Below, one piece after another: positions 1 to 64,000 of a stretch of DNA of 64,000 bases; within the stretch, counting starts at the first letter, position 1; each line of letters begins with the position of its first letter. The DNA is from an uncultured bacterium. Its GTDB lineage: Bacteria > Bacteroidota > Ignavibacteria > Kapaibacteriales > UBA4661. Both the position numbers and the translations under genes were made by a program. The notes under the pieces are model-generated. The model was not told the origin of the DNA and did no database searches. It was given only the letters and a program-made list of their open reading frames with translations. The stretch spans positions 2,339 through 66,338 of the forward strand of contig CALCNX010000034.1 of NCBI GenBank assembly GCA_937899715.1, given 5' to 3'.

Positions 1-372
1 GGTGACTTTGATACAATCTTCGTTTATGAGGGAACGGACAAACAGATGTACACGAAAAACCTCTTTGCCGATTACCTCGACAATATCAAAAAAGTCCCGC
101 CAACCTTCACCGAGGAGGAAGCAGAATTTCTGCGCCTTCTGACGGTAACAAGCGATGGCGACTTGAACAATACACTGGTTTATATCAACGAGGAACCACA
201 GGACGGCATTGTGGATTTGCTTGTACAGATTCAGCGCGGTTCACCAGCACAGCGCGGAGGCATTACTTCCATGTTCAAAAAAGCCGAACCGGGCGAAAGT
301 CCTGTCTTCCGTGCAGAAATTCAATATCGTAATGAAGATAATTCCATTTCGACAGAATCAGTTTTTGGGTAA
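1..372 (+). CDS. hypothetical protein, C-terminal fragment (ORF open to the window edge)
   Basis: Frame 1 is open from base 1 with no stop before TAA at 370-372. No motif I recognise. Confidence 0.5.
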   Translation, partial: GDFDTIFVYEGTDKQMYTKNLFADYLDNIKKVPPTFTEEEAEFLRLLTVTSDGDLNNTLVYINEEPQDGIVDLLVQIQRGSPAQRGGITSMFKKAEPGESPVFRAEIQYRNEDNSISTESVFG

Positions 373-463
373 GAACAATCTCTCGTCTCTTGGTAGAATG
401 TCTATAATGTCACGTTAGGTACAATTTTCATCGCCAAATTTTTTTACTTTTAATTGTACAACC

Positions 464-1099
464 ATGAAAACAGCAGCACAATACTCACTTCTCAAACGTT
501 GGTCTTTTGCTACGCTCTGCGTTGTATTAGGATTAATGTTCTTTATGACCGAAGCAGATGCGCAGCGGCGCGGTGGCAGTTTTGGCGGTTTCCGTAGGAG
601 CAGCCCGTCATACGCACCAAGCCGCCCCGCAGCGCCTTCTCCCAGCTTTGGCGGTTCGCGCAGTATGACCTCGCCGTCACCATCTTCCATGCAGCGTAGT
701 GGCGGTAGTTTCGGCGGTTCGCGTGCTATGGCTCCTGCGTCGGCAAACTATCAGCGTTCATACGGTATTCCCCGCCAAAGCACCCCCATGAGTGTTCCCG
801 GCGCAACCTCTCCTTACATGGTACATAGCTATGGAGGCTACACCGACGGCTTGATGATGGGATACCTTATGGGGCGCACCTCCGCAATGTGGTACACGCC
901 TTTTCATCCTGCTTTCTACTACTCTCGCCCCACATATGTAACGGCTCCCGATGGTTCAATGGAAGTATATCCGCCGACATTTTCGTTTTTCCGTCTCTTC
1001 ATGGGATTAGCAATTTTCGGTCTTGTTATTTGGCTCGTCATGCGCTTTTTACGCCGTCGTTCAGGTGGTGGCACAGATTCACAATCCTCGTTTGCATGA
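464..1099 (+). CDS. signal-peptide protein with Gly/Ser/Pro/Arg-rich repeats and a C-terminal membrane anchor
   Basis: ATG at 464. Hydrophobic N-terminus ending EADAQ. Repeated GGSFGG(F/S)R and SFGGSR units. C-terminal hydrophobic helix LFMGLAIFGLVIWLVM followed by RFLRRR. Confidence 0.6.
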   Translation: MKTAAQYSLLKRWSFATLCVVLGLMFFMTEADAQRRGGSFGGFRRSSPSYAPSRPAAPSPSFGGSRSMTSPSPSSMQRSGGSFGGSRAMAPASANYQRSYGIPRQSTPMSVPGATSPYMVHSYGGYTDGLMMGYLMGRTSAMWYTPFHPAFYYSRPTYVTAPDGSMEVYPPTFSFFRLFMGLAIFGLVIWLVMRFLRRRSGGGTDSQSSFA

Positions 1100-1146
1100 A
1101 GCGTTTATTTGAGTATGAATCTGCCTTGAAGATGAGAGACCATTTC

Positions 1147-1195
1147 AAAAAAAAATCGAGCGTGATGGAAGATAAAATGCTTCTACCACGCTCGA
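1147..1195 (-). terminator. intrinsic terminator after the methyltransferase gene
   Basis: Stem TCGAGCGTG (1156-1164) pairs with CACGCTCGA (1187-1195), with inner GAAG/CTTC pairing. On the minus strand it is followed by T9 (A-run 1147-1155 on +), starting 7 nt after the stop at 1202. Confidence 0.7.
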
Positions 1196-1201
1196 AAACG
1201 T

Positions 1202-1885
1202 TTATGGCTGCCGGACAACAACTTGAAAAAGCGCATGACCGCTTGCTTGATATTTTCGTTCAAAGGCGCTTACGGGCTGAATATCTCCCATTTCCTGTAG
1301 TCGTGCCTTGTAGCCCAAAAGTAAAGAAGCAAAAGCAAATTCCTCTGCATAGATACGCCAGTTGGTACGGAGTTCAGTCTCGGGTGCAAGCCGCAGCATC
1401 GGGACAAAAAGCGGATGCCCGTGCCACCGACGCATGATGTGATGTGGTTTTGGATAGGGATTTGGATAAAAAATGCAATGCTTCATTATCCGCGAGGAAT
1501 AGTTGCTGGCAAGCCGCCAAAAATCTTCGACATCAGCTCGCAGAACAGTATAATTATTCGCTTTGAAAAATTCGCTGCCCGCCGCGCTCACCGAATGTTT
1601 CCCCAAACGATGCGCTGATTTATCAACACCGACCACAAAGCAATCTGGGTGCTGCATTGCTAAATGCAATGTGCTTTCACCCGTGCCACAGCAAGAATCC
1701 AGAATAATACAGCTCTTCCCTGAACCAGCAAAGCATCGCTCAAACTCCTGAAACGCAAGGCGGCTAAAGTCTGGAATAGGTCGCAAATACTCAGTTTGTG
1801 TGTGCTTCACGACCAACAATTCAAGATTGTCGTGAATACCTGTTTGACTGCTTTCGACGGTGCGGCTTGGCATGATGTTTTTCAT
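1202..1885 (-). CDS. TrmB-family (Methyltransf_4-like) SAM-dependent methyltransferase
   Basis: SAM-binding-type motif ILDSCCGTGE. FYPNPYPKPHHIMRRW resembles the TrmB PDPWPKKRHHKRR motif. Start set at ATG ending 1885 (MKNIM...) rather than the upstream alternative start at 1951. Confidence 0.6.
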   Translation of the reverse strand: MKNIMPSRTVESSQTGIHDNLELLVVKHTQTEYLRPIPDFSRLAFQEFERCFAGSGKSCIILDSCCGTGESTLHLAMQHPDCFVVGVDKSAHRLGKHSVSAAGSEFFKANNYTVLRADVEDFWRLASNYSSRIMKHCIFYPNPYPKPHHIMRRWHGHPLFVPMLRLAPETELRTNWRIYAEEFAFASLLLGYKARLQEMGDIQPVSAFERKYQASGHALFQVVVRQP

Positions 1886-2299
1886 TGCATCAAAGAAAAA
1901 TACAGCGAAACAAAAAAACTTCACAAAACTTACAAAGAAATTGTTTATCATTCTTGAGATTTGTGAATTCCAAAGGTCATATCTTCTTCAATCCTTGGGG
2001 ATAACAACTTCCCGACTACTGATACTTGATGAAAAGTACGTCAAAAATATCTTTTATTAAATAATGAAACCGGAATTCTTATACTTTCCTCTAAAACATC
2101 AAACGACTTCATTTTCTGCCATGATTTGTACTCTAGTTTCGCCCGGAATTTCCCCGCCAAGTCTTTTTTCCGGCGTTGTGAAAAAGAAATTTGTTTCTCT
2201 GCTTGTTGTGCCTTATACTTGAAAGTTCGTAACGTCGCAGCACTTTCGGTACAACTTAGGTACAGCGCTTCCTTTCACGACTTGTTACCCCCTTCGTCT

Positions 2300-5200
2300 A
2301 TGTCCACCGCTCCCCAGTATGCTCAAGACACCGCACAATCGGCGGCGTTAAAAGAAAGTCTTGGTAATTCGCTTCTTATTAACACCGTCAAATTATTTAG
2401 TCTGCTTGCAAAAGCCGACAGCAATGTTTCGCAGGCAGAACGTGACTATGTGAAGTTTTATCTGGACTCCATTTATCATGCCCCGGTGGCACAGTATCTC
2501 TACGAGCAATTTGAGTATTTCCTCTCGGAAACCATTGATGCAGAGCAGGCTGCGGCACAAATCCGCACTGGCTTTTCGTATGAAAACCGCGTCTTTATTT
2601 TGATGAAAGTCTATGAACTCGCTGCCTCCGACAGCATGGATGATGTGGAACGCGACACAGCACGGCGCATTGGGCGAATGATTGGACTGACCGACCCCGA
2701 TATTTGCAAGGTGGAGAGCATTTACGATTTGCCGTCATCGGAAACATTAGCAATTGCCAAGCAGTCCGAAATTATTTCTATTCATATCGGCGACGACCCT
2801 CATCTGTACGATGTTGTGCTGCCCATCCCGCTTCTTGATGTGGAAGTCTTTAAGATTCGCAGCATTTACATTATTCTTCAGAAAAATGACAAGCATCAAG
2901 TGCGAGTCGGCGGGGTGCCGATTGCGGGCAAGACCTCGCGTAATCTCTTGAACGCCACGAAAATTCAGCACAATCAGCCTATTTCGTTCAATAATTACAG
3001 CATCAATTTTGAGGATTTAAGCTACTATTTTCACCTCAAAACCAAGACACTGCTTGGTTTTGCGCTCTTTGTCTCACGCCGCATTATTGAAGAGCGCAAG
3101 ACCACAGAATTTGTGCTCTCCCAGATGCCAAGCATGGACGATGTGCTCCTGATTGAATTTACCAAGCTCTTTATCATTCTCACACCGCTTGGAATGACCG
3201 ATTCAGACCTCGGTAAACTTGCCAATGAACTGGTCGTGAATGGTCGCCCCGTAGAAACGCAAATCTACGTCAACCTCAATGACAGCGTTCTTATCGGTAA
3301 CTGCCCTATCAATCTTCGTAAACTCGCCTTCCAGTACGGTTTGGAAAGCGAAGTGTTTACATTCAATCCCAAAAACGAAACCTGCACCATTGGTAATTAC
3401 GAAGGCTGCGATGTGGTCTTCAATGACGGCATAAGCAAACACTGGCAAATCAAAGTCTTCCGCAACCAAAATGCTGCCGGAGCAAGCGAATATACACTCG
3501 ACCCCACCGGATGCCCGCACCGCGTGGGTTACAACGGCAGAACGCTCAAGAAACTTGAGCCTGTCGCCGCAGAATGTCACATTTTTATTGCCAAGCAAGT
3601 TTTTCATTGCTCATTTTTGGGTGGAGTGGTGCGCTCGGAACCATTTCGTTTTCGAGATTTTATTGCTCGGAGTGTCCGCTTTTGCTTTCAGGATAATACA
3701 CTTGCGCTGGATGACATATCCTTCGAGATTGATTATGGCGACCTCGTAGCGGTGATGGGTCCTTCGGGGTGCGGCAAATCCACACTTCTGAACATTATCA
3801 ATGGCTACAACAAACCCAACGACGGCAATATTGAAATCAATGCTTACGACCTTCACCACGACTATCAAGCACTAAAAGACTACCTTGGCTATGTACCTCA
3901 AGACGACTTGCTCTTTGAGAATTTGACGGTGTATGAAAACTTGTTTTACAATGCCAAATTGCGGCATCCCGATATTTCCGATGAAGAAATTACGGCTCTC
4001 GTCGAGCAAACTATCATTGATATTGACCTTGTGGAAAAGCGTGATATTAGAGCCGGAAGCCCTACCCAACGTACATTATCGGGCGGGCAGCGCAAGCGCG
4101 TCAACATCGGCTTGGAACTCCTCGCCGATGCAGATGTGTATTTCCTTGACGAGCCGACATCCGGCTTGTCCTCGAAGGATTCGGAAAAAATCATTGAGCT
4201 TTTGCAGCGCCTTACTCTCAAGGGTAAAATCGTCTTTGTGGTCATTCACCAGCCAAGCTCGAAGATATACAAAATGTTCAGCAAAATTTTGTTCCTCGAC
4301 AAAGGTGGTAAAACGGCGTTCTTTGGCGATAACATGGCTGCACTGGCGTATTTCAAGACACACTCTCTGGAAGCGCATGTTACTTCTTCGCCCGTCAATC
4401 CTGAGACGGCAGCGGAAATGGTCGAGTGCCCAGTTTGCAAGAATGTTGAACCGGACTTGCTCTTGGAAACCCTCGAAGAGCCGCTTCGGGACATTGACGG
4501 CGTACCGCTTTCGCAGCGCAAATACGCGCCGATGTACTGGAAAGAGAAATTCTTGGATTATCGCTCCTCAGTCCATCGCTTGACCATTGAGGACAGTGAG
4601 CGCGTTTCGTTGCCACCACCCCGCGCTCTTAGCCCAACAGAAAAATGGGCACAGTTCACCTCGCTCTTGAAGCGCAATTTCACAAATAAATTCCGCGACC
4701 GCTCCAACCTCATCATCACTTTCCTTGAAGCACCTGTGCTGGCACTAGCGGTTAGTTTTATTCTACGCCACACAGCAGGAATGGGCTTGGAGTATAGTTT
4801 CTTTCAGAACGATAACGTTCTCGTGTTTATCTTTTTGTCCGTCATCATTTCCACCTTTTTAGCTATCACCAATAGCATTGACGAAATCATCAAAGACGCT
4901 GCTATTCTGCTCCGTGAGCGAATGCTCAACATAGGAAACGTGAGCTACTACGCCTCAAAATTTATCACGCTTGTCGCATTTTCAATCCTGCAAAATGCAC
5001 TCTTTATTGCATTTGCTTTTCCCGTCTTGCAGCTTGGCGAACTCTATTTGCCGTATTTGCTTTTCCTTACATTGGTTTCGATAGCGGGTACTGCTATTGG
5101 CTTGCTCGTCTCGGCGCTTCCGAATTTGTCCTCCAAAGCAGCGTTCAATATCGTTCCGCTTATTCTCATTCCGCAAATTATTTTCGGTGGGGCGCTGATT

Positions 5201-5902
5201 TCGTACAGCAAAATGGATCACCTCAAATTCAAGTCTGAGCGAGAGATACCGGAGATTTGCCAAATTATTCCGGCGCGTTGGGCGTATGAGGGCTTAATGA
5301 CCATGCAAGACGCTTACAACCGTTTCCAAAGCAAAGACGATGCCCTGCAAGCCGTCGCTAAAAATATCCTCAGTGTCTATGACGTGCGTGATGAAGCAAT
5401 AAAAGAGCGCGATGCAATCCGAGCAGCAGATACGTCAGCCGCGACCGACCCCACGCTACAAAGCAAGCAAGCAGAACTCACGCGCACCATTGAGCAAGCA
5501 CAGCGCTCCATCAACGAGTACGAAGGCAATAAAGCATCGTTGGACTCAACAGTCGAACAACACCGTTTGCTCTACCAAGACAAATATGGCAATCAAGAAA
5601 TTCACCGCCAAATTATGGAAGCGCAAGACAAATTAGCGGCTATGTTAGCACGTACTGACAGTGTAACAGGCAAGCCGCTTCTGGACAAATCCAGTGTCGG
5701 TTTGTTTCATTATCCGATGCTCATTGCTGAAAAACGGATTCCCTTCACAACGACAACCATACCGACAATCTTCTATAATTCCGTTGTGCTGTCATTGATT
5801 TCCATTATGGCGATCATTGCTGCTTTGGGTTTACTGGGCTTGCGCGAACGCCTCTTGGATGCGGTTGTACGCATGACAAAAGTGTTTCAACGAAAAAGCT
5901 AA
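2300..5902 (+). CDS. large fusion protein: TerB-like N-terminus, FHA-like domains, ABC ATPase and ABC-2/ABCG-type permease
   Basis: Start placed at ATG 2300 (MSTAPQ). TerB-like pair LLAKADSNVSQAERDYV and ELAASDSMDDVERDTARRIGRMIGL. FHA-like IGNYEGCDVVFNDGISKHWQIKV...YNGRTL. Walker A GPSGCGKST, signature LSGGQRKR, Walker B VYFLDEPTSGL. Then multiple hydrophobic helices, with a Q/E/K-rich coiled-coil stretch before the last helix. Confidence 0.8.
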   Translation: MSTAPQYAQDTAQSAALKESLGNSLLINTVKLFSLLAKADSNVSQAERDYVKFYLDSIYHAPVAQYLYEQFEYFLSETIDAEQAAAQIRTGFSYENRVFILMKVYELAASDSMDDVERDTARRIGRMIGLTDPDICKVESIYDLPSSETLAIAKQSEIISIHIGDDPHLYDVVLPIPLLDVEVFKIRSIYIILQKNDKHQVRVGGVPIAGKTSRNLLNATKIQHNQPISFNNYSINFEDLSYYFHLKTKTLLGFALFVSRRIIEERKTTEFVLSQMPSMDDVLLIEFTKLFIILTPLGMTDSDLGKLANELVVNGRPVETQIYVNLNDSVLIGNCPINLRKLAFQYGLESEVFTFNPKNETCTIGNYEGCDVVFNDGISKHWQIKVFRNQNAAGASEYTLDPTGCPHRVGYNGRTLKKLEPVAAECHIFIAKQVFHCSFLGGVVRSEPFRFRDFIARSVRFCFQDNTLALDDISFEIDYGDLVAVMGPSGCGKSTLLNIINGYNKPNDGNIEINAYDLHHDYQALKDYLGYVPQDDLLFENLTVYENLFYNAKLRHPDISDEEITALVEQTIIDIDLVEKRDIRAGSPTQRTLSGGQRKRVNIGLELLADADVYFLDEPTSGLSSKDSEKIIELLQRLTLKGKIVFVVIHQPSSKIYKMFSKILFLDKGGKTAFFGDNMAALAYFKTHSLEAHVTSSPVNPETAAEMVECPVCKNVEPDLLLETLEEPLRDIDGVPLSQRKYAPMYWKEKFLDYRSSVHRLTIEDSERVSLPPPRALSPTEKWAQFTSLLKRNFTNKFRDRSNLIITFLEAPVLALAVSFILRHTAGMGLEYSFFQNDNVLVFIFLSVIISTFLAITNSIDEIIKDAAILLRERMLNIGNVSYYASKFITLVAFSILQNALFIAFAFPVLQLGELYLPYLLFLTLVSIAGTAIGLLVSALPNLSSKAAFNIVPLILIPQIIFGGALISYSKMDHLKFKSEREIPEICQIIPARWAYEGLMTMQDAYNRFQSKDDALQAVAKNILSVYDVRDEAIKERDAIRAADTSAATDPTLQSKQAELTRTIEQAQRSINEYEGNKASLDSTVEQHRLLYQDKYGNQEIHRQIMEAQDKLAAMLARTDSVTGKPLLDKSSVGLFHYPMLIAEKRIPFTTTTIPTIFYNSVVLSLISIMAIIAALGLLGLRERLLDAVVRMTKVFQRKS

Positions 5903-5932
5903 AAGAAGAAAATTTGGCAGTGAAGACAATCG

Positions 5933-6832
5933 TTATACGCCAATCATCTGAATGTTGTAATTTGGGAAATTACCCCCCCCCCCCGCAACGTATTGGAGAC
6001 CCTGCACCTGTTTCTTCACAAACGCGCGTCTTCGCCGCGCAATCGGGATAATTGTGCTCGCGAATCGGAGCAAGATACTATCCGCACCGATAGTCTGGAT
6101 ATAAGCAATATTGACAAGAAAAGACCTATCGGTACGGATAAACATTTCTGCGGGTAATTCTATTTCAAGAGCGCGGAGTGTTTTCGCAATTTTAAGACAT
6201 TCTCCCTGCCGCGTTACAAGTATAGATTGGTTATTCAAACCCTGCACATAAACAATATCATGCGCAGAAATGGTAACAAGCTCTATTTCCTCTTTGCCGT
6301 CCTTCGTGCGTCTAAGCGTGATACCGTCTTGCCCTTCTCGCTTAGGCAATATAGACGCTGCCGATAGCTTTTCAATCTCCCGTGCTTGCTCTTGTGATTT
6401 CAGAGCAAGAGCGGCAAGGGTTAATTCGGTGGCGCAAAGAGCAAACGCACGTTCACGCTCCTCGCGGACAGCGTTCAAGGCTTCATGGAGCGCAATATAA
6501 AACGCCTCTTCATGAAAAGGCTTTGGTAGAAAACGCACAATACGGGGGTGGGCAATAGAAGAAATAATTTGCTCCGGCGGCAAACCACTCATACAAACAC
6601 AGAAAATGTGCGGGCTTTTAGCTGCTACCAGCCGCACCAAATCAAGCCCGTTGCCATCAGGAAGGAGAATATCCGTTACCACCACATCAGGAAGGAAATC
6701 CGACACTGCTTGTCTTGCTTCCTTCAGCGTTGGTGCAATATGTACTGTGTAAATACCTTCAAACCTTAACTGCACCAGCGTACGCAAATTCTTCGCAATG
6801 AGAAAATCGTCTTCAACAATAAGAACACGCAT
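5933..6832 (-). CDS. response regulator with LytTR-type DNA-binding domain
   Basis: Receiver domain MRVLIVEDD...DVVVTDILLPDGNGLDL. C-terminal LytTR-like IVYVQG...FIRTDRSFLVNIAYI. No histidine kinase adjacent. Confidence 0.8.
   Translation of the reverse strand: MRVLIVEDDFLIAKNLRTLVQLRFEGIYTVHIAPTLKEARQAVSDFLPDVVVTDILLPDGNGLDLVRLVAAKSPHIFCVCMSGLPPEQIISSIAHPRIVRFLPKPFHEEAFYIALHEALNAVREERERAFALCATELTLAALALKSQEQAREIEKLSAASILPKREGQDGITLRRTKDGKEEIELVTISAHDIVYVQGLNNQSILVTRQGECLKIAKTLRALEIELPAEMFIRTDRSFLVNIAYIQTIGADSILLRFASTIIPIARRRRAFVKKQVQGLQYVAGGGGNFPNYNIQMIGV
5973..5984. repeat. C12/G12 homopolymer inside the 3' end of the LytTR regulator gene
   Basis: Twelve consecutive C on + (tacccccccccccccg region), read as GGGG (four GGG codons) 13 codons before the stop. 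Confidence 0.95.
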
Positions 6833-6923
6833 AGTATGAGAAAATAGTGAACAAGAGAGGTTATTGCGGCAAAATATACCACGTACAAAAATACGATATT
6901 CTTTTGCGCTCCGCTAGTGTCGG

Positions 6924-6966
6924 TTGTAACGAAAAACCCGTTACAATTGATGTTGCAACATCAATT
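6924..6966. promoter_or_regulatory. adjacent perfect hairpin and 22-nt perfect palindrome upstream of the regulator gene
   Basis: TTGTAACG (6924-6931) pairs with CGTTACAA (6939-6946) around a 7-nt loop. It is immediately followed by AATTGATGTTG/CAACATCAATT (6945-6966). Confidence 0.5.
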
Positions 6967-7139
6967 ATTTTTACATAATACCGCCATAAAAATTTTACTT
7001 ACAACACTTTACAGCAATTTTCTCAAAAAATATCCGAAAAAAATATTTTTTCTTTTTTTCAATAATACGAAGGAGACCCATGCCAAAGACCTGAGAATAT
7101 AACGCTCGGCAAAGATTCTTTGTTGAGCAGTACAGTCTT

Positions 7140-8477
7140 TTAATGTTTGACTATTTTTTCTATCCATGCGGCAGTACCTGCTTCTATGCGCACAAAATAC
7201 GTTCCCACAGGTAAATAGATCACATCAACATCAGCACGATACTCTCCTGCATTTATTGACTCTTGGCGGTTGATTACAACATTGCCATGTGCATTGATAA
7301 TGCTTAACCGTAGAACTGACGCTGCATTCAGTCTTGCTGTCACAGTAAGGGCTGAGAGCGCAGGGTTTGGAAAAACAGCGCATCCTAACTTCTCAAATCC
7401 AAGAGGTACGCCCGTCCCTGTTTGCATGAGTGCTGTATGAAACATTCCGGCTTCTGTTCCTGCAAAAAGCATTGTTCCGGTGAGTGCCAGAGCCGTGATT
7501 CGTTGATTGACAAGCCCATTGTTTTCTTGGTGCCATGTCTTCCCACTATCTCTGGACACAAAAACGCCCTGCGTTGTTCCAACGAACGCTGCCGATTCAT
7601 TCGCAGTAATAGCGGTAATAGAAAGATTGGGAAGCGATGACGACAACACACGATTTTGCCACGTTCTACCCGCATCGAAGGAAATCATAATACTATTGCC
7701 GTTTGCCGCCAGTGCATATCCTTTAGCGAGAAAAATCTTGTCAATAGAGCCGACGCTTGGAAGTGCTGATGCCGTATCCCACGTTTTGCCTGCAGTAAGA
7801 CTGCGCAACACCGTTCTATAAGGAAACGATAAACCGCACAAAATGGTATCGCCACGCACACTAACGGCGCTCATGGCACTAAAGCGATTGGGCGCAACGC
7901 TTGCTAAACTTCCTAATTCCTGCCATGATGCGCCGCTGTCTTGAGAACGATAAAGACTGCCGCTAATGCTTGTGGTAAGCGCCGCGTAGAACTTTCCCGC
8001 ATCTGAGGTGAAGTCCGCAAACTGATACCCGCCCAAAAGGTCGGAATAATCGGGAGTATAGGGCTTATTCCACCCAAACGTCATCCACGCTGCCCCGCCC
8101 GTAGTGGAGCGGGCAATGCCGCGCAACGTTACTTGGCTCCGGGTCATAACGGCAACAAGACCGGAATCCTGTCCGGCAAGCGCATAGATTTCGTTTGCGG
8201 GCAGTGAGTTTTTGCGGAGCGGCTCAAATCCCGTCGAAATGCGGCTCCACGAAGCGCCATTATCAGTTGAACGCAGAAGAGCGGTACTGTCACTCCATGC
8301 AAAGAGCGTACCTCGCTGCGGCGTGGCGTGCAACACGTGAATGGGGTTGCTTGAGAACGCCGAAAGCCGCTCCCATTGTATGCTCTGGGCAAACATGGGC
8401 AACGTCAATAAACAGAAGGATGTTATAGAAAGATAGGCGAAGATTCTGCTTGCGTGAGATTGTTTTGAGGTACTCAT
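7140..8477 (-). CDS. secreted BNR/Asp-box repeat protein with T9SS C-terminal sorting domain
   Basis: Signal peptide. Five Asp-box-like repeats: STDNGASW, SQDSGASW, SLTAGKTW, SFDAGRTW, SRDSGKTW. C-terminal segment VFPNPALSALTV...GTYFVRIE resembles the T9SS type A sorting domain. Confidence 0.75.
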   Translation of the reverse strand: MSTSKQSHASRIFAYLSITSFCLLTLPMFAQSIQWERLSAFSSNPIHVLHATPQRGTLFAWSDSTALLRSTDNGASWSRISTGFEPLRKNSLPANEIYALAGQDSGLVAVMTRSQVTLRGIARSTTGGAAWMTFGWNKPYTPDYSDLLGGYQFADFTSDAGKFYAALTTSISGSLYRSQDSGASWQELGSLASVAPNRFSAMSAVSVRGDTILCGLSFPYRTVLRSLTAGKTWDTASALPSVGSIDKIFLAKGYALAANGNSIMISFDAGRTWQNRVLSSSLPNLSITAITANESAAFVGTTQGVFVSRDSGKTWHQENNGLVNQRITALALTGTMLFAGTEAGMFHTALMQTGTGVPLGFEKLGCAVFPNPALSALTVTARLNAASVLRLSIINAHGNVVINRQESINAGEYRADVDVIYLPVGTYFVRIEAGTAAWIEKIVKH

Positions 8478-8491
8478 ATTTTGCTTAAAAG

Positions 8492-8620
8492 CTAAAAACT
8501 GATACGGAGAAATGCACCAGGGTTAATTGCGCCTTTATGTGAAAAATACCCATAACGATACGAGCCGAGAACATTGAGATAATCTAAACATTGAGATAAT
8601 CTAACAATACATTTTATCCT
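8492..8620 (-). pseudogene. remnant 3' end of a third beta-barrel paralog (no start codon)
   Basis: The frame continuing after the TAA of the 8621 gene reads ...LGSYRYGYFSHKGAINPGAFLRISF-stop. This shares the GAF(L/V)R(I/V) terminal-strand motif with the C-termini of both neighbouring barrel genes. Confidence 0.4.
8571..8604. repeat. perfect 17-bp tandem duplication
   Basis: ACATTGAGATAATCTAA occurs at 8571-8587 and again at 8588-8604. Confidence 0.95.
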
Positions 8621-9262
8621 TTAAAACCCAATACGAACAAATGCACCAAAAGTAATGGCGAACGCAAAAGGACGTATTATTGGAAGATCTAATGAAAGAA
8701 ATTCATCTGTTGCAAAAGGTGAAGTAAAGCCTTGTCCTTGTAAACGCAATGTAATATCAAGATTTCTAGTAACGGGAACAACATAATCAACTAGTAAGTT
8801 AGCCCCGACTGCATAATCGGCAACATATCTTATTGTTGCATTTTGAGCAAATGGATTCTGTGCGTCAACCGCATATATTGATGATAGTTGTCGCAAAGAT
8901 ACTCCTCCTCCGCATCGTAATTTTTGCTCGGCAGAGCCACTAAGGTTGAATATCAAGTTACTGCTCCCTGTAACACTATGAAAAAGCCTTTTTCTTCCTA
9001 TTGGTCCATCAATCATATAACTATTCCCAAGAAAATTAATGCTTCCTTCAATCTGAAGGATTTCAGATAATTTTCTCTCGTAAAGCATTGAAAATTGTAT
9101 GCCTAGTTTATCAAAAAGCACATCACTATAAGCATAATGAAGCCCAAAACCAAGCTGATTTTCCTTAACTATTGTTGGGTGCGCCCTAACTAGAGAAACA
9201 GTCGTTAATGAAAATATTGATACAAAAATCAATGCTGAAAGACAAGTGTATATGGAATTCAT
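8621..9262 (-). CDS. outer-membrane beta-barrel protein (small porin/OmpW-like architecture)
   Basis: Signal peptide from MNSIYTCLSALIFVSIFSL. Alternating hydrophobic pattern and a terminal aromatic residue (GAFVRIGF). The start is ambiguous: ATG ending 9262 or 9310, while the ORF track start at 9346 is a non-ATG codon. Confidence 0.6.
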   Translation of the reverse strand: MNSIYTCLSALIFVSIFSLTTVSLVRAHPTIVKENQLGFGLHYAYSDVLFDKLGIQFSMLYERKLSEILQIEGSINFLGNSYMIDGPIGRKRLFHSVTGSSNLIFNLSGSAEQKLRCGGGVSLRQLSSIYAVDAQNPFAQNATIRYVADYAVGANLLVDYVVPVTRNLDITLRLQGQGFTSPFATDEFLSLDLPIIRPFAFAITFGAFVRIGF

Positions 9263-9578
9263 AGAAGGAGCTATAAAACTGAGCGTATCAGAAATTTTGA
9301 GAGATGACATAGGCGTAAGTATAAATTGAAATTTCAAAATAATCACAACAAAACGGACTTTGTTGCACGAATATTTATTGTTTGAACATTTTAATTTTCA
9401 ATGTTTTAAACAAAAATTAAAAATTCGTTTACATCTCAACTTCTTTGCGAATCAAGACTGGATATAGGGGTTGCAGATTTTGAAAATTTTTCTAACAACA
9501 CCCCTGTAAGCTATTTTAAAAATTTGCTTTAGAGGCAAGTTATACGCATACAACAACGTCGCAAAAAAGCAGTGATTT

Positions 9579-10283
9579 TTACAATCGCACTCTCAAAAAA
9601 GCACCAATGCTTGCTGAGGCACGCCCCCAATCACTATATTCATGGGTAAAACCAATGAAGGGCAAGGCAAACTGATGGTATTGCAGGCGAGCAATACATT
9701 CGGTATGCTCATTAACCAACAACTGATATTCAAGTTTGGCATTTCCGCCCAGTGCCCAATTATTATAATAATTGGCAAAAATATGTGTACTGTTTGAACC
9801 ATTCACCAAGGATTCAAGACTCGTTATTATAGCAGTAGAATTTCGCAAAGATGAGCCAATGCCAAAAGAAAAATTCTTCAAAATCCCTTCTTGAACCTTA
9901 TATACCCAAGTAGCATCAACTGTCCATGAAGTTTGGACTGCCATTGTACCGACACCGTTTAGCAACAACCCGGAATTAAAAATTCTACCCGCAAGATAAT
10001 GAAGCGCGAGTTCAAGACCGTGTTCCTTCGTAAAAATACGACCATAAAGAGCGGAAATCATCGGTTCAGGGCGACCAAATGAGGCATCACCAGCAGCATA
10101 ACTAATACCTATACCGACATAACCATACTGGCAGGTACTATCACTTAGAATAACTTTGCTCTCCTCTCGGATATTTTCCAGATTGATATTATTTGATTGT
10201 ATATTTTCTTGTGCATTTATTTGGGTAGAAACACCTATGAATAAGAAGCCGACACAGATTAGTTTTTCAATTCTACTTATCAT
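9579..10283 (-). CDS. outer-membrane beta-barrel protein, paralog-like of the 8621 gene
   Basis: Signal peptide MISRIEKLICVGFLFIGVSTQINAQ. Beta-strand-like alternation. C-terminus IGAFLRVRL matches the GAFxRx motif of its neighbour. Confidence 0.6.
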   Translation of the reverse strand: MISRIEKLICVGFLFIGVSTQINAQENIQSNNINLENIREESKVILSDSTCQYGYVGIGISYAAGDASFGRPEPMISALYGRIFTKEHGLELALHYLAGRIFNSGLLLNGVGTMAVQTSWTVDATWVYKVQEGILKNFSFGIGSSLRNSTAIITSLESLVNGSNSTHIFANYYNNWALGGNAKLEYQLLVNEHTECIARLQYHQFALPFIGFTHEYSDWGRASASIGAFLRVRL

Positions 10284-10387
10284 TTTAGATCCTTTAAATT
10301 AAAGCCCATTCTTCCGGTTCGTTGAGTTTATTGAACCTTGAATTCAAATTCAGTTAAACCGAAAAAATGGGCATCTCTAAATCTGAG

Positions 10388-11665
10388 TTATAGGAAAGTG
10401 TATTCTGCTGCTAAAACTTTTCCCCACTGACCTAATCCAAACGTACCGAGATTGAACTGCAAATCTGTATTTAATCCTGTATTTGTAAACGCCGAAAAGC
10501 CATGCTGTCCTTGATGATCATCAAATCCATCTAAACCATCATCCTCATAGTATACAAACCACAAAGTTTGACTGTAAAATCCTTGATAATAGTTGTTCGA
10601 GTTCACAGAATGGAGGTTATAAGGAGTCCCTAAAGTGAAGCGTAATGTACCCGATGTTTGATCCGTACTTCCCACAAAATAAGTCCCTCCCTGTCGAGTC
10701 AGCAAATCACTTCCAACCTGGGCATTCCAGAGAGCGATGTAATAACGATACTCATATTCTGGTCCCCCATCCCAAGGTAACTCATCATGAGCAAGATCTG
10801 TAAATTCCACCCACTGAACCCTGACCATATCAAAGCCCTGCCCCTGATTGGTTAAACGTCCGCCTTTCTTGGGAGTTTGATTAAGTAAATTGATTTCTGC
10901 TTTAGAGGCGTTTTTTTCGATACTGCTGTTGGAAGATTTTGCAATAACATTTACTTTGGTCTTGCCACTAATTTCACTACGCTCATTGACCGCAACTACC
11001 AGTATCGGGCGCTTCTTCGCAAGTTCACCCTTACGATCAAGCTCAAAACGATTTCCTTTGCTATCAAATGCAGGAATACTTTGACGTGTATCAGGGTCAA
11101 CATCCCACGGTACAAATGCTACAAGTGGCGTGGCTTTCTTATCCCACGTTGAGGGATACATCCAGAAAAGATGTAACGGCGCATTGACCAATTTTTCAAA
11201 CTTCTTGATAGCAGCATCCACATTCCCAACACCTTTGACAATCGTATTTTTGCGCCCCTTGCTTACAAGGTCATCAATACGCTTATTCCAGCCGCCTTTT
11301 GAACGAACGTCACCGTCGCTCTCAAGCTGTTGCCAGAGTACATTTGTCTCGCCGTCGAATTTCTCCATGCACTTCGCATAGATACGGTCACGAAGAGATT
11401 TATCTTCCACTGCCACGGCAACCGCTTCGGCGATTTCTTCCAGCCCGGCAGACATTTCTTTCACTTGCGGCTTCGCAAGAAACTCTCGCTTTTGCGCTTC
11501 ACGATCATCTGCCGTCAGTTCACTAGTCTGCATACCTTTACCTACGCTGACATTAGCTGTTTCCGCTTCGGGCGCAATCGTTTTTGCGACTTGCCCGGCT
11601 TCATTACAAGCCACCGCCAAACCACTCATCACAACACCAAATGCGAAGGCTTTTGCCGCCTTCAT
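10388..11665 (-). CDS. hypothetical lipoprotein
   Basis: Start set at ATG ending 11665 (MKAAKAFAFGVVMSGLAVAC, lipobox-like LAVAC). No catalytic motif recognised. Confidence 0.6.
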   Translation of the reverse strand: MKAAKAFAFGVVMSGLAVACNEAGQVAKTIAPEAETANVSVGKGMQTSELTADDREAQKREFLAKPQVKEMSAGLEEIAEAVAVAVEDKSLRDRIYAKCMEKFDGETNVLWQQLESDGDVRSKGGWNKRIDDLVSKGRKNTIVKGVGNVDAAIKKFEKLVNAPLHLFWMYPSTWDKKATPLVAFVPWDVDPDTRQSIPAFDSKGNRFELDRKGELAKKRPILVVAVNERSEISGKTKVNVIAKSSNSSIEKNASKAEINLLNQTPKKGGRLTNQGQGFDMVRVQWVEFTDLAHDELPWDGGPEYEYRYYIALWNAQVGSDLLTRQGGTYFVGSTDQTSGTLRFTLGTPYNLHSVNSNNYYQGFYSQTLWFVYYEDDGLDGFDDHQGQHGFSAFTNTGLNTDLQFNLGTFGLGQWGKVLAAEYTFL

Positions 11666-11878
11666 CCTAAAAAATTGCATATACTCTCCAAAAAAAGTGT
11701 GAAAGAAGCGCCCGCCTCTCTTCACCTGTGTACTACGTTTTGCGTATATTGCAAGCGGATTTGGCTACCAAACTTTATCCGCTTGCCTGCTTTTCCGTCA
11801 GCACTTGTGCGGGCGTGGAAAGCGGGCTTTATTGTAAGCGCCAATATACCCTCATGCCGATTTTGTTCCAAGAATGAC

Positions 11879-11912
11879 TGAGAATTCGGTAGGTTCGATT
11901 GAGAATTCGGTA
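11879..11912. promoter_or_regulatory. two 13-bp direct repeats with 21-bp phasing in a divergent intergenic region
   Basis: TGAGAATTCGGTA occurs at 11879-11891 and at 11900-11912. Confidence 0.5.
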
Positions 11913-12121
11913 TGCTAAGAAAACAGCACTTGCTCAAATACGTTGCGATTGCCGATTTTCTCCGTATTCTGTTTGTTTGGTGTAAATTTCGTATCTTTCA
12001 GTTCTTGTGGATACAGTGTCGGCGCTCTCGGCTCGTTCAAGACAATAGCCGTTGAAGGCATTGTACCGAAATTTCTTCCATTAGCACTCGTACTTACATT
12101 TGAAATTCAAGGGATACTATT

Positions 12122-12922
12122 GTGGCAATTTTCCGACTGACCGACTCTCAACCTGTTGTGTTTCTTATTCCTGACGACACCGACGAGCGAAGTGCGGCTG
12201 CGCTTGCAGGGCTGTTGGCAGAAAAAAATGTCCCATTTCATATCTTTGCCGATGAATACGACGAAGATTTATTACCGTTTGAAAACTACATTCTGGACGA
12301 CATTGCTTCTTCGCCCTCGCCACCACATCTGGTCATTGATTGCTCTCTGACCCCAATTCCTACACCGAACCCATTTCTCATGGATGCGATGGCGGCGTAC
12401 CCCAATCTTACGCTGCTTTCCGCCACCCCGAACTTCACCGCCTCTCAGCTTTCTGCACTTCTCGGCATTCCGAATATTGCCCGTGTGAATTTCTTACCCG
12501 GCTTTTTTCCTTCGGTCAAAACGCTGGAATTTTGCCATTCGCTTTCGATGAGCAGAGAAGCGCTCTTGCAAACGGATAAATTTTTGGGTGGCTTGGGACT
12601 GCATTTGGAAAAAATTGAAGATATCGTTGGTTTTGTAGCGCCGCGCATAGTGGCGATGCTGGCAAATGAAGCGGCTTTTGCCGTGATGGAAAATGTATCG
12701 AGTGCAGCAGAAATAGATGAGGCAATGCGGCTTGGCACAAACTACCCGAAAGGACCTCTCGAATGGGCGGATGAAATTGGCTTAGATACCGTTGTGATGC
12801 TTCTCGACGCACTCTTTAACGAATACAAGCAAGAGCGCTATCGTGCGTGCAGGCTGCTGAGACAATATGCTTCTGCGGGCTGGACGGGTCTGCAAGCAGA
12901 AAAGGGTTTTTATGCGTATTGA
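12122..12922 (+). CDS. 3-hydroxyacyl-CoA dehydrogenase family protein with degenerate N-terminal half
   Basis: GTG start. C-terminal half reads FVAPRIVAMLANEAAFAVMENVSSAAEIDEAMRLGTNYPKGPLEWADEIGLD, typical of the HBD C-terminal domain. No GxGxxG motif in the N-terminal 150 aa. Confidence 0.65.
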   Translation: MAIFRLTDSQPVVFLIPDDTDERSAAALAGLLAEKNVPFHIFADEYDEDLLPFENYILDDIASSPSPPHLVIDCSLTPIPTPNPFLMDAMAAYPNLTLLSATPNFTASQLSALLGIPNIARVNFLPGFFPSVKTLEFCHSLSMSREALLQTDKFLGGLGLHLEKIEDIVGFVAPRIVAMLANEAAFAVMENVSSAAEIDEAMRLGTNYPKGPLEWADEIGLDTVVMLLDALFNEYKQERYRACRLLRQYASAGWTGLQAEKGFYAY

Positions 12923-13006
12923 CAAAACAAATGCGTAATTTTGAAGGTAGCCAATTTTTCTGCACCACGTTCTACACCACATCAGTTTTTGCAGCACAAG
13001 AGCACA

Positions 13007-13942
13007 ATGAAATACGCCAAAATTTACCTACCGATTCTGCTTCTCATTCTTGCAAAATTGTCATTTGAACAGTTTGCTTTTACGGGCGATTTCGGTTCTG
13101 CCGCAAATCCTATTCGGCTGGCGCTTGTTCCATCGCAGGAGGCAGGAAAAATACTGACCAGTGCCGAAAAGATGATGACCTATCTTCACGATAAAACGGG
13201 TTACCACTTCAAAGCCTCAATGCCGGCAAATTACATTGTCGCCATTGAAGGTTTTGGTACTGCAAAGGTAGATATTGCGATGATAACGACGTTCAGTTAC
13301 ATTCTGGCAAATCAAAAATATGGAGCAACAGCAGCGCTCAAAGTTGTCCGACGCAATGGCGATACGTGTTACGGCGGACAATTTCTGGCACACGCCGAAA
13401 GTGGTATTCGCTCAATACAGGATTTGCAGGGCAAACGAATAGCTTATACCGACCCCGCCTCCGGTTCGGGCTATGTCTTGCCCAAAGCAATGCTTCGTAA
13501 AAACGGTATCAAACCCAGTCAAGAAGTGTTCGCACAACGCCATGATAACGTCGTCATGATGATCTATCAACGCCAAGTTGATGCCGGAGCCGCATACTAC
13601 TCGGCACCGGACAAAAAAAGTGGCGAAATTCAAGACGCACGAGCACTTGTGCTCAAGCAGTACCCCGATGTTGCTGATAAAGTAATAAATATCGGTTATA
13701 CCGATATGATGACCAACGACCCGATTAGTTTCCGCCGCGACTTTCCGCCCGATATGAAAGCTCGTATTGTGCAAGCACTGATTGATTTTGCTAAATCGCC
13801 CGAAGGCAAACCTGTCATGATCAATCTTTATGGCATTGAAGGGCTTCTTCCTGCCACTGATGCTGATTATGACGGACTTCGACAGATGCTAAAAGAACAA
13901 GGTATGGATGTAGAAGACCTTGTACGCAAAACAAAAAAATAA
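13007..13942 (+). CDS. PhnD-family (phosphate/phosphonate-type) periplasmic substrate-binding protein
   Basis: Start at ATG 13007 (MKYAKIYLPILLLIL signal). IRLALVPSQEA...VDIAMITTFSYILA...RIAYTDPASGSGYVLP pattern typical of PhnD-like binding proteins. Confidence 0.6.
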   Translation: MKYAKIYLPILLLILAKLSFEQFAFTGDFGSAANPIRLALVPSQEAGKILTSAEKMMTYLHDKTGYHFKASMPANYIVAIEGFGTAKVDIAMITTFSYILANQKYGATAALKVVRRNGDTCYGGQFLAHAESGIRSIQDLQGKRIAYTDPASGSGYVLPKAMLRKNGIKPSQEVFAQRHDNVVMMIYQRQVDAGAAYYSAPDKKSGEIQDARALVLKQYPDVADKVINIGYTDMMTNDPISFRRDFPPDMKARIVQALIDFAKSPEGKPVMINLYGIEGLLPATDADYDGLRQMLKEQGMDVEDLVRKTKK

Positions 13943-13972
13943 CTTTTACACAAAAGATTTTATTCAAGAACT

Positions 13973-14464
13973 ATGAAAACCGCACCCGCTTTCCGCAATA
14001 GCGCCATAGTGCTTCTTCTTTGGGCAGGAAGCCTTTGCCTCTCCAGCACAAACGCGCACAGCGCACCGATGCACCCGCTCACCGCGAGCCTTCTGCCTGC
14101 GGCGCTCAACACCTACCAAACACTGTCTTTCCGAACGCTCAGACTCTACATTCCGGGCAAGAAACCGCCGCAGGATGTAATGGAATTTAACGGCAAAAGC
14201 GTTGAAGTGATGGGTTTTATGGCTGCACTTACCCAACTTGAGGATATTGACGAGTTCGTCCTTGCCTCTTCGCCACCAATGAACTGCTTTTGCCACCCGC
14301 CACTGCGAGTGAATGAAGTAGTTTTTGTGCAAATGAAAAAAGGTAAATCTACACAGTACAAAGGCGGTGTTGTGAAAGTGCGCGGCAAACTTATCGTCAA
14401 TACCAATGTGGGCGATGAGTTTGCAGACATCATGTACACGATTGAGTGTGAAGAAGTTATCTAA
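13973..14464 (+). CDS. DUF3299-like secreted protein
   Basis: Signal peptide. VEVMGFMAAL...DEFVLASSPPMNCFCHPP...VKVRGKL pattern recalled from DUF3299 proteins. Confidence 0.5.
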   Translation: MKTAPAFRNSAIVLLLWAGSLCLSSTNAHSAPMHPLTASLLPAALNTYQTLSFRTLRLYIPGKKPPQDVMEFNGKSVEVMGFMAALTQLEDIDEFVLASSPPMNCFCHPPLRVNEVVFVQMKKGKSTQYKGGVVKVRGKLIVNTNVGDEFADIMYTIECEEVI

Positions 14465-14523
14465 ATCGCCCCTAATGTACATTCCACACAAACCGCATTA
14501 TTCCTTAATTTTTCGCAGAATCA

Positions 14524-15816
14524 ATGATAGACCGCTATACACGTCCGCAGATGGGCGCAATTTGGAGCGATACCAACAAATATCGTATTTGGCTTGATGT
14601 AGAAATCGCTGCCACCGAAGCCCAAACCGAACTCGGCGTTGTGCCCCGCGAGGCGCTTGAAACCATCAAAGCAAAAGCAAATTTCGACGTGAAGCGCGTT
14701 CTTGAAATTGAAGAAACCACCAAGCACGACGTTATCGCTTTTTTGACTAATGTGGCGGAATACGTCGGTGAGCCGGCACGATATATTCACCTCGGCATGA
14801 CCTCCAGCGACGTTCTGGATACGTGTTTGTCGGTGCAATTAAAACAAGCTGGTGAACTTCTTCTGCAAGCACTTGTGCGACTGAAAGATATTACTGCACG
14901 GCGAGCCGAAGAGTTCAAATACACGCTTTGCATCGGTCGTTCGCACGGTATTCATGCCGAACCGACCACATTCGGATTGAAATTTTTGCTCTGGCACGAG
15001 GAATGTAAGCGCAATATCACGCGCCTTAGCCATGCGATTGATACGATTGGTGTGGCGATGATTAGCGGCGCAGTCGGTACTTACGAACACATTTCCCCAA
15101 AAGTGGAGGAATACGTCGCACAAAAACTCGGCTTGAAGCCCGCTCCCGTCTCAACACAAGTGATACAGCGCGACCGCCACGCAGAGTTTTTATCAGTTCT
15201 GGCAATTATCGGCGCGTCGTTGGAGAAAATTGCTGTGGAAATTCGTCACTTGCAGCGTACCGAAGTATTGGAAGCAGAAGAGTATTTCTCGAAAGGACAA
15301 AAAGGCAGTTCTGCTATGCCGCACAAACGCAATCCAATTGTTTCGGAGCGCATTTGTGGCTTGGCGCGGCTTCTGCGCGGAAACGCTATGGCAGCGCTGG
15401 AAAATGTTGCTCTCTGGCACGAACGCGACATCTCGCACAGCAGCGTGGAGCGCGTCATTTGCCCCGATTCCACGATTGCGCTGGATTATATGCTGCACCT
15501 CATGAATAATTTGCTTGATAATCTCCTCGTGTACCCCGACGCAATGCGCCGCAACCTTGATATTACATGTGGTCTGACGTTTTCGCAAACTGTCTTGCTG
15601 GAACTGGCGCAGCGCGGTGCCTCACGCGAAGATGCCTACGCAATGGTGCAGCGCAATGCCATGCAGACATGGCAAGAACGCAAGCCGTTTCTGGATTATC
15701 TCAAGTCCGACGCAGATATTGCCCGCTATCTGACACACGCCGAATTAGACGAGGTTTGCAATCTTGAAAAATCCACAAAAAATGTGGATGCAATCTTTGC
15801 GCGGTGCGGATTGTAA
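14524..15816 (+). CDS. purB: adenylosuccinate lyase
   Basis: [17 protein letters not shown]-terminus, fumarate-lyase signature region [11 protein letters not shown], and a typical length of 430 aa. Confidence 0.92.
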
Positions 15817-15846
15817 AACAGGTTATAGCAAATGCGCACACAATTT

Positions 15847-16737
15847 TTACGCTTTCGCTTTTTGCCGAAAATAGTCTTCAAGCCGCTTCTCGCCATAGCT
15901 CGGCGCTACGCACTCATGCGTGGCAACATACCCCAAGAACTCGACCAAATCTCCTATACGCTTGTTGAACGGCGCGATGAGCGGCTTCATCACACGTGGC
16001 ATAAGCGTTGGAATGTGCATCACGTGGGGCTTTTTGCTCAGTACCGTAAATGCTAACTCTGCAATTTCTTGGCGTGTGAACGTCTCCGGTCCGCCCACGT
16101 TCATTTCCACATTTCCTTGCTTCAAAGCCGCTTCAACGCAGGCTTTGGCAACATCTGCTTCATGAATCGGATTTGTCCGTGCCTTCCCGTTACCGATGAC
16201 CGAAGCAATGCCGCTTTTTGCCATACCCAGAAACTCCAAATTGACGTAGAAAAAACCCGTCGGGCGCACAATGCCATATTCCAAGCCCGATGCCTTCAGA
16301 TGCCGCACCAATGCTTCATGCGCATTGGTGTAGGCAGTGGGCATGGACTCCGCGCCAAATGCTGAAAGATACACAAAACGTCGCACTCCTGAGCGCTTTG
16401 CCTCTTCCAAAAGGTTGATGTTACCTGCAAAATCAACATCCATAAACGACCGTTTATCGCTCATTGCCCGCAAGTCCAGCGAGGCACCAACAGTAGAAAT
16501 GACCGTATGAGCGCCCTCCAAGGCACCACGAAGTGAATCGGCACGTAGAACGTCTGCTTCCGCAATGCGCGGGGAAATTTCCCCACTGTCGGCAGTAGCA
16601 GCTACCTTTAGGTTTGCGGCAAGTTTCGTGCGTGAGCGCGTCAGCAGCGTGAGGGAATAGTTATCCTGAAGTTGTGCCACGAGGTGCTTACCGACAGCAC
16701 CGCCGGCTCCTGCTATTACAATTTTCTGCTCGTTCAT
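15847..16737 (-). CDS. NAD(P)-binding NmrA/SDR-like oxidoreductase
   Basis: N-terminal Rossmann motif KIVIAGAGGAVGKHL and an atypical-SDR-like length of 296 aa. Confidence 0.7.
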   Translation of the reverse strand: MNEQKIVIAGAGGAVGKHLVAQLQDNYSLTLLTRSRTKLAANLKVAATADSGEISPRIAEADVLRADSLRGALEGAHTVISTVGASLDLRAMSDKRSFMDVDFAGNINLLEEAKRSGVRRFVYLSAFGAESMPTAYTNAHEALVRHLKASGLEYGIVRPTGFFYVNLEFLGMAKSGIASVIGNGKARTNPIHEADVAKACVEAALKQGNVEMNVGGPETFTRQEIAELAFTVLSKKPHVMHIPTLMPRVMKPLIAPFNKRIGDLVEFLGYVATHECVAPSYGEKRLEDYFRQKAKA

Positions 16738-16769
16738 GTTTTGAGTCTCCGTAAGGAATGGACAAAATT

Positions 16770-16827
16770 TAGAACAAATGTTCTAATACAAACCTACTAA
16801 AAAATTTAATTTAGAACAAACGTTCTA
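16770..16827. promoter_or_regulatory. two copies of a TAGAAC-N4-GTTCTA palindrome (operator-like)
   Basis: AATTTAGAACAAATGTTCTA has its palindrome at 16770-16785, and AATTTAGAACAAACGTTCTA has its palindrome at 16812-16827. The copies are 42 bp apart, between divergent genes. Confidence 0.6.
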
Positions 16828-16910
16828 CAAAAAAACACTCATGAGAAATAATGCCGAAAATTCTTAACTTGTATCTAACCATCTATGCTTTCTCACATTA
16901 CGATACTTCC

Positions 16911-18287
16911 ATGAAATTGCCTATCAAATCTTGCGTGCTGATTATTATTTTGGCGGTGATAGTTAGTGGATGTTTTTTGTTTCCTACTGATCCACAGCAA
17001 CCTGAATTTGAACCGACAGCTGAGTGGGTAAATTCCACTGGCAGTTACGTCCCTTTAATAATGGATGTTTTTGCTAATGGCAATATTCTGTGTGTTAGTT
17101 ATACAAGTATCGGCATTAACGATATGGCTGTCGTTGATTTCTTTACTCCACAGGGAGTATTACTCAATAGATGGCTTACTGGAGAACGAGGGTATCATGA
17201 TTACTATAACGTAGGCAAACCAGTAAAGGCAATTGTCAACAATAGTACAGGTTTTTGGTCTATTGTTTATGATTTTGAGGTGTCTAGTTTTAGTTACGCA
17301 ACTTCCGTTGCTGGATACATTACTAACCCTTACAGAAAATACAATACATCTAACGGAGAACCTGATTTTAACAATAGCCCTAATGCTCTACAGCCTTCCA
17401 TTGTCCGAGCAGAAAATATCGGCAATTCTTCTACTTGGATGGTGGGGGCATTTACTGATAGTTTTAAGCCTTTTAATGGAGGCATCGGACGCACTGAAAA
17501 TACCTGCACTACCTTCGGCAAAGCAGATTGTTTTGTCGTTCGGTATGACTTTTCTTCTGTACCCGTCCACCACCAATGGGGCGGAGCAGAAAACGATGTT
17601 GCGTACGGCGTTCTGGGCGATAATGACGGCAATGCTACCATCTTCCTCCGTGCAGGCTCCGACTTCGGTATTACTTCCGCTACGCAGTCGCTCGTCCGTA
17701 TGAAAACAGGATATAATGTTGTTAAACTCGACACCAACGGACTGATGCTTTCTACCTATACCGTACCCTTACAAGCGCAAGGCGAAATCTCTCACGTGGA
17801 ATTAGCAACAGCCGGAGGTGATGCTATGTTTATTCTAGCCAAAGATGAAAAACGTGGCGAATACTTTCTGGTAAAGGCTTCTCCCGCAGGAATTGCATGG
17901 ACTCGGTATTTCGGACAACAGGTCTCTACCAAAAGACCACTCGTATTTCGTCAATTTGGTATAGAACAAATACCCTACATGGGCTTAACCAGCGACAGCA
18001 AGGGGAATGCCTATATTACGGGAAACTATTACCATGCAGTAGATTTCGGGGGACGTGTCTTGGATTCTGAGGGACTGCCCGAAATGTTTGTCGCTTCGTA
18101 TTCGGGAACGAATGCTCTGCGTGGTGTAGTGTCGGCATCAAAAGGTTCATCAACGGGTTACACACTTCGCCTGTCGCCGGATGAACAGTCGTTGTATGTG
18201 ACGGGTTGGGGCGAAGGAGAGGTTTTAGGAGTAAAGATTCCTTCGTCTCCTCTTACGTTTTTGGTGAAGTTGAAATTGACGAAGTAA
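16911..18287 (+). CDS. lipoprotein with beta-propeller (SBBP-like) repeats
   Basis: Start at ATG 16911 (MKLPIKSCVLIIILAVIVSGC lipobox). Repeats such as DSKGNAYITGNYY and DNDGNATIFLRAG. Confidence 0.55.
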   Translation: MKLPIKSCVLIIILAVIVSGCFLFPTDPQQPEFEPTAEWVNSTGSYVPLIMDVFANGNILCVSYTSIGINDMAVVDFFTPQGVLLNRWLTGERGYHDYYNVGKPVKAIVNNSTGFWSIVYDFEVSSFSYATSVAGYITNPYRKYNTSNGEPDFNNSPNALQPSIVRAENIGNSSTWMVGAFTDSFKPFNGGIGRTENTCTTFGKADCFVVRYDFSSVPVHHQWGGAENDVAYGVLGDNDGNATIFLRAGSDFGITSATQSLVRMKTGYNVVKLDTNGLMLSTYTVPLQAQGEISHVELATAGGDAMFILAKDEKRGEYFLVKASPAGIAWTRYFGQQVSTKRPLVFRQFGIEQIPYMGLTSDSKGNAYITGNYYHAVDFGGRVLDSEGLPEMFVASYSGTNALRGVVSASKGSSTGYTLRLSPDEQSLYVTGWGEGEVLGVKIPSSPLTFLVKLKLTK

Positions 18288-18468
18288 AGTAGTTACACAT
18301 ACACCTTGCTTGCAACTCCTACCCATACTTCTCCGTCATTGCGAAAGACACGTAAATTGTGTAGTTTCGTACTTTAGTTAGTAGATGACGCGCAAACGAT
18401 ATGTTTGCCCGATCCCCAAGCATTTCTTCTTCACCAACGCATTTCGCTCTCCCTTATTTTTCACTGCC

Positions 18469-21400
18469 ATGACCAACGCTCAATCTCTCTACGACCGCAT
18501 TATTGCTCGTCTCCGCGCCGTCCGCTCGAAGGAATTGACGCTTTCGCTTACCTCCGGCTTGTTTATGGCGGGGGCGTGTTCGCTGGCACTCTTGCTTGTG
18601 CTGACAGGAATAGAAGCACTTGCTTATTCCGGCATTGCTTCCCGAACAACAATGGCTGCTGTGTGGCTTCTGGGAACTCTTGCAGCGCTCGGCGTATTTG
18701 CAGGTACACCACTTATGCGGCTCATGGGGATTCAGCCCAAAGACAGCGACGACACGATGGCGCTTCGCATAGGACACTTTTACGATGATGTGCAAGACAA
18801 GCTCCTGAACGCACTTCAACTCTACCGCTCCAGCACAGCACAAAGTATGTTTTCCAGCGAATTGGCTTTGGCAAATTTTGGTGCCGTTGGCGCACGAGCA
18901 GAAACGCTTGATTTCGAGGCAATTTTAGACAAAAAGCCCCGCAAGACTGCGCTGATGCTCTTTCTGGGCGTAGCACTCATAACAGCAATAACCTTTGCTA
19001 TTGCGCCCAATGTGATGGGTTCGGCGCTCTACCGCTTGAGCCATTTTCGGCAATCTTTTATTCCGCCCGCGCCCTTTATGCTGGTCTTAGAGCCTGTGCA
19101 GCAAAAAGTCTTGCGCGGCGCGACGGTAGAAATTCGCGTCCGAGCGGCGCAGAATCCCGAAGCGAACAAATATGCACCGCCCACAGAAATCATGCTTCGC
19201 CTTCGTGAAAAACTAGACGGCGCTTCGGGCGACGAAACTTTTGATTCCTTCACGCTCCGCCCTGATTCTACGGGAGTATTTCGCTTCCAAGTTCCGTCGG
19301 TAAAGCGTAGCGTAGAAATGTACGCTGAAGTGGCTTGGTATCTGGATTTCGTGCGCTCAGAGCGCGGCGCAATTACGGTCTTCGACCGTCCCGATATTCG
19401 TGGGCTTTCCGGCAGCGTTACGCCGCCCGCTTATACCAAAACTCCGCCCCGCAGCCTTGATGAAAACTCGGCTTCGGTGATGTCGCTTATTGGTTCGCGT
19501 GTCGAACTGACGGCGCTTTCCAATAAGCCTCTGAAATCCGCAGAAATCGTACTCTTGAAAAACTCTGCAAGCGGCGATTCTACCAAACGTGATACCGTGC
19601 GTGTTCCCCTGAAGACCAGTGACCGCCGCGCATCGGGCGCTTTTTCCGTGAATTTTTCGGGTGAGTATTTCTTGCGTATCGTGGACGAAAACGGTGAGGA
19701 AAATGCCGACCCGATTCGCTATTCCGTGCTTGCACTCAAGGATGCACCGCCCTCCATCACGCTTTTGCAACCGACCGCCGATGTGGAATTGACCGAACGC
19801 GGCTTGCTCCCTATCAAAACAGCCATTGCGGATGATTATGGATTTTCGGCGCTGAAACTGCACTATCGCCGCACTGAATCGCGCTATTCACCGCCGCAGG
19901 AGAAATTTTCGCAGATTTCGCTTGGCTTTATGGGCAGCGAAAAGTCGTTGGAAGTGCCGTATATCTGGGATTTGAATAAAGTTGGTCTTGCGCCCTCGGA
20001 CAAATATGAATTTTTCCTTGAAGTAACGGATAACGACGTTGTTACGGGTCCAAAGTCTGCCCGCACCAACACTATTTCGGTTCGCTTGCCTTCGCTGGAT
20101 GAAATTTTCAAAGAGGCAGACAAGACGCAAGAAATCGCGGCAAAGGACTTGCAAAAAGTGCTCAAAGATGCCGAAACGATGAAGCGCGACATGGAAGAAA
20201 TTTCCCGCGAACTCCGCAAGCAGCAAGAAAAGCCGCAAGCGGACTGGAAAGAGAAAAAACGTCTGGAAGATATGCTCAAGAAGCAAGACGATATGCAAAA
20301 GCGCGTCGAAAGTGTGCAGAAGCAACTTGAGGACATGACCCAAAAACTTCAGCAAAACCAAAGCATTTCGCCCGAAACCATGCAGCAATACATGGAAGTC
20401 CAAAAACTTCTCAAGCAGGTAAACGTACCCGAAATGCAAAAAGCGATGCAGCAAATGCAAAAGGCGCTCGACCAGATGCAGCCGGAGCAGCTTCAGCAGG
20501 CATTGCAAAAATTTCAGTTCAACGAGGAAGATTTCAAGAAGTCTATTGAGCGGACGATGAAAATTCTGAAGCGGGTGCAAGCAAATCAAAAATCGGACGA
20601 ACTTGCCAAACGCGCGAAGGAGCTTGATGAGCAGCAACGCGACCTCGAAAAGCAAATGGACAACGCCAACATGAATGACCAGCAAAAGCGTGAGGAAATG
20701 GCGGAAAAACAAGAGCGCCTGAAAGAAGATATGCAAAACCTCAGCAAAGAGACCGAAGACCTTGAAAAATTGATGAAGGATATTCAGGAAAAAGGCGGCA
20801 AAGATATGCCGATGGAGGAGATGAAAAAGGCTCAGGAAGCGCTTCAGAAGGAAGAAACCGAAAAGGCAATGCAAGACGCAAAAGAGCAGATGAAACAAGG
20901 CAACCAGCAGCAAGCAAAGCAGCAACAGCAAAAAGCGCAGCAAAACTTGCAGAAATTCGCCCAGCAAATGCAGAATCTCAAAAAAGAAATGCAGCGCAAT
21001 ATCCAGCAAGAAGCGATTAAGCAGCTTCAGAAGTCCACACAGAATATGCTGGAACTCTCCAAGCGCCAAGAGCAACTCAAGCAGCAAAGCCAAAATATGG
21101 ACTACAATTCCACCCAGTTCCGCGATGCCGCTCAAGACCAAGCAAATGCGCTGCAAGACCTGAAAAATGTGATTAGTCGAATGTCGGAACTGGCGCAAAA
21201 ATCGTTTGCCGTTACACCCGAAATGGGAAAAGAACTCGGCGAGGCAATGCAGCAAATGGAAAATGCTACACAAAGCCTGGAAGACCGCAATGCCCAGCAA
21301 GCCGGACAGCAGCAAGGTGGCGCAATGTCTGCCATGAACCGAGCCGCAGCGCAAATGCAAGCTATGCTGGGGCAGATGCAGCAAGGCAACGGACCCGGAG

Positions 21401-22029
21401 GCGGACAGCAGCCGGGCGAGAACGGCGAGGGTATGGGGCAAGGCAGTGGCTCAAGTTTCATGGAACGCCTTCAGCAAGCCGCCGGACAACAACAAATGCT
21501 TAATCAGGCTATGCAACAAATGATGCAGGGTCAGCAGCAAGGGCAGGGTCAACAAGGACAAGGGCAGCAGCGCTTGGGACAGCCCGGAGGTGAGGAATCG
21601 GGGCGCATGGCAGCACAGCAAGAGGCAATTCGTAAATCGCTGGAAGACCTTGCCAAAGACCAAAAAGGCGGCAAACGCGCACTTGGCGACCTCGACAAAA
21701 TGGCAAAAGAAATGCAGGAAATCATCAGCGATATGAAAAGCGGGAATATTTCGGAGGAGACCATTCGCCGACAGGAGAAGATTTTGTCGCGTCTGCTGGA
21801 CGCAAGCCGCTCCACACGCGAACAAGATTTTGAGAAGCAACGTGAGGCAAAATCAGGACAGAATTTCACCCGCACAAGTCCTGCGACGCTGGATATGCGT
21901 ACCCAAGAAGGACGTACCCGCGCCCTGCAAGAATTATTACGCTCCACGCAACAAGGCTACACAAAAGACTACGAGGCGCTCATTCGGCGGTACTTCGAGG
22001 CGTTGCAGAAGGTAGAGCAGAAGAATTGA
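18469..22029 (+). CDS. DUF4175-like membrane protein with very long K/E/Q-rich coiled-coil region
   Basis: Start at ATG 18469. N-terminal hydrophobic helices. A coiled-coil/low-complexity tract of several hundred residues (...QQGQGQQGQGQQ...). C-terminal ILSRLLDASRS...YEALIRRYFEAL as recalled for DUF4175 proteins. Confidence 0.55.
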   Translation: MTNAQSLYDRIIARLRAVRSKELTLSLTSGLFMAGACSLALLLVLTGIEALAYSGIASRTTMAAVWLLGTLAALGVFAGTPLMRLMGIQPKDSDDTMALRIGHFYDDVQDKLLNALQLYRSSTAQSMFSSELALANFGAVGARAETLDFEAILDKKPRKTALMLFLGVALITAITFAIAPNVMGSALYRLSHFRQSFIPPAPFMLVLEPVQQKVLRGATVEIRVRAAQNPEANKYAPPTEIMLRLREKLDGASGDETFDSFTLRPDSTGVFRFQVPSVKRSVEMYAEVAWYLDFVRSERGAITVFDRPDIRGLSGSVTPPAYTKTPPRSLDENSASVMSLIGSRVELTALSNKPLKSAEIVLLKNSASGDSTKRDTVRVPLKTSDRRASGAFSVNFSGEYFLRIVDENGEENADPIRYSVLALKDAPPSITLLQPTADVELTERGLLPIKTAIADDYGFSALKLHYRRTESRYSPPQEKFSQISLGFMGSEKSLEVPYIWDLNKVGLAPSDKYEFFLEVTDNDVVTGPKSARTNTISVRLPSLDEIFKEADKTQEIAAKDLQKVLKDAETMKRDMEEISRELRKQQEKPQADWKEKKRLEDMLKKQDDMQKRVESVQKQLEDMTQKLQQNQSISPETMQQYMEVQKLLKQVNVPEMQKAMQQMQKALDQMQPEQLQQALQKFQFNEEDFKKSIERTMKILKRVQANQKSDELAKRAKELDEQQRDLEKQMDNANMNDQQKREEMAEKQERLKEDMQNLSKETEDLEKLMKDIQEKGGKDMPMEEMKKAQEALQKEETEKAMQDAKEQMKQGNQQQAKQQQQKAQQNLQKFAQQMQNLKKEMQRNIQQEAIKQLQKSTQNMLELSKRQEQLKQQSQNMDYNSTQFRDAAQDQANALQDLKNVISRMSELAQKSFAVTPEMGKELGEAMQQMENATQSLEDRNAQQAGQQQGGAMSAMNRAAAQMQAMLGQMQQGNGPGGGQQPGENGEGMGQGSGSSFMERLQQAAGQQQMLNQAMQQMMQGQQQGQGQQGQGQQRLGQPGGEESGRMAAQQEAIRKSLEDLAKDQKGGKRALGDLDKMAKEMQEIISDMKSGNISEETIRRQEKILSRLLDASRSTREQDFEKQREAKSGQNFTRTSPATLDMRTQEGRTRALQELLRSTQQGYTKDYEALIRRYFEALQKVEQKN

Positions 22030-22055
22030 TTATTGGCTTCAGCGACTTATTTTTA

Positions 22056-23297
22056 TTATTTGGCTTGTCGGGTGCTGTCTTTATTGAGAATCTCAGCCAC
22101 AGAGCCAATTTCCGTAGCAATTTCTTGGATTATACCTCGTGCTTCTGAAGATGCTCCACCATCCAAAAGTGAACGCAAATAATTACGATGTTGAATAATT
22201 TTGTTCATCACTTTTTGTGCGTCACTATTCTTGCTTACAGCAGCACGAGCAGCAGTGAGCGCAATAAAATCGTCCAAATTGAGCCTTCCCGACATCTCCG
22301 AATCCAACTGCTCAAAGGTTGTGAAAGGTAAAGCGCCCGAACCCACAATAAGCGCCTTTGTATCAGCTTTCGCGCCAAATAAACCTTGTACACGTGTGCT
22401 ACGCGCGTCGGTGTATTTCCCTGACACCCGGTTTGCAAGCGCTGAAGCAACGGAACGGCAACGCTTGGCAATCACCTTCATCTCCTCGGCTGCACGGGTA
22501 TATTCATCTCTCTCACCGACGACCGTAACTTCCTCCATGACGTAGGTTTGCAAACTATCCAGCTCCTTTGCCGAAATCTGCTTTCCGCATTGCGTACGGA
22601 GCATTTCCAACGCAGGCTTCAGACCGAGCTTCACTGCTTCGGCGAGGTCGGAACAAGCCTCCTGCTGCTTTCCCATATCAATCAGCGTGGCGGCACGAAT
22701 CATATACGCCTGTGCGTGTGTAGGATTGAATCGTAGAACCGTGTTCAGTGCGACAACAGCATCCGAAGAACGCTGCTGCTTGATGGCAATGAGAGCGATT
22801 TGATAATGCCCATCCACATTAGTAGAGTCCAAACGCAGGACATCAGCAAAATCCATTGCAGCAGCGGCAATATCGTTCATACGCAGTGCTGCGAAACCGT
22901 GCAAATAGTATGCCTGCACATGGTCGTTGTTCAGCACGATACACTCGTTAAAATCATTAATTGCTTCCCTGTATTGCTTGCGGTCAAGATACATTGTGCC
23001 ACGAGCGATGTAAATATCAGTGTTTTCCGGCTCTTTTTTTATTGCTGTGGCAAAGTCTGCAAGAGCATTATCATAGCGACGAATACTGGCGTAAAAGAGC
23101 GCACGTTTTGTGTAGGCAGCGGCGCTGTCTCCCGAACCCCGCACAATAGCCGTAAATGCTTCCTCTGCTCCCGCAGTGTCACGAACTGCGAGATGCACCA
23201 AAGCACGCTCAATGTAATCGCGCCAGTTCTTGGGTGTTTGAGCAGGAAGTGTGGTGCAAAGGAGAGTAAGGCAAAAAACAGAAACTATAAAGCGCAT
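22056..23297 (-). CDS. secreted TPR-repeat protein
   Basis: Signal peptide MRFIVSVFCLTLLCTTLPAQ. Successive 34-residue A/Y/L-patterned repeats (AYYLHGFAALRMND..., AYMIRAATLIDMGK...). Confidence 0.7.
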   Translation of the reverse strand: MRFIVSVFCLTLLCTTLPAQTPKNWRDYIERALVHLAVRDTAGAEEAFTAIVRGSGDSAAAYTKRALFYASIRRYDNALADFATAIKKEPENTDIYIARGTMYLDRKQYREAINDFNECIVLNNDHVQAYYLHGFAALRMNDIAAAAMDFADVLRLDSTNVDGHYQIALIAIKQQRSSDAVVALNTVLRFNPTHAQAYMIRAATLIDMGKQQEACSDLAEAVKLGLKPALEMLRTQCGKQISAKELDSLQTYVMEEVTVVGERDEYTRAAEEMKVIAKRCRSVASALANRVSGKYTDARSTRVQGLFGAKADTKALIVGSGALPFTTFEQLDSEMSGRLNLDDFIALTAARAAVSKNSDAQKVMNKIIQHRNYLRSLLDGGASSEARGIIQEIATEIGSVAEILNKDSTRQAK

Positions 23298-23343
23298 GGT
23301 TATCAAGGCATTATTTCAAGAAAATGGAAATTAGAATAGTCGG

Positions 23344-23874
23344 TTATTTGGGAAGAGAATGGACAAGCGTGGCAACTCCCTTGCGTGACCGTACACGTCT
23401 GCCTTCTAAAAATGACAGTTCGTCGTACTCTGCTGCCAGTATTTGCTTGCCTTCCAGTGTGTAGCAGCCAAACTTATCGCCATTGTTTACTTTTATCACA
23501 TCATTCTGAAGCAACTGTACGCCATCAAAAGCGGGTGCAAGGACTTCTTTGCCTTGTGCATTGACGACACCGTATTTTTTTGCAAGCCCTACAACCACGA
23601 AGCTGTTGGCAGCAATCTGCACAGAATCATACTTCGGCGCAATCAGTTCTTTCCCGCCTTTGGTGAGCAGCCCGTATTTTTTACCGACCTTTGCCACCCA
23701 CATCCCGTTCCGTGCGGGCTTCAGAAGGTCGTACTGCGGTGCTATCACAATCTTGCCCTCTTGGTCGCTGAAGCCGTACTTGAGCGTTTTGCTGTCTTTC
23801 CAGAGAACAAGTTCTTGTGCGTGTACGCTGCCAATGACGCAGAAGGTGAAAATAACAAAAAACAGAAATTTCAT
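23344..23874 (-). CDS. WG-repeat (KYG-motif) secreted protein
   Basis: Signal peptide. Repeated units KYGFSDQEGKIVIAPQYD, KYGLLTKGGKELIAPKYD, KYGVVNAQGKEVLAPAFD, KFGCYTLEGKQILAAEYD. Confidence 0.7.
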   Translation of the reverse strand: MKFLFFVIFTFCVIGSVHAQELVLWKDSKTLKYGFSDQEGKIVIAPQYDLLKPARNGMWVAKVGKKYGLLTKGGKELIAPKYDSVQIAANSFVVVGLAKKYGVVNAQGKEVLAPAFDGVQLLQNDVIKVNNGDKFGCYTLEGKQILAAEYDELSFLEGRRVRSRKGVATLVHSLPK

Positions 23875-23896
23875 GATGCGAAAAAAATATGGTTGT

Positions 23897-23931
23897 AAGA
23901 AAAAATGCTACCGCTCTGGGGAGAGCGGTAG
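23897..23931 (-). terminator. intrinsic terminator after the 23987 lipoprotein gene
   Basis: A 10-bp stem: GCTACCGCTC (23906-23915) pairs with GAGCGGTAGC (23922-23931). On the minus strand it is followed by a T-run (A-run 23899-23904 on +). Confidence 0.7.
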
Positions 23932-23986
23932 CGGGGGAGTGATTCTTTGATTTTCAAGCCTCAAACAAACATTCAGAACTGAAAAA

Positions 23987-24862
23987 CTATTGTCCGCCTT
24001 CTTCTGCAAAGAAGGCAACAATAGCTGCTGCATCAACGGGGGGATTTAGAAGCCATTCAGTTTGAGCATCGAAATCGTCAACTGCTGATAATTTTTCTAG
24101 CATTGAAGGAATAATTAATGCTAGTTTTTTACGCCCCTGCCTGATTTGTTCTTCATTAAAGGATTGTTGTGCTTGATTTGAAGTTGTATTAACTGACACG
24201 CCTATGTCTATCAATTTTTTATCTTTTAAATATTGTGTTAATGTAAAAAGTTCTTTTGAACGTTTTGCTCGTGCAAATGATGTGTTATAGGACTTTAGAC
24301 ATTTTACAGAAGCTGTTGTTAATTGATCTTTATTCCAAACACCTTGCATCTTTGGCAGCATTTGTGCCATTAAAGACACTTCTCGGAAATTTTGGTAACG
24401 ATACAAGATATCCATATAATACTTCATTGCAATTAGCGCTTCTCCTTTGGGCTCAAGGCGAATAAAAAAGCTGCGCAACATGCTCGAAGAGACTTCTTGT
24501 TCAATTCCAAAAGCAAACGGATGATCATGAAATTCTTCTAAAATTTTCTGTGCTATTTGGTGAGCCTGTTGCCAAGAAGGAGCATTTGCAATTTGACGAA
24601 TAGACGATTGATATTTTATCTGACCTTCGCCCATACTTGCTTCTAGTTTTTTATATTGTTCGATTGTCATACCCTGTGGCAATGTTGGGGAAGCCGTTGC
24701 CCAAAAAAGACCTGTTTTTAGATACTTTAATGGCTGTGCAATCGGAATGTCGGCAATGCTTGTATTAGTACTGTTATGTGTTACAGTACATGAATTTAAG
24801 AAGGCAACAGTTATGAACACAAGACTACTGCTAAGACCTATTATTATTTTGTTTTTAGACAT
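23987..24862 (-). CDS. hypothetical lipoprotein (AT-rich gene)
   Basis: MSKNKIIIGLSSSLVFITVAFLNSC lipobox. No recognisable domain. Locally about 35% G+C by hand count (28 of 80 at 24101-24180). Confidence 0.55.
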   Translation of the reverse strand: MSKNKIIIGLSSSLVFITVAFLNSCTVTHNSTNTSIADIPIAQPLKYLKTGLFWATASPTLPQGMTIEQYKKLEASMGEGQIKYQSSIRQIANAPSWQQAHQIAQKILEEFHDHPFAFGIEQEVSSSMLRSFFIRLEPKGEALIAMKYYMDILYRYQNFREVSLMAQMLPKMQGVWNKDQLTTASVKCLKSYNTSFARAKRSKELFTLTQYLKDKKLIDIGVSVNTTSNQAQQSFNEEQIRQGRKKLALIIPSMLEKLSAVDDFDAQTEWLLNPPVDAAAIVAFFAEEGGQ

Positions 24863-25054
24863 ATTTTAAAGTGATAATGTGTTGTTAGTTTAATTTTGAA
24901 GAACTGAGAAGTTGTTTAAAAAATTTTGTATTTCGATACGCTGATCTACCCAGACCTAATCTTTAAAAACTATGTCTGAGCGGTTTCCACAAAAATGTTA
25001 AACAAAAAAATTCTTACTTACAAAATTAGAAGGTTATGCAATTAATGAGCGAAA

Positions 25055-25756
25055 TCAATTGCTACACCTTCTTGGTGGGTCACCACCATTACCAAAATCT
25101 GTACCTCGGTGAAGTACCCAAAGCTCAGGTTGCGCATTACAGCTATTTGTTTGAACAGAATCTATCCGCCACCCCCAATGATAGACACTTCCATTTAAAC
25201 AGACATGGGAATTAGCAATAGGACGTGTGGGGCATTCTATCCTTGATGAATGGGTCAAGGAGTGAGTATTTGAACTAGTATATGTGCAATCTCCAACTTG
25301 AAAGGGTGGAAATGTTTCTATCCATGAACAATAACAAAACGCATTTTCAGGATAACATGGTGGATCTGGCACACCACTTCCATTACTACTTCCACCGCCC
25401 GGCGCATTGCCACTACCACCACCAGCGCTGTTCCAAGGATCGGGAGGCATGGTAAAAGCCGGCGCAGATGAACGTGGTGCATCTTCGGGACCATCAGCAT
25501 CCACATATGCAGTACCGGGTGAATAATCCTGTACCTTCACATCCGCTTCCTTCGGCACTTGAAGCACAGGGCTTACCACACCCTTTTTACCGCTTTGCTG
25601 TGCGCTTACATTCTGTCCAGTCGCCTTTTTAGGCTTTACCACTCTACCGCTCTGCTTGTCCTGCCCGAAAGCACTACCACTCATTACCACCACTGTTACC
25701 ACCAGCGCCACCACGAGGCGCACCAAACCAAGACCATTCGCTGTGCGAATACGCAT
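25055..25756 (-). CDS. secreted protein with Gly/Ser/Pro linker and 8-Cys C-terminal domain
   Basis: Start at ATG ending 25756 (MRIRTANGLGLVRLVVALVVTVVVMSGSAFGQ). Low-complexity GGGSGNAPGGGSSNGSG linker. The C-terminal ~110 aa contain 8 Cys. Confidence 0.55.
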   Translation of the reverse strand: MRIRTANGLGLVRLVVALVVTVVVMSGSAFGQDKQSGRVVKPKKATGQNVSAQQSGKKGVVSPVLQVPKEADVKVQDYSPGTAYVDADGPEDAPRSSAPAFTMPPDPWNSAGGGSGNAPGGGSSNGSGVPDPPCYPENAFCYCSWIETFPPFQVGDCTYTSSNTHSLTHSSRIECPTRPIANSHVCLNGSVYHWGWRIDSVQTNSCNAQPELWVLHRGTDFGNGGDPPRRCSN

Positions 25757-25848
25757 AAAAATACACTCCAAAAAAGTGTAAATAAAAAGGGCATATCTTT
25801 TCTATCGCATCTGTTCGAGGCACCGGCAAGCGCCCATTAACCAAACGG

Positions 25849-25881
25849 AAAAAAGATACGCCCCGCATATCGCAGGGCGTA
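25849..25881 (-). terminator. intrinsic terminator in the gap downstream of the phosphatase gene
   Basis: Stem TACGCCC (25857-25863) pairs with GGGCGTA (25875-25881), plus inner GC/GC pairing. On the minus strand it is followed by TCTTTTTT (A-run 25849-25854 on +). Confidence 0.6.
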
Positions 25882-26185
25882 CATTGTGCTGGCTTTCGGT
25901 TAATGAGAAATTTTGCCGGTTTCCGAACAGAAAGCAAACACAATTACGCATGAATTGAGTTTATATGTCTATGTTTTTGAGGAGAAAAAATAAGGTTGAG
26001 CAAAGAGACAATGCAGGACGTGAATTCAAGGAATATCATATCGGCACTGTTACACTTAGGAATTTTATCATCAGGCACAAATATACAAAAAATGCTTTTT
26101 CCGTCAAGTTTTTTGTAACGCATCTCCTCCGATAGCAGACGCTTACCCTCACCTCATGCGGTAGCGGATTTGAAAAGTAGTACGC

Positions 26186-27880
26186 TTATCCGCACCGCAG
26201 CACCAGCATCGTAATATCATCCGACTGTGGAGCACTTCCGGCGTGTGTCTGCACGTCGCGTGTGATGCTTTCCACAATCTCCTGCGCACTTCCCCCAGAG
26301 CACGCTTTCAGTGATGCTTCCAAGCGCTCTTCGGTAAATTCTTCATTCTCGACACTCAGTGCTTCCGACACGCCATCGGTGTAGAGAAGCAGTACGTCGC
26401 CACATTCCAACGGCACGGTTTTTTCTTCGTAGGGCACAAGCGTTTCCATAATGCCAAGTATTAACCCGCCTTCGATAAGACGCTCGAATGTTCCATTCCT
26501 GCGAAGCAGAAGCGGCGGATTGTGTCCCGCATTGGTGAAGGTAAACGTCTTGTCGCGGGCGTTTAGTCTCCCACAGAAAAACGTAACAAATTTGTCGTCA
26601 CTGGTGTTGCCGTAAAGAAGGTCATTGATACGGCTCACCATCGAGGGAAGCGGTAAATTGAGCGGGGCAAGCGCTCGGAGTGCCGCTTGCGTGTTTGCCA
26701 TGAGAAGCGCAGCCGGCGTACCTTTGCCCGACACATCGGCGATGACCAGCATCCACTCGTCATTTTCAAGGGGAATTACGTCGTAATAATCGCCGCCGAT
26801 TTGCTTTGAAGAAACACTCATACCCGTAATATCAAAGCCCTCAATCGGCGGAAGTTCTTGTGGGAGCAAGCCTTTCTGAATCGTGCGGGCAAGATTCAGT
26901 TCGTCCTCCAAACGCTTCTTTTCCAATTCTTCATGGAAAAGTCGGGCGTTCTCCAATGCCGTCATAGCTGTACCACCAAGCGCTTCCAAGAAATTTTGTT
27001 CCTCGGCTGTGAAGGGCTTCTTATTCATTTTTTCTCCCACGAGCAAAAGACCCTTGGTCTCATTTTGCGTTTTCATGGGAGCAACAAGTACGCAATCATG
27101 AACAAATTCCGAACACCGCTCCAATGCTTGTTCGCCCTGTTCTTTGAACTCATTGACAAGAGCCTGTGCCTGCTCCGGCGTGATTTTGAGACGATTTACG
27201 GGAATGTCAAACTCTGCTCCGCCCTCTTGTCCCTTGACCAAGACCGCAAAGCGGCTCACAGCCAACTGCCCCATCAGACGCAGCGTAAGAAACTTCAGGA
27301 TTTCTTCTTTTTGCAAAAGTGCCGTGAACTCGCGGTTAATCTCGAAGAGCGTTGTCAAAAGCTGATTCTTGCGCTCCAGATACGAACCTGTTTCACGGAG
27401 AGAACGAATATTGCGGGCATTCAAGAGCGCATTAGCCGTGATGCTGCCCACAAGCGAGATATACTGTCGCTCTTCGTCGTTGTAGGGAACATTTGCCAGA
27501 TTCGCCCCAAAGCACAGCATTGCCAGATAGCCCGCTTCGCTGTCAGCACTGCTCATCACGGGCTGACAAAGCTCACCGCCAAATGCTTTCAAGAAAGGAT
27601 GCTCCATCGCACCAAAATCATCATTCGGCACTGATTCTTCGGGCAAAAGCAGAAACGGCTCGGCAGGCGATTTCATACCCTTCGTTGTCACGCATCGCCA
27701 TTCATATTCCCTTACGCCAGTCGGCATGAGTGCACAGGCTTTGAACGTGCGCAGTTTGCCCATGACACTAAGAAGCGCCGTGTTCAAGATAAAAATCTCG
27801 TCGTCCGATGCGTTCAGCGCAGCACTGAGGTCAATCAGCGATTGAAGATTGATGAGATTTGATGTACTTGCGCCCGTCAT
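26186..27880 (-). CDS. PP2C-type (SpoIIE/RsbU family) serine phosphatase with GAF-like N-terminal sensor region
   Basis: GGDYYDVIPLENDEWMLVIADVSGKGTPAALLMA and LLYTDGVSEA motifs of SpoIIE-type phosphatases. The ~330-aa N-terminal region is GAF-like. Confidence 0.8.
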   Translation of the reverse strand: MTGASTSNLINLQSLIDLSAALNASDDEIFILNTALLSVMGKLRTFKACALMPTGVREYEWRCVTTKGMKSPAEPFLLLPEESVPNDDFGAMEHPFLKAFGGELCQPVMSSADSEAGYLAMLCFGANLANVPYNDEERQYISLVGSITANALLNARNIRSLRETGSYLERKNQLLTTLFEINREFTALLQKEEILKFLTLRLMGQLAVSRFAVLVKGQEGGAEFDIPVNRLKITPEQAQALVNEFKEQGEQALERCSEFVHDCVLVAPMKTQNETKGLLLVGEKMNKKPFTAEEQNFLEALGGTAMTALENARLFHEELEKKRLEDELNLARTIQKGLLPQELPPIEGFDITGMSVSSKQIGGDYYDVIPLENDEWMLVIADVSGKGTPAALLMANTQAALRALAPLNLPLPSMVSRINDLLYGNTSDDKFVTFFCGRLNARDKTFTFTNAGHNPPLLLRRNGTFERLIEGGLILGIMETLVPYEEKTVPLECGDVLLLYTDGVSEALSVENEEFTEERLEASLKACSGGSAQEIVESITRDVQTHAGSAPQSDDITMLVLRCG

Positions 27881-27927
27881 AATGCTGCCTGTAATGGTGT
27901 GATGGAGCTAACTGTCATAAAAATTCG

Positions 27928-29295
27928 TTATTTCGCCAATTCTTCGTAAAAGAATGCCGAAGCGCTAATGCCGCGATAAAAGTTTTTCAACGTGAAGTGT
28001 TCATCCGGCGAGTGTAGGTTTTCCGTATTCAAGCCCATACCCATCAGCACCACAGGCGCGTTCAGGATATTTTGAAAGAGTAGCACAATCGGAATGGAAC
28101 CACCCTCGCGTGTCAAAAGCGGCTTTTTGCCAAAGGCTCTCTCCATTGCGCGGAGAGCTGCTTTTACGCCTTTGCTGTCAATCGGCGTAATAGCAGGGTT
28201 TCCACCGTGCAAGTTTGTAACTTCTACGTGAACCGTTGGCGGCGCAATGCGGCGAACATACGCCTCAAATTTTTTTGCAATGTCGTCAGTATTTTGATTT
28301 GGAACGAGACGCATCGAAATTTTAGCAGAAGCCTTCGCCGGAAGCACCGTTTTTGCGCCCTCCCCTGTGAAACCGCCCCAAATGCCATTCACGTCCAATG
28401 TCGGACGGGCAGAGGTTTTTTCGAGTGTGTTATATCCAAATTCGCCGTCGGTGGCGGGAATGTTGAGTTCTTTGCAGTATTGCGCTTCATCGTGCGGTAA
28501 TTGCGCGTATTCTCTCCGCTCCTCATGCGTGAGTGGAAGCACATCGTCGTAAAAGCCCGGAATGGTGATGCGCCCGTAATCATCTATGAGCTTTGTAATG
28601 ATGCTTGCAAGCGCATTCGCAGGATTCGCCACCGCACCGCCAAATACGCCAGAATGAAGGTCACGATTGGGTCCGGTAACAGTTACTTCCATGTAGGAAA
28701 GCCCACGCAGCCCGTAGCAAAGCGACGGCACTTCATCGGCAAACATAGCAGTATCGGAAATAAGCACAGTGTCGGCAGCAAGCATTTGCGCGTGTTTGCG
28801 CAAGAATTCCTCCAAGTGTACGCTCCCAATTTCTTCTTCCCCTTCGATTAACACTTTGACGTTCACGGGCAATTTTCCATTGGTTTTCAAGTGCGCTTCG
28901 ATGCTTTTCAACTGCATAAAGACTTGCCCCTTGTCATCCACTGCGCCCCGTGCGAAAATTTTCCCGTCGCGGACAGTCGGCTCAAAAGGAGCGCTTGTCC
29001 AGAGGTGGAGCGGGTCAACGGGCTGCACGTCATAGTGCCCATAAAAAAGCACCGTCGGCGCATCCTTTCCGGCGTGAAGATGTTCACCATAAACGACAGG
29101 ATGCCCTTCGGTGGGAAAAATTTGGATATTTTCCAAACCGATAGATTTCATGCTGCCCGCGACCCACTCGGCGCAACGCACTATATCGCCCTTCCGCTCC
29201 GGGTCAGTGCTGATGCTAGGAATTCGCAGAAAATCTTTTAATTCTTCAAGATAGATTGATTGATTATTTTCGATGTACGCCAGAAGATTGGTCAT
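27928..29295 (-). CDS. M20-family dipeptidase
   Basis: FYGHYDVQPVDP...ARGAVDDKGQ and EGEEEIGS metal-ligand motifs of the peptidase M20 (ArgE/DapE/PepV) family, 455 aa. Confidence 0.85.
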   Translation of the reverse strand: MTNLLAYIENNQSIYLEELKDFLRIPSISTDPERKGDIVRCAEWVAGSMKSIGLENIQIFPTEGHPVVYGEHLHAGKDAPTVLFYGHYDVQPVDPLHLWTSAPFEPTVRDGKIFARGAVDDKGQVFMQLKSIEAHLKTNGKLPVNVKVLIEGEEEIGSVHLEEFLRKHAQMLAADTVLISDTAMFADEVPSLCYGLRGLSYMEVTVTGPNRDLHSGVFGGAVANPANALASIITKLIDDYGRITIPGFYDDVLPLTHEERREYAQLPHDEAQYCKELNIPATDGEFGYNTLEKTSARPTLDVNGIWGGFTGEGAKTVLPAKASAKISMRLVPNQNTDDIAKKFEAYVRRIAPPTVHVEVTNLHGGNPAITPIDSKGVKAALRAMERAFGKKPLLTREGGSIPIVLLFQNILNAPVVLMGMGLNTENLHSPDEHFTLKNFYRGISASAFFYEELAK

Positions 29296-29320
29296 AAACG
29301 CATCCTTGAGAGAGTAAAAA

Positions 29321-29753
29321 TGTGGTAAAAAGAAAATCTTGTGGAAAAGTATGTGTAAAGAGGGAAATCTTGTGGAAAACTTCGGCTCTTTTCTTCGTTG
29401 TATTAAATATCACCAAAGCCCGTTATAATGCCACTTTCAAACACACAAGAAAATACAAAATAGCGTCAAGTATGGTAATAACCAAGATGACTTTTCCACG
29501 CCGTGATTTTTTAGCAAAGTTTTCCACACACTTTCCCCGTATGTGCAAAACTACCGTGAAAAATGAGAGGACAGTCACGGGAAAAGCCATTACCACATTA
29601 TCCACATATCCACAATATTTCATACTTTCCCCCAAGTGTGTTTAGAATCATAGAATTTTGCAGAACTTATCCAGTGTGTAGAATGTTGTGGATAATATCG
29701 TTCAGCCAAGAACTGAAGCAACTTCAGAACAATCTAAACAGTTGTTTTCCACT
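29321..29753. other. DnaA-box cluster (candidate oriC or DnaA-control locus)
   Basis: Perfect boxes: TTATCCACA at 29598-29606 and TGTGGATAA at 29687-29695. One-mismatch boxes at 29340-29348, 29371-29379, 29520-29528 and 29606-29614. Two-mismatch boxes at 29321-29329, 29492-29500, 29667-29675 and 29745-29753. Confidence 0.6.
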
Positions 29754-30039
29754 TTTCCCCATTCTTATCGGTGGACTTTAGAAAATATTCAACTCTTCTT
29801 CAAGAATAAGAAAGATACCGCCATATCGTAGATTGTGCTTGACGAAAGTGCAAAGGAAAATAGAAACACTAATATTTCGGAAGGAACGAGATTTTTGAAA
29901 ATTTGATAACGACAAACGAGAGTTTTTCCGTAAATTCAAGGTTTGCCGCTTTTCTTCATTGTCCAAGAATTTCGCTGTGAATACCACGCCTACAAGCACC
30001 ACCACTGCCGAAGTATCATCACCAGTCGTCTTGTCTCCG

Positions 30040-32838
30040 ATGGACGTACTTTCTACCCCTTCACCACGCCGCACAATAGCTGTGCGTGGCGCGAGGCAGC
30101 ACAATCTCAAGAATGTTTCGATTGACCTTCCGCGTAACAAACTCATCGTCGTGACGGGCGTGAGCGGTTCCGGGAAGTCATCACTGGCATTCGACACCAT
30201 CTATGCCGAGGGGCAGCGCCGCTTTGTGGAATCGCTCTCTGCATATGCGCGGCAGTTTTTGGAGCGCATGAACAAACCGGATGTGGATGTTATCACCGGA
30301 ATTCCCCCCGCTATTGCGATTCAGCAAAAGACGATTTCCCGTAATCCTCGCTCGACCGTTGGCACCACAACCGAAGTCTATGATTATATGCGACTTCTCT
30401 GGGGACGTATTGGCGAGACGTATTGCAATGTCTCCGGCAAGCGTGTTCGCAAAGACACGCCTGAATCAGCTTTAGCAGACATTCGTTCCGCCACACAGAA
30501 TGATGAACGGGTGTATATCCTTTTTCCGCTTCAGAACCACGACCAACACTCGCTTCAAGACGAAATTGAGAACATCAAGCAGCAGGGTTTTTTTCGTGTG
30601 GTGCTGAAAAATGACGATACGATTCTCGACCTGAATACGGACACTCTTCCACCGAAAACGCTCAAGAGTGATGTTTTTGTGCTTGTTGACCGCATTATTT
30701 TTCGAGATGATGCCGACGTTCAAACGCGCCTGAACGATTCGTTGGAGCTCTCTTTCGTGCAAGGTGCGGGGCGCTGCGTGGTGCGGAATATCACCACCAA
30801 AACCGACCTCAAATTTAGCAATATCTACGAATGTGCCACAAGCGGTATCGTTTATGACGAGCCGCAGCCACGCCTTTTCTCCTTCAATAATCCGCTTGGT
30901 GCTTGCCCAACGTGCGAAGGCTTTGGGCGCACAATGGGTATTGATGAAGATTTGGTGATTCCCAATAAACAAAAATCTCTTGCTGATGGCGCAGTGCAGC
31001 CTTTCCAAACTCCTACAAATATCAAATACCAAGAGACGCTTCTGGCTGAAGGAAATAAACGCGGAATCAATCTGGATGTGCCCGTAAGCAGTCTTTCTCC
31101 TGAGGATTTTGATTTTGTCTGGAATGGCGGTGGCAAGTTCGCAGGTGTGAAGGGTTTTTTCCGAATGGTCGAGGATAATTACCAGAAAATGCACTATCGG
31201 GTGCTGATGAGTCGTTATCGTGGCTACACACGCTGCCACGAATGCGGCGGTTCACGCCTGAAACTCTCGGCTCGGCAAACCTTTGTCGGCGGTAAGAATA
31301 TTCCCGCCGTCGTGAACATGACGCTTGAAGAAGCGGGCGATTTTTTCCAAAATTTGCAATTGAGTGATTTTCAAACCGCCATCGCAGAACGAATTTTGAA
31401 GGAGATTACCGTTCGTTTGGAGCTTCTAAACCGCATGGGACTTGGGTATTTGACGCTTGACCGCCTTGCTCATACGCTTTCGGGTGGTGAGGTGCAGCGT
31501 ATCAATCTTGCTACTTCTATTGGTTCTTCGCTCGTCGGAGCGCTCTATGTTCTTGACGAACCCAGTATTGGTCTGCATCCCAGAGACACCGACCGCATGA
31601 TAAGCGTTATGGAGCGCCTTCGGAATATGGGCAATACGGTGATTGTGGTCGAACACGACGAAGACATCATGCGCCGCGCTGATATGCTGGTGGATATGGG
31701 ACCTCGTGCCGGAGAACACGGCGGAGAAATTATTTTTCAAGGAACGCACGAAGAGATTTTGAGGCATGAGGAATCGCTGACAGGCAAGTATTTGTCAACT
31801 CGCCTCAGTATTCCCATTCCTAAAGCTCGCAATAAAGGCAATGGTAAGCACCTTACCGTCAAAGATGCGTACGAAAATAATTTGAAGCACATTGACGTAG
31901 AAATCCCACTCGGTGCAATGGTCGTGGTAACGGGTGTGAGCGGTTCGGGAAAATCCACGTTTGTCCATAGCGTGTTTTACAACGGGCTTTTGCGTAAACT
32001 TGGTCAGCCAGTACAGTCTGTGGGCAAGCATACGAACATTCTTGGTGTGGAGCAGATTCAGCACGTAGAAATGGTTGACCAATCACCCATTGGGAAATCG
32101 CCCCGCTCTACGCCTGCCACATACACCAAAGCATTCGATTATATCCGTGACCTCTTCGCTATGACGCAAGCCGCAAAACAGCTTGGTTGGAAAGCAGGTT
32201 CTTTCTCGTTCAACGTGCCGGGCGGGCGCTGCGAGACCTGTCAGGGCGACGGTATGGTCAAAATTGAAATGCAGTTTTTGGCAGATTTGTATCTTGAATG
32301 TGAGGACTGTAGAGGAACACGCTATAAAAAAGAAGCGCATGGCATCCATTGGCGTGGAAAATCCATCGTGGATGTACTCAGCATGACGATCGATGAGGCA
32401 GTCGAATTTTTTGTCGGTGAAGACCGCATTACTTCTCGCTTGGAGACCTTGCAAAAAGTCGGCTTGGGGTATATGCGCATGGGGCAGCCCGGCACAACGC
32501 TTTCCGGTGGTGAGGCGCAGCGCGTCAAGCTGGCATCGCACTTGCAGGAAAAATCAACGGAATCCACACTCTTTATTTTTGATGAACCCACCACAGGGCT
32601 TCATTTCGACGATATTGCCAAATTGATTTCCTGCTTTCAAGAACTGGTCGGGCGCGGTCATTCGCTGGTCATCGTGGAGCATAATACCGATGTGATGAAA
32701 TGCGCCGATTGGATTATTGATATGGGACCCGAAGCCGGAGCCGGTGGCGGTACTGTTGTCGCTGAAGGTACGCCGGAAGATGTAGCGCGAGTGGAAGCCT
32801 CGCACACAGGGCGATTTTTACGAGAGATTTTGAAGTGA
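30040..32838 (+). CDS. uvrA: excinuclease ABC subunit A
   Basis: [30 protein letters not shown], a second Walker [13 protein letters not shown], two LSGGE signatures, and zinc-finger CxxC pairs. Start placed at ATG 30040. Confidence 0.95.
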
Positions 32839-32959
32839 TTTTTTGCAAAAAAGTAATTGAAACGTAAGCTCTTATAAGCCAAAATTATTGTTAGTTTTAA
32901 TACTAGCCCTAAAATAACGATATTTTTTATTGATATTTCCTCATTATTTCAGCAATGTT

Positions 32960-35536
32960 ATGACTCGTATCCTCTCCATGTTTCTTGTTTTTCTTGTCTC
33001 CGCAACGTTGCTTCATGCGCAGCCCACGGAGGTAATGAATGCTGCAAAGCTCCAAAATTCTCTCAAAAAGCTGAATATGCTTGGCAGTGTGCTCTATGTG
33101 GCAGCGCACCCCGACGATGAAAACACAGCGTTTATTGCGTATTGTGCTAATGAACGTCTCTTTCGCACAACCTACCTTTCGATGACGCGGGGCGACGGTG
33201 GGCAAAATATCATCGGCAGCGAGCAATCGGAATTGCTTGGTATTATTCGCACCCAAGAACTTCTTGCCGCACGGCGCATGGATGGCGGCGAACAAATGTT
33301 CACGCGGGCGCTGGACTTTGGGTATTCCAAGACACCGGAAGAAACCTTCAAAATATGGGGCAAAGACCGCATCCTTGCTGATGTTGTCTGGGCAATTCGC
33401 AAAATGCGTCCCGATGTGATTGTAACGCGCTTCCCGACGACAGGCGAAGGCGGACATGGGCATCACACCGCTTCAGCGATTCTTGCCGGAGAAGCATTTA
33501 CCGCCGCTGGAGACCCGAATCGTTTTCCCGAACAATTAAAATATGTCAAAGTGTGGCAACCGAAACGCCTTCTCTGGAATGCATGGCTGCCTATTATCGA
33601 AGCACGCAAAGCTAATCCTGCCTTGTACCCTTCCCTTGACCTCAGCGCCTACAACCCGCTTCTGGGCAAGTCCGCCACGGAATTGGCTGCTGAAAGCCGC
33701 TCCATGCACAAGAGTCAGGGCTTCGGCGTAAGCGCTCTGCGTGGCGAAACGCTTAATTATTTTGAATTCTTGGCAGGTGATTCAGCCAAAGGTGATATTT
33801 TTTCCGGCGTGGATATGTCGTGGAATCGTATCAAAGGCGGCGCAGAAATTGGAAAATTGTTGGACGAAGCGAGCAAAAAATTCCAGCCGGAAAATCCTGC
33901 CGCTATTCTGCCAATTCTCGTGAAAGCGTATAAAGCCATGAACGATGTGCAGAAATCCACGAGCGAAGATTATTGGATTCCGCAAAAACGCAAGGAACTT
34001 TTGGAAGTGATACGCTCCTGTGCCGGGATGTGGATTGAGGCGATTGCTCAGAATCAACCGCAGCAAGGCGAGACGGGGTATTCCGGCGTTCCATCAGGTA
34101 CGGTGCGCATTGCAGCTTCGATTGTCAACCGTTCCAATAGCGCCGTTGTCCTGAAGCGCGTTTTGTTTCCGTTTGCAGGAGATTCGGTTGTGAATAAAGA
34201 ACTTCAGCGCGGCAAGTACCAAACTATTACCGTTACCAAGACTATTCCCGCTTCGACACCGCTTTCGCAACCCTACTGGCTCCAAAGTGCACCGGAAAAA
34301 GGAACGTTTACGGTGAATGACCAAACGCTTATCGGGCTGCCGGAGAATAAAGCGGCGTTGGAAGTGTCGTTTGTAGCGGCTATTGGTGGCGAAGAAATTA
34401 CGTTTACCGTGCCTGTGTTGCACAGGCGCACCGACCGTGTGCTGGGCGAATTGTATCGTCCATTTGCGGTTGTACCGCACGTGGCATTAAACCTTGGTCA
34501 GCGCTCGTTTCTTTTTGCGGATTCATCCGGCAAAGAAGTAAGCGTTCTGGTGCAAGCAAATACACCGAAAGCCGTTGGCACGGTGCGTTTGCGCTTGCCC
34601 GATGGCTGGAAAGTTACGCCGGAACAGGTTTCATTCACCCTTGCCAATAAGGGCGATGAAATGCGGGCTGTTTTTAGCGTCAAACCACCTCAAGTGTCGG
34701 TGAACCCCGATGAATTCTTGACTGCCGAAGCTACCGTCGGCACGACTTCTACTGTGACCGTGAGCAAAGGAATGACGACGATTTCTTACACTCATATTCC
34801 TGCTCAAACAATCTTTCCAGATGCAAAAGCTCGTCTCGTGCGGGTTGAGCTTCGGAAAACTGCAAAAAACATTGGCTATATTGACGGAGCAAGTGATGAC
34901 GTTGCAGAATATCTAAAGCAAGCGGGCTTTGCTGTCACCTTGCTTTCCGATGACGACATTGAAACTGGGAATTTGTCGCGCTTTGATGCGATTGTGAGCG
35001 GTATTCGTGTCTATAACGATAATGCCCGCCCGCGCTTGCGTCAGCAATACCACCGCTTGATGGATTATGTAGCTCAGGGTGGAACAATGATTGTGCAGTA
35101 TCAGCTTTCGTCGGGCTTGGTAACTGATAGTATCGGACCATATCCGTTCACTATTTCCCGCGACCGTGTTACGGAAGAAGATGCTGCGGTAAAGTTTCTG
35201 AAAGCAAATCATCCTGTTTTGACAACGCCAAATGTGATTACAGCGCAAGATTTTGAAGGTTGGGTGCAGGAGCGCGGTTTGTACTTTGCCAATAAATGGG
35301 ACGACCGCTACGAAACGATTTTGTCCTGCAACGACGCAGGCGAGCCGGAGAAAAAAGGCGGTATGCTGCTTGCACGGCACGGCAAAGGTGCGTTTATCTA
35401 CACTGGATATGCGTGGTTCCGTCAGCTTCCGGCGGGCGTTCCGGGTGCATATCGATTGTTTGTTAATTTGCTTCATGCCTCACAAACACTCAATGCAGCA
35501 GGAAATCAACCAACAAAAGGTGACCAGAAAAAGTAG
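32960..35536 (+). CDS. PIG-L/LmbE-family deacetylase, long secreted form
   Basis: Start at ATG 32960 with a signal peptide. VAAHPDDENTAFI...MTRGDGGQN...GGHGHH motifs of the PIG-L family. Long C-terminal extension, 858 aa total. Confidence 0.75.
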   Translation: MTRILSMFLVFLVSATLLHAQPTEVMNAAKLQNSLKKLNMLGSVLYVAAHPDDENTAFIAYCANERLFRTTYLSMTRGDGGQNIIGSEQSELLGIIRTQELLAARRMDGGEQMFTRALDFGYSKTPEETFKIWGKDRILADVVWAIRKMRPDVIVTRFPTTGEGGHGHHTASAILAGEAFTAAGDPNRFPEQLKYVKVWQPKRLLWNAWLPIIEARKANPALYPSLDLSAYNPLLGKSATELAAESRSMHKSQGFGVSALRGETLNYFEFLAGDSAKGDIFSGVDMSWNRIKGGAEIGKLLDEASKKFQPENPAAILPILVKAYKAMNDVQKSTSEDYWIPQKRKELLEVIRSCAGMWIEAIAQNQPQQGETGYSGVPSGTVRIAASIVNRSNSAVVLKRVLFPFAGDSVVNKELQRGKYQTITVTKTIPASTPLSQPYWLQSAPEKGTFTVNDQTLIGLPENKAALEVSFVAAIGGEEITFTVPVLHRRTDRVLGELYRPFAVVPHVALNLGQRSFLFADSSGKEVSVLVQANTPKAVGTVRLRLPDGWKVTPEQVSFTLANKGDEMRAVFSVKPPQVSVNPDEFLTAEATVGTTSTVTVSKGMTTISYTHIPAQTIFPDAKARLVRVELRKTAKNIGYIDGASDDVAEYLKQAGFAVTLLSDDDIETGNLSRFDAIVSGIRVYNDNARPRLRQQYHRLMDYVAQGGTMIVQYQLSSGLVTDSIGPYPFTISRDRVTEEDAAVKFLKANHPVLTTPNVITAQDFEGWVQERGLYFANKWDDRYETILSCNDAGEPEKKGGMLLARHGKGAFIYTGYAWFRQLPAGVPGAYRLFVNLLHASQTLNAAGNQPTKGDQKK

Positions 35537-35557
35537 TCAGAACATATAGCTTCGACG

Positions 35558-36385
35558 CTATCGGAAAGCACGGAGAAGAGCTTCAGCACATTCTTCAAAG
35601 GAAACGGTGCGCTGAAGCACTTCTTCTAGCGTCGTGGAGCGCTCGCCAATCGTCCGGCGGATTTGCTCGCGTTCCGCGCTGGTGTGCAAATTCAAAACGT
35701 CTGCAAGGCGCTCATGTCCTGCACCAAGCAAGATAGAGCCGTGTTGCAAGACAACGTTTCCGTAAATTTTTTGCGCACTTCCAACGACTTTTTGTGCGCC
35801 ACGCACGATTTCAAAACGCGCCGAACTAGCAAAACATGGCATTGCAACAGTTCCGCTTTTGTAATGTGCCCGAAAATCAGGCTGTTTTTTTTCAAAGTCA
35901 AGCATTGTTGCGCCTAAAGTATGAAGCCCCCGAAGCAAGAGGATATGCACATCGCGGTAAATATCGTGAGCGCTGCGCTTGGGAGCGGAACTTGTGGTAA
36001 GCGGCAGAACAACAGAGTACGTGAGTTCATTGGCATGAACGATTGCCCGTCCGCCCGTCGGACGACGGACAATCTCTATTCCCTGCCGCTCGCAAGCTCG
36101 CTCATCAATATCACTGCTGCGCTGATGCGCTCCAAGCGAGACTGCGTAAGGTTTCCACGAATAAAGGCGGAGCATTGGTTTTGCCTCGCCGGAAGCAAGC
36201 GCTAGTGCGCGGTGGTGGTCAATATCCATATTCGTTTGCGGCACATATTCAGGATGCACGAAAACATCAAGCTCTTCTGCGCTTTTTATGCCAAAGAGGT
36301 CGAAGATGTAGCTTTCATTGATGTAGCTTTCGCTCCTTGTTGTTCCTTGCGGCTCTGCTTCAAAAATGTTTATCATATCTTCCAT
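35558..36385 (-). CDS. lipoate-protein ligase / octanoyltransferase family protein (BPL/LPL catalytic domain)
   Basis: LRLYSWKPYAVSLGAHQ...IVRRPTGGRAIVH...KVVGSAQK pattern typical of LplA/LipB-type enzymes. Confidence 0.7.
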   Translation of the reverse strand: MEDMINIFEAEPQGTTRSESYINESYIFDLFGIKSAEELDVFVHPEYVPQTNMDIDHHRALALASGEAKPMLRLYSWKPYAVSLGAHQRSSDIDERACERQGIEIVRRPTGGRAIVHANELTYSVVLPLTTSSAPKRSAHDIYRDVHILLLRGLHTLGATMLDFEKKQPDFRAHYKSGTVAMPCFASSARFEIVRGAQKVVGSAQKIYGNVVLQHGSILLGAGHERLADVLNLHTSAEREQIRRTIGERSTTLEEVLQRTVSFEECAEALLRAFR

Positions 36386-36414
36386 TATTGTTTGTCATTT
36401 TCTTCCAAACCGCT

Positions 36415-36621
36415 ATGAATTTCACGTATATCACTGCTCGAATGGCATTTGTTTCCGAACTCATCGAAAAAATTTCCCATCTTCCGTTATTTATTCAGGT
36501 TGTACTCGCTGTAATTGCAGTTGGTATTGGCTTTGCCATTTTGAAAAAACTTATTAAGGTTGTTATTTGGCTCGTCATTATCGGGGTAGCAATTATTGCG
36601 TACCTTACTTATTTCCGATAG
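36415..36621 (+). CDS. small two-helix membrane protein
   Basis: ATG at 36415. Two hydrophobic helices (LFIQVVLAVIAVGIGFAIL and VVIWLVIIGVAIIAYL). No homology recognised. Confidence 0.4.
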   Translation: MNFTYITARMAFVSELIEKISHLPLFIQVVLAVIAVGIGFAILKKLIKVVIWLVIIGVAIIAYLTYFR

Positions 36622-36638
36622 GCTTGGGTCTTCAGACG

Positions 36639-36923
36639 TTAGCGCCGCACGGTGAATTCTGAAAACTCTCCTGTTGCATCAGAATACTGCGTTCTATGCC
36701 GCATAACTTCTGCAAAACGCGGTCCTTCGAGAAGGAGCGCGAGAAATTCATCAAGCACTTCCCTCTTTCCTTCGGCGACGGTAAGTACATCGCCGTTTGC
36801 CAGATTCTGCGTCCAGCCCTTGAGTTGGAGGTGTTCTGCTTGTGCAACGACGAAAGCCCGATAGCCCACGCCTTGAACTCTGCCGGAGACACAAATTTCT
36901 ATACGATGTTCTGCACGCTGCAT
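36639..36923 (-). CDS. acyP: acylphosphatase
   Basis: 94 aa with the signature VSGRVQGVGYR and a later GWTQNLANGDV motif. Confidence 0.85.
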   Translation of the reverse strand: MQRAEHRIEICVSGRVQGVGYRAFVVAQAEHLQLKGWTQNLANGDVLTVAEGKREVLDEFLALLLEGPRFAEVMRHRTQYSDATGEFSEFTVRR

Positions 36924-36962
36924 TGAGGATACTCTCGAAGGTCAAAAAAATGAGGATTAAAT

Positions 36963-36992
36963 AAAAAAGGCTTCCAGAAATTTCTGAAAGCC
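36963..36992 (-). terminator. intrinsic terminator after the monooxygenase-like gene
   Basis: Hairpin GGCTTCCAGA...TCTGAAAGCC (36969-36992, one mismatch). On the minus strand it is followed by T6 (A-run 36963-36968 on +). Confidence 0.6.
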
Positions 36993-37017
36993 CTTGTCAA
37001 TACTGGGGTTTGCAATG

Positions 37018-38391
37018 TTAGTAATAATAACCGAAAATAAAATTCATCTCATCCGATGAGCGGAAACCAAAGGTTACGGTTTCGCTGGTATCGTTGTAGT
37101 ACGTCACGATAGATTTCAAGCCCTCGCCACGCCGAAGTACAATTGGGTTCGCAAAGTTCAGGAGCGGCGGGTTAAGCCAGTTTGTCGCCGTATAGACAAT
37201 CTCGCCATCACGCGCTCCACCGACAATTTGCGTGACAAATTTTTTGCCCATGCGGTGCGTATGGGAGGTCAGTCCGATAATGTTGACCACACTATCGCGG
37301 CTGCTAAAGGTATCCTGTCCGCTTCCAGAGCCGCCTCCGCCAACGCGGAACGTGGTTTCTACGACGGTTTCGCGTTTTGGCTGAAGGAAAAGGTTGAAAA
37401 AGCCAAGTTGCAAGGGACGAATGAACGTCTTGACACGGTCAGCGGTCGTGGTGTGGATATTGAAAACAACTTCGCCGCGAATGGTGTCGCGTGTGCCGTT
37501 GGTGTAGTGCGAGTTGAAGTCCAGAAGCCAGTTTGCCGGAATACGCATTGCCATTCCTTCGGGAAACTGAATGGTTTCTGCTTTGAGCTGCGAAGCGATA
37601 AGGAACGTGCGACCGGACATTTCGGGGAAGCGCTCGGGAATAAGCTGACCATTGGGCAAATACAAATCGCGGATGATATTTGCTTGGGGCATACTGCGTC
37701 CTGCTCTTGCGGGGTCATACCCGTACAAGATAAAATGGTGACTGCGGTCGCGCTGAACCATCTCGAATTTGGTCATAATCAATTCTTGGGTGTTTTGCCG
37801 CGCGAAGTAGATTTCGCGCTCGTTCTGCGGTGCTATGCCAAAGGGGTCAAGGCGCATCTGAACGCCTTGCGCCGGAGGGGGAAGCGTGAGAATCTCGTTT
37901 TGCGAGCGAGTATCTTCCAGAAGTTTTGCATCGGCAACCGTTCCATTTTTTGGCGCTCCCGCAGCAATCCAGAATTTGATAAAATCAAGTTGCCCTGCGG
38001 TGATTGCCCGCGAACCAAGCGGCATCGGGCTTCCGTAGCCGTCGGAAGCGTGTATGTTTGCGCTGTCTAGCTTGTTGTAAAGGAAACTTTTGTATGGGTC
38101 GCCTACCTTCACGCGCAAGAGTTTGTCCGCTTTTGCATTTTGATTTGTTGGTGTCGCACCGACAAGATTTTGATATGCCACAGATGGCGATAAATCTAAG
38201 CCGCCGGTTGCGTTGCGCGAATCATGACAGCCGCTTGTAGCGCAGTTGGGCGTGAGAACTTTTTCTTGCAAGAGGGCAAAACTGGAACCTGCTTCAGGCA
38301 AATCGTTTGTGCCGCTAATGTTGCACGATGCCAGTATCCATGCGCACACTACAAACGCAAGAATATGTAGAGAAGGTAGGAAACGGGGCAT
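37018..38391 (-). CDS. copper type II ascorbate-dependent monooxygenase-like (PHM/DBH family) lipoprotein with N-terminal CX4CH motif
   Basis: Lipobox ILASC. CATSGCH motif. Cu-ligand motifs RSHHFILYGY, NSHYT, TSHTHRMG and SSDEMNFIFGYYY. The first His of HTH and the Met are 72 residues apart. Confidence 0.7.
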   Translation of the reverse strand: MPRFLPSLHILAFVVCAWILASCNISGTNDLPEAGSSFALLQEKVLTPNCATSGCHDSRNATGGLDLSPSVAYQNLVGATPTNQNAKADKLLRVKVGDPYKSFLYNKLDSANIHASDGYGSPMPLGSRAITAGQLDFIKFWIAAGAPKNGTVADAKLLEDTRSQNEILTLPPPAQGVQMRLDPFGIAPQNEREIYFARQNTQELIMTKFEMVQRDRSHHFILYGYDPARAGRSMPQANIIRDLYLPNGQLIPERFPEMSGRTFLIASQLKAETIQFPEGMAMRIPANWLLDFNSHYTNGTRDTIRGEVVFNIHTTTADRVKTFIRPLQLGFFNLFLQPKRETVVETTFRVGGGGSGSGQDTFSSRDSVVNIIGLTSHTHRMGKKFVTQIVGGARDGEIVYTATNWLNPPLLNFANPIVLRRGEGLKSIVTYYNDTSETVTFGFRSSDEMNFIFGYYY

Positions 38392-38428
38392 AGACGGATG
38401 GTAAAAAGGTATGACAAAAGTGAGATTA

Positions 38429-39061
38429 TTAGTGCTTTTGAGCAGATGTTTGGTTATCGGAGGAATTTTTCATACTAATAGCTTTCATGCTGATAGCTTT
38501 CATGCTATCGGTGAGCATATTCCAGTCTTGGAACGGTCGGCGGTCTATGCGTTCAAATCGGATATTGCCTGCGGTGTCAATCAAAAACATTCCATGTCGC
38601 TCGGTGTTCAGAGTGCGGCGATAGCAGTCAAGTGCTTCCATAGCGGCATGGTCGTTATCAGAAAAAAGCTCTATGGCAAAAGAGCCGCCCGGCTGAATAA
38701 AACTACTATCCAAATTTGGCTTTTCCAGTGCCTCACGGTTGTCTTCCGGCGCGTCATTGCTGAGTCCTACCACGTTCCAGCCATAACTTTTGAAGCGATA
38801 AGCGTGCTGCGAAAGTTGTTTCATGGACATAACACACATCGGGCAGCCAACGCCCAAATAGACGGACAAGAGTACAGGTGATTGCTTGTACAGTGCCGAA
38901 AGGCGCACTGTGTCACCCTTGACCGTGCGAATAAGTACATCAGGAACACGCTTGTATGCTTGTGTTGGTGCTTCTTTGGTGCAGCCCCAAGAAAGAATTG
39001 CCGCCAGACAAATGATGCCGATAAGCCGCAGGTAGCGCACAAAATCAAGCGATTCAATCAT
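38429..39061 (-). CDS. thioredoxin-fold (AhpC/TSA/TlpA-like) lipoprotein with CXXC motif
   Basis: Lipobox-like ILSWGC. VLLSVYLGVGCPMCVMSMKQL redoxin motif. Lies directly upstream of the monooxygenase-like gene on the same strand. Confidence 0.7.
   Translation of the reverse strand: MIESLDFVRYLRLIGIICLAAILSWGCTKEAPTQAYKRVPDVLIRTVKGDTVRLSALYKQSPVLLSVYLGVGCPMCVMSMKQLSQHAYRFKSYGWNVVGLSNDAPEDNREALEKPNLDSSFIQPGGSFAIELFSDNDHAAMEALDCYRRTLNTERHGMFLIDTAGNIRFERIDRRPFQDWNMLTDSMKAISMKAISMKNSSDNQTSAQKH
38478..38507. repeat. in-frame 15-bp tandem duplication at the 3' end of the redoxin gene
   Basis: ATAGCTTTCATGCTG (38478-38492) and ATAGCTTTCATGCTA (38493-38507), with a degenerate third copy just upstream. 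Encodes SMKAISMKAISMK. Confidence 0.9.
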
Positions 39062-39085
39062 GGTAAGTACCTTAATATTGAAGCA

Positions 39086-39472
39086 TCAACATTCAATTTG
39101 TGTTCGGAGCATGATTTCTTCCAGCACATTACTTACTCGCAGACATTCGCTCATATCGCCTTCATAGACCATTGCTTTTCCGGCGTTATGAACTTCCCAC
39201 GTCAGATCTTCCGCTTTGTCGTAGTTGCATCCAGTGGCTTTGATGATTTGCTCGATGACTTCATCGAAGCTGTGCCATTCATCATTAAACAAAATCACAC
39301 GGCTGCTGAGTTTCGTTACGACTTCTTCGTCCAATTCCGGCAAATCTAATTCCGCCGGAGCATTGGAAAATGGTGTGCTGTGCGAAATAGAATGTAGTGT
39401 GGAATACGGTGCGATGAGACTGCGTTTGCAAACGTCATCCTCAGTCAAATATGGCGTTTGTGCGGTATTCAT
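39086..39472 (-). CDS. clpS: ATP-dependent Clp protease adaptor ClpS
   Basis: Core [44 protein letters not shown] matches the ClpS pattern (hhhxNDxxxxxxxV...A...EVH..G.A.V). Start set at ATG ending 39472. Confidence 0.75.
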
Positions 39473-39533
39473 GGTATGGTGTTGGAAATTAGACAGTCGT
39501 TGGTGAAAAAATATTCGATGAATCGCCCACAAT

Positions 39534-40502
39534 TTACAAAATCTTACGGATTACTTCCTCAATCGGCACTTCTTCAATCGTAAGGTCGGCAACCTCATGT
39601 GAGTTCAGTATGGATGCCGCAATCGTCGCTATTTCATCGCGTGGCGCTCTAAGTTGTGTCCGCTCCGGCTGCCATTCGGAAATCGTTCCGAAGCCCTCCA
39701 ATGCTGATTTCTCAACGCTATGCCGAAAAACGACCGTAATAATTTTTTCATCCACATATTTTGCCACTAGCTGACGCAAAGCGCCATCGAACATGATTGT
39801 TCCGTCATCAATGACGATTACTCGTTCACAAAGTTCTTCAATGTCGCTCATGTAGTGGCTTGTGAGGATAATTGTGGTTTCGCTGTCGCGGTTGTATTCC
39901 TTGATAAAATCACGAACAGATTGTTGTGCAATCACATCCAGCCCTATCGTCGGTTCATCCAAAAACAGCACTCGTGGTGCATGAAGCAGAGAGCCGATAA
40001 GCTCACATTTCATGCGCTCTCCGAGCGAGAGACGGCGCACCTGTACGTGCAGTTTGTCCGTGATAGCGAGACGTTCCGCAAGGTCACCAAGACGCTTGCG
40101 GTAGTCGGCTTCGGGAATACGATAAATTTCTTTATTCAGCAAAAAAGCATCTGCTGCCGGTAAATCCCACCAAAGCTGGTTTCGCTGTCCCATCACAATC
40201 GCAAAGCGGCGTTTGAACTCGTTTTCGCGCTTCCACGGCATGAAGCCCATCACGTGCGCTTCGCCGCTTGTGGGCTGGAGTAAGCCGGAGAGCATTTTGA
40301 GCGTGGTTGTCTTGCCAGCACCATTTGCACCCAACATTCCGACGAGTTCGCCTTGCGCAATATCGAAAGAAATGCTGTCCACAGCTCGGCGATCCTTATA
40401 TTCACGCTTGAAAAACGACTTCAGCGAACCAGCCAAGCCTTCTTGCTTGACGTGGCTGCGGTAGATTTTCGTGAGATTGCGAACTTCGATGGAGTTGGGC
40501 AT
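39534..40502 (-). CDS. ABC transporter ATP-binding protein (ABC-2 type)
   Basis: Walker [10 protein letters not shown], signature LSLGERMK, Walker [13 protein letters not shown]. Start set at ATG ending 40502. No permease gene adjacent. Confidence 0.85.
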
Positions 40503-40590
40503 TTTTTCTGTGCTTTCGTAAAGGAACACGGATTTATGGGATTGCAAGATAAAGAGAATGTATTCCGAGCGTACTTCTCTACAATCCCTA

Positions 40591-41601
40591 TCACGCATCC
40601 AGCAAAATTTCCGTGCGTTCCCGTGCAGAAACGTAGAGCGCATCAATCACGCGCATACGGTGAACTGCCTCTGCGGGTGTGGAAGCAACCGGAACAAGAC
40701 CTTGCACCGCGTTGACGAAATGCTGAAGTTCGTTTTGGTACGATTTCTGGTAGAGCGATGTTTTTGAGCGAGTCGTATCCGGTGATTCGGCGCTGATGAA
40801 TTCGTTTCCTTTGCGGCGAATGATTTTGAGCGGGTTGATAAAAGCACTACCTTTATCGGCAAAGAAGTTGCAGTAGTAGAGTTCTTCGGGGCGCTGGAGT
40901 GTCCAGCTTGTTTCAAAAATCGCAACTGTGTCATCGGCAAAGTTGAGAAAACCCGTTACGAAATCTTCTACATTTTTGGTTTGGTGCTTTTGCATGACGG
41001 CTCTCACAGAATGGACTTTGGGGAAGTTCGTGAGCCAAAGCATGAGGTCTATAAGTACAATGCCCAAATCCAGCATTACGCCGCCGCCGGAGCGGTCTGC
41101 CTGAGCAAGCCATTTTTGTTCGCTAGAGCGTTGTTTGAGCCAGCCGGATTTGATGTAGTGAAATTTTCCCAATTCGCCACGTTCAATAATGCTTTTAAGT
41201 GTGATAGTGTCAGGGCGGAAGCGGTGATTCATTGCCACCATGACTTTTCGTTCGTGGCGTTTTGCCGTTTCGTCTATCATAGCGGCTTCCTGCCACGAGC
41301 GGGCAAGAGGCTTCTCGATGAGAGCGTCTTTGCCTGCTTCAATACATTGCACGGCGACTTCGTAGTGCGCATCGGTACTCGTGCAGATGTCCACTGCATC
41401 AATGCCGTCAATTTTCAAGAGGTCACTGACTTCTTGAGTAATATGAGGAATTTTGTATCTTTCCGCCAGCAACTTTGCTTTTGATTTATTGCGGTCGCAC
41501 AAGGCAACAACCTCCACTCCCGGGAGCTTACTCAGAATAGGAAGGTGAATACTTTGCGCAATATTTCCTGCGCCGATAAGGGCTATTCGTACTTTGTTCA
41601 T
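40591..41601 (-). CDS. Gfo/Idh/MocA-family oxidoreductase
   Basis: N-terminal VRIALIGAGNIAQSIHLP Rossmann motif plus the EKPLA motif. Start set at ATG ending 41601. Confidence 0.8.
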   Translation of the reverse strand: MNKVRIALIGAGNIAQSIHLPILSKLPGVEVVALCDRNKSKAKLLAERYKIPHITQEVSDLLKIDGIDAVDICTSTDAHYEVAVQCIEAGKDALIEKPLARSWQEAAMIDETAKRHERKVMVAMNHRFRPDTITLKSIIERGELGKFHYIKSGWLKQRSSEQKWLAQADRSGGGVMLDLGIVLIDLMLWLTNFPKVHSVRAVMQKHQTKNVEDFVTGFLNFADDTVAIFETSWTLQRPEELYYCNFFADKGSAFINPLKIIRRKGNEFISAESPDTTRSKTSLYQKSYQNELQHFVNAVQGLVPVASTPAEAVHRMRVIDALYVSARERTEILLDA

Positions 41602-41737
41602 AGTCAAAAGCGTTCTTGCATCAAATTGTTTTGGGTTAGACTGCAAAAATAGAGAAAAATCCTTGTTTGCGCTAGTCCGAACTATTAGATTGCAGTGCTA
41701 ATTTACCGTTTTTCTTATCCGTTGTTCAATTGCAGCA

Positions 41738-42046
41738 ATGACACTACCCGATGACCCGATAATATTGGAGCTTTTGCCGGAATTTGTTTCGGATTGGCTC
41801 AAGCAGCTTGATGCAGAATTCAACGAAATTATCGACAAAAAAGACGAACAGCGTCTCTATCGGCTTGGGCACACGCTGAAAGGCTCGTGCTTGCAGTTCG
41901 GTCTGGAAGACCCCGCAAGACTGGGTATTACGCTCATGGAACACTCAAAAGTTCAAAACTGGGATGCTGCTCGTTCCCTGTATGAGCCAATGCGTGCTTA
42001 TTTTGTCGAGGCGCAGAAAATGCTTCATGCAAAGGGCTTGAAATAA
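41738..42046 (+). CDS. stand-alone Hpt (histidine phosphotransfer) domain protein
   Basis: 102 aa with the Hpt signature GHTLKGSCLQFG. Confidence 0.7.
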   Translation: MTLPDDPIILELLPEFVSDWLKQLDAEFNEIIDKKDEQRLYRLGHTLKGSCLQFGLEDPARLGITLMEHSKVQNWDAARSLYEPMRAYFVEAQKMLHAKGLK

Positions 42047-42067
42047 CCTTTTACTACGGTAACATCT

Positions 42068-42790
42068 ATGATTTCAAAACTGGCAGTGGTTGAAACAAAC
42101 ACTATCGGCGAAAATACGCGCATTGCTGAATTTGCAGTGATACGCGCTGGAGCGCGGATTGGTGCTAATGTGGTTATTCATCCGCACGTCGTTATTGGCG
42201 ATGGCGTAGAAATTGGCGATGGCGTGGAGATTTTTCCGGGAGCAGTCGTTGGCAAAGAGCCAAAAGGTGCCGGAGCGCTTTCGCGTACACCTGTCTTTGA
42301 GCGCGTTGTGCGTATTGGTAATAACTCCTCGATTGGACCTCACGCCGTAATTTACTACGACGTACGCATTGGTGAAAACTCGCTCATCGGCGATGGCGCT
42401 TCCATACGCGAGCAATGTACGATTGGCAATAAAACCGTTATCGGGCGGCAAGTGACGATAAACTACAACGTCCGCATTGGGCACGGCGTGAAAATTATGG
42501 ATAACTCGTGGATGGCGGGCAATATGGATATCCGTGACGGGGCATTTATTTCCGGCGGTGTCTTTACATCCAATGACAACGACATCGGGCAGCATGGTTA
42601 CAGTGATGCCCATGTGGTCGGTCCCACCATCGAAGAAGGCGCAATGATTGGCGTTGGCGCGAAACTTTTGCCTAATATCGTCATTGGCAAGAATGCTGTT
42701 GTGGGTGCGGGTGCTGTTGTTACCAAAAGCGTAGAAGCAGGAACAGTTGTGATGGGCGTTCCGGCAAAAGTGGTACAGCGAAAAGGATAA
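42068..42790 (+). CDS. hexapeptide-repeat (left-handed beta-helix) acyl/acetyltransferase
   Basis: Repeated [LIV]G-x4 hexapeptides throughout (IGANVVIHPHVVIGDGVEIGDGVEIFPGAVVG...). Confidence 0.75.
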   Translation: MISKLAVVETNTIGENTRIAEFAVIRAGARIGANVVIHPHVVIGDGVEIGDGVEIFPGAVVGKEPKGAGALSRTPVFERVVRIGNNSSIGPHAVIYYDVRIGENSLIGDGASIREQCTIGNKTVIGRQVTINYNVRIGHGVKIMDNSWMAGNMDIRDGAFISGGVFTSNDNDIGQHGYSDAHVVGPTIEEGAMIGVGAKLLPNIVIGKNAVVGAGAVVTKSVEAGTVVMGVPAKVVQRKG

Positions 42791-42870
42791 AAACGCCGAG
42801 AGAAGTAATGCGTCTTGAATTCAAGGAACTCAAGCGCTTTTTAGTTTAGTACTCCAAGCCGAAATCTTCC

Positions 42871-43287
42871 ATGAAAACAAGTCTTGCAGACGCTCGCATT
42901 ATCAATCTTCCCAAAATATCCGACCCGCGCGGCAACCTGACCTTCATTGAAGGCAACGGGCGGCATATTCCTTTCGACATCAAGCGAGCATACTGGATTT
43001 ATGACGTTCCGGGCGGTGAGAAGCGCGGTGGTCATGCCTATCGCACCAATGAAGAATTTATTATCGCGCTTTCGGGTAGTTTCGACGTGGTGCTGGATGA
43101 TGGTACGCAGCGTCAGACCTATTCTCTCAATCGCTCATATTTTGGTCTGTACGTGCCGAGTATGGTTTGGCGGCAGTTGGAGAATTTCTCCACCAATGGC
43201 GTGACGCTTATTCTTGCCTCTACGCAATATGCGCCCGAAGATTATATCCGCGACTATGACGACTTTGTGAAAGGGAAAACCGAATGA
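42871..43287 (+). CDS. FdtA/QdtA-type sugar 3,4-ketoisomerase-like cupin, copy 1
   Basis: DPRGNLTFIE...IPFDIKRAYWIYDVPGGEKRGGHAY...YIRDYDDF, closely following the FdtA/WxcM-type pattern. Confidence 0.75.
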   Translation: MKTSLADARIINLPKISDPRGNLTFIEGNGRHIPFDIKRAYWIYDVPGGEKRGGHAYRTNEEFIIALSGSFDVVLDDGTQRQTYSLNRSYFGLYVPSMVWRQLENFSTNGVTLILASTQYAPEDYIRDYDDFVKGKTE

Positions 43288-43742
43288 GCGCTTCGACCAA
43301 AACCGCCACTATCCGCGATTGCAAAATCGTTGACTTGCCGCGCAATTTCTACCGCGAAGGCAATCTTACCCCTATCAATGGTGGCATAGAAATTCCGTTT
43401 GATATTAAGCGTACCTTTTATATCTACGATATTCCGGGGGGCGAAAGCCGTGGGGCGCACGCGCACTACGCTTGCCAGCAGTTTATCGTGTGCATGATTG
43501 GTGGCTTCGACGTAGCGGTGGACGATGGTTCAAACCGCGACACAATCCATCTAAACCGCTCTTACAAGGGGTTGTATATTCCGCCTATGATTTGGGCTTC
43601 AGAAATAAATTTCACGGCAGGTTCTGTCTGTGCCGTCTTTGCATCGCATATCTATGACGAGGCTGACTATATTCGGGATTATCGTACTTTTTTGGAAGCC
43701 GTTAACTCGCCCCTCCTGCAAAATAGTCTCGATGCACGCTAA
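43284..43742 (+). CDS. FdtA/QdtA-type sugar 3,4-ketoisomerase-like cupin, copy 2
   Basis: ATGA overlap with copy 1. EGNLTPIN...IPFDIKRTFYIYDIPGGESRGAHAH...YIRDYRTF. Confidence 0.75.
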   Translation: MSASTKTATIRDCKIVDLPRNFYREGNLTPINGGIEIPFDIKRTFYIYDIPGGESRGAHAHYACQQFIVCMIGGFDVAVDDGSNRDTIHLNRSYKGLYIPPMIWASEINFTAGSVCAVFASHIYDEADYIRDYRTFLEAVNSPLLQNSLDAR

Positions 43743-43943
43743 GAATTCTATCCCATGCAGCCTCACTTCTCGCTGATTGCTTCACAGGCAATGAACTTTT
43801 TTGTGGGAAAAAACAGAAGCAGTTTGTAATTTCTCATTCTTGTTTTGTTTGCAATAATTTTTGCACAAAAAAGCAAAACGGGTGAACCATGCCGTACACC
43901 ACAACAAATCATGTTTTTCATTTGACGGAGCTGGAGAGCAAGT

Positions 43944-45035
43944 ATGACCGATGAACAAGCGATGCGCCGCGCACTTGACCTTGCAATGAAAGGTACGGGC
44001 ATGGTTAGTCCAAACCCGCGTGTTGGAGCGGTGATTGTCCACAACGGAGAAGTTATCGGCGAGGGCTGGCACCGCGAATTTGGCAGCGCACACGCAGAGG
44101 TAGAAGCCATTCGGAGTGCCGCTCGTGGAGTGGAAGGCGCAACGCTCTATGTGAATCTCGAACCCTGCAATCACTTCGGTAAAACGCCGCCGTGTACGAA
44201 TCTTATTATCGAAAAGAAGTTCAAGCGCGTTGTTATTGGTATGACCGACCCGAATCCCGAAATTGCAGGGCAGGGCATTATACAATTACAAGAAGCCGGA
44301 ATCGAAGTAACAACGGGCGTTCTGGAAGAAGAGGCGCAATGGATTAATCGCTTTTTTACGAAATATATCACGACCGGACAACCATACATTATTGCCAAAG
44401 CCGCACAATCGCTTGACGGCTGTATTGCAACAGTCTATGGACAATCAAAATGGATAACGGGTGAGGAAAGCCGTAAAGCTACTCACGCCATTCGTGCGGA
44501 GGTAGATGCTGTGCTCGTCGGAGCGGTAACAGTTGCAAAAGACGATCCGGAACTGACGGTACGGCACGTGGACGGAAGAAATCCCAAGCGCGTTGTTCTT
44601 GATTCCGACCTGGCTAGCTCTTTGAAATCAAAAGTCTTTAGCGAAGGCGACCGCCATAATACTTTTATCTTTTGCTCGCCCTCAGCAATGGCGAAACAAA
44701 AAGCTACCGCACTCAAAATTAGCGGTGTAAATGTCTTTCCTGCCGGCTCCGGCACAGGGGACTACCTCAGTCTGCGTGCTATCTTGGAGCAGCTTGCTTC
44801 AAAAAATGTAACCTCAATTATGATTGAAGGTGGTGCGCGAGTGTTTTCGTCGTTTGCGCAAGAAAATTTGATTGATGAATTACATCTTTTTATCGCACCA
44901 ATTCTGATGGGAAGCGGCTTGCACACGTTCTCATCGCTTTCTACCCCGTCCTTGCAAATTGCCAAAAAGTTTACCTTCAAAAGCCTTACGCCTTGCGGCA
45001 TTGATATGCACGCCGTGGCAGTACGGCGACAGTAA
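43944..45035 (+). CDS. ribD: bifunctional riboflavin biosynthesis deaminase/reductase
   Basis: CMP/dCMP deaminase zinc motif HAEVEA...LEPCNHFGKTPPC, followed by a reductase domain, 363 aa. Confidence 0.92.
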   Translation: MTDEQAMRRALDLAMKGTGMVSPNPRVGAVIVHNGEVIGEGWHREFGSAHAEVEAIRSAARGVEGATLYVNLEPCNHFGKTPPCTNLIIEKKFKRVVIGMTDPNPEIAGQGIIQLQEAGIEVTTGVLEEEAQWINRFFTKYITTGQPYIIAKAAQSLDGCIATVYGQSKWITGEESRKATHAIRAEVDAVLVGAVTVAKDDPELTVRHVDGRNPKRVVLDSDLASSLKSKVFSEGDRHNTFIFCSPSAMAKQKATALKISGVNVFPAGSGTGDYLSLRAILEQLASKNVTSIMIEGGARVFSSFAQENLIDELHLFIAPILMGSGLHTFSSLSTPSLQIAKKFTFKSLTPCGIDMHAVAVRRQ

Positions 45036-45092
45036 CCAACAATACCAACAAACGAAAGACATTTCGTCCCACCACTTTTCAATCAACGAATC

Positions 45093-45998
45093 ATGTGTAG
45101 ATTTTTAGCATACTCCGGCGACCGTGTTTTGGCAGAAGATTTATTATACAACCCCAGATTTTCACTTATCGTTGCGCAAAGTATGCAGGCGGAAGAAATG
45201 TCAGTGGCTGTCAACGGAGACGGTTTCGGTATTGCGTGGTATCAGCCGGAGCTGGACGAGCTTCCATGCGTTTTTCGGAGCATTAAGCCCGCTTGGAGCG
45301 ATATGAATTTGAAAAATCTTTCCAAGAAAATCTATTCGCCGCTCTTTATCGCACACGTCCGCGCTGCCTCGCCCGGCTCGTCGGTGGAGGAAGTAAATTC
45401 GCATCCTTTCCAATGCGGCAAACTGGTCTTTATGCACAACGGCATGGTGGGCGAGTTCAACAAAATTCGCCGCCCGCTTCTGCGCCGCTTGAACGACGTA
45501 GCGTATGAGGCTATCATGGGTTCGACCGACTCGGAACATATGTTCGGGCTTTTCCTGAATCATATCGAAGACCCTTTTGGTGATGTTTCGACCGATGAGT
45601 TGACATACGCCATGAACAAAATGCTAGATGATTACTGTGAACTGTATATGGAATGTGGCTTGAAAAAGCACTCCTACCTCAATTTCTGCGTAACAAACGG
45701 TAAAGCAATCGTCGCCACGCGCTACACCACGAATCCGCTTGTGCAGCCCTCGACGCTGTATTATATGTACGGCAGCAAATATCATTGCAATAGTGGAGAA
45801 TGCCAAATGGATCCGGCGGCAGGTGGTCGCCCCGATGCGGTGATTATTGCTTCTGAACCATTCACCACGCGCCGTTCCGACTGGATGAAGGTAGAGCGTA
45901 ATGTGCTGATGATTATTGACGAAAATAAAAATATCAAATTCCAAAGCCTTCGCTTGCCGATTGAGGATTTGGAACAAGAGCCGGCTTATACGCCGTAA
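45093..45998 (+). CDS. class II (Ntn-type) glutamine amidotransferase, EgtC/YafJ-like
   Basis: Begins MCRFLAYSG (nucleophile Cys2). HVRAAS...NSHPF...FMHNG motifs. Confidence 0.75.
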   Translation: MCRFLAYSGDRVLAEDLLYNPRFSLIVAQSMQAEEMSVAVNGDGFGIAWYQPELDELPCVFRSIKPAWSDMNLKNLSKKIYSPLFIAHVRAASPGSSVEEVNSHPFQCGKLVFMHNGMVGEFNKIRRPLLRRLNDVAYEAIMGSTDSEHMFGLFLNHIEDPFGDVSTDELTYAMNKMLDDYCELYMECGLKKHSYLNFCVTNGKAIVATRYTTNPLVQPSTLYYMYGSKYHCNSGECQMDPAAGGRPDAVIIASEPFTTRRSDWMKVERNVLMIIDENKNIKFQSLRLPIEDLEQEPAYTP

Positions 45999-46013
45999 AG
46001 AAGGGAAGAAACA

Positions 46014-46619
46014 ATGAATGCTGTTTTGGAATACGAACTTGCTGAAGTGCAGGAAGAAAACATCAGAACACCTGCACCGAAACCACCCGAAAGCGTTGCG
46101 GAATATCTCGCCATGCCTGAAGGTGCGCCGTATTACCAGTTTATTAACGGAGAAGCAATTGAAATGCCTGCACCAATTCTTTTACATCAGCAAATTATTA
46201 CTAACCTTACCATCTATGTAGGCTTGTTTATCAAACAGCATAAACTTGGTATTCTTTACCCTGCTCCCATAGATGTTTATTTCACGGAAACCGACTATTT
46301 TCAGCCTGACCTTGTGTTTGTCTCAAACGAGCGAAGTGAAATACTTAAGAATCACAAGAACATTAAAGGCGCACCAGACCTTGTTGTCGAAGTTCTTTCG
46401 CCTTCCACTGGCTATTACGACCTTTCGCATAAAAAAACAGTCTATGAACAGGAAGGTGTCCGCGAATACTGGCTTGTGTATCCCGATGAATTACGGATTG
46501 AGGTTTTGCAAAATACCGATGATGGCTTTATTTTGTTGAACCAAGCGCGGAAGACAGGTACGGTGCGCTCCGCAGTTTTAGAAGGCTTTTCACTGGAAAT
46601 TGCAGAAATTTTTGAATAA
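46014..46619 (+). CDS. Uma2-family (DUF820) endonuclease
   Basis: FQPDLVFV...APDLVVEVLSPST...DLSHKKTVYEQEGVREYWLV pattern of PD-(D/E)xK Uma2 proteins. Confidence 0.75.
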   Translation: MNAVLEYELAEVQEENIRTPAPKPPESVAEYLAMPEGAPYYQFINGEAIEMPAPILLHQQIITNLTIYVGLFIKQHKLGILYPAPIDVYFTETDYFQPDLVFVSNERSEILKNHKNIKGAPDLVVEVLSPSTGYYDLSHKKTVYEQEGVREYWLVYPDELRIEVLQNTDDGFILLNQARKTGTVRSAVLEGFSLEIAEIFE

Positions 46620-46667
46620 TGCCGAAATACTCATTTCCTACTATTGTCATGCTGAGAAACCATATTC

Positions 46668-48158
46668 ATGCTACGACTCATTAGTGCAATAGTGCTTTGC
46701 TGCGGTAGTGCTGTGGTTTGCTTGCCACAACAACTTGCTGCACAAACTTCTACGACAACGGCGAATTTTAAGCCCTTGTCGAAGGGAACTGTTTTTTTGT
46801 ATTATCGTAGTTATTCTTCGAGTGATTATGGTGTTGAACATATAGGTCCTGGTCTGTACAGACCCACACAATCTTCCTACTCTTATAACGGGTATTATTA
46901 TAGCAAGGTTATTGGAGACACGCTTATAGCAGGACAGAAGTATGGAATTGTGTACTCTCCAAAGCAATTTGTTGATAATACTGGTGAACATTCTCCAACG
47001 ATCGAGTTTGTTTTAGAACGTTCTACGCCTACGAGCATTTACCAATATAAATCTAATAACGATGAATTGATATTTGATACGTCAGCAATGATGTATCCAT
47101 TGATATTTGAAGCATCCTCTGTGTCCTATCCATCGCCTTTGCCGGCAGGCGATTGTAGCGTTAATAGAACCGATAACACTATCAATTTTGCTTGTCAATA
47201 TTCGATTTCTCTTAATGATGCGATTCGTAACCAGACCACACAAACTAAGTCTGCGTCCTTCAAAAGCGGATATGGACTTTATCAACAAAGTTATGTGTAT
47301 TCTTGGGTTAAAATTGATTGGTTAGGAGGGTCTACCGTTGGTTTTGGTAGCAATGTTGAAGATCGGCTTCAATTTGTTGGTGCAATAAGTGATGGCAAAG
47401 TGTTAGGAGATAGCTTGATATTAGTTCTAAATACTGACAGCAATGTATTTGCAAAGGTAAATTTGTCTCTACCGCCAAACACGAGTACAACCGCTGGACA
47501 AGTTATTGAAATACCAATTACTCTTTCTGGATGGAAGAGATTTATTGAACTCACGGGTGTCAAAGCAAATTTATTGACAACGACGCTTTCTTTTAATGCT
47601 TCAATGCTAGAGCCTGTCGAAAACACACCAGTCGGCAGCGTTGCTAATGGCATACGCCGCATACCGCTATCATTTAATGTGAACCCTCAAAATGATAGTG
47701 CTATCGTCAGTTTACGCTTTAGGGTAGCAATTGGAAATAGTTCTCAAACCGACTTGGTTTTAGATACATTGCGTTCATCAAATAATGCTACTATTCGGCA
47801 AAAAACAACTAATGGTTCTTTCAAGCTACAAGGACTAAACTACGCTGGTAAATCGCCAGCACTTTTCTTTTCCCGTAAAGCTGCCGTAGCCTTGTCTGTA
47901 AAGCCAAATCCCGTTGCAGATAATTTGAATATTTCGTTTGTGCTTGACAAAGCCTCTGCAGTGGAACTTGTGCTGACAAGCGCCGACGGGCGACGTATTG
48001 CGAGCATGACAAGCAATATCCCAAGCGATGGTCTGCAGGAAGTCGTTTGGAATGCCAAAACGCAGAACGGAGGCACAATTTCTTCCGGCACATATTTTCT
48101 GCAACTGTTTGTTGACGGTCATTGCGCTGCGGAAACCTCGCTCATAAAAACGCGATAA
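46668..48158 (+). CDS. secreted protein with T9SS C-terminal sorting domain (AT-rich gene)
   Basis: Signal peptide. C-terminal LSVKPNPVADNLNISF...GTYFLQLFVDG resembles the T9SS type A sorting domain. Confidence 0.65.
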   Translation: MLRLISAIVLCCGSAVVCLPQQLAAQTSTTTANFKPLSKGTVFLYYRSYSSSDYGVEHIGPGLYRPTQSSYSYNGYYYSKVIGDTLIAGQKYGIVYSPKQFVDNTGEHSPTIEFVLERSTPTSIYQYKSNNDELIFDTSAMMYPLIFEASSVSYPSPLPAGDCSVNRTDNTINFACQYSISLNDAIRNQTTQTKSASFKSGYGLYQQSYVYSWVKIDWLGGSTVGFGSNVEDRLQFVGAISDGKVLGDSLILVLNTDSNVFAKVNLSLPPNTSTTAGQVIEIPITLSGWKRFIELTGVKANLLTTTLSFNASMLEPVENTPVGSVANGIRRIPLSFNVNPQNDSAIVSLRFRVAIGNSSQTDLVLDTLRSSNNATIRQKTTNGSFKLQGLNYAGKSPALFFSRKAAVALSVKPNPVADNLNISFVLDKASAVELVLTSADGRRIASMTSNIPSDGLQEVVWNAKTQNGGTISSGTYFLQLFVDGHCAAETSLIKTR

Positions 48159-48221
48159 AATTTAGAAACATCATACATTGAATAAAAATTGTTGAATAAA
48201 CGTTAACTTCCCCCAAACCGC

Positions 48222-50213
48222 ATGAAAACTCTCGTGTACCTGATTCCCGCATTGCCGCTTGTCGGCTTTGTTCTCTTAGGTTTTTTCGGCGCAAAGCTGA
48301 GTTATTTCGAGAAAGGTAAGACCATCGCCGGGACGCTTGCGAGCGCTATGGTTGGACTGCCGTTTCTTTTTGCTTGTATTTTGTTTGCGCAGATGACTTC
48401 CGGCACATTTCTGCCGCAGACTTTTACGCTCTTTACGTGGATTCATGCAGGCGATTTCTCCATTGACCTTGCGTACAAGGTTGACCAGCTCTCACTGCTT
48501 TTTACGCTGATTGTAACGGGTATCGGTTTTCTGATTCACGTGTATTCAATTGGCTACATGGCGCATGACGAAGGTTTCACGCGCTTTTTTGCTTATTTGA
48601 ATCTGTTCATTTTTATGATGCTCAATCTCGTCCTTGCCGACAACTACGTTGTGACGTTTTTGGGCTGGGAAGGCGTGGGGTTGTCATCGTTCTTACTGAT
48701 TGGCTTTTGGTACGACCGCGAATTTACGGGTACAAACATCGTCTGGACGGGCGATGCAGCAAAGAAGGCGTTTATCGTCAATCGCATCGGTGATTTCGGG
48801 ATGCTTATTGCAATGTTCATTCTCTACGTTCTTTTCGGTTCATTGCGTTTCGATGATGTAAATGCCTCAGCGATTGCTTCATCCATCAAAGGCGTGTTCC
48901 CAAGCGGTTCGGCGTACAGCACAGGCTTGATTACCGCCGTTGCGCTGTTGCTTTTCTTGGGTTGCACGGGCAAATCTGCACAAGCGCCACTTTTCGTCTG
49001 GTTGCCGGACGCTATGGCGGGTCCAACGCCTGTTTCGGCGCTTATCCACGCCGCGACGATGGTTACGTCGGGCATTTTCCTCATTGCCCGCACAGCACCA
49101 ATTTTCGCGCTCTCGCATGATGCCATGAATGTTGTGGCTATTGTCGGTGTCGTAACGGCGTTGCTTGCTGCCACGATGGGCTTAGTGCAAAATGATATTA
49201 AAAAAGTGCTCGCGTACTCGACCGTAAGCCAGCTTGGGTTTATGTTTGCCGCGCTTGGCGTTGGAGCATATACGGCGGCTGTTTTCCACGTGATGACACA
49301 CGCTTTCTTCAAAGCCTGCTTGTTCCTTGGCTCCGGCTCAGTCATTCATGGAATGCACGAAGAGCAAGACATTCAGAAAATGGGCGGTTTGTCGAAATAT
49401 ATGCCTATCACGCACCGCACATTTTTGATTGCTTCGATTGCCATTGCCGGAATTTTCCCGTTTGCGGGCTTTTTCTCCAAAGATGAAATTTTGTGGAATG
49501 TCTTTGAGCACGGCTCGCCCGTAATGTGGTTAGCGCTGGCTGTGGCAGCGTTCTGCACGGCATTCTATATGTTCCGCCTTGTCCATCTCACCTTTAGCGG
49601 CGAAGAGCGCTTTGATGCCCACCATGTTCATCCGCACGAGTCGCCTGCTACGATGACCGTGCCGCTTATTATTTTAGCGGTGTTGTCGGTCGTGGGTGGT
49701 TTTCTGGGTGTGCCTCATGCGCTTGGAGCGCCCATGCACGTCGGGAATTGGATTGAGCATTGGTTAGCACCTGTGCTGGAGCCTGCGCACAAAGTCTTAG
49801 CGCGAGGCGAAGGGGGTGAAATTTATGCTATTGAATATGTTCTCATGGCGGTATCGCTCGGCATTGCTATTGTTGGTATTTTGCTGGCTGGTGCTTGGTA
49901 TCGCAAGGCATCGGGAGCACCGGATTCATTTGCAAACCGCATGAAAGGCTTGTACAATCTCGTCTGGAACAAATACTTTATTGACGAAGTCTATTACGGC
50001 TTGATTGTCAATCCACTCCACAAAGTCGCCGATGTAGTCTTCTGGAAAGGTGCGGAAACCTACGGCATAGATAATGTGGTCAACCGTTCTGGTTCAGTCG
50101 TAACGGCGCTTTCGGAGCTGTTTCGCCGTATGCAATCGGGCATTGTGCAGAATTACGCCTTGCTGCTGGTTGTGGGAATTGTGGCTGTTATGGCATGGCT
50201 CTTGCTAGCGTAA
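48222..50213 (+). CDS. nuoL: NADH-quinone oxidoreductase subunit L
   Basis: LIPALPLVGFVLLGFFG N-terminus. The antiporter-like core WEGVGLSSFLLIGFW is present. C-terminal HESPATMTVPLIILAVLSVVGG and a NuoL-sized extension, 663 aa. Confidence 0.88.
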   Translation: MKTLVYLIPALPLVGFVLLGFFGAKLSYFEKGKTIAGTLASAMVGLPFLFACILFAQMTSGTFLPQTFTLFTWIHAGDFSIDLAYKVDQLSLLFTLIVTGIGFLIHVYSIGYMAHDEGFTRFFAYLNLFIFMMLNLVLADNYVVTFLGWEGVGLSSFLLIGFWYDREFTGTNIVWTGDAAKKAFIVNRIGDFGMLIAMFILYVLFGSLRFDDVNASAIASSIKGVFPSGSAYSTGLITAVALLLFLGCTGKSAQAPLFVWLPDAMAGPTPVSALIHAATMVTSGIFLIARTAPIFALSHDAMNVVAIVGVVTALLAATMGLVQNDIKKVLAYSTVSQLGFMFAALGVGAYTAAVFHVMTHAFFKACLFLGSGSVIHGMHEEQDIQKMGGLSKYMPITHRTFLIASIAIAGIFPFAGFFSKDEILWNVFEHGSPVMWLALAVAAFCTAFYMFRLVHLTFSGEERFDAHHVHPHESPATMTVPLIILAVLSVVGGFLGVPHALGAPMHVGNWIEHWLAPVLEPAHKVLARGEGGEIYAIEYVLMAVSLGIAIVGILLAGAWYRKASGAPDSFANRMKGLYNLVWNKYFIDEVYYGLIVNPLHKVADVVFWKGAETYGIDNVVNRSGSVVTALSELFRRMQSGIVQNYALLLVVGIVAVMAWLLLA

Positions 50214-50241
50214 ATGCTTGTTCACCAAAAGATTGTAGATT

Positions 50242-50736
50242 ATGGAAGAACTACATGAACTCCGCGAATACGTCCTTGCCGGACGAACTGATGAAGCTCT
50301 TCACCTTATTGACGAACTTGATGCTATGAGCAGACATTCGACTATCACCAATCTTACGTCGTTCTTGGTGGTAGCATTGACGCATTTGGTGAAAATGGAT
50401 GTAGAAAAGCGATTGACACGCTCATGGCAAAATTCCATCCGCAATGCGCTTTTGGAGATAAAAGATCGTAACCTGATGGGTAATAAATCATCGTACTACG
50501 TGAATAAAGATGATTGGGATGAATACATAGATAGTGCATTTGTCAAAGCTATCTCTAATGCCAGTGCAGAAGCATTTGCTGGTAAGTACAAGGCAACCGA
50601 ACTGAAATTGCTCATTAACCGCGAGCGAATTACGCGTCTCACGCACGGACTCCTCGCGCTCTGTTATACGCTCTCACTAGAAGAACTCGCAAGTGCGGTT
50701 GATGAGTATTTGGAGCAAGAGCAGCGATTGGAATAA
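50242..50736 (+). CDS. DUF29-like helical protein
   Basis: LIDELDAMSRHS...LTHLVKM...RSWQNSIRNALLEI follows the DUF29 pattern as I recall it (EEIESLGRSE...HLLKW...SW...I...R..I). Confidence 0.5.
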   Translation: MEELHELREYVLAGRTDEALHLIDELDAMSRHSTITNLTSFLVVALTHLVKMDVEKRLTRSWQNSIRNALLEIKDRNLMGNKSSYYVNKDDWDEYIDSAFVKAISNASAEAFAGKYKATELKLLINRERITRLTHGLLALCYTLSLEELASAVDEYLEQEQRLE

Positions 50737-50888
50737 TAGAGCATTGTCGTTTGGTGATGTGCTCCGTACCTTATATGTAAACTTGATTGTCATTATGGTT
50801 GATTTTTGAACAAAAAGCAGGAATATTGTTTACCGCAGAGGGAACATATTCCTGCTTTTTCATATTTCTTACTGATTCCAAAAACCGC

Positions 50889-52121
50889 ATGAACACTCGC
50901 ATTCTCACTACGCTCACGTTTTGCGCCATTTTACTGTTGACCAATCGTTGGCTCTCGTATCAAGAGGGTATTGATATTTTGAAGGCTGCCGATACCAATA
51001 GTTATATGACGATAGCTCAGGCTGCACCTGCCTTGCCCGTACTTGCACCAGAAGCATTGCTGCCCACGAATCACACGGCGCGATTTACCGTGCCGTACAT
51101 AGCGGGAACGATTGCCCATTTTACGGGCATAAGCCATGAAATGTTGTTTCTTTTGGCAACGCTGTTTTTTTGTGGTTTGGTCGTTTGGTCGTGTCATCAG
51201 ATGTTGGAAGAACTTACTTGCACCGATGCGCAGTATGCGCTGGCAATGGCACTGCTTATTTTTAATCCATATATGTTTCGCTATTACCTCGCCGTTCCCG
51301 CGATGGTGAATGACGTGGTGTTTGTGGCAGGGTTGGCACTGACGCTTCTGGGTTTAGTGCGCGGTGGCTTTGGCATGGTGCTTGCAGGCTGCTTGATAGC
51401 TATTGCCGGGCGGCAAAATGCTCTGGTTTTCTTGCCGGCGCTGGGGCTGTGGATGGTGTTGGGTGAGAAATGGCGTATGGGCGGCTGGATGCAGGCATTG
51501 ATGCGCTTCGGTGTGGTGGCGGCAAGTGTGGTGGCGGTGTATGTCGTGATTGGTCGTGTTATTGCGCCCTTCAGCGTTCGCGGTATGGAAGGCGATGCGC
51601 TCACTGGTTTTATGCGCTGGGCATTTGCACCGTCCGTGGGCAAGTCGAAAGTTCTTGCAGAATATGTGTTGCGGACGGTCATTTGTCTCCTTTTCCCCAT
51701 AATGATACTCTTTGCGGCAGCCGTCGTGCGGCGTTTGCGCGGTGTGAAGATAACCGATTTTTTTGCTTGGATGCCCCGTGAGTTTTGGCTTTCAATGCTA
51801 TTTGTGGCTGCTTTATACGGTTTTGCATTTTTGGGCGGACCGGAATTATTTATGAGCGGCGTTACGCGCTATGTCTCCCATGCGCTTCCGGCAATGGTGC
51901 TTGCGTTTGCCTTTGCGATGAAGCGCTACAATCTTTTTGCCGACGTAGAAGCCTTACCGATGCTTGCGTTAGGTACTCTTTGCGCTATGGGGTCATTCCA
52001 TCATATGACCACCTTCGGCGGCACAACTTCCGATAAAGCAATGTATTTTGCGGTGATGTACTGTATTCTTGCTATTTTTGCAGGAGTGATAGCGTTTGTG
52101 GCATTAAGGAAAAAATCTTAA
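50889..52121 (+). CDS. polytopic membrane protein (possible GT-C-type glycosyltransferase)
   Basis: Start at ATG 50889. About 10-11 hydrophobic helices. No catalytic motif recognised with confidence. Confidence 0.6.
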   Translation: MNTRILTTLTFCAILLLTNRWLSYQEGIDILKAADTNSYMTIAQAAPALPVLAPEALLPTNHTARFTVPYIAGTIAHFTGISHEMLFLLATLFFCGLVVWSCHQMLEELTCTDAQYALAMALLIFNPYMFRYYLAVPAMVNDVVFVAGLALTLLGLVRGGFGMVLAGCLIAIAGRQNALVFLPALGLWMVLGEKWRMGGWMQALMRFGVVAASVVAVYVVIGRVIAPFSVRGMEGDALTGFMRWAFAPSVGKSKVLAEYVLRTVICLLFPIMILFAAAVVRRLRGVKITDFFAWMPREFWLSMLFVAALYGFAFLGGPELFMSGVTRYVSHALPAMVLAFAFAMKRYNLFADVEALPMLALGTLCAMGSFHHMTTFGGTTSDKAMYFAVMYCILAIFAGVIAFVALRKKS

Positions 52122-52179
52122 TCTCCCCACTCGTTACTCAGCATTAAGCACTCAAAAAACTCAACATTTCTTTCAAAGC

Positions 52180-53352
52180 GTGGCTCAACACAATAGCACA
52201 ACAACATCCCGCAAGCCTTACAAACACTCGATTTCCTTCGTGATTCCGTGTTTGAATGAAGAAAAGGTTCTGCCTTATGTTCTTACAAAAATTAAACATC
52301 TCAAAGATAATGTTCTCACCGACCGCCGTGTGGAAATTATCGTTTCCGACAATGGTTCGACCGATCGCTCGGTGGAAATTGCCGAATCCTTTGGCGCTCG
52401 TGTCATCCACTGTCCTACTCGTGGCTATGGTGCTGCACTTCAGTGTGGCATTCACGGCGCAGAGTGTGAAGCGGTGATTTTTGCTGATGCTGACGATACC
52501 TACGACTTTTTGGAAGCACCCGCGCTTCTCTACAAACTCGACGAAGGCTACGATATTGTGCTGGGTTCGCGTTTGCAAGGCACAGTTCACGCTGGAGCAA
52601 TGCCCTTTCTGCACCGTTACGTTGGTACGCCTGTACTGACGTGGATTATCAACACGCTTTATGCGAAGGGCGACTACCGCCTGACGGATTGTAATTCCGG
52701 CTTTCGCTGTTTCCGCAAAGACGCTTTTATTGAGTGGGGCGTGAAGAGTTCGGGTATGGAATTTGCATCGGAAATGATTGTGAAGGTGATGAAATCCGGC
52801 GCAGATATTACCGAGGTTCCTGCATCGCTTTCGCCCGACAAACCCGGACGGCATCCGCATTTGCGTACGTGGCGCGACGGTATGCGGCATCTACTCCAAA
52901 TCGTACTGGAATCGCCCGAACTTTTCAACACCATCGGAAGTGCGTTATGGCTTGCTTCGTGGGCGGTGCTTCTGCTTGGGTTGGCGACTGGTCCCGTGAG
53001 TGTCGGTATGTTCTCGGTGCTCGGCATCCATACAATGATGTTCGCGCTTTTGGGTAGTATTTTCGGGCTGGCGATTTGGGCGGTCGGTTTGTTTATTTCG
53101 GCAAAGCATCCGTCGTCAGTGCGGCTCTATACCATACTCAATGGCTGGCAGGAAGACCGCCTTTTTTGGTTTTCGTTTTGGTTCGGAGCGCTCAGTGTGG
53201 CGTTTTTGCTGGCGATTGTCGTGCGCTGGGGCATGGGCGGTTTTGCAAATCTTTCGCTTGAGCGCGAAACCCTCGCCGTGATTGCTTTCGGTGCAAACGG
53301 TGTTTTACTTGTCGCAAATGTGCTGACGGCGCATCTTATCAAGCGCTTGTGA
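52180..53352 (+). CDS. family 2 glycosyltransferase with C-terminal transmembrane helices (polyprenol-phosphate sugar synthase-like)
   Basis: ISFVIPCLNEE...VSDNGSTDRS...FADADDTYD (DxD) GT-A motifs. Four hydrophobic helices in the last ~130 aa, as in GtrB/ArnC-type enzymes. GTG start. Confidence 0.8.
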   Translation: MAQHNSTTTSRKPYKHSISFVIPCLNEEKVLPYVLTKIKHLKDNVLTDRRVEIIVSDNGSTDRSVEIAESFGARVIHCPTRGYGAALQCGIHGAECEAVIFADADDTYDFLEAPALLYKLDEGYDIVLGSRLQGTVHAGAMPFLHRYVGTPVLTWIINTLYAKGDYRLTDCNSGFRCFRKDAFIEWGVKSSGMEFASEMIVKVMKSGADITEVPASLSPDKPGRHPHLRTWRDGMRHLLQIVLESPELFNTIGSALWLASWAVLLLGLATGPVSVGMFSVLGIHTMMFALLGSIFGLAIWAVGLFISAKHPSSVRLYTILNGWQEDRLFWFSFWFGALSVAFLLAIVVRWGMGGFANLSLERETLAVIAFGANGVLLVANVLTAHLIKRL

Positions 53353-53362
53353 GGTTTTCGTT

Positions 53363-53776
53363 ATGAGTGTTTCGCCCGATATTCGCTGGAAACAACGGTT
53401 TCAAAACTTTGAAAAAGCATTTTTGTTCTTGCAGGAAGGGCTAAGGATTCAGCAGCCAAGCGCTCTTGAGGAAGCCGGCATCGTACAGGCATTCGAGTTT
53501 ACGTTTGAACTTGCGTGGAAAACGCTGAAAGATTATCTGCTTGCAAACGGCGTGGATGCAAAATTTCCTCGTGATGTTGTGAAAGAAGCCTTTCAATACG
53601 GCGTACTTGCTGACGGTGCATTATGGCTGGCTATGCTTGATAAGCGCAATCAATTAGCACACATCTACAACGAAACAAATGCCCAAGCCGCAATGTACCT
53701 CATTCGCAAACAATTCGCTCCTGAACTGGAAACACTCTACATAACGTTGCACAACATATACAACCAAGCACCGTGA
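53363..53776 (+). CDS. HEPN-domain protein, HI0074 family (nucleotidyltransferase substrate-binding protein; toxin-type)
   Basis: RWKQRFQNFEKAF...IVQAFEFTFELAWKTLKDYL and the Rx4H motif RNQLAH. Confidence 0.85.
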   Translation: MSVSPDIRWKQRFQNFEKAFLFLQEGLRIQQPSALEEAGIVQAFEFTFELAWKTLKDYLLANGVDAKFPRDVVKEAFQYGVLADGALWLAMLDKRNQLAHIYNETNAQAAMYLIRKQFAPELETLYITLHNIYNQAP

Positions 53777-54132
53777 ACCAAACAATAACCGTACCCGTTG
53801 TCACGCCTGAAACCTCAGGTTTGACCGCAGAAACGCTGATGGTTATACGCAAAGTGCTCGCCTCATTTGGCACGGTAGAATCTGCCTTGCTTTTTGGCAG
53901 CCGTGCTAAAGGTACATTCCATGCGGGCAGCGATGTGGATATTGCCCTCGTTGGCGCTGATACGCTTTTGGCAATGGACGTGAGTGCGCACTTGAATGAA
54001 CGAGTACCACTGCCGTATTTCTTTGACGTTGTTGCCCTTGCCGATGTAGCACATACAACGCTTGGTGAGCATATTGAGCGTGTCGGAATGCTGCTTTTTG
54101 ACCGAAACAATTACCAATCAATTTTATCCTAA
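53773..54132 (+). CDS. minimal nucleotidyltransferase (MNT; antitoxin-type)
   Basis: GTGA overlap with the HEPN gene. LLFGSRAKGTFHAGSDVDIAL (GS...DxD) motif. Confidence 0.8.
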   Translation: MNQTITVPVVTPETSGLTAETLMVIRKVLASFGTVESALLFGSRAKGTFHAGSDVDIALVGADTLLAMDVSAHLNERVPLPYFFDVVALADVAHTTLGEHIERVGMLLFDRNNYQSILS

Positions 54133-54144
54133 GCCCCAAACACA

Positions 54145-55131
54145 ATGACAGACATCCGTGAACTCAACGAGCGCATCCAGCGTGAAAGCGCCTTCATTGA
54201 ATTGCTGGTCAATGAAATTAGCAAAAGTATTGTCGGACAAAAATATATGATTGAGCGCTTGCTCATTGCCCTGCTTTCCGACGGACATATTTTGCTGGAA
54301 GGCGTTCCGGGACTGGCAAAAACACTCGCCATTAAAACCCTTGCTTCCGCTATTGATGCGCGTTTCAGCCGTATTCAGTTTACGCCCGATTTGCTTCCGG
54401 CGGATGTAATTGGCACAACGATTTACAACCCCGCCACAACGGAATTTACCGTGCGGCAGGGACCCATTTTTGCCAATTTCATTCTTGCCGACGAAATTAA
54501 CCGTGCTCCGGCAAAGGTGCAAAGCGCTCTTCTGGAAGCAATGCAGGAGCGCCAAGTAACCATCGGCGAAAGCACCTTCAAATTGGAAGAGCCATTCTTG
54601 GTGCTGGCAACGCAAAATCCCATTGAGCAAGAAGGCACGTACCCGCTTCCTGAAGCGCAGGTTGACCGCTTTATGCTGAAAGCGCTTATCACCTATCCTT
54701 CGCGCGAGGACGAGCGGATGATTATGCGGCAGAATCTCTCGAATGAAAAAGTCAAAATTAATCCTGTTGTCTCGCCCCAAAGCATCCTGAAAGCACGCGC
54801 TGTGGTGCGCGAAGTCTATATGGACGAGAAAATTGAGCAGTATATTCTGGATATTGTCGCGGCTACGCGCAATCCGCAGCAGTACAAACTCGGCAAACTG
54901 GCGAATCTTATCAGTTACGGCGGTTCCCCTCGTGCGACGATAGCACTGGCGGCAGCCTCGAAAGCATTTGCCTTCATCAAGCATCGGGGCTATGTGATTC
55001 CTGAGGATGTGCGGGCTATTTGCCACGACGTGCTCCGGCACCGCGTGGGACTAACCTACGAAGCCGAGGCAGAAAATATGCGCTCCGAAGATATAATTAA
55101 CGAACTCTTGAACGCAGTAGAGGTTCCTTGA
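54145..55131 (+). CDS. MoxR-family AAA+ ATPase
   Basis: IVGQKYMIERLLIALLSDGHILLEGVPGLAKT (Walker A), LADEINRA (Walker B), 328 aa. Confidence 0.9.
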   Translation: MTDIRELNERIQRESAFIELLVNEISKSIVGQKYMIERLLIALLSDGHILLEGVPGLAKTLAIKTLASAIDARFSRIQFTPDLLPADVIGTTIYNPATTEFTVRQGPIFANFILADEINRAPAKVQSALLEAMQERQVTIGESTFKLEEPFLVLATQNPIEQEGTYPLPEAQVDRFMLKALITYPSREDERMIMRQNLSNEKVKINPVVSPQSILKARAVVREVYMDEKIEQYILDIVAATRNPQQYKLGKLANLISYGGSPRATIALAAASKAFAFIKHRGYVIPEDVRAICHDVLRHRVGLTYEAEAENMRSEDIINELLNAVEVP

Positions 55132-57296
55132 TGCCTGAAACAATGAGTGATAGTGCTATGATGAGCAGTGGCAGTGTTGCAAAGTGCATCCTTGCTTTGC
55201 TGATATTGTGTGCTGGTGTCGTCGGGTGTGATTTTCCTGCATCGCCCCTGCCCGTAGGCTTGCAGGATTTTCAGACAACAAAAGTGCGATATGTGAATTT
55301 GACGAATGAGCCTCCGGATTCTACAAATAAACATATTTTGCAGGCTCGATTCTCTTTGTATTCGGCTTCTTCAAGAACGACAAGTGATTCTATTGCGAGC
55401 ACGAAGCCCGTTATAAGTCTCGGCGTTTCAGATTTTTTTACTCCGTTGGCAGATACAGGTCGTGTTTTTGTGTCCGTTACATCGGGATTGAGCGTTAATA
55501 GACCTTCACTATCTCTGACCCAAACATTCAAGGCACGAAACGCCACGTACACTATTGTTGGCTTGCCACCACGCGCCGGGAGCATGGACGTTCTTGATTC
55601 GCTGCTTGTTATTACGTCCTTGCCGCCGGATAACTCGACGAACTCAGCAAATATCCGCTTTATCAATTGCGTCAATGATACTACAAAAGTATATTCCTTC
55701 ACTTTGGGGTGTCCGAGTGGAACACCTGTGGGGAATAACCTTACATACCGTGCCAGTAGTGGTGTATTACCGATAGCACTTAATGGGGGTAATATAAGTA
55801 TTGCCCTCACAGAGCAAATAAACCCTACACTCCTGAATAATTATACATCTAAGAAAAATCCTTTTTCAACTTCCTCAACGATAACAACACCAATAGTACC
55901 CCCTGTACAGAAGGGACTGTTTAACATCAGTCCCATTTCAATAAATGGCAGCTATACTATTTTGCTCTATAAAGATGCAAAAGACACGCTACGGTTGCTT
56001 GCGATGAATGACCGCACTTCCGATAAAATCAACGTCATGACCGCGAAACAGCCATCCACATCTGTTCGTGTCGTGAATTTTTCCGGTGCTGCATTGGGCA
56101 ATGTGACTTACGGAGTGAAAAGCATAGCCTCCGAACTTGGAAACAACGGTATTTCGGGCTATGAATCCTTATCAGCCTGTGCGTCCGTCGGGAGCGATAC
56201 GCTGTTTATTCAGCGAACAAACGGCATACGACAACAGGCTCTTTCCACATCGCTGGACGTAAACGGCTCTCAAACAGTGTTTTTGAGCGATAGCCTCGCG
56301 GTGGCTGCCCCCGCACTGACGGTACAGCCGCCTACGGGAAGTATTTGGCTTCGGGTGGTGAATCTCACATACGTTCCCTCCATTGAAACATCCTCAAGTG
56401 TCAGCGTCCTTCGCGGAGCCGTTAATCAACTCCGTCCGCAAACTATTGTTGGTAATCTTAAGAGCGGTCAGATTTCTGCTCCTGTTACCGTATCACGTGA
56501 AAGTTATTTGCCGCTTCTTGTCTTCAATAATCGGCAGCCGCAAAGCCTTGAGCAGTTTGGTGTTGTCGGTACAATGGACATGACGTCATCGGCGTACTTT
56601 TTAGTTGTTACCAAGAAACAAATGTTTCTTATTCCTGATGTGACGGTAGCGAGCGCACCTCCTCCGAACGATAACCTCAAGCCTCTCCCGCAAGGTACGC
56701 TTATTCAAGCGGTACAGGTTTTTGCCGATGCCACGACGGGCACAGCACAAATGAGGCTGGGCGCAGTCTTTAGTGATGCCGTTGGCTATGGCGCAACACA
56801 AATAACCGTGTTGCCGAGCGGTATGCAGAGCATTACGATTGGTAGTGAGACACAAAATATTCCTACAACTGAAGGCGGTCGTTGGACTATTATCGGTATG
56901 GACTCTGTCAGAAAGAGTAGGATAGAGAAAACAAGAGGCTTGTGGGCAACACCTGACAAAGGATTATACCCAACTCTCATCACCATACCGGGTAGTGTCG
57001 TTCCACAAGGGGCTTTTCGTTATTTTAATGCAACAGGAGACGTTAATGCACTTCGTGTTGGGGCAGATACACAAGAGGCTTTTTTCCTTAGAACGTCGTT
57101 GAGCCGAGGGGAATTTGTATCTCCTCTAAGAGTTTTATACCATGACCAAACGCGAACTTTGAGTTTTCTTAATGATACAGACGAAACGCTTTTTGTTGCG
57201 CGTAATTTGGCTTTTTCCGTCGGTAGAGGCTACACCATTATTTTTGCCGGACAGAAGGACAAGGCATACAGCGTCGTTGTGATGCCGGAGTATTGA
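55131..57296 (+). CDS. DUF4397-repeat lipoprotein
   Basis: ATG overlaps the MoxR stop (TGATG). Lipobox VVGC. Recurrent (V/I/L)R(Y/F/V)(V/I)N motifs: VRYVNL, IRFINC, VRVVNF, LRVVNL, FRYFNA. Confidence 0.55.
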   Translation: MPETMSDSAMMSSGSVAKCILALLILCAGVVGCDFPASPLPVGLQDFQTTKVRYVNLTNEPPDSTNKHILQARFSLYSASSRTTSDSIASTKPVISLGVSDFFTPLADTGRVFVSVTSGLSVNRPSLSLTQTFKARNATYTIVGLPPRAGSMDVLDSLLVITSLPPDNSTNSANIRFINCVNDTTKVYSFTLGCPSGTPVGNNLTYRASSGVLPIALNGGNISIALTEQINPTLLNNYTSKKNPFSTSSTITTPIVPPVQKGLFNISPISINGSYTILLYKDAKDTLRLLAMNDRTSDKINVMTAKQPSTSVRVVNFSGAALGNVTYGVKSIASELGNNGISGYESLSACASVGSDTLFIQRTNGIRQQALSTSLDVNGSQTVFLSDSLAVAAPALTVQPPTGSIWLRVVNLTYVPSIETSSSVSVLRGAVNQLRPQTIVGNLKSGQISAPVTVSRESYLPLLVFNNRQPQSLEQFGVVGTMDMTSSAYFLVVTKKQMFLIPDVTVASAPPPNDNLKPLPQGTLIQAVQVFADATTGTAQMRLGAVFSDAVGYGATQITVLPSGMQSITIGSETQNIPTTEGGRWTIIGMDSVRKSRIEKTRGLWATPDKGLYPTLITIPGSVVPQGAFRYFNATGDVNALRVGADTQEAFFLRTSLSRGEFVSPLRVLYHDQTRTLSFLNDTDETLFVARNLAFSVGRGYTIIFAGQKDKAYSVVVMPEY

Positions 57297-57341
57297 CGAA
57301 TTTAGCAAGCGACCAATTTTCACGTTTCACATTTTTCGATT

Positions 57342-58028
57342 ATGACACAGCATCCCGTACAAATCGCACCATCACTGCTTTCGGCAAACTTTGCTCGTCT
57401 TGAAGATGACGTGCGGCGCTGCGAGGCGGGCGGCGCGGAAATTCTCCACGTGGACGTGATGGACGGTCATTTTGTGCCGAATATCACAATTGGTCCGCTT
57501 GTGGTGGAAGCTCTCCGCCCCACGACCAGCCTTGTGCTGGATTGTCACTTGATGATAAGTCATCCTGACCGCTATATTGCTGCTTTTGCGGCAGCGGGTG
57601 CGGATTGGATTTCTGTTCACGTGGAGGCTACGCAACATCTGCACCGCACATTATCCCTTGTCAAAGAGCACGGCAAGCGCGTGGGTGCAGTGCTCAATCC
57701 CGTCACGCCGCTTTCGAGCGTTTTCGACGCGGCGGAGTATTGCGATTTTATCCTGTTAATGTCAGTTAATCCGGGCTTTGGCGGGCAAAAATTTATCACA
57801 TCATTTTTGCGTCGTGCAGCAGCACTGCGCGACTTTTTGGACGTGAATGGGCTGGAACGTGTCGAAATTGAGGTGGACGGCGGCGTGGTGGCAGATAACG
57901 CCGAAGCAATCGTCCGGGCAGGTGCGAATATTCTTGTGAGCGGCTCCGGTGTTTTTCGCGGTAATCCCGCCGAGACCATACCTGCCTTGCGCAAAGCAGC
58001 GGAGCGTGGTCAGAGCCAAGCAGTGTAG
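57342..58028 (+). CDS. rpe: ribulose-phosphate 3-epimerase
   Basis: IAPSLLSANFARL...HVDVMDGHFVPN...MSVNPGFGGQKF motifs. Confidence 0.92.
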   Translation: MTQHPVQIAPSLLSANFARLEDDVRRCEAGGAEILHVDVMDGHFVPNITIGPLVVEALRPTTSLVLDCHLMISHPDRYIAAFAAAGADWISVHVEATQHLHRTLSLVKEHGKRVGAVLNPVTPLSSVFDAAEYCDFILLMSVNPGFGGQKFITSFLRRAAALRDFLDVNGLERVEIEVDGGVVADNAEAIVRAGANILVSGSGVFRGNPAETIPALRKAAERGQSQAV

Positions 58029-58107
58029 AACTCAATAGCATAAAATAGTATAACCGAGTAGATTTCAAATATTTTCGCGTCACTTCTCACCTCAACATTG
58101 TACACCA

Positions 58108-60033
58108 ATGAAATTCTCCATTTTCACAAAACTCCTTCTGGGGTTTGCCTCTGCACTTGTGCTCACAGCATTTATAGCAGGCTTTGCTATTTTCAGGATT
58201 TCGGGCGTAACAACTGTTGCTTCCGACATTATCACCGGACCGCAGGAAATCAAGTATTTGGCACGAAAAGTCGAATCGCAGCTCCGCAATGCGATTACCT
58301 ACGAGAAAGAATTTATGCTGACGCAAGACCAAAAAAATGCGGAAAGTTTTTCGGCATCAGCGAAAGAGGCGCGGGGGTTGGTGGATAAAATTTCGACACT
58401 TTCCACCGATAGCCAAATCAAGGAGACCGCAAAAAAACTTGATGAGCGAGTTGACCAATATAGCAAAGGGTTCGGCGATATTCTGAGCGAAATTTACCTG
58501 AAATCAGATGGCAATGAGCCGTTCGCTGTGGTGATGCAACGTGATGCAAGCGTTCAAGCGGTGTATAAGAAGTATATCGAAAACGCCCGTTCTGCTGAAC
58601 AACTGGCAAATCAGATTGTGAAAATCGCCGAAGAAAAATCTGTTATGTCGCTTCAAGACCTCACAAACGAGGGCGCACAAGCACGGACAACGCTGCTCAT
58701 TATTACGTTTGTGGCTTTGGGAGCGGGTGTTTTGATAGCCTTGTTGCTGGCGCGTATTATTTCTACACCTATTTCTGCGCTCAATGACGCAGCAAAGCAA
58801 GTGGCGGCGGGCAAAAGCGATATCACGCTCAATATCCGAACACATGACGAATTGAGCGAACTTGGCGCGTCCTTCAACACCATGGTACAAAGCATCAACG
58901 GTATGCTCGGCGAAGTGAATAAGTCCAACGACGATATTACGAGGGTTTTGGGCGAAGTCAACGCGGCGAAGCAAGAAACAGAGCGCTCAAAACAGCATCT
59001 TGACGAAGAAGTTGCCGACCTGCTGAGAACGATAGATGCTTTGGCGGAGGGTGATTTTTCGCAAGATATACGCGTGGCTGCTACGAGCGATGAAATCTCC
59101 AAGCTGCGTGGGCGCTTGCAGTCTATGGTTGAGAGCCTTCGCCGCCTTATTGTGCAGGTGCAAGAGACCGTTATTACTGTTGCCGAGTCGTCTGCACACA
59201 TCAGCACCAGTGCGGAGCAGCTTTCTTCCGGTGTACAGAATCAAGCGCATCAAACAGGACTTGTTTCTTCAGCCATGGACAATATGACGGGCACGATTAG
59301 CGCAAACTCACGCAATGCGGGTGAGACTGCTTCTGTTGCTGTAAAAAATGGTGAAATTGCCCGCCGAAGCAGTGAAATTGTGCTTCAGACGGTTGGAAAG
59401 ATGAATGAAATTGCAGGTGTGGTGCAAAATTCGGCGAAAACGATTGCGCAATTAGGCGATTCGAGCGCGCAAATTGGAGAAATTGTCTCGGTTATCACAG
59501 AAATTGCTGACCAAACGAACCTTCTGGCTCTCAATGCCGCCATCGAAGCTGCCCGCGCCGGCGATCAAGGGCGAGGCTTTGCCGTCGTTGCCGATGAAGT
59601 ACGCAAACTCGCCGAGCGCACACAGCAAGCCACAAAACAAATAACTGGCATGATAACTACCATTCAACGTGAATCTACGGGCGCTGTCAAAGCAATGGAA
59701 CAAGGGAACGCCAAAGTCCGTGAAGGTATTGACCTTGCTGAAAAAGCAGGGCAGGCGTTGACAGAGGTGGTGAAAAGCTCCGAAAGTGTATTGCAAATGG
59801 TGCAAAGTATTGCTGACGCGAGCCTGCAACAGACTTCTACCAGCGAAAAAATCGCCGATAACGTCGAACAGATGACCCTCGTGGCTTCCGAATCAGCAAA
59901 GGGCGTAGAGAACATTGCCGCGACCGCAGCAACGCTTCAAGACCTCACAGAGCAACTGGAAGCGCGAATCACACAATTCAAAGTAGGTAATGCTCTTCCG
60001 GCAGCGCCACAGCAGCGCCGACTTCGTGCCTAA
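58108..60033 (+). CDS. methyl-accepting chemotaxis protein
   Basis: Two TM helices flank a sensor region, followed by a HAMP domain. Highly conserved signalling hairpin [39 protein letters not shown]. Confidence 0.9.
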
Positions 60034-60056
60034 TTGCCCATTTCCCGCTTCACAGA

Positions 60057-60491
60057 ATGAAGAATATATTTTTTGCTCTTGAGTTATGGCTGGAACGCTC
60101 TTCTGCACTGATGTTGTGGGGAATGGCTGCGCTGTGGTACGGATTCATTTTCTATCTTTCGGGTATTCCTACCACGACCAGCGCCTCCACGAAAACAATG
60201 GTGGGCGGCGATGACACGTTGAACACGGTTTTTCGATTTTGTGCGCACTTGGGCGTTTTCGGTGTCCAGGGTGTGCTTGTGTATGCTGCGCAAGGACGGT
60301 CATTGGCGTTTGTCCGCCGTGCTTGTATTGTAGCGCTTTGTATGACGTTTCTCTTGGGGATTTCCGACGAGATTCACCAGTCCTTTGTTCTCGGACGGTA
60401 CGCACGAGTGCAGGATGTTCTGACCGACACCGCAGGCGCGGCGATAGCGATAGGCTGTATCACTGCGTTTCGCCGAAAGTTTGTGATGTAA
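60057..60491 (+). CDS. VanZ-family membrane protein
   Basis: Four hydrophobic helices and the motif ISDEIHQSFVLGRYARVQDVLTDTAGA. Confidence 0.7.
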   Translation: MKNIFFALELWLERSSALMLWGMAALWYGFIFYLSGIPTTTSASTKTMVGGDDTLNTVFRFCAHLGVFGVQGVLVYAAQGRSLAFVRRACIVALCMTFLLGISDEIHQSFVLGRYARVQDVLTDTAGAAIAIGCITAFRRKFVM

Positions 60492-60508
60492 TACATGATG
60501 TAAACATG

Positions 60509-60988
60509 CTACGGATTAAGTGTCTCTTCCAGCGAAATCGGGCGCTGGAGGCTTTCTTCCAGCGAAATAAACGTCTCAGTGCGTTCTATGCCTTCGATGG
60601 CTTGTATCTTGTCATTCAGCACTTCGCGTAGATGTTGCGTATCACGGCAGACAATTTTAGCTAAAATGTTGTAATTGCCTGTGGTATAGTGCAACTCAAT
60701 AATTTCGGGAATAGCCTCGAGTTCCTTGACGACGCTTTTGTAGAGCGAGCCTTTTTCCAGATAGATGCCCAAAAATGCACAAATATCAAAGCCGAGTTTC
60801 GTCGGCGAAATCAGTAGCTGTGCGCCTTTGACTACTCCTGCCGATTCCAGTTTTTTCATCCGCACGTGCACTGTGCCCGATGACGTATGTACCTCTTGCG
60901 CAATGTCCGTGAAAGGAAGTCTCGCATTGCGCAAAAGCAGTGTGAGGATTTTGATGTCGAGTTCATCAATATCAATAATTTGACCCAT
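60509..60988 (-). CDS. Lrp/AsnC-family transcriptional regulator
   Basis: LDIKILTLLLRNARLPFTDIAQEVHTSSGTVHVRMKKLESAGVV HTH region plus a C-terminal RAM-like domain. Confidence 0.88.
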   Translation of the reverse strand: MGQIIDIDELDIKILTLLLRNARLPFTDIAQEVHTSSGTVHVRMKKLESAGVVKGAQLLISPTKLGFDICAFLGIYLEKGSLYKSVVKELEAIPEIIELHYTTGNYNILAKIVCRDTQHLREVLNDKIQAIEGIERTETFISLEESLQRPISLEETLNP

Positions 60989-61073
60989 AGTTCAGAGGTG
61001 TAAATTATGAAATTTTCAATAAATTCGTTATATTTTGCAAATTATTAAATAATTACGATATTTTGTAAATAAA

Positions 61074-61105
61074 TTTGCATAAAAATAGCTGATGTGTTAT
61101 CTTTG
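61074..61105 (+). promoter_or_regulatory. Bacteroidetes-type promoter (-33 TTTG / -7 TAnnTTTG) for the downstream RNA gene
   Basis: TTTG at 61074-61077, a 20-nt spacer, then TATCTTTG at 61098-61105. Confidence 0.45.
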
Positions 61106-61154
61106 TATCAGTAACAATAACACAACTGTTACTGCTCTTTCAAAACAAACATTA

Positions 61155-61282
61155 CTGTAAGATGACGAAACAGGCAGCCGTACCGTCCAGTCTCGACGGT
61201 GGAGCAACGCGATAAAGATGTGAGCAAGTTCGCTTCTCATTTCCTAAGTCCTCCGTGAAGGTTCGATTCCTTCTCTTACAGC
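61155..61282 (+). ncRNA. tRNA-like structured RNA with a ~56-nt variable region (class unknown)
   Basis: Hand-folded cloverleaf. Acceptor pairs 61155-61162 with 61274-61281. D-like arm pairs 61165-61167 with 61179-61181, with GG in the loop. Anticodon-like stem pairs 61183-61187 with 61195-61199 around the 7-nt loop CAGTCTC. T arm GAAGG-TTCGATT-CCTTC spans 61257-61273. The long insert is closed by GGAG/CTCC and contains a UUCG hairpin. Confidence 0.5.
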
Positions 61283-61298
61283 TCTCGTAACGCAAAAA

Positions 61299-61336
61299 CT
61301 GCATATCCCTCAATCAGGTGTAGGCAGTTTTTTTTT
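61299..61336. terminator. bidirectional intrinsic terminator (RNA gene on +, murB on -)
   Basis: Stem CTGC...GCAG with inner pairs (61299-61327). It is flanked by A5 (61294-61298) and T9 (61328-61336), so a U-run follows the hairpin on either strand. Confidence 0.6.
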
Positions 61337-61365
61337 GCCCTTTTGTGAATTCGCTACTGAGTGCT

Positions 61366-62421
61366 TCAGCAAATATTGACTTCTGTTTCTAGTGCCACCC
61401 CAAAATGCTCATGCACCGATGTCTGTATCTGCCGTGATAGTTCAAGAATCTCATCGCCCGTCGCCGCGCCGTAATTGACAAGTACCAATGCCTGTTTGTC
61501 GTGAACAGCAGCGTCGCTGTTTGGCATGAGGCGCTTGCCTTTCCAGCCGCAGCGCTCAATCATCCAACCGGCAGGAATTTTTACAAGATTGTCACTGACC
61601 GAAAATGAAGGTACTTCAGGATATGAGCTTTTAATGCGGTTGTAGATTTCACGCGGCACGGTTGGATTTTTGAAAAAACTGCCGGCATTGCCAATAACGG
61701 CGGGATTGGGTAGCTTCGAGCGGCGAACCGAGCACACTGCCGAGCGAACGTGCTGAACGGTATAGTCTTCGCGGCGGACTCCGGGAAAAAGGCGTTCAAT
61801 TTCTTCCTCAAGCGCTCCGTAGGATATGGCGAGGTCGCTTGCGGAAGTAGGATTTTTTTGTAAGCGGAGTACAACCGATGTAATAATAAATTTTTCGCGG
61901 AGGTCTCGCTTAAAAATGCTGTCCCTATAGCCAAAGGAACATTCGTCTCGTGAAAATTCTCGCTTCTCGCCCGTAGAGCGCATTACGCCGCGCACACTAA
62001 CGAGGACATTTTGTAATTCAATTCCATATGCACCGATGTTTTGAACCGGTGCCGCACCGACACTGCCCGGAATCAGGGAAAGATTTTCCAGACCGCCCCA
62101 ATTTTGTATCACTGCGTTTTGTACGACGCTATCCCACTCTTCGCCGGCTGCTACTTCCACATCCAGCGTTGTTGCGGTTTCGTGCAGAATAGTTGTTCCT
62201 TTGAGCGCTATTTTTATGACAAGCGCCTTCACATTGGTAGTGAAAAGAATATTGCTACCGCCGCCCAAAATGAGGAGAGAGGAAAATTCTTTGCGTTCCC
62301 GCTCCTGAGCAAGAAGGTCTTGGATTTCTTCAACGGTCGAAACCGTAGAAAAACCTGCTGCCTTTGCCTCAAGAGCAAAGGTATTGTAGGGTTTGAGAGA
62401 AATATTTCGCTGAATTTCCAT
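61366..62421 (-). CDS. murB: UDP-N-acetylenolpyruvoylglucosamine reductase
   Basis: SLKPYNTFALEA...LILGGGSNILF FAD-binding motif and the C-terminal MurB domain, 351 aa. Confidence 0.9.
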   Translation of the reverse strand: MEIQRNISLKPYNTFALEAKAAGFSTVSTVEEIQDLLAQERERKEFSSLLILGGGSNILFTTNVKALVIKIALKGTTILHETATTLDVEVAAGEEWDSVVQNAVIQNWGGLENLSLIPGSVGAAPVQNIGAYGIELQNVLVSVRGVMRSTGEKREFSRDECSFGYRDSIFKRDLREKFIITSVVLRLQKNPTSASDLAISYGALEEEIERLFPGVRREDYTVQHVRSAVCSVRRSKLPNPAVIGNAGSFFKNPTVPREIYNRIKSSYPEVPSFSVSDNLVKIPAGWMIERCGWKGKRLMPNSDAAVHDKQALVLVNYGAATGDEILELSRQIQTSVHEHFGVALETEVNIC

Positions 62422-62447
62422 GAATAATATTCAAGAGCATCACCAAT

Positions 62448-62488
62448 AAAAAAGACAGGAAACGACGTTTTGCGTGAGTTTCCTGTCT
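62448..62488 (-). terminator. intrinsic terminator after the DUF3127-like gene
   Basis: An 11-bp stem: AGACAGGAAAC (62453-62463) pairs with GTTTCCTGTCT (62478-62488). On the minus strand it is followed by a T-run (A-run 62448-62452 on +). Confidence 0.7.
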
Positions 62489-62512
62489 GCATTGTGCTTT
62501 GTTTACAGAGGC

Positions 62513-62890
62513 TTAGAACGGAATATCATCATCATCCGGCGGAGGTGCATCGTGAGTGGATGCTGCCGCTGCTGAGCGGTTCGGTGCTGCCGAAGTAGGA
62601 GCGCCGCCGTCTATTTTCTCCAACTTCCATGCACCCAAATTGGTGTAATACACCGTATTACCGTCACGAGATTTGCCCTCGCGCCCGGAAAGTCCGAAGA
62701 CGACTTTGATTTTATCGCCTTTTTGGAATGAATTCAGCGCCGAGCATTTATCCTGTGTGAGTTGAAATTTGACGTATTGAGGATAGTTGCCATCTTCAAT
62801 TTCAACGACAAACTCACGCTTGCGGAATTTTTCGGTTACCTGCTGTTCATCGAACATTGCGTGGAGTTTACCGAATGCTTCATACAACAT
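62513..62890 (-). CDS. DUF3127-like OB-fold protein with SSB-type acidic C-terminal tip
   Basis: Start at ATG ending 62890 (MLYEAFGKL). Core KFRKREFVVEIEDGNYPQYVKFQLTQDKC...KIKVVFGLSGRE. Ala/Pro/Ser-rich linker. Terminal DDDDIPF. Confidence 0.6.
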   Translation of the reverse strand: MLYEAFGKLHAMFDEQQVTEKFRKREFVVEIEDGNYPQYVKFQLTQDKCSALNSFQKGDKIKVVFGLSGREGKSRDGNTVYYTNLGAWKLEKIDGGAPTSAAPNRSAAAASTHDAPPPDDDDIPF

Positions 62891-63065
62891 AGAAAATCCT
62901 TCGAGAGAGATTAAAACAAGAAAAAAGAAATAATTACCTAGATTACTACGCAAGTCGCAAAAATACAAAAAAATGTGAGAAAGGAAATACTTCCGTAAAA
63001 AGTTTTTTCTGACGGTGCTATGCTGAGTGTTATACGTGTCTTAAACACTTGTCTGCAAGTGAATT

Positions 63066-63782
63066 TTAGCCTCGTTTGAGCAGGAGTTTGTACGACTCGG
63101 CTTCAAACAAAAAATGATGTGCCAGAGCAATAGAAAACGGATTCGCATAATTCATCCGCTCCGGATGCCATTGCACACCAATCAAAAAAGACCGTTCTGA
63201 AAAATCATTCCACTCAATCGCCTCGTTAATGCCGTCATCCGAGATAGCGCTAATGCGTAAGCCCTCGCCAAGCCGATCCACTGCCTGATGATGTGCGCTA
63301 TTAACTGTCCCTTCAATTTCACCCGTGATTTTGGTGAGAATAGAGCCGGACTGAATAACAATGCCGTGCTCGCCATCCGTGTCGTTAATGCGTGCGTGCT
63401 CGTGCGTGGCGTTGGTGTCGGCGGGAATGTCAATCACAAGGGTCCCACCTTCGGCAACATTGACCAACTGCGCACCTCTGCACACCGCAATAACAGGCAT
63501 CTTGAGTTCCTTTGCTTTCGCATAGAGCACCAGTTCAAAATCATCACGCTCCGAATCAATAGAACAGCGTCCAAGCTCTGATTCTTTGCCGTATCGCGCA
63601 GGGTTTACGTCCGGTCCGCCTGTCAGTACTAGCCCTGCGCAGGATTCGAGCACCGAAAGTGCAGGTTCAATTTGCAGCAGAGAAAGGTCAATACCGCTCA
63701 CACGCGGGTCAGCCACTCGCAGCCATTCTTCATATTTCGTATAATTAAGGGAGCCGCTTGCTTTAGAAATGCCGATGTTCAT
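63066..63782 (-). CDS. class I glutamine amidotransferase, peptidase C26 / PuuD-like gamma-glutamyl hydrolase family
   Basis: VIAVCRGAQLVN (nucleophile Cys), SAHHQAV and GVQWHPE motifs. Start set at ATG ending 63782. Confidence 0.8.
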   Translation of the reverse strand: MNIGISKASGSLNYTKYEEWLRVADPRVSGIDLSLLQIEPALSVLESCAGLVLTGGPDVNPARYGKESELGRCSIDSERDDFELVLYAKAKELKMPVIAVCRGAQLVNVAEGGTLVIDIPADTNATHEHARINDTDGEHGIVIQSGSILTKITGEIEGTVNSAHHQAVDRLGEGLRISAISDDGINEAIEWNDFSERSFLIGVQWHPERMNYANPFSIALAHHFLFEAESYKLLLKRG

Positions 63783-63835
63783 AGTGCTTTTATTCAAAGT
63801 GAAGATGTTCAAAGTGAAGAGAAACGGTTTGTGAG

Positions 63836-64000
63836 TTATCGTGGGGATAAAAGAGCAGCAATACGCTCACAAAGGGCATTATTGCCCTGCTCTATCGTGC
63901 ATTGAATGGGCAGCACTGCAAGTGTAAGCCCCGCCGATGCAAATATATCACTAAAGGTGCGAAGTTTTACGAGGTCTTTTTCGGTGGTCGCAATGACGTT
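63836..64000 (-). CDS. C-terminal fragment of a protein running off the window (possibly tetraacyldisaccharide 4'-kinase LpxK)
   Basis: The minus frame is open from 64000 to TAA at 63836-63838 and reads NVIATTEKDLVKLRTF...ERIAALLSPR. The TEKD(A/L)VK segment is reminiscent of the LpxK C-terminus, but 54 aa is too little to be sure. Confidence 0.35.
   Translation of the reverse strand, partial: NVIATTEKDLVKLRTFSDIFASAGLTLAVLPIQCTIEQGNNALCERIAALLSPR

Follow-up and report, generated by a model that had tools for sequence, protein, structure and literature searches.

The 744-bp intergenic gap at positions 29296–30039 of the DNA analysed here, a stretch of 64 000 nucleotides from an uncultured bacterium (designated here as the window), carries a dense cluster of DnaA boxes, raising the question of whether it represents a chromosomal replication origin, a locus that controls DnaA, a DnaA-regulated promoter or a product of base composition. 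Based on three directly observed features, i.e. the box cluster itself, its conservation and a GC-skew switch, the gap very probably constitutes the chromosomal oriC of a bacterium of the Kapaibacteria type, within the Bacteroidota/Ignavibacteria branch; the initial annotation of this DNA had put it forward as a candidate origin. The oriC candidate lies within the 64-kb window and is not adjacent to dnaA. The genomes closest to the window were found to be Kapaibacteria and Ignavibacteria metagenome-assembled genomes, with Candidatus Kapaibacteriota being placed under Bacteroidota by NCBI.

The gap is flanked by two divergently oriented genes, in agreement with the initial annotation. The cluster's conserved neighbour, an M20-family dipeptidase gene, is located on the minus strand (27928–29295; Pfam PF01546 and PF07687), and uvrA, which adjoins the cluster in the window lineage only, is located on the plus strand (30040–32838; Pfam UvrA domains). 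Beyond the M20 gene lies a GAF/SpoIIE phosphatase gene, and beyond uvrA a PIG-L-domain gene. On three same-species metagenome contigs, uvrA (932 aa) was called with its start at 30040 and no gene was called in the gap. The M20-gap-uvrA junction was shown not to be an assembly chimera, because the independent same-species assemblies L081 and L082 both span it. The G+C content is 37.9 % for the gap, 37.7 % for the box region and 47.2 % for the window as a whole. The gap contains many short internal repeats and probably overlaps the promoters of both divergent genes. Genes to the right of the gap are mostly encoded on the plus strand, as previously proposed (~74 % of coding length); on the left, ~51 % of coding length is on the minus strand, representing no strand bias. 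Absence of dnaA and dnaN from the window, also stated in the initial annotation, was confirmed: a Pfam analysis of 37 ORFs detected none of dnaA, dnaN, parAB or mnmG in the window, and tblastn using an approximate E. coli DnaA sequence as the query returned no dnaA match in the window or in the loci of the relatives.

Other potential content of the gap was also considered. A 107-aa ORF at 29322–29645, which had been suspected to be an artefact of the region, was rejected as a gene, as it has no Pfam match, is uncalled on the same-species contigs and is absent from L085. Similarity of this ORF to L084 is limited to a 44-codon block of conserved DNA, in which mismatches are evenly distributed across codon positions (12/13/10), i.e. 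there is no coding signature. A structured RNA in the gap was likewise rejected, with no Rfam match obtained at the gathering score and two chance-level matches to eukaryotic families reported in E-value mode. A scan of the gap for sigma-70-type promoters and terminators was uninformative (2 promoter-like sites vs 2.3 expected).

Scanning both strands of the 64-kb window for TTATCCACA, allowing up to one mismatch, identified 29 sites, whereas dinucleotide shuffles of the same 64 kb gave 12.9 on average and never more than 24. The only two perfect boxes of the window both sit in the gap, at 29598–29606 (+) and 29687–29695 (−), together with four one-mismatch boxes at 29340 (−), 29371 (−), 29520 (+) and 29606 (+), and all box coordinates and sequences listed in the initial annotation were found to be correct. 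Six of the 29 boxes fall within 356 bp (29340–29695), in which ~0.07 would be expected (Poisson P ~2e-10), and the chance estimate that had been made by hand agrees with the dinucleotide-shuffle expectation. Eight two-mismatch boxes are furthermore present in the gap (29321, 29492, 29542, 29667, 29675, 29745, 29753 and 29976), where at least four had been reported.

To express box density, 4, 2 or 0.5 points were assigned to each box with zero, one or two mismatches, respectively, and summed over 500 bp. The gap reached a score of 19.5, compared with 6.5 for the best 500-bp segment starting outside ~29.05–29.65 kb. The control maxima were 8.5 among 80 uvrA loci of relatives (~1.6 Mb) and 6 among 78 more distant M20 peptidase loci, and the top non-orthologous score in the other loci of relatives was 11, representing a small secondary cluster in L171 (6313–6352). 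Equally dense clusters elsewhere, which had been named as a possible objection to the origin assignment, were observed neither in the rest of the window nor in ~2.4 Mb of related DNA, orthologous gaps excepted.

The M20 peptidase was used to find relatives, by means of a metagenome scan, a protein search and contig look-ups. In five further lineages, the cluster was located directly upstream of M20, namely L169 (M20 identity 91 %; density score 16), L168 (87 %; 19), L084 (84 %; 19.5), L171 (78 %; 15.5) and L085 (78 %; 16.5). No cluster was present beside M20 in L164, L166 and L172 (77–78 % identity) or in L173 (70 %), in which the M20 context differs. As three lineages with 77–78 % identity lack the cluster, the M20-cluster linkage is therefore confined to a subclade. 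On the non-M20 side, L169 has an 88-aa ORF, beyond which lie YceI, ffh and rpsP genes; in the other lineages the neighbour is a 7TM-HD receptor gene in L084, a histidine kinase gene in L168, a metallophosphatase gene in L171 and a DUF3108 gene in L085. No cluster was detected at any of the 80 uvrA loci from relatives, and a conserved upstream element of uvrA was rejected on this basis. The cluster is linked to the M20 peptidase gene, with which it travels, and not to uvrA, a correction to the initial annotation, in which it was described by its position upstream of uvrA. A synteny break at the cluster was also considered as evidence for an origin; this argument was dropped because gene order is likewise reshuffled on the opposite flank of M20.

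Alignments and a column-wise box census revealed ten box positions, with their orientations, that are common to at least three of the five lineages (window coordinates 29340−, 29371−, 29492+, 29520+, 29531+, 29542−, 29626+, 29667+, 29745+ and 29753+). The majority fraction was 0.855 in box columns vs 0.658 in other columns (Mann–Whitney P=5e-16), a difference to be read with caution, given the tendency of alignments to anchor on such words. Boxes are kept while spacers diverge, and in the comparison with L085 the alignment survives only in box-containing pieces. The two perfect boxes of the window are restricted to the window lineage, as is the one-mismatch box that abuts one of them. L084 and L085, the relatives for which a full list of boxes was made, each carry two perfect boxes elsewhere, at boxes A and H' in L084 and at 182 and box F in L085.

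The boxes are arranged in two outward-facing groups, with A and B on the minus strand at the peptidase end and a longer plus-strand series ending in a tandem pair. Boxes A (29340–29348, −) and B (29371–29379, −) both read TTTTCCACA, with one mismatch. Box A is retained at the same column and in the same orientation in four of five lineages, and in all six in the six-lineage alignment; box B is retained in four of five. These two boxes lie 45–84 bp from the M20 start codon within a 31-nt direct repeat, with a start-to-start distance of 31 nt in the window and 30–31 nt in L084 and L171. Further along the gap, box C (TTTTCCACG, two mismatches; 29492–29500, +) is present in three of five lineages and box D (TTTTCCACA, one mismatch; 29520–29528, +) in four of five. 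Box D is followed by a weak box position at 29531–29539 (+), which is occupied by a box in three relatives and by a perfect one in L168, and by box E (TTTTGCACA, two mismatches; 29542–29550, −; three of five lineages). The strongest boxes of the window were shown to be lineage-specific (one of five lineages each): a tandem at 29598–29614 (+), in which the perfect TTATCCACA and the one-mismatch ATATCCACA overlap by one base, and the perfect box at 29687–29695 (−). Conversely, box G (TTATCCAGT, 29667–29675, +), which has two mismatches, is a box at the same column and in the same orientation in five of five lineages. The series ends in the tandem pair H/H' (TTTTCCACT and TTTTCCCCA, with an 8-nt offset; 29745–29761, +), which faces the right flank and is retained in five of five (H) and four of five (H') lineages. 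This pair can be aligned across all six lineages, among which no other block of the gap is conserved as well. It is located 408–450 nt from the M20 start in five lineages and 485 nt from it in L171, where the frame includes 30 nt of M20 coding sequence.

A conserved element of 37 nt that is not a box (ACAAAATAGCGTCAAGTATGGTAATAACCAAGATGAC) was identified at 29456–29492. The element is present as a single copy in the window and is near-invariant in four lineages; its core, AATAACCAAGATGA, is kept in L171, and L168 and L169 match the 18-nt core exactly. Across the five lineages retaining the element, its conservation surpasses that of most boxes. No Rfam match was obtained for the 37-nt element. 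It might conceivably be bound by an origin-binding factor specific to the lineage, or serve as a promoter embedded in the origin, through which M20 peptidase transcription would be coupled to initiation.

The cumulative GC-skew check suggested in the initial annotation was run within the 64-kb window and placed the switch at the gap. In 1-kb bins, the cumulative skew drops to a minimum at 30–31 kb and then climbs, with a per-base minimum at 30911. A two-segment fit gave a skew of −0.050 on the left and +0.034 on the right (z=7.3), a value that was reached in 0 of 2000 permutations of 1-kb blocks. The sign-switch interval was 29800–31400 at 2-log-likelihood support and 29200–31650 at 3-log support; the boxes are located inside the latter and outside the former. 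The maximum-likelihood breakpoint is at 31050, which places it inside uvrA, ~1 kb rightward of the boxes. The gap is the sole non-coding DNA within the skew support interval, the remainder consisting of M20 and uvrA coding sequence. When skew was calculated by gene strand, it changed from −0.024 to +0.044 in plus-strand genes and from −0.082 to +0.001 in minus-strand genes, and third codon positions showed a shift in the same direction. The shift is not an effect of gene orientation, because it is present in plus-strand genes, minus-strand genes and third codon positions separately. A change from minus to plus is the polarity of an origin, with ~74 % of the coding sequence on the right side being co-oriented with a rightward fork.

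The same skew direction was observed in the relatives, which were tested on loci of 7–21 kb. In all five cluster-bearing relatives, skew is lower to the left of the gap than to the right. L171 exhibits a switch of its own at the gap (−0.044 to +0.069, z=5.3), with the cumulative minimum located 0.6 kb from the gap, and is alone among the relatives in exceeding the controls (56 loci, maximum z of 4.8). For the remaining four relatives with a cluster, z values of 1.7–3.3 were obtained in the same direction, which are not individually significant. No negative-to-positive skew switch was found in L164 and L166, which do not carry the cluster.

In studied origins, a box read as 5′-TTATCCACA-3′ faces the unwinding site, as in the E. 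coli sequence from R1 to the DNA unwinding element (DUE). The published description of the basal unwinding system (BUS), in which tandem DnaA boxes precede DnaA-trios, agrees with this orientation of boxes toward the unwinding site (PMC8287927). Following this rule, unwinding would be expected to the right of 29761, and the stability profile agrees with such a placement. The candidate DUE core is predicted at 29776–29825, and may extend to ~29910. The core segment is the second least stable 50-mer of the gap, almost tied with the least stable (29858–29907), but at the 98th percentile it is not exceptional on the scale of the window. The equivalent segment, located 2–22 nt past the tandem pair, ranks first in L169, L168 and L084 and second in L085, and a local stability minimum follows the tandem pair in five of five lineages tested. 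Box orientation and the conserved stability minimum thus make an unwinding site in the right flank plausible, in support of the placement that had been suggested for it. The compositional part of that suggestion did not stand. Although the flank at 29761–29940 contains exactly the 60 G+C of 180 that had been counted by hand, the box region (37.7 %) and the gap (37.9 %) have nearly the same G+C content, and lower stability than in the flank was found at 12 or more other places in the window. A compositionally outstanding, AT-rich unwinding element was therefore rejected, because many other spacers of the window are less stable.

Sequence motifs that are associated with unwinding elsewhere were also sought. 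The BUS rule specifies at least three consecutive NAN triplets (3′-GAT-5′-like) within 0–16 nt downstream of a box (PMC8287927). No DnaA-trio array was found at any conserved box, including the tandem pair, and none is conserved among the relatives. The triplet rule is passed by one of 14 window boxes, the unconserved two-mismatch box at 29976, while ~36 % of arbitrary positions pass by chance. Repeats of the 13-mer type are absent from the window flank; the equivalent flank of L171 contains two copies of CATATATGCTTA. As there are no trios at conserved boxes and no 13-mer repeats in the window flank, the exact unwinding element is treated here as putative.

In E. coli oriC, the R1 box is oriented toward the DUE, and the origin is unlinked to dnaA. 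The gap resembles this origin in having two outward-facing groups of stronger and weaker boxes, a putative easily melted stretch outside the terminal box, the same box-to-DUE orientation as R1 and no linkage to dnaA. It differs from E. coli oriC in being longer (~420 bp of boxes), in presenting a tandem pair with an 8-nt offset at its DUE-facing end and in lacking 13-mer repeats, clustered GATC sites and recognizable sites for IHF or Fis. The co-oriented tandem boxes, which are conserved in all six lineages and face the least stable DNA, are reminiscent of the B. subtilis-type BUS (PMC8287927), although the NAN-triplet run of the latter is absent at the conserved pair and not conserved in the relatives.

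Predicted origins of Bacteroidetes are commonly located far from dnaA, with a box cluster at the skew switch, and a dnaA-remote predicted origin of the same layout has been described for Prevotella intermedia (PMC4755523). Predicted Bacteroidota oriC regions of the DoriC/Ori-Finder type are likewise intergenic, carry E. coli-type boxes (TTATCCACA and TTTTCCACA variants), coincide with a skew switch and have no dnaA nearby. Unlike these, the gap studied here is flanked by M20 peptidase and uvrA genes, and was identified from 64 kb rather than from a whole replicon. The predicted origin of the cultured Melioribacter roseus, which represents a related, deeply branching lineage in the Bacteroidota/Chlorobiota group, was similarly derived from a skew transition and DnaA boxes and corresponds to a 303-bp dnaA-dnaN spacer (PMC3534657). 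Conversely, neither dnaA nor dnaN is located within 29–34 kb on either side of the gap.

Clusters of DnaA boxes in intergenic DNA also characterize loci that control DnaA: E. coli datA serves titration and DnaA-ATP hydrolysis, DARS serves reactivation through release of ADP from DnaA, these activities being dependent on IHF/Fis, and Bacillus subtilis has origin-proximal DnaA-box clusters. The initial annotation had offered a DARS-like site as an alternative, by analogy with uvrB, and datA, DARS1 and DARS2 are indeed intergenic box groups, with DARS1 located upstream of a uvr gene (uvrB). The datA and DARS loci are small and lie away from the skew switch, and to our knowledge they are known only from enterobacteria. 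They are a poor match for the cluster studied here, because the latter coincides with the skew switch and, in relatives, shows no linkage to uvrA; with 0 of 80 uvrA loci carrying a cluster and the cluster-bearing relatives having no uvrA neighbour, the analogy was not sustained. A control locus of any of these kinds near the origin, with the true oriC outside the window or too degenerate, would nevertheless be in keeping with the lack of a convincing unwinding element or DnaA-trio array and with the occurrence of small secondary clusters in the clade (L171, 6313–6352), as well as with the absence from the window of dnaA and dnaN, between which replication of M. roseus is predicted to start (PMC3534657). 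Such a locus is considered improbable, given that the skew switch is located at the gap with no other non-coding DNA in its support interval, that it is repeated at the orthologous gap of a second lineage (L171), that ~10–14 boxes per 420 bp in opposed groups are larger and more organized than what is known of datA and DARS, and that the window contains no other equally dense cluster.

DnaA is also a known transcription factor, and the cluster might instead serve as a DnaA-regulated promoter region for one or both of the two adjacent genes, M20 peptidase and uvrA, with the nearby skew switch being coincidental. The position of the cluster directly upstream of M20 in all six lineages and of boxes A and B at 45–84 bp from the start codon would suit such a role, as would the conserved 37-nt block, which could be a promoter or operator. 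Nonetheless, M20 orthologues outside the subclade are free of boxes (78 loci with scores of at most 6, and L164, L166, L172 and L173), as are the uvrA orthologues at 80 loci, and at least ten boxes per 420 bp far exceed known DnaA operators. Since the skew switch in two lineages would also be left unexplained, promoter function as the sole role of the cluster is very unlikely; if DnaA bound at an origin were to regulate M20 transcription as well, this would be in keeping with the origin assignment and not an alternative to it. Finally, the G+C content of the gap (37.9 %), the 107-aa ORF and the many short repeats could be indicative of chance or composition, i.e. an A/T-rich spacer with TTNTCCACA-like words, or of an unrecognized small gene or RNA. 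This explanation is effectively refuted by the Poisson probability of ~2e-10 for boxes with at most one mismatch, by the fact that no control region in ~2.4 Mb comes near, by conservation of boxes amid divergent spacers, and by an ORF without coding signature in a gap without an Rfam family match.

With the gap regarded as a chromosomal origin, the known behaviour of DnaA-dependent origins suggests how it may function. DnaA would bind the array of ~10–14 boxes over ~420 bp, and a DnaA oligomer formed on the plus-strand series would open the easily melted DNA past the tandem pair, at ~29776–29825 and possibly to ~29910. The helicase would then be loaded at the opened site, and forks would depart in both directions. 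The combination of a tandem pair, no trios, no 13-mers and a 37-nt element might reflect an unwinding or control module unlike those of the two studied models, although this is regarded as rather unlikely.

Among the papers listed in a literature search, none mentioned an origin for the Kapaibacteria lineage. Although sound, the find is an ordinary one, because a large distance between origin and dnaA is already recognized as common in the phylum, and it leaves the understanding of replication initiation unchanged. The six aligned related origins illustrate that weak boxes are retained while the strongest boxes shift position. For an uncultured Kapaibacteria-like lineage, the oriC position would provide an anchor for genome orientation, for replichore analysis and for growth rates deduced from metagenome coverage (peak-to-trough ratio).

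Collinearity among lineages whose M20 proteins are 78–91% identical was shown to be limited to the M20-family dipeptidase gene (window 27928-29295, - strand) and the adjoining part of the gap at 29296-30039, the likely replication origin with its DnaA-box cluster. In L169, the related locus with the most similar M20 protein (91%), a 9-kb block (L169 11389-20839, corresponding to window 50886-60033) is joined tail-to-tail to the M20 gene; in the window, this block lies 21 kb rightward of the gap. In L171 (78%), the SpoIIE phosphatase gene (L171 4582-6303, corresponding to window 26186-27880) and the cluster are arranged differently from the window, with the gene on the other flank of the boxes.

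In L173, from a more distant relative with a 70% identical M20 protein, uvrA and the M20 gene (5337-11362) are encoded on the same strand, 1.8 kb apart, and no DnaA-box cluster is present between them. Proximity of uvrA to the M20 gene is common to this relative and the window lineage, although the arrangement differs.

Among the five lineages that retain it, a 37-nt element (window 29456-29492; core GGTAATAACCAAGATGAC) represents the best-conserved piece of the origin gap. This element contains no DnaA box, occurs once in the 64-kb window and matched no known RNA family; it may constitute a binding site of another factor, or the promoter of the M20 gene.

L171 also carries a small secondary DnaA-box cluster (6313-6352), approximately 3 kb from the main cluster of that genome, in which three boxes in the same orientation, two of them perfect, span at most 40 bp within the 94-bp spacer between the SpoIIE-type phosphatase and thiamine pyrophosphokinase genes. 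This cluster is possibly a control site.

Elsewhere in the window, AT skew is extreme (0.39-0.47) at 20-22 kb because this region encodes the Gln/Glu/Lys-rich, coiled-coil-like stretch (~450 residues) of a 1214-aa DUF4175 protein (18385-22029). ARAGORN called a 92-nt tRNA-Gly (anticodon ACC) at 49007-49098 (- strand), in antisense orientation within a NuoL-like antiporter-subunit ORF (48222-50213); this call is probably a false positive. G+C content is low (35-41%) at 9000-11000, 24000-25000 and 46000-48000, stretches that include a Uma2-family endonuclease gene (46014-46619) and four ORFs without a Pfam match (8621-9346, 9579-10283, 23987-24862 and 46668-48158), and which may represent DNA of recent acquisition.

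Follow-up and report, generated by a model that had tools for sequence, protein, structure and literature searches.

A conserved family of class-II-shaped tRNA-like RNAs with an elaborate variable arm, encoded beside an AsnC-type regulator in Bacteroidota and Ignavibacteria/Kapabacteria

A uridine at position 33 and a purine at position 37 are near-universal in decoding tRNAs, and the D stem of tRNA-Sec comprises 6 bp with a 4-nt loop. YrlA, the bacterial Y RNA-like RNA, is a stable non-coding RNA that carries a tRNA-like T/D/acceptor module, sometimes in tandem copies; it is a tRNA mimic bound by Ro/Rsr, its two ends lie in the Ro-binding stem and its genes adjoin rsr. Serine identity is based on a long variable arm, a 3-bp D stem and G73 (PMC9976931, PMC7609411), and allo-tRNAs have an acceptor domain of 12 bp, arranged as 8/4 or 9/3 (PMC7609411). 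Aspartate has five strong, evolutionarily conserved determinants (G73, G34, U35, C36 and C38), and bacterial tRNA-Asp has strictly conserved G1-C72 and G2-C71 pairs, of which G1-C72 places the 3' end within AspRS; in E. coli, glutamate identity requires A37, G1-C72, U2-A71 and the lack of residue 47 (PMC9976931). For bacterial GatCAB, U1-A72 is a positive determinant (PMC1635274, PMC2811023), and the enzyme also reads the size of the D loop, in which an extra base (U20A) acts as an antideterminant (PMC1635274). In some bacteria, tRNA-dependent amidation is the only source of asparagine (PMC2330236).

Here we report a tRNA cloverleaf at 61155-61282 (+) of the window, i.e., the whole stretch of 64,000 nucleotides that was analysed, in which a structured arm of 54 nt occupies the position of the variable loop. 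The RNA gene lies in the gap between murB and the divergently oriented gene of an AsnC-type regulator of the Lrp/AsnC family (60509..60988, -; Pfam AsnC_trans_reg and HTH_AsnC). Together with its relatives, the RNA forms a conserved family of class-II-shaped tRNA-like RNAs in which the acceptor/T stack is 7/5, the D stem has 3 bp and the D/T elbow is intact. The family is apparently undescribed so far, as a literature search found no description of the RNA or of its loop motif. If it is real, as the covariation says, it is a conserved addition to the short list of bacterial tRNA mimics.

Transcription, fold and conservation of the RNA family

The RNA is transcribed from its own promoter as a precursor with one to four copies. 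In the window, a Bacteroidetes-type promoter read from the sequence lies at 61074..61105 (+), with a -33 TTTG (61074-77), a 20-nt spacer and the -7 element TATCTTTG (61098-105), and a sigma-70 scan found no + strand site after 61034. All 13 loci inspected have a TAnnTTTG box 30-110 nt 5' of their first RNA copy. The leader contains a hairpin at 61109..61134 (+), where 61109-16 pairs with 61127-34 (8 bp, 100% complementary, 10-nt loop; -7.4 kcal/mol, z = -3.47), and comparable hairpins are present in the leaders of relatives and in the spacers between copies. Removal of the leader (~61106-61154) is required to free the tRNA-like 5' end. Downstream, an intrinsic terminator at 61299..61336 (+) consists of a hairpin followed by U9 (-15 kcal/mol, z = -3.44), the hairpin at 61299-61327 being defined by its fold and not by a simple terminator consensus scan, which returned only a different 5-bp stem (61323-61339) spanning the T9 run. 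In Reichenbachiella, Rhodocytophaga and Roseivirga, the last copy is likewise followed by a strong terminator. An earlier interpretation of this DNA from its letters (the sequence-only reading) had placed promoter, leader hairpin, cloverleaf and terminator at these same positions and had proposed an independently transcribed tRNA-like RNA; the proposal is borne out by the RNA's own promoter and terminator and by a fold conserved with compensatory changes across two phyla. Between the divergent genes lies an AT-rich imperfect inverted repeat (TTTTGCAAATT ... AATTTGCATAA, 61033..61082; 11-nt arms, 91% complementary and 28 nt apart in the repeat search), which we infer to be a candidate operator for the AsnC-type regulator. 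The window holds a single RNA copy and the contig L001, with an identical MurB, carries two; the single copy may reflect a deletion or an assembly collapse.

The minimum free-energy structure of the single sequence contains the acceptor, anticodon-like and T helices, with a z-score of only -1.19 that is not significant, and the proof of the cloverleaf is therefore comparative. We recovered 59 copies from 33 loci, in arrays of 1-4 tandem copies. The hosts are Kapabacteria/Ignavibacteria MAGs, one Saprospiraceae MAG and, among cultured bacteria, the Cytophagales Roseivirga, Reichenbachiella and Rhodocytophaga. The family thus spans Bacteroidota (Cytophagales, Saprospiraceae) and Ignavibacteria/Kapabacteria and is missed by current annotation. 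Among 51 distinct copies, 98.2% of cells in the structure-pair count are paired, against ~50% when the partners are slid, and changes on both sides are seen in 12 of the 26 pairs, which none of 500 shuffles matched. The covariation check in relatives that the sequence-only reading had called for is answered by these compensatory changes, which back all helices but the invariant T stem. MAFFT misplaced the small helix of the arm, and realignment was carried out via sequence anchors; RNAalifold on the unfitted MAFFT alignment (36 distinct copies) gave the same cloverleaf. The family CM scored 120 bits on the RNA strand and 5.6 bits on the opposite strand. It should be noted that most copies were found by patterns fixing the D loop together with the anticodon-like loop or the T arm, and that four regulator-guided loci, with the additional copies that the CM detected, are the main basis for calling these pattern-fixed parts invariant.

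A scan of viral contigs produced no match to the RNA, and three matches from the scan of genome contigs (L016, L019 and L027) were set aside as chance, having no surrounding cloverleaf. Gene callers at times put a spurious ORF over the RNA. One Roseivirga strain has an insertion of ~98 nt flanked by a 17-nt duplication of the RNA 3' end.

The acceptor is formed by UGUAAGA (positions 1-7; 61156..61162, +) and UCUUACA (66-72; 61274-61280), the latter being followed by G73 (61281) and C74 (61282) in a 3' segment (61274..61282, +) with no encoded CCA. U1-A72, G2-C71 and U3-A70 are invariant or nearly so (U1-A72 in 47 of the 49 complete distinct copies), and pairs 4, 5 and 7 covary (A-U, G-U or G-C). 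G73 and C74 are invariant in all 49 complete distinct copies, and the bases 3' of C74 vary. The sequence-only reading had counted an acceptor of 8 bp with C-G as its first pair. That eighth pair can form in the window's lineage, from the C at position -1 (61155, +) and G73, but the conserved acceptor has 7 bp and starts from U61156 with U1-A72. Position -1 is C in 39, U in 6, A in 5 and G in 1 of the 51 distinct copies; among 36 copies the pair is C-G in 25, U-G in 5 and mismatched in 6, which makes it lineage-specific, and RNAalifold leaves position -1 unpaired.

U8, G9 and the D arm occupy 61163..61181 (+), with a 3-bp stem (ACG/CGU), in which pair 11-24 covaries (C-G or U-A), and an 11-nt loop, AAACAGGCAGC, that includes G18 G19. 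In the family the loop has 11-13 nt, and its length varies only between AAA and GG (C A, U A, UUUA, UC or UU), the stretch that corresponds to the alpha region of real tRNAs. U8, G18 G19 and UUCGA are invariant in the family. The anticodon-like arm (61182..61200, +) consists of A26, the stem CCGUC/GACGG, the 7-nt loop CAGUCUC (61188-61194) and U44; the middle pair of the stem covaries (G-C or C-G), and pair 4 is U-A, U-G or C-G. Loop variants are CAGUCUC, CUGUCUC, UUGUCUC, CUGUCCC, CUUUCUC and CUUUCCC. Thus, U35, C36 and C38 are invariant, position 34 is G (40 of 50 distinct copies) or U, and positions 32, 33 and 37 vary. No copy has a purine at position 37 (U or C in 50/50 distinct copies; U37 in the window), and at position 33 the same 50 divide into 32 with A and 18 with U. 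The A33 of the window, like its lack of an encoded CCA, had been seen correctly in the sequence-only reading. The T arm, preceded by G and U48 (61255..61273, +), reads GAAGG-UUCGAUU-CCUUC; its stem is invariant save for A50 to G (G-U) in five copies, its loop is UUCGANU, and the pattern is also kept in the four regulator-guided loci, which are free of RNA-pattern bias.

The extra arm (61201..61254, +) is an example of how elaborate the variable arm can become in a tRNA fold. It is one rod, composed of a 4-bp closing helix GGAG/CUCC (61201-04 with 61251-54), a helix of 2 bp (61209-10 with 61248-49; 2-3 bp in the family), an internal loop GAUAAA (61211-16) // CUAA (61244-47) and a UUCG-capped distal hairpin (61217-61243). 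The two helices covary (G-C or A-U; C-G, G-C or A-U), and the internal loop is conserved in the family as NANAAA // CUAA. The distal hairpin is variable in sequence and in length (9 nt to ~55 nt) and often GCAA-capped, so that the arm as a whole measures 36-100 nt in the family. A variable region of about 56 nt with branching had been suggested; its oversize is confirmed, whereas its extent is 54 nt, followed by GU, and the branching gives way to the single rod.

Tests against tRNA classes and signals of amino-acid identity

Standard searches do not recognize the RNA. With default settings, ARAGORN made no tRNA or tmRNA call at 61155-61282, and Rfam 15 gave no tRNA match in the window at the gathering score or at E<=10 and none at E<=1 in seven other loci. 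There was also no tmRNA match by Rfam in the window, and the RNA, at 111-158 nt in the family, has no space for a tag frame. Weak Rfam matches nearby (rpsL sRNA, CRISPR-DR50 and others) were attributed to AT-rich or terminator-like chance. No Rfam family or tRNA finder claims the RNA, which is in keeping with the original suggestion of a new tRNA-derived RNA, an unusual tRNA or a mimic, and the proposed ARAGORN and Rfam checks returned no match assigning it to a known family. The canonical features of the tRNA fold are present (7-bp acceptor, 5-bp T stem, UUCRA T loop, D-loop GG and U8), and once the arm is trimmed, ARAGORN at its defaults calls a tRNA-Asp(gtc) with a 7-bp acceptor from U1.

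The RNA carries the long variable arm, 3-bp D stem and G73 of serine-type class II tRNAs, together with G2-C71. Most bacterial tRNA-Ser conserve this pair and G1-C72, in the place of which the RNA has U1-A72. A likeness to tRNA-Sec or allo-tRNA geometry, also raised in the sequence-only reading, did not survive the comparison. The stack is 7/5, the D stem has 3 bp with an 11-13-nt loop and there is no UCA in any loop, in contrast to tRNA-Sec; the same 7/5 stack, with its invariant 5-bp T stem, departs from the 12-bp 8/4 or 9/3 domain of allo-tRNAs. The conserved 7-bp acceptor and the invariant G73 and C74 argue against both geometries. The window has A33 and U37 where U33 and a purine are expected, and the combination of a pyrimidine at 37 with A33 (in the window's lineage) makes decoding unlikely.

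The loop does, on the other hand, match an identity set. All five aspartate determinants (G73, G34, U35, C36 and C38) are present in the window, and conservation of the loop appears to track synthetase identity, not decoding. The U34-U35-C36 form occurs in one Cytophagales clade. The RNA also has the GatCAB-type first pair U1-A72; the aspartate-type G1-C72 is absent and G2-C71 is present. Its D loop measures 11-13 nt, and the bases that come after G19 (C A G C) can be numbered in more than one way, which bears on whether a 20A-type base is present. The sequence-only reading had missed both the aspartate identity set in the loop and the U1-A72 pair. As for the enzymes themselves, Pfam searches of 40 further ORFs of the window found no synthetase, gatCAB or asn genes, and within the window there is no GatCAB, AsnRS, AsnA or AsnB.

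The AsnC-type regulator and possible roles of the RNA

The best PDB match of the regulator is E. coli AsnC (2cg4; E = 2.7e-34 over residues 7-151), the next best reaching 2e-22. Against the NCBIfam AsnC equivalog it scores 167 bits (152-173 across the regulators), which is below the cutoff of 227, and other Lrp types score <=80. Judged by these matches, AsnC is clearly the closest subfamily. An orthologue lies divergently upstream in 28 of 36 RNA loci; three of the other eight are cut by contig ends and five have the RNA without an adjoining regulator. In the 12 loci with a well-defined gene start, the regulator lies divergently upstream of the RNA, at 139-219 nt from its mature 5' end. Four loci were reached by way of the regulator only, and each of them contained the RNA; where the murB synteny is broken, the RNA stays with the regulator (L015 versus L023, in the same genome). 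The regulator is the sole conserved neighbour of the RNA family, and murB is incidental. What had been called an lrp-family gene is one by its Pfam domains, but it is specifically AsnC-like and the RNA's one conserved partner.

MurB-guided look-ups restricted the murB synteny to the closest relatives, and four more distant MurB loci had neither regulator nor RNA; an idea linking the RNA through murB to peptidoglycan (Fem-type) was dropped, the synteny being limited to these relatives. Likewise, an AMP-binding gene downstream in Cytophagales was considered as an RNA-acylating enzyme and rejected, as its product is a FadD-type fatty-acid-CoA ligase of the ordinary kind and other clades lack the gene. 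Only some Cytophagales have sufBCD genes after the regulator. Genes downstream of the RNA differ between taxa and are often convergent. Clustering of the neighbours of the RNA loci revealed no Ro/Rsr gene, with no rsr or rtcB nearby, and no transposase or integrase was found near these loci.

The reading that we tentatively prefer is of a tRNA mimic under AsnC control that does not decode and that engages AspRS/GluRS and GatCAB. An amino acid, which may be asparagine if E. coli asnC-asnA is a guide, would act through the AsnC-like protein to set how much of the RNA is transcribed. Leader, spacers and trailer would be trimmed off by RNase P and a 3' processing enzyme before CCA addition, and the mature RNA would show the Asp/Asn (Glu/Gln) aminoacylation machinery two signals, the aspartate set G73, G34, U35, C36 and C38 (with U34-U35-C36 in one Cytophagales clade) and U1-A72, the mark of bacterial GatCAB substrates. 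The pyrimidine at 37, A33 (in the window's lineage) and the large arm would block ribosomal decoding, so that AspRS/GluRS and GatCAB would meet the RNA as a regulated substrate or decoy that does not decode. Several observations run against parts of this model. The class-II-like body (long arm, 3-bp D stem and G73) is a SerRS signature, and bacterial tRNA-Asp has G1-C72 versus the U1-A72 of the RNA, both of which speak against AspRS. No E. coli glutamate-identity element fits the UUC clade, which speaks against GluRS. For GatCAB, the D loop is large and the arm would be near the modelled position of the GatB tail (PMC2811023). The GAUAAA//CUAA loop and the invariant T stem suggest a further partner that a model of AspRS/GluRS and GatCAB leaves unexplained.

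A stronger version, which we regard as unlikely, would make the RNA a dedicated non-ribosomal aminoacyl carrier that stands beside asnC in place of asnA: the housekeeping AspRS (GluRS in the UUC clade) would load it via the GUC/UUC loop and G73, GatCAB would amidate the product, as the U1-A72 first pair suggests, and the cell would make or sense asparagine (or glutamine) on an RNA unable to decode. Were this true, it would amount to an AsnC-regulated, tRNA-dependent amide-amino-acid pathway uncoupled from translation. The combination of an acidic-type anticodon loop and an amidotransferase-type first pair, without the two loop features of decoding and beside an AsnC-type regulator, provides a concrete hypothesis on the extra-translational use of tRNAs, which is testable in three cultured species.

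The preferred model of a synthetase-engaging mimic has to be weighed against roles in which the synthetases take no part. Almost as likely as the preferred model is that the RNA is a riboregulator or protein-binding RNA that owes its tRNA shape only to maturation and stability (RNase P/Z cutting of a multi-copy precursor), its working part being the internal loop of the extra arm with the tetraloop hairpin, to which some protein or RNA would bind, or the C/U-rich loop, which would pair with purine-rich mRNA sites. The arm does have a conserved core of its own, NANAAA // CUAA, with covarying helices on each side; the distal hairpin often bears a GCAA cap, a loop type for tertiary or intermolecular contacts, and in expanded form shares the motif GGGUUGACCACUAA between two distant taxa. 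Tandem copies with hairpin spacers require tRNA-type processing, and the invariant T stem suggests a sequence-specific partner. Such a role would, however, leave unexplained why U1-A72, G2-C71, U3-A70, G73 and C74 are invariant in an acceptor whose pairs 4-7 are free to covary, and why the loop matches a synthetase identity set; beyond the regulator there is also no conserved protein neighbour as a candidate partner. The same fixed parts weigh on the idea, which we consider distinctly unlikely, of an uncharged-tRNA mimic that is switched on by the AsnC-type feast/famine regulator and then acts on translation or the stringent response (the ribosomal A/E site, RelA, EF-Tu, or enzymes that modify or process tRNAs). 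The intact elbow (G18 G19, UUCGA T loop, U8, A14 and A21-like positions), a regulator from the Lrp/AsnC family with its ties to amino-acid supply, and multi-copy arrays suited to a dosage-dependent titrating RNA are all consistent with it, but neither a fixed N-U-C-Y-C loop nor three fixed first acceptor pairs would be needed, and the large arm at the variable position probably hinders ribosome binding.

A decoding tRNA seems very improbable, be it an Asp/Glu isoacceptor whose arm is exotic or a class II tRNA that SerRS charges and that brings serine to GAY/GAR codons, as has been shown for allo-tRNAs. U33 does occur in many members (CUGUCUC, UUGUCUC and CUUUCUC) and ARAGORN accepts the trimmed RNA, but all 50 distinct copies have a pyrimidine at 37 and 32 of them, the window's included, have A33. 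In addition, bacterial tRNA-Ser has G1-C72 where the RNA has U1-A72, the arm is 2-4x longer than any class II arm and contains a conserved internal loop, and the insertion of serine for Asp or Glu would be toxic without very tight control. Least credible of all is a non-functional relic, i.e., a tRNA pseudogene array, a tRNA-derived mobile-element repeat or a cis-regulatory leader of a neighbour. Tandem repetition, the Roseivirga insertion (~98 nt with its 17-nt duplication), which resembles tRNA integration sites, and the spurious ORFs sometimes called over the RNA could be read in that way. Against it stand near-identical sequence with strictly compensatory changes across two phyla, a fixed synteny with one regulator and no transposase or integrase near, viral contigs without matches, and the RNA's own promoter and terminator next to downstream genes that vary by taxon and are often convergent.

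Comparison with described systems

In overall shape, the RNA resembles the class II tRNAs (bacterial tRNA-Ser, -Leu and -Tyr), with which it shares a long arm between positions 44 and 48, a 3-bp D stem, a large D loop, a 7/5 stack and a canonical elbow, and tRNA-Ser in particular in having G73. The arm of class II tRNAs, however, has ~13-21 nt compared with 54 nt in the RNA (36-100 nt in the family), and the RNA adds a second helix and a conserved internal loop. It further differs in having U1-A72 instead of G1-C72, a pyrimidine at 37 and, in many members, A33, and in being missed by the Rfam tRNA model and ARAGORN.

With tRNA-Asp and tRNA-Glu, the RNA shares G73 along with G34-U35-C36-C38 (Asp) or U34-U35-C36 (Glu), and with tRNA-Asn and tRNA-Gln it shares the U1-A72 pair that bacterial GatCAB uses for selection (PMC1635274, PMC2811023, PMC9976931). 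Unlike these four tRNAs, it mixes an acidic-type anticodon with an amide-type first pair, a combination unseen in normal tRNAs, and has a class II body, no purine at 37 and a large D loop that is a possible antideterminant.

YrlA likewise has a tRNA-like T/D/acceptor module and, at times, tandem copies, but the present family ends at the acceptor stem, with no rsr or rtcB nearby and no Rfam match. The allo-tRNAs and irregular tRNA-like polycistrons (Mukai et al. 2017, reviewed in PMC7609411) are also non-canonical bacterial tRNA-like genes with long arms, and they share with the present family some five-stem junctions and a possible polycistron arrangement. In both groups GUC is a frequent anticodon, and the anticodons disagree with the likely charging identity. 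They differ in that allo-tRNAs have 8/4 or 9/3 stacks, in contrast to the 7/5 of this family, and occur in Clostridia, Proteobacteria and Acidobacteria, whereas the RNA has so far been found only in Bacteroidota and Ignavibacteria/Kapabacteria; many allo-tRNAs decode in E. coli, and no AsnC linkage is reported for them.

In its gene arrangement, the locus is closest to asnC-asnA of E. coli, in which an AsnC-type regulator is likewise divergent from the gene that it presumably controls, and the regulator aligns over its full length with E. coli AsnC. The arrangement here differs in that the regulator gene heads a sufBCD cluster in some Cytophagales and in that the partner is an RNA, not asparagine synthetase A.

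Assembly and folding of the RNA family

The tRNA-like RNA at 61155-61282 (+) belongs to a conserved, separately transcribed, multi-copy family of class-II-shaped tRNA-like RNAs with an AsnC-type gene as divergent partner. The window MurB shares 90% identity with a Candidatus Kapabacteria MAG protein. The same gap between regulator and murB recurs on contigs that encode close MurB relatives, where it holds 2 or 3 tandem copies of the RNA. One ENA metagenome contig with an identical MurB (L001) holds 2 tandem copies (1111-1468) versus one in the window, where the copy is copy 1 fused to the sequence flanking the last one. Given these relatives and this junction, the single copy may reflect either recombinational deletion between repeats or assembly collapse. 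Scanning species-representative genomes by pattern recovered the RNA at 9 Ignavibacteria/Kapaibacterium MAG loci and, as a diverged version, in one Saprospiraceae MAG (3 other matches were rejected as chance), and a metagenome scan with the anticodon-like arm left free added 22 loci, many of them marine. The RNA was absent from the viral contigs scanned. A covariance model built on 36 distinct copies yields 58 copies (51 distinct), spread over 32 loci with 1-4 copies per array, and only a single copy in the 64-kb window; with locus L056 included, the family totals 59 copies at 33 loci. Within three arrays (L021, L029, L030) copies differ in the anticodon-like loop (CAGUCUC with UUGUCUC; CUUUCCC with CUUUCUC) and in the distal arm, so these are not simple recent duplications; no array was seen to mix G34 and U34 types. 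In a Roseivirga pacifica assembly (L051:1990-2219, - strand), the first copy is followed by a ~98-nt insertion bordered by a duplicated 17-nt stretch of the RNA 3' end (AATCCTTCTCCTACAGC). A second strain (L052) lacks the insertion, and the arrangement is reminiscent of integration at the 3' end of a tRNA.

ARAGORN makes no call at 61155-61282, Rfam 15 gives no match to the window RNA at gathering scores or at E<=10, no Rfam family covers it, and we found no description of the family in the literature. Once the arm is trimmed, ARAGORN at default settings calls a tRNA-Asp(gtc) starting at U1. Its only call in the window, a 92-nt 'tRNA-Gly(acc)' at 49007-49098 (-) within a NuoL/Mrp-antiporter-like ORF (48222-50213), is a false positive, with a G-U-rich acceptor and neither a UUCGA T loop nor Rfam support. 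The public annotation of L001 places an 86-aa ORF lacking a Pfam match across the RNA array (1182-1442, + in the locus; about 60980-61240, - strand, in the window), almost certainly a spurious protein prediction due to the unannotated RNA.

Of the cloverleaf proposed in the sequence-only reading, minimum free energy folding of 61155-61282 gives the acceptor, anticodon-like and T helices. It should be noted that the energy is ordinary for the composition (z = -1.19), so the case depends on comparison with relatives. De novo prediction with RNAalifold, run on an unfitted MAFFT alignment, gives the cloverleaf, its helices being an acceptor of 7 bp, a D stem of 3 bp, an anticodon-like stem of 5(+1) bp, an arm-closing helix of 4 bp and a T stem of 5 bp. 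In an anchor-based alignment of 36 copies, made without use of pairing, each stem position is paired in 35-36 of the 36. Only two pairs depart from this, the optional one between -1 and 73 and the outermost one in the small helix of the arm. Compensatory changes are seen in acceptor pairs 4, 5 and 7, in the D and anticodon-like stems, and in both the closing and the small inner helix of the arm. When the alignment is fitted to the model, 98.2% of cells pair (49-60% with partners slid) and both partners change in 12 of 26 pairs, values reached by none of 500 shuffles. The covariance model scores the RNA strand at 120 bits and the opposite strand at 5.6 bits which, together with frequent G-U pairs, identifies the + strand as the RNA.

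Two details of the earlier description did not survive this comparison. Conservation does not extend to the eighth acceptor pair, with C, U, A or G all occurring at position -1 across the family, and the variable region, described as branched, is an unbranched rod (61201-61254, +) made of a GGAG/CUCC helix, a further helix of 2-3 bp, an internal loop conserved as NANAAA opposite CUAA (the window reads GAUAAA), and a distal hairpin that is free in sequence and length and often GCAA-capped. Copies from Rhodocytophaga rosea (L055:2217-2359, -) and the Saprospiraceae MAG (L021:287-444, -) have a far longer distal arm, for totals of 143 and 158 nt, and share the motif GGGUUGACCACUAA within it, suggestive of a second conserved module in one subclass of the family.

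Scan patterns fixed the D loop plus one other element (anticodon-like loop or T arm), biasing invariance there, and bias-free copies (four regulator-fetched loci and model-found extras) agree with the conservation pattern, in which U8, G9, G18, G19, the T stem, the UUCGA of the T loop, U35, C36 and C38 of the 7-nt loop, G73 and C74 are invariant. Position 34 is G in 40 copies and U in 10, so that the triplet reads GUC or UUC; A or U occupies position 33, and position 37 is a pyrimidine in every copy. Among 49 complete distinct copies, U1-A72 is present in 47 and G2-C71 in 48, the three exceptions being second copies in arrays; U3-A70 is also conserved. D-loop length varies only in the AAA-GG interval, the variable site of real tRNAs. 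As first noticed in the window, CCA is unencoded, and this extends to the relatives.

Transcription and the divergent AsnC-type gene

The promoter, leader hairpin and terminator proposed earlier were all confirmed. The window sequence reads TTTG at -33 (61074-77) and TATCTTTG at -7 (61098-105); 61109-16 pairs with 61127-34 over 8 bp (fold z = -3.5); and a hairpin followed by nine U lies at 61299-61336 (z = -3.4). A TAnnTTTG box precedes the RNA in 13 of 13 loci inspected and the relatives also have strong terminators, indicating that the RNA forms a separate transcription unit whose leader needs to be removed. Spacers between tandem copies (~40-45 nt; L001:1268-1311 (-), L006, L020) each hold a 6-7-bp hairpin without a U tract, for instance CAUCUUC-AAGCGC-GAAGAUG; they probably act as signals for processing or stability, not as terminators.

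Clustering of all neighbouring ORFs leaves one conserved partner, a 153-163-aa Lrp/AsnC-family gene (60509-60988, -, in the window). Of 36 loci, 28 have it upstream in divergent orientation, and three of the other eight are cut by contig ends. In the 12 loci with a well-defined gene start, 139-219 nt separate it from the mature RNA 5' end. Downstream genes differ (murB in the window; fadD, ferritin-like and others elsewhere), and in a single genome whose murB has moved away, the RNA remains with the regulator (L015 vs L023). Look-ups using the regulator only found the RNA in the upstream gap in all four cases (Roseivirga pacifica, Reichenbachiella ulvae, Rhodocytophaga rosea and an uncultured relative). 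Directly after the AsnC-like gene, on the same strand, sufB-sufC-sufD (Fe-S cluster assembly) follow in Roseivirga-like marine Cytophagales and Rhodocytophaga (L038, L039, L041, L051-L053, L055), and do not in Kapabacteria, Reichenbachiella or L056.

The regulator is nearest by a wide margin to E. coli AsnC (2cg4, E = 2.7e-34, full-length alignment), and the family's regulators score 152-173 bits on the NCBIfam AsnC model, under its 227 cutoff. In the account cited in PMC2504300, asparagine is bound by E. coli AsnC, which activates asnA, the gene encoded divergently from it. At 61033-61082, overlapping the -33 box, lies an imperfect AT-rich inverted repeat (TTTTGCAAATT / AATTTGCATAA, spaced by 28 nt) that is a candidate site for the AsnC-like protein; a TCTGTAAATAT-like box recurs in other taxa at a similar distance.

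Possible functions and comparison with known RNAs

The regulator would control transcription of the RNA, which would then undergo tRNA-type end processing and CCA addition. Our preferred reading, held tentatively and drawn from sequence conservation, is that the RNA may serve as a non-decoding ligand of Asp/Asn (Glu/Gln) tRNA enzymes. Decoding tRNA loops need U33 and R37. Conservation in the loop fits, rather than these needs, the five strong aspartate determinants, G73, G34, U35, C36 and C38 (PMC9976931). The RNA also carries U1-A72, the determinant for bacterial GatCAB choice of tRNA-Asn and tRNA-Gln (PMC1635274, PMC2811023), and tRNA-dependent amidation can be the sole asparagine source of a cell (PMC2330236). 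However, the class II body with G73 is the SerRS signature, G1-C72 is normal in tRNA-Asp, the UUC clade misfits the glutamate determinants, and GatCAB may be blocked by the large D loop and arm.

The main rival, which we regard as possible but rather doubtful, holds that the tRNA shape serves maturation and stability only, leaving the function to the conserved arm or to the C/U-rich loop, which would work with another partner. A mimic of uncharged tRNA acting on the ribosome or RelA is unlikely, a true decoder or serine-inserting tRNA is very unlikely, and a relic is extremely so. Hypotheses on the RNA are directly testable in three cultured hosts, and hence the family is of high interest.

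In membership tests the family is neither a canonical tRNA, a tmRNA nor a YrlA RNA, and the likeness to tRNA-Sec or allo-tRNAs raised by the sequence-only reading was likewise rejected. Its architecture is one common to class II tRNAs, and the family belongs among the tRNA-like RNAs.
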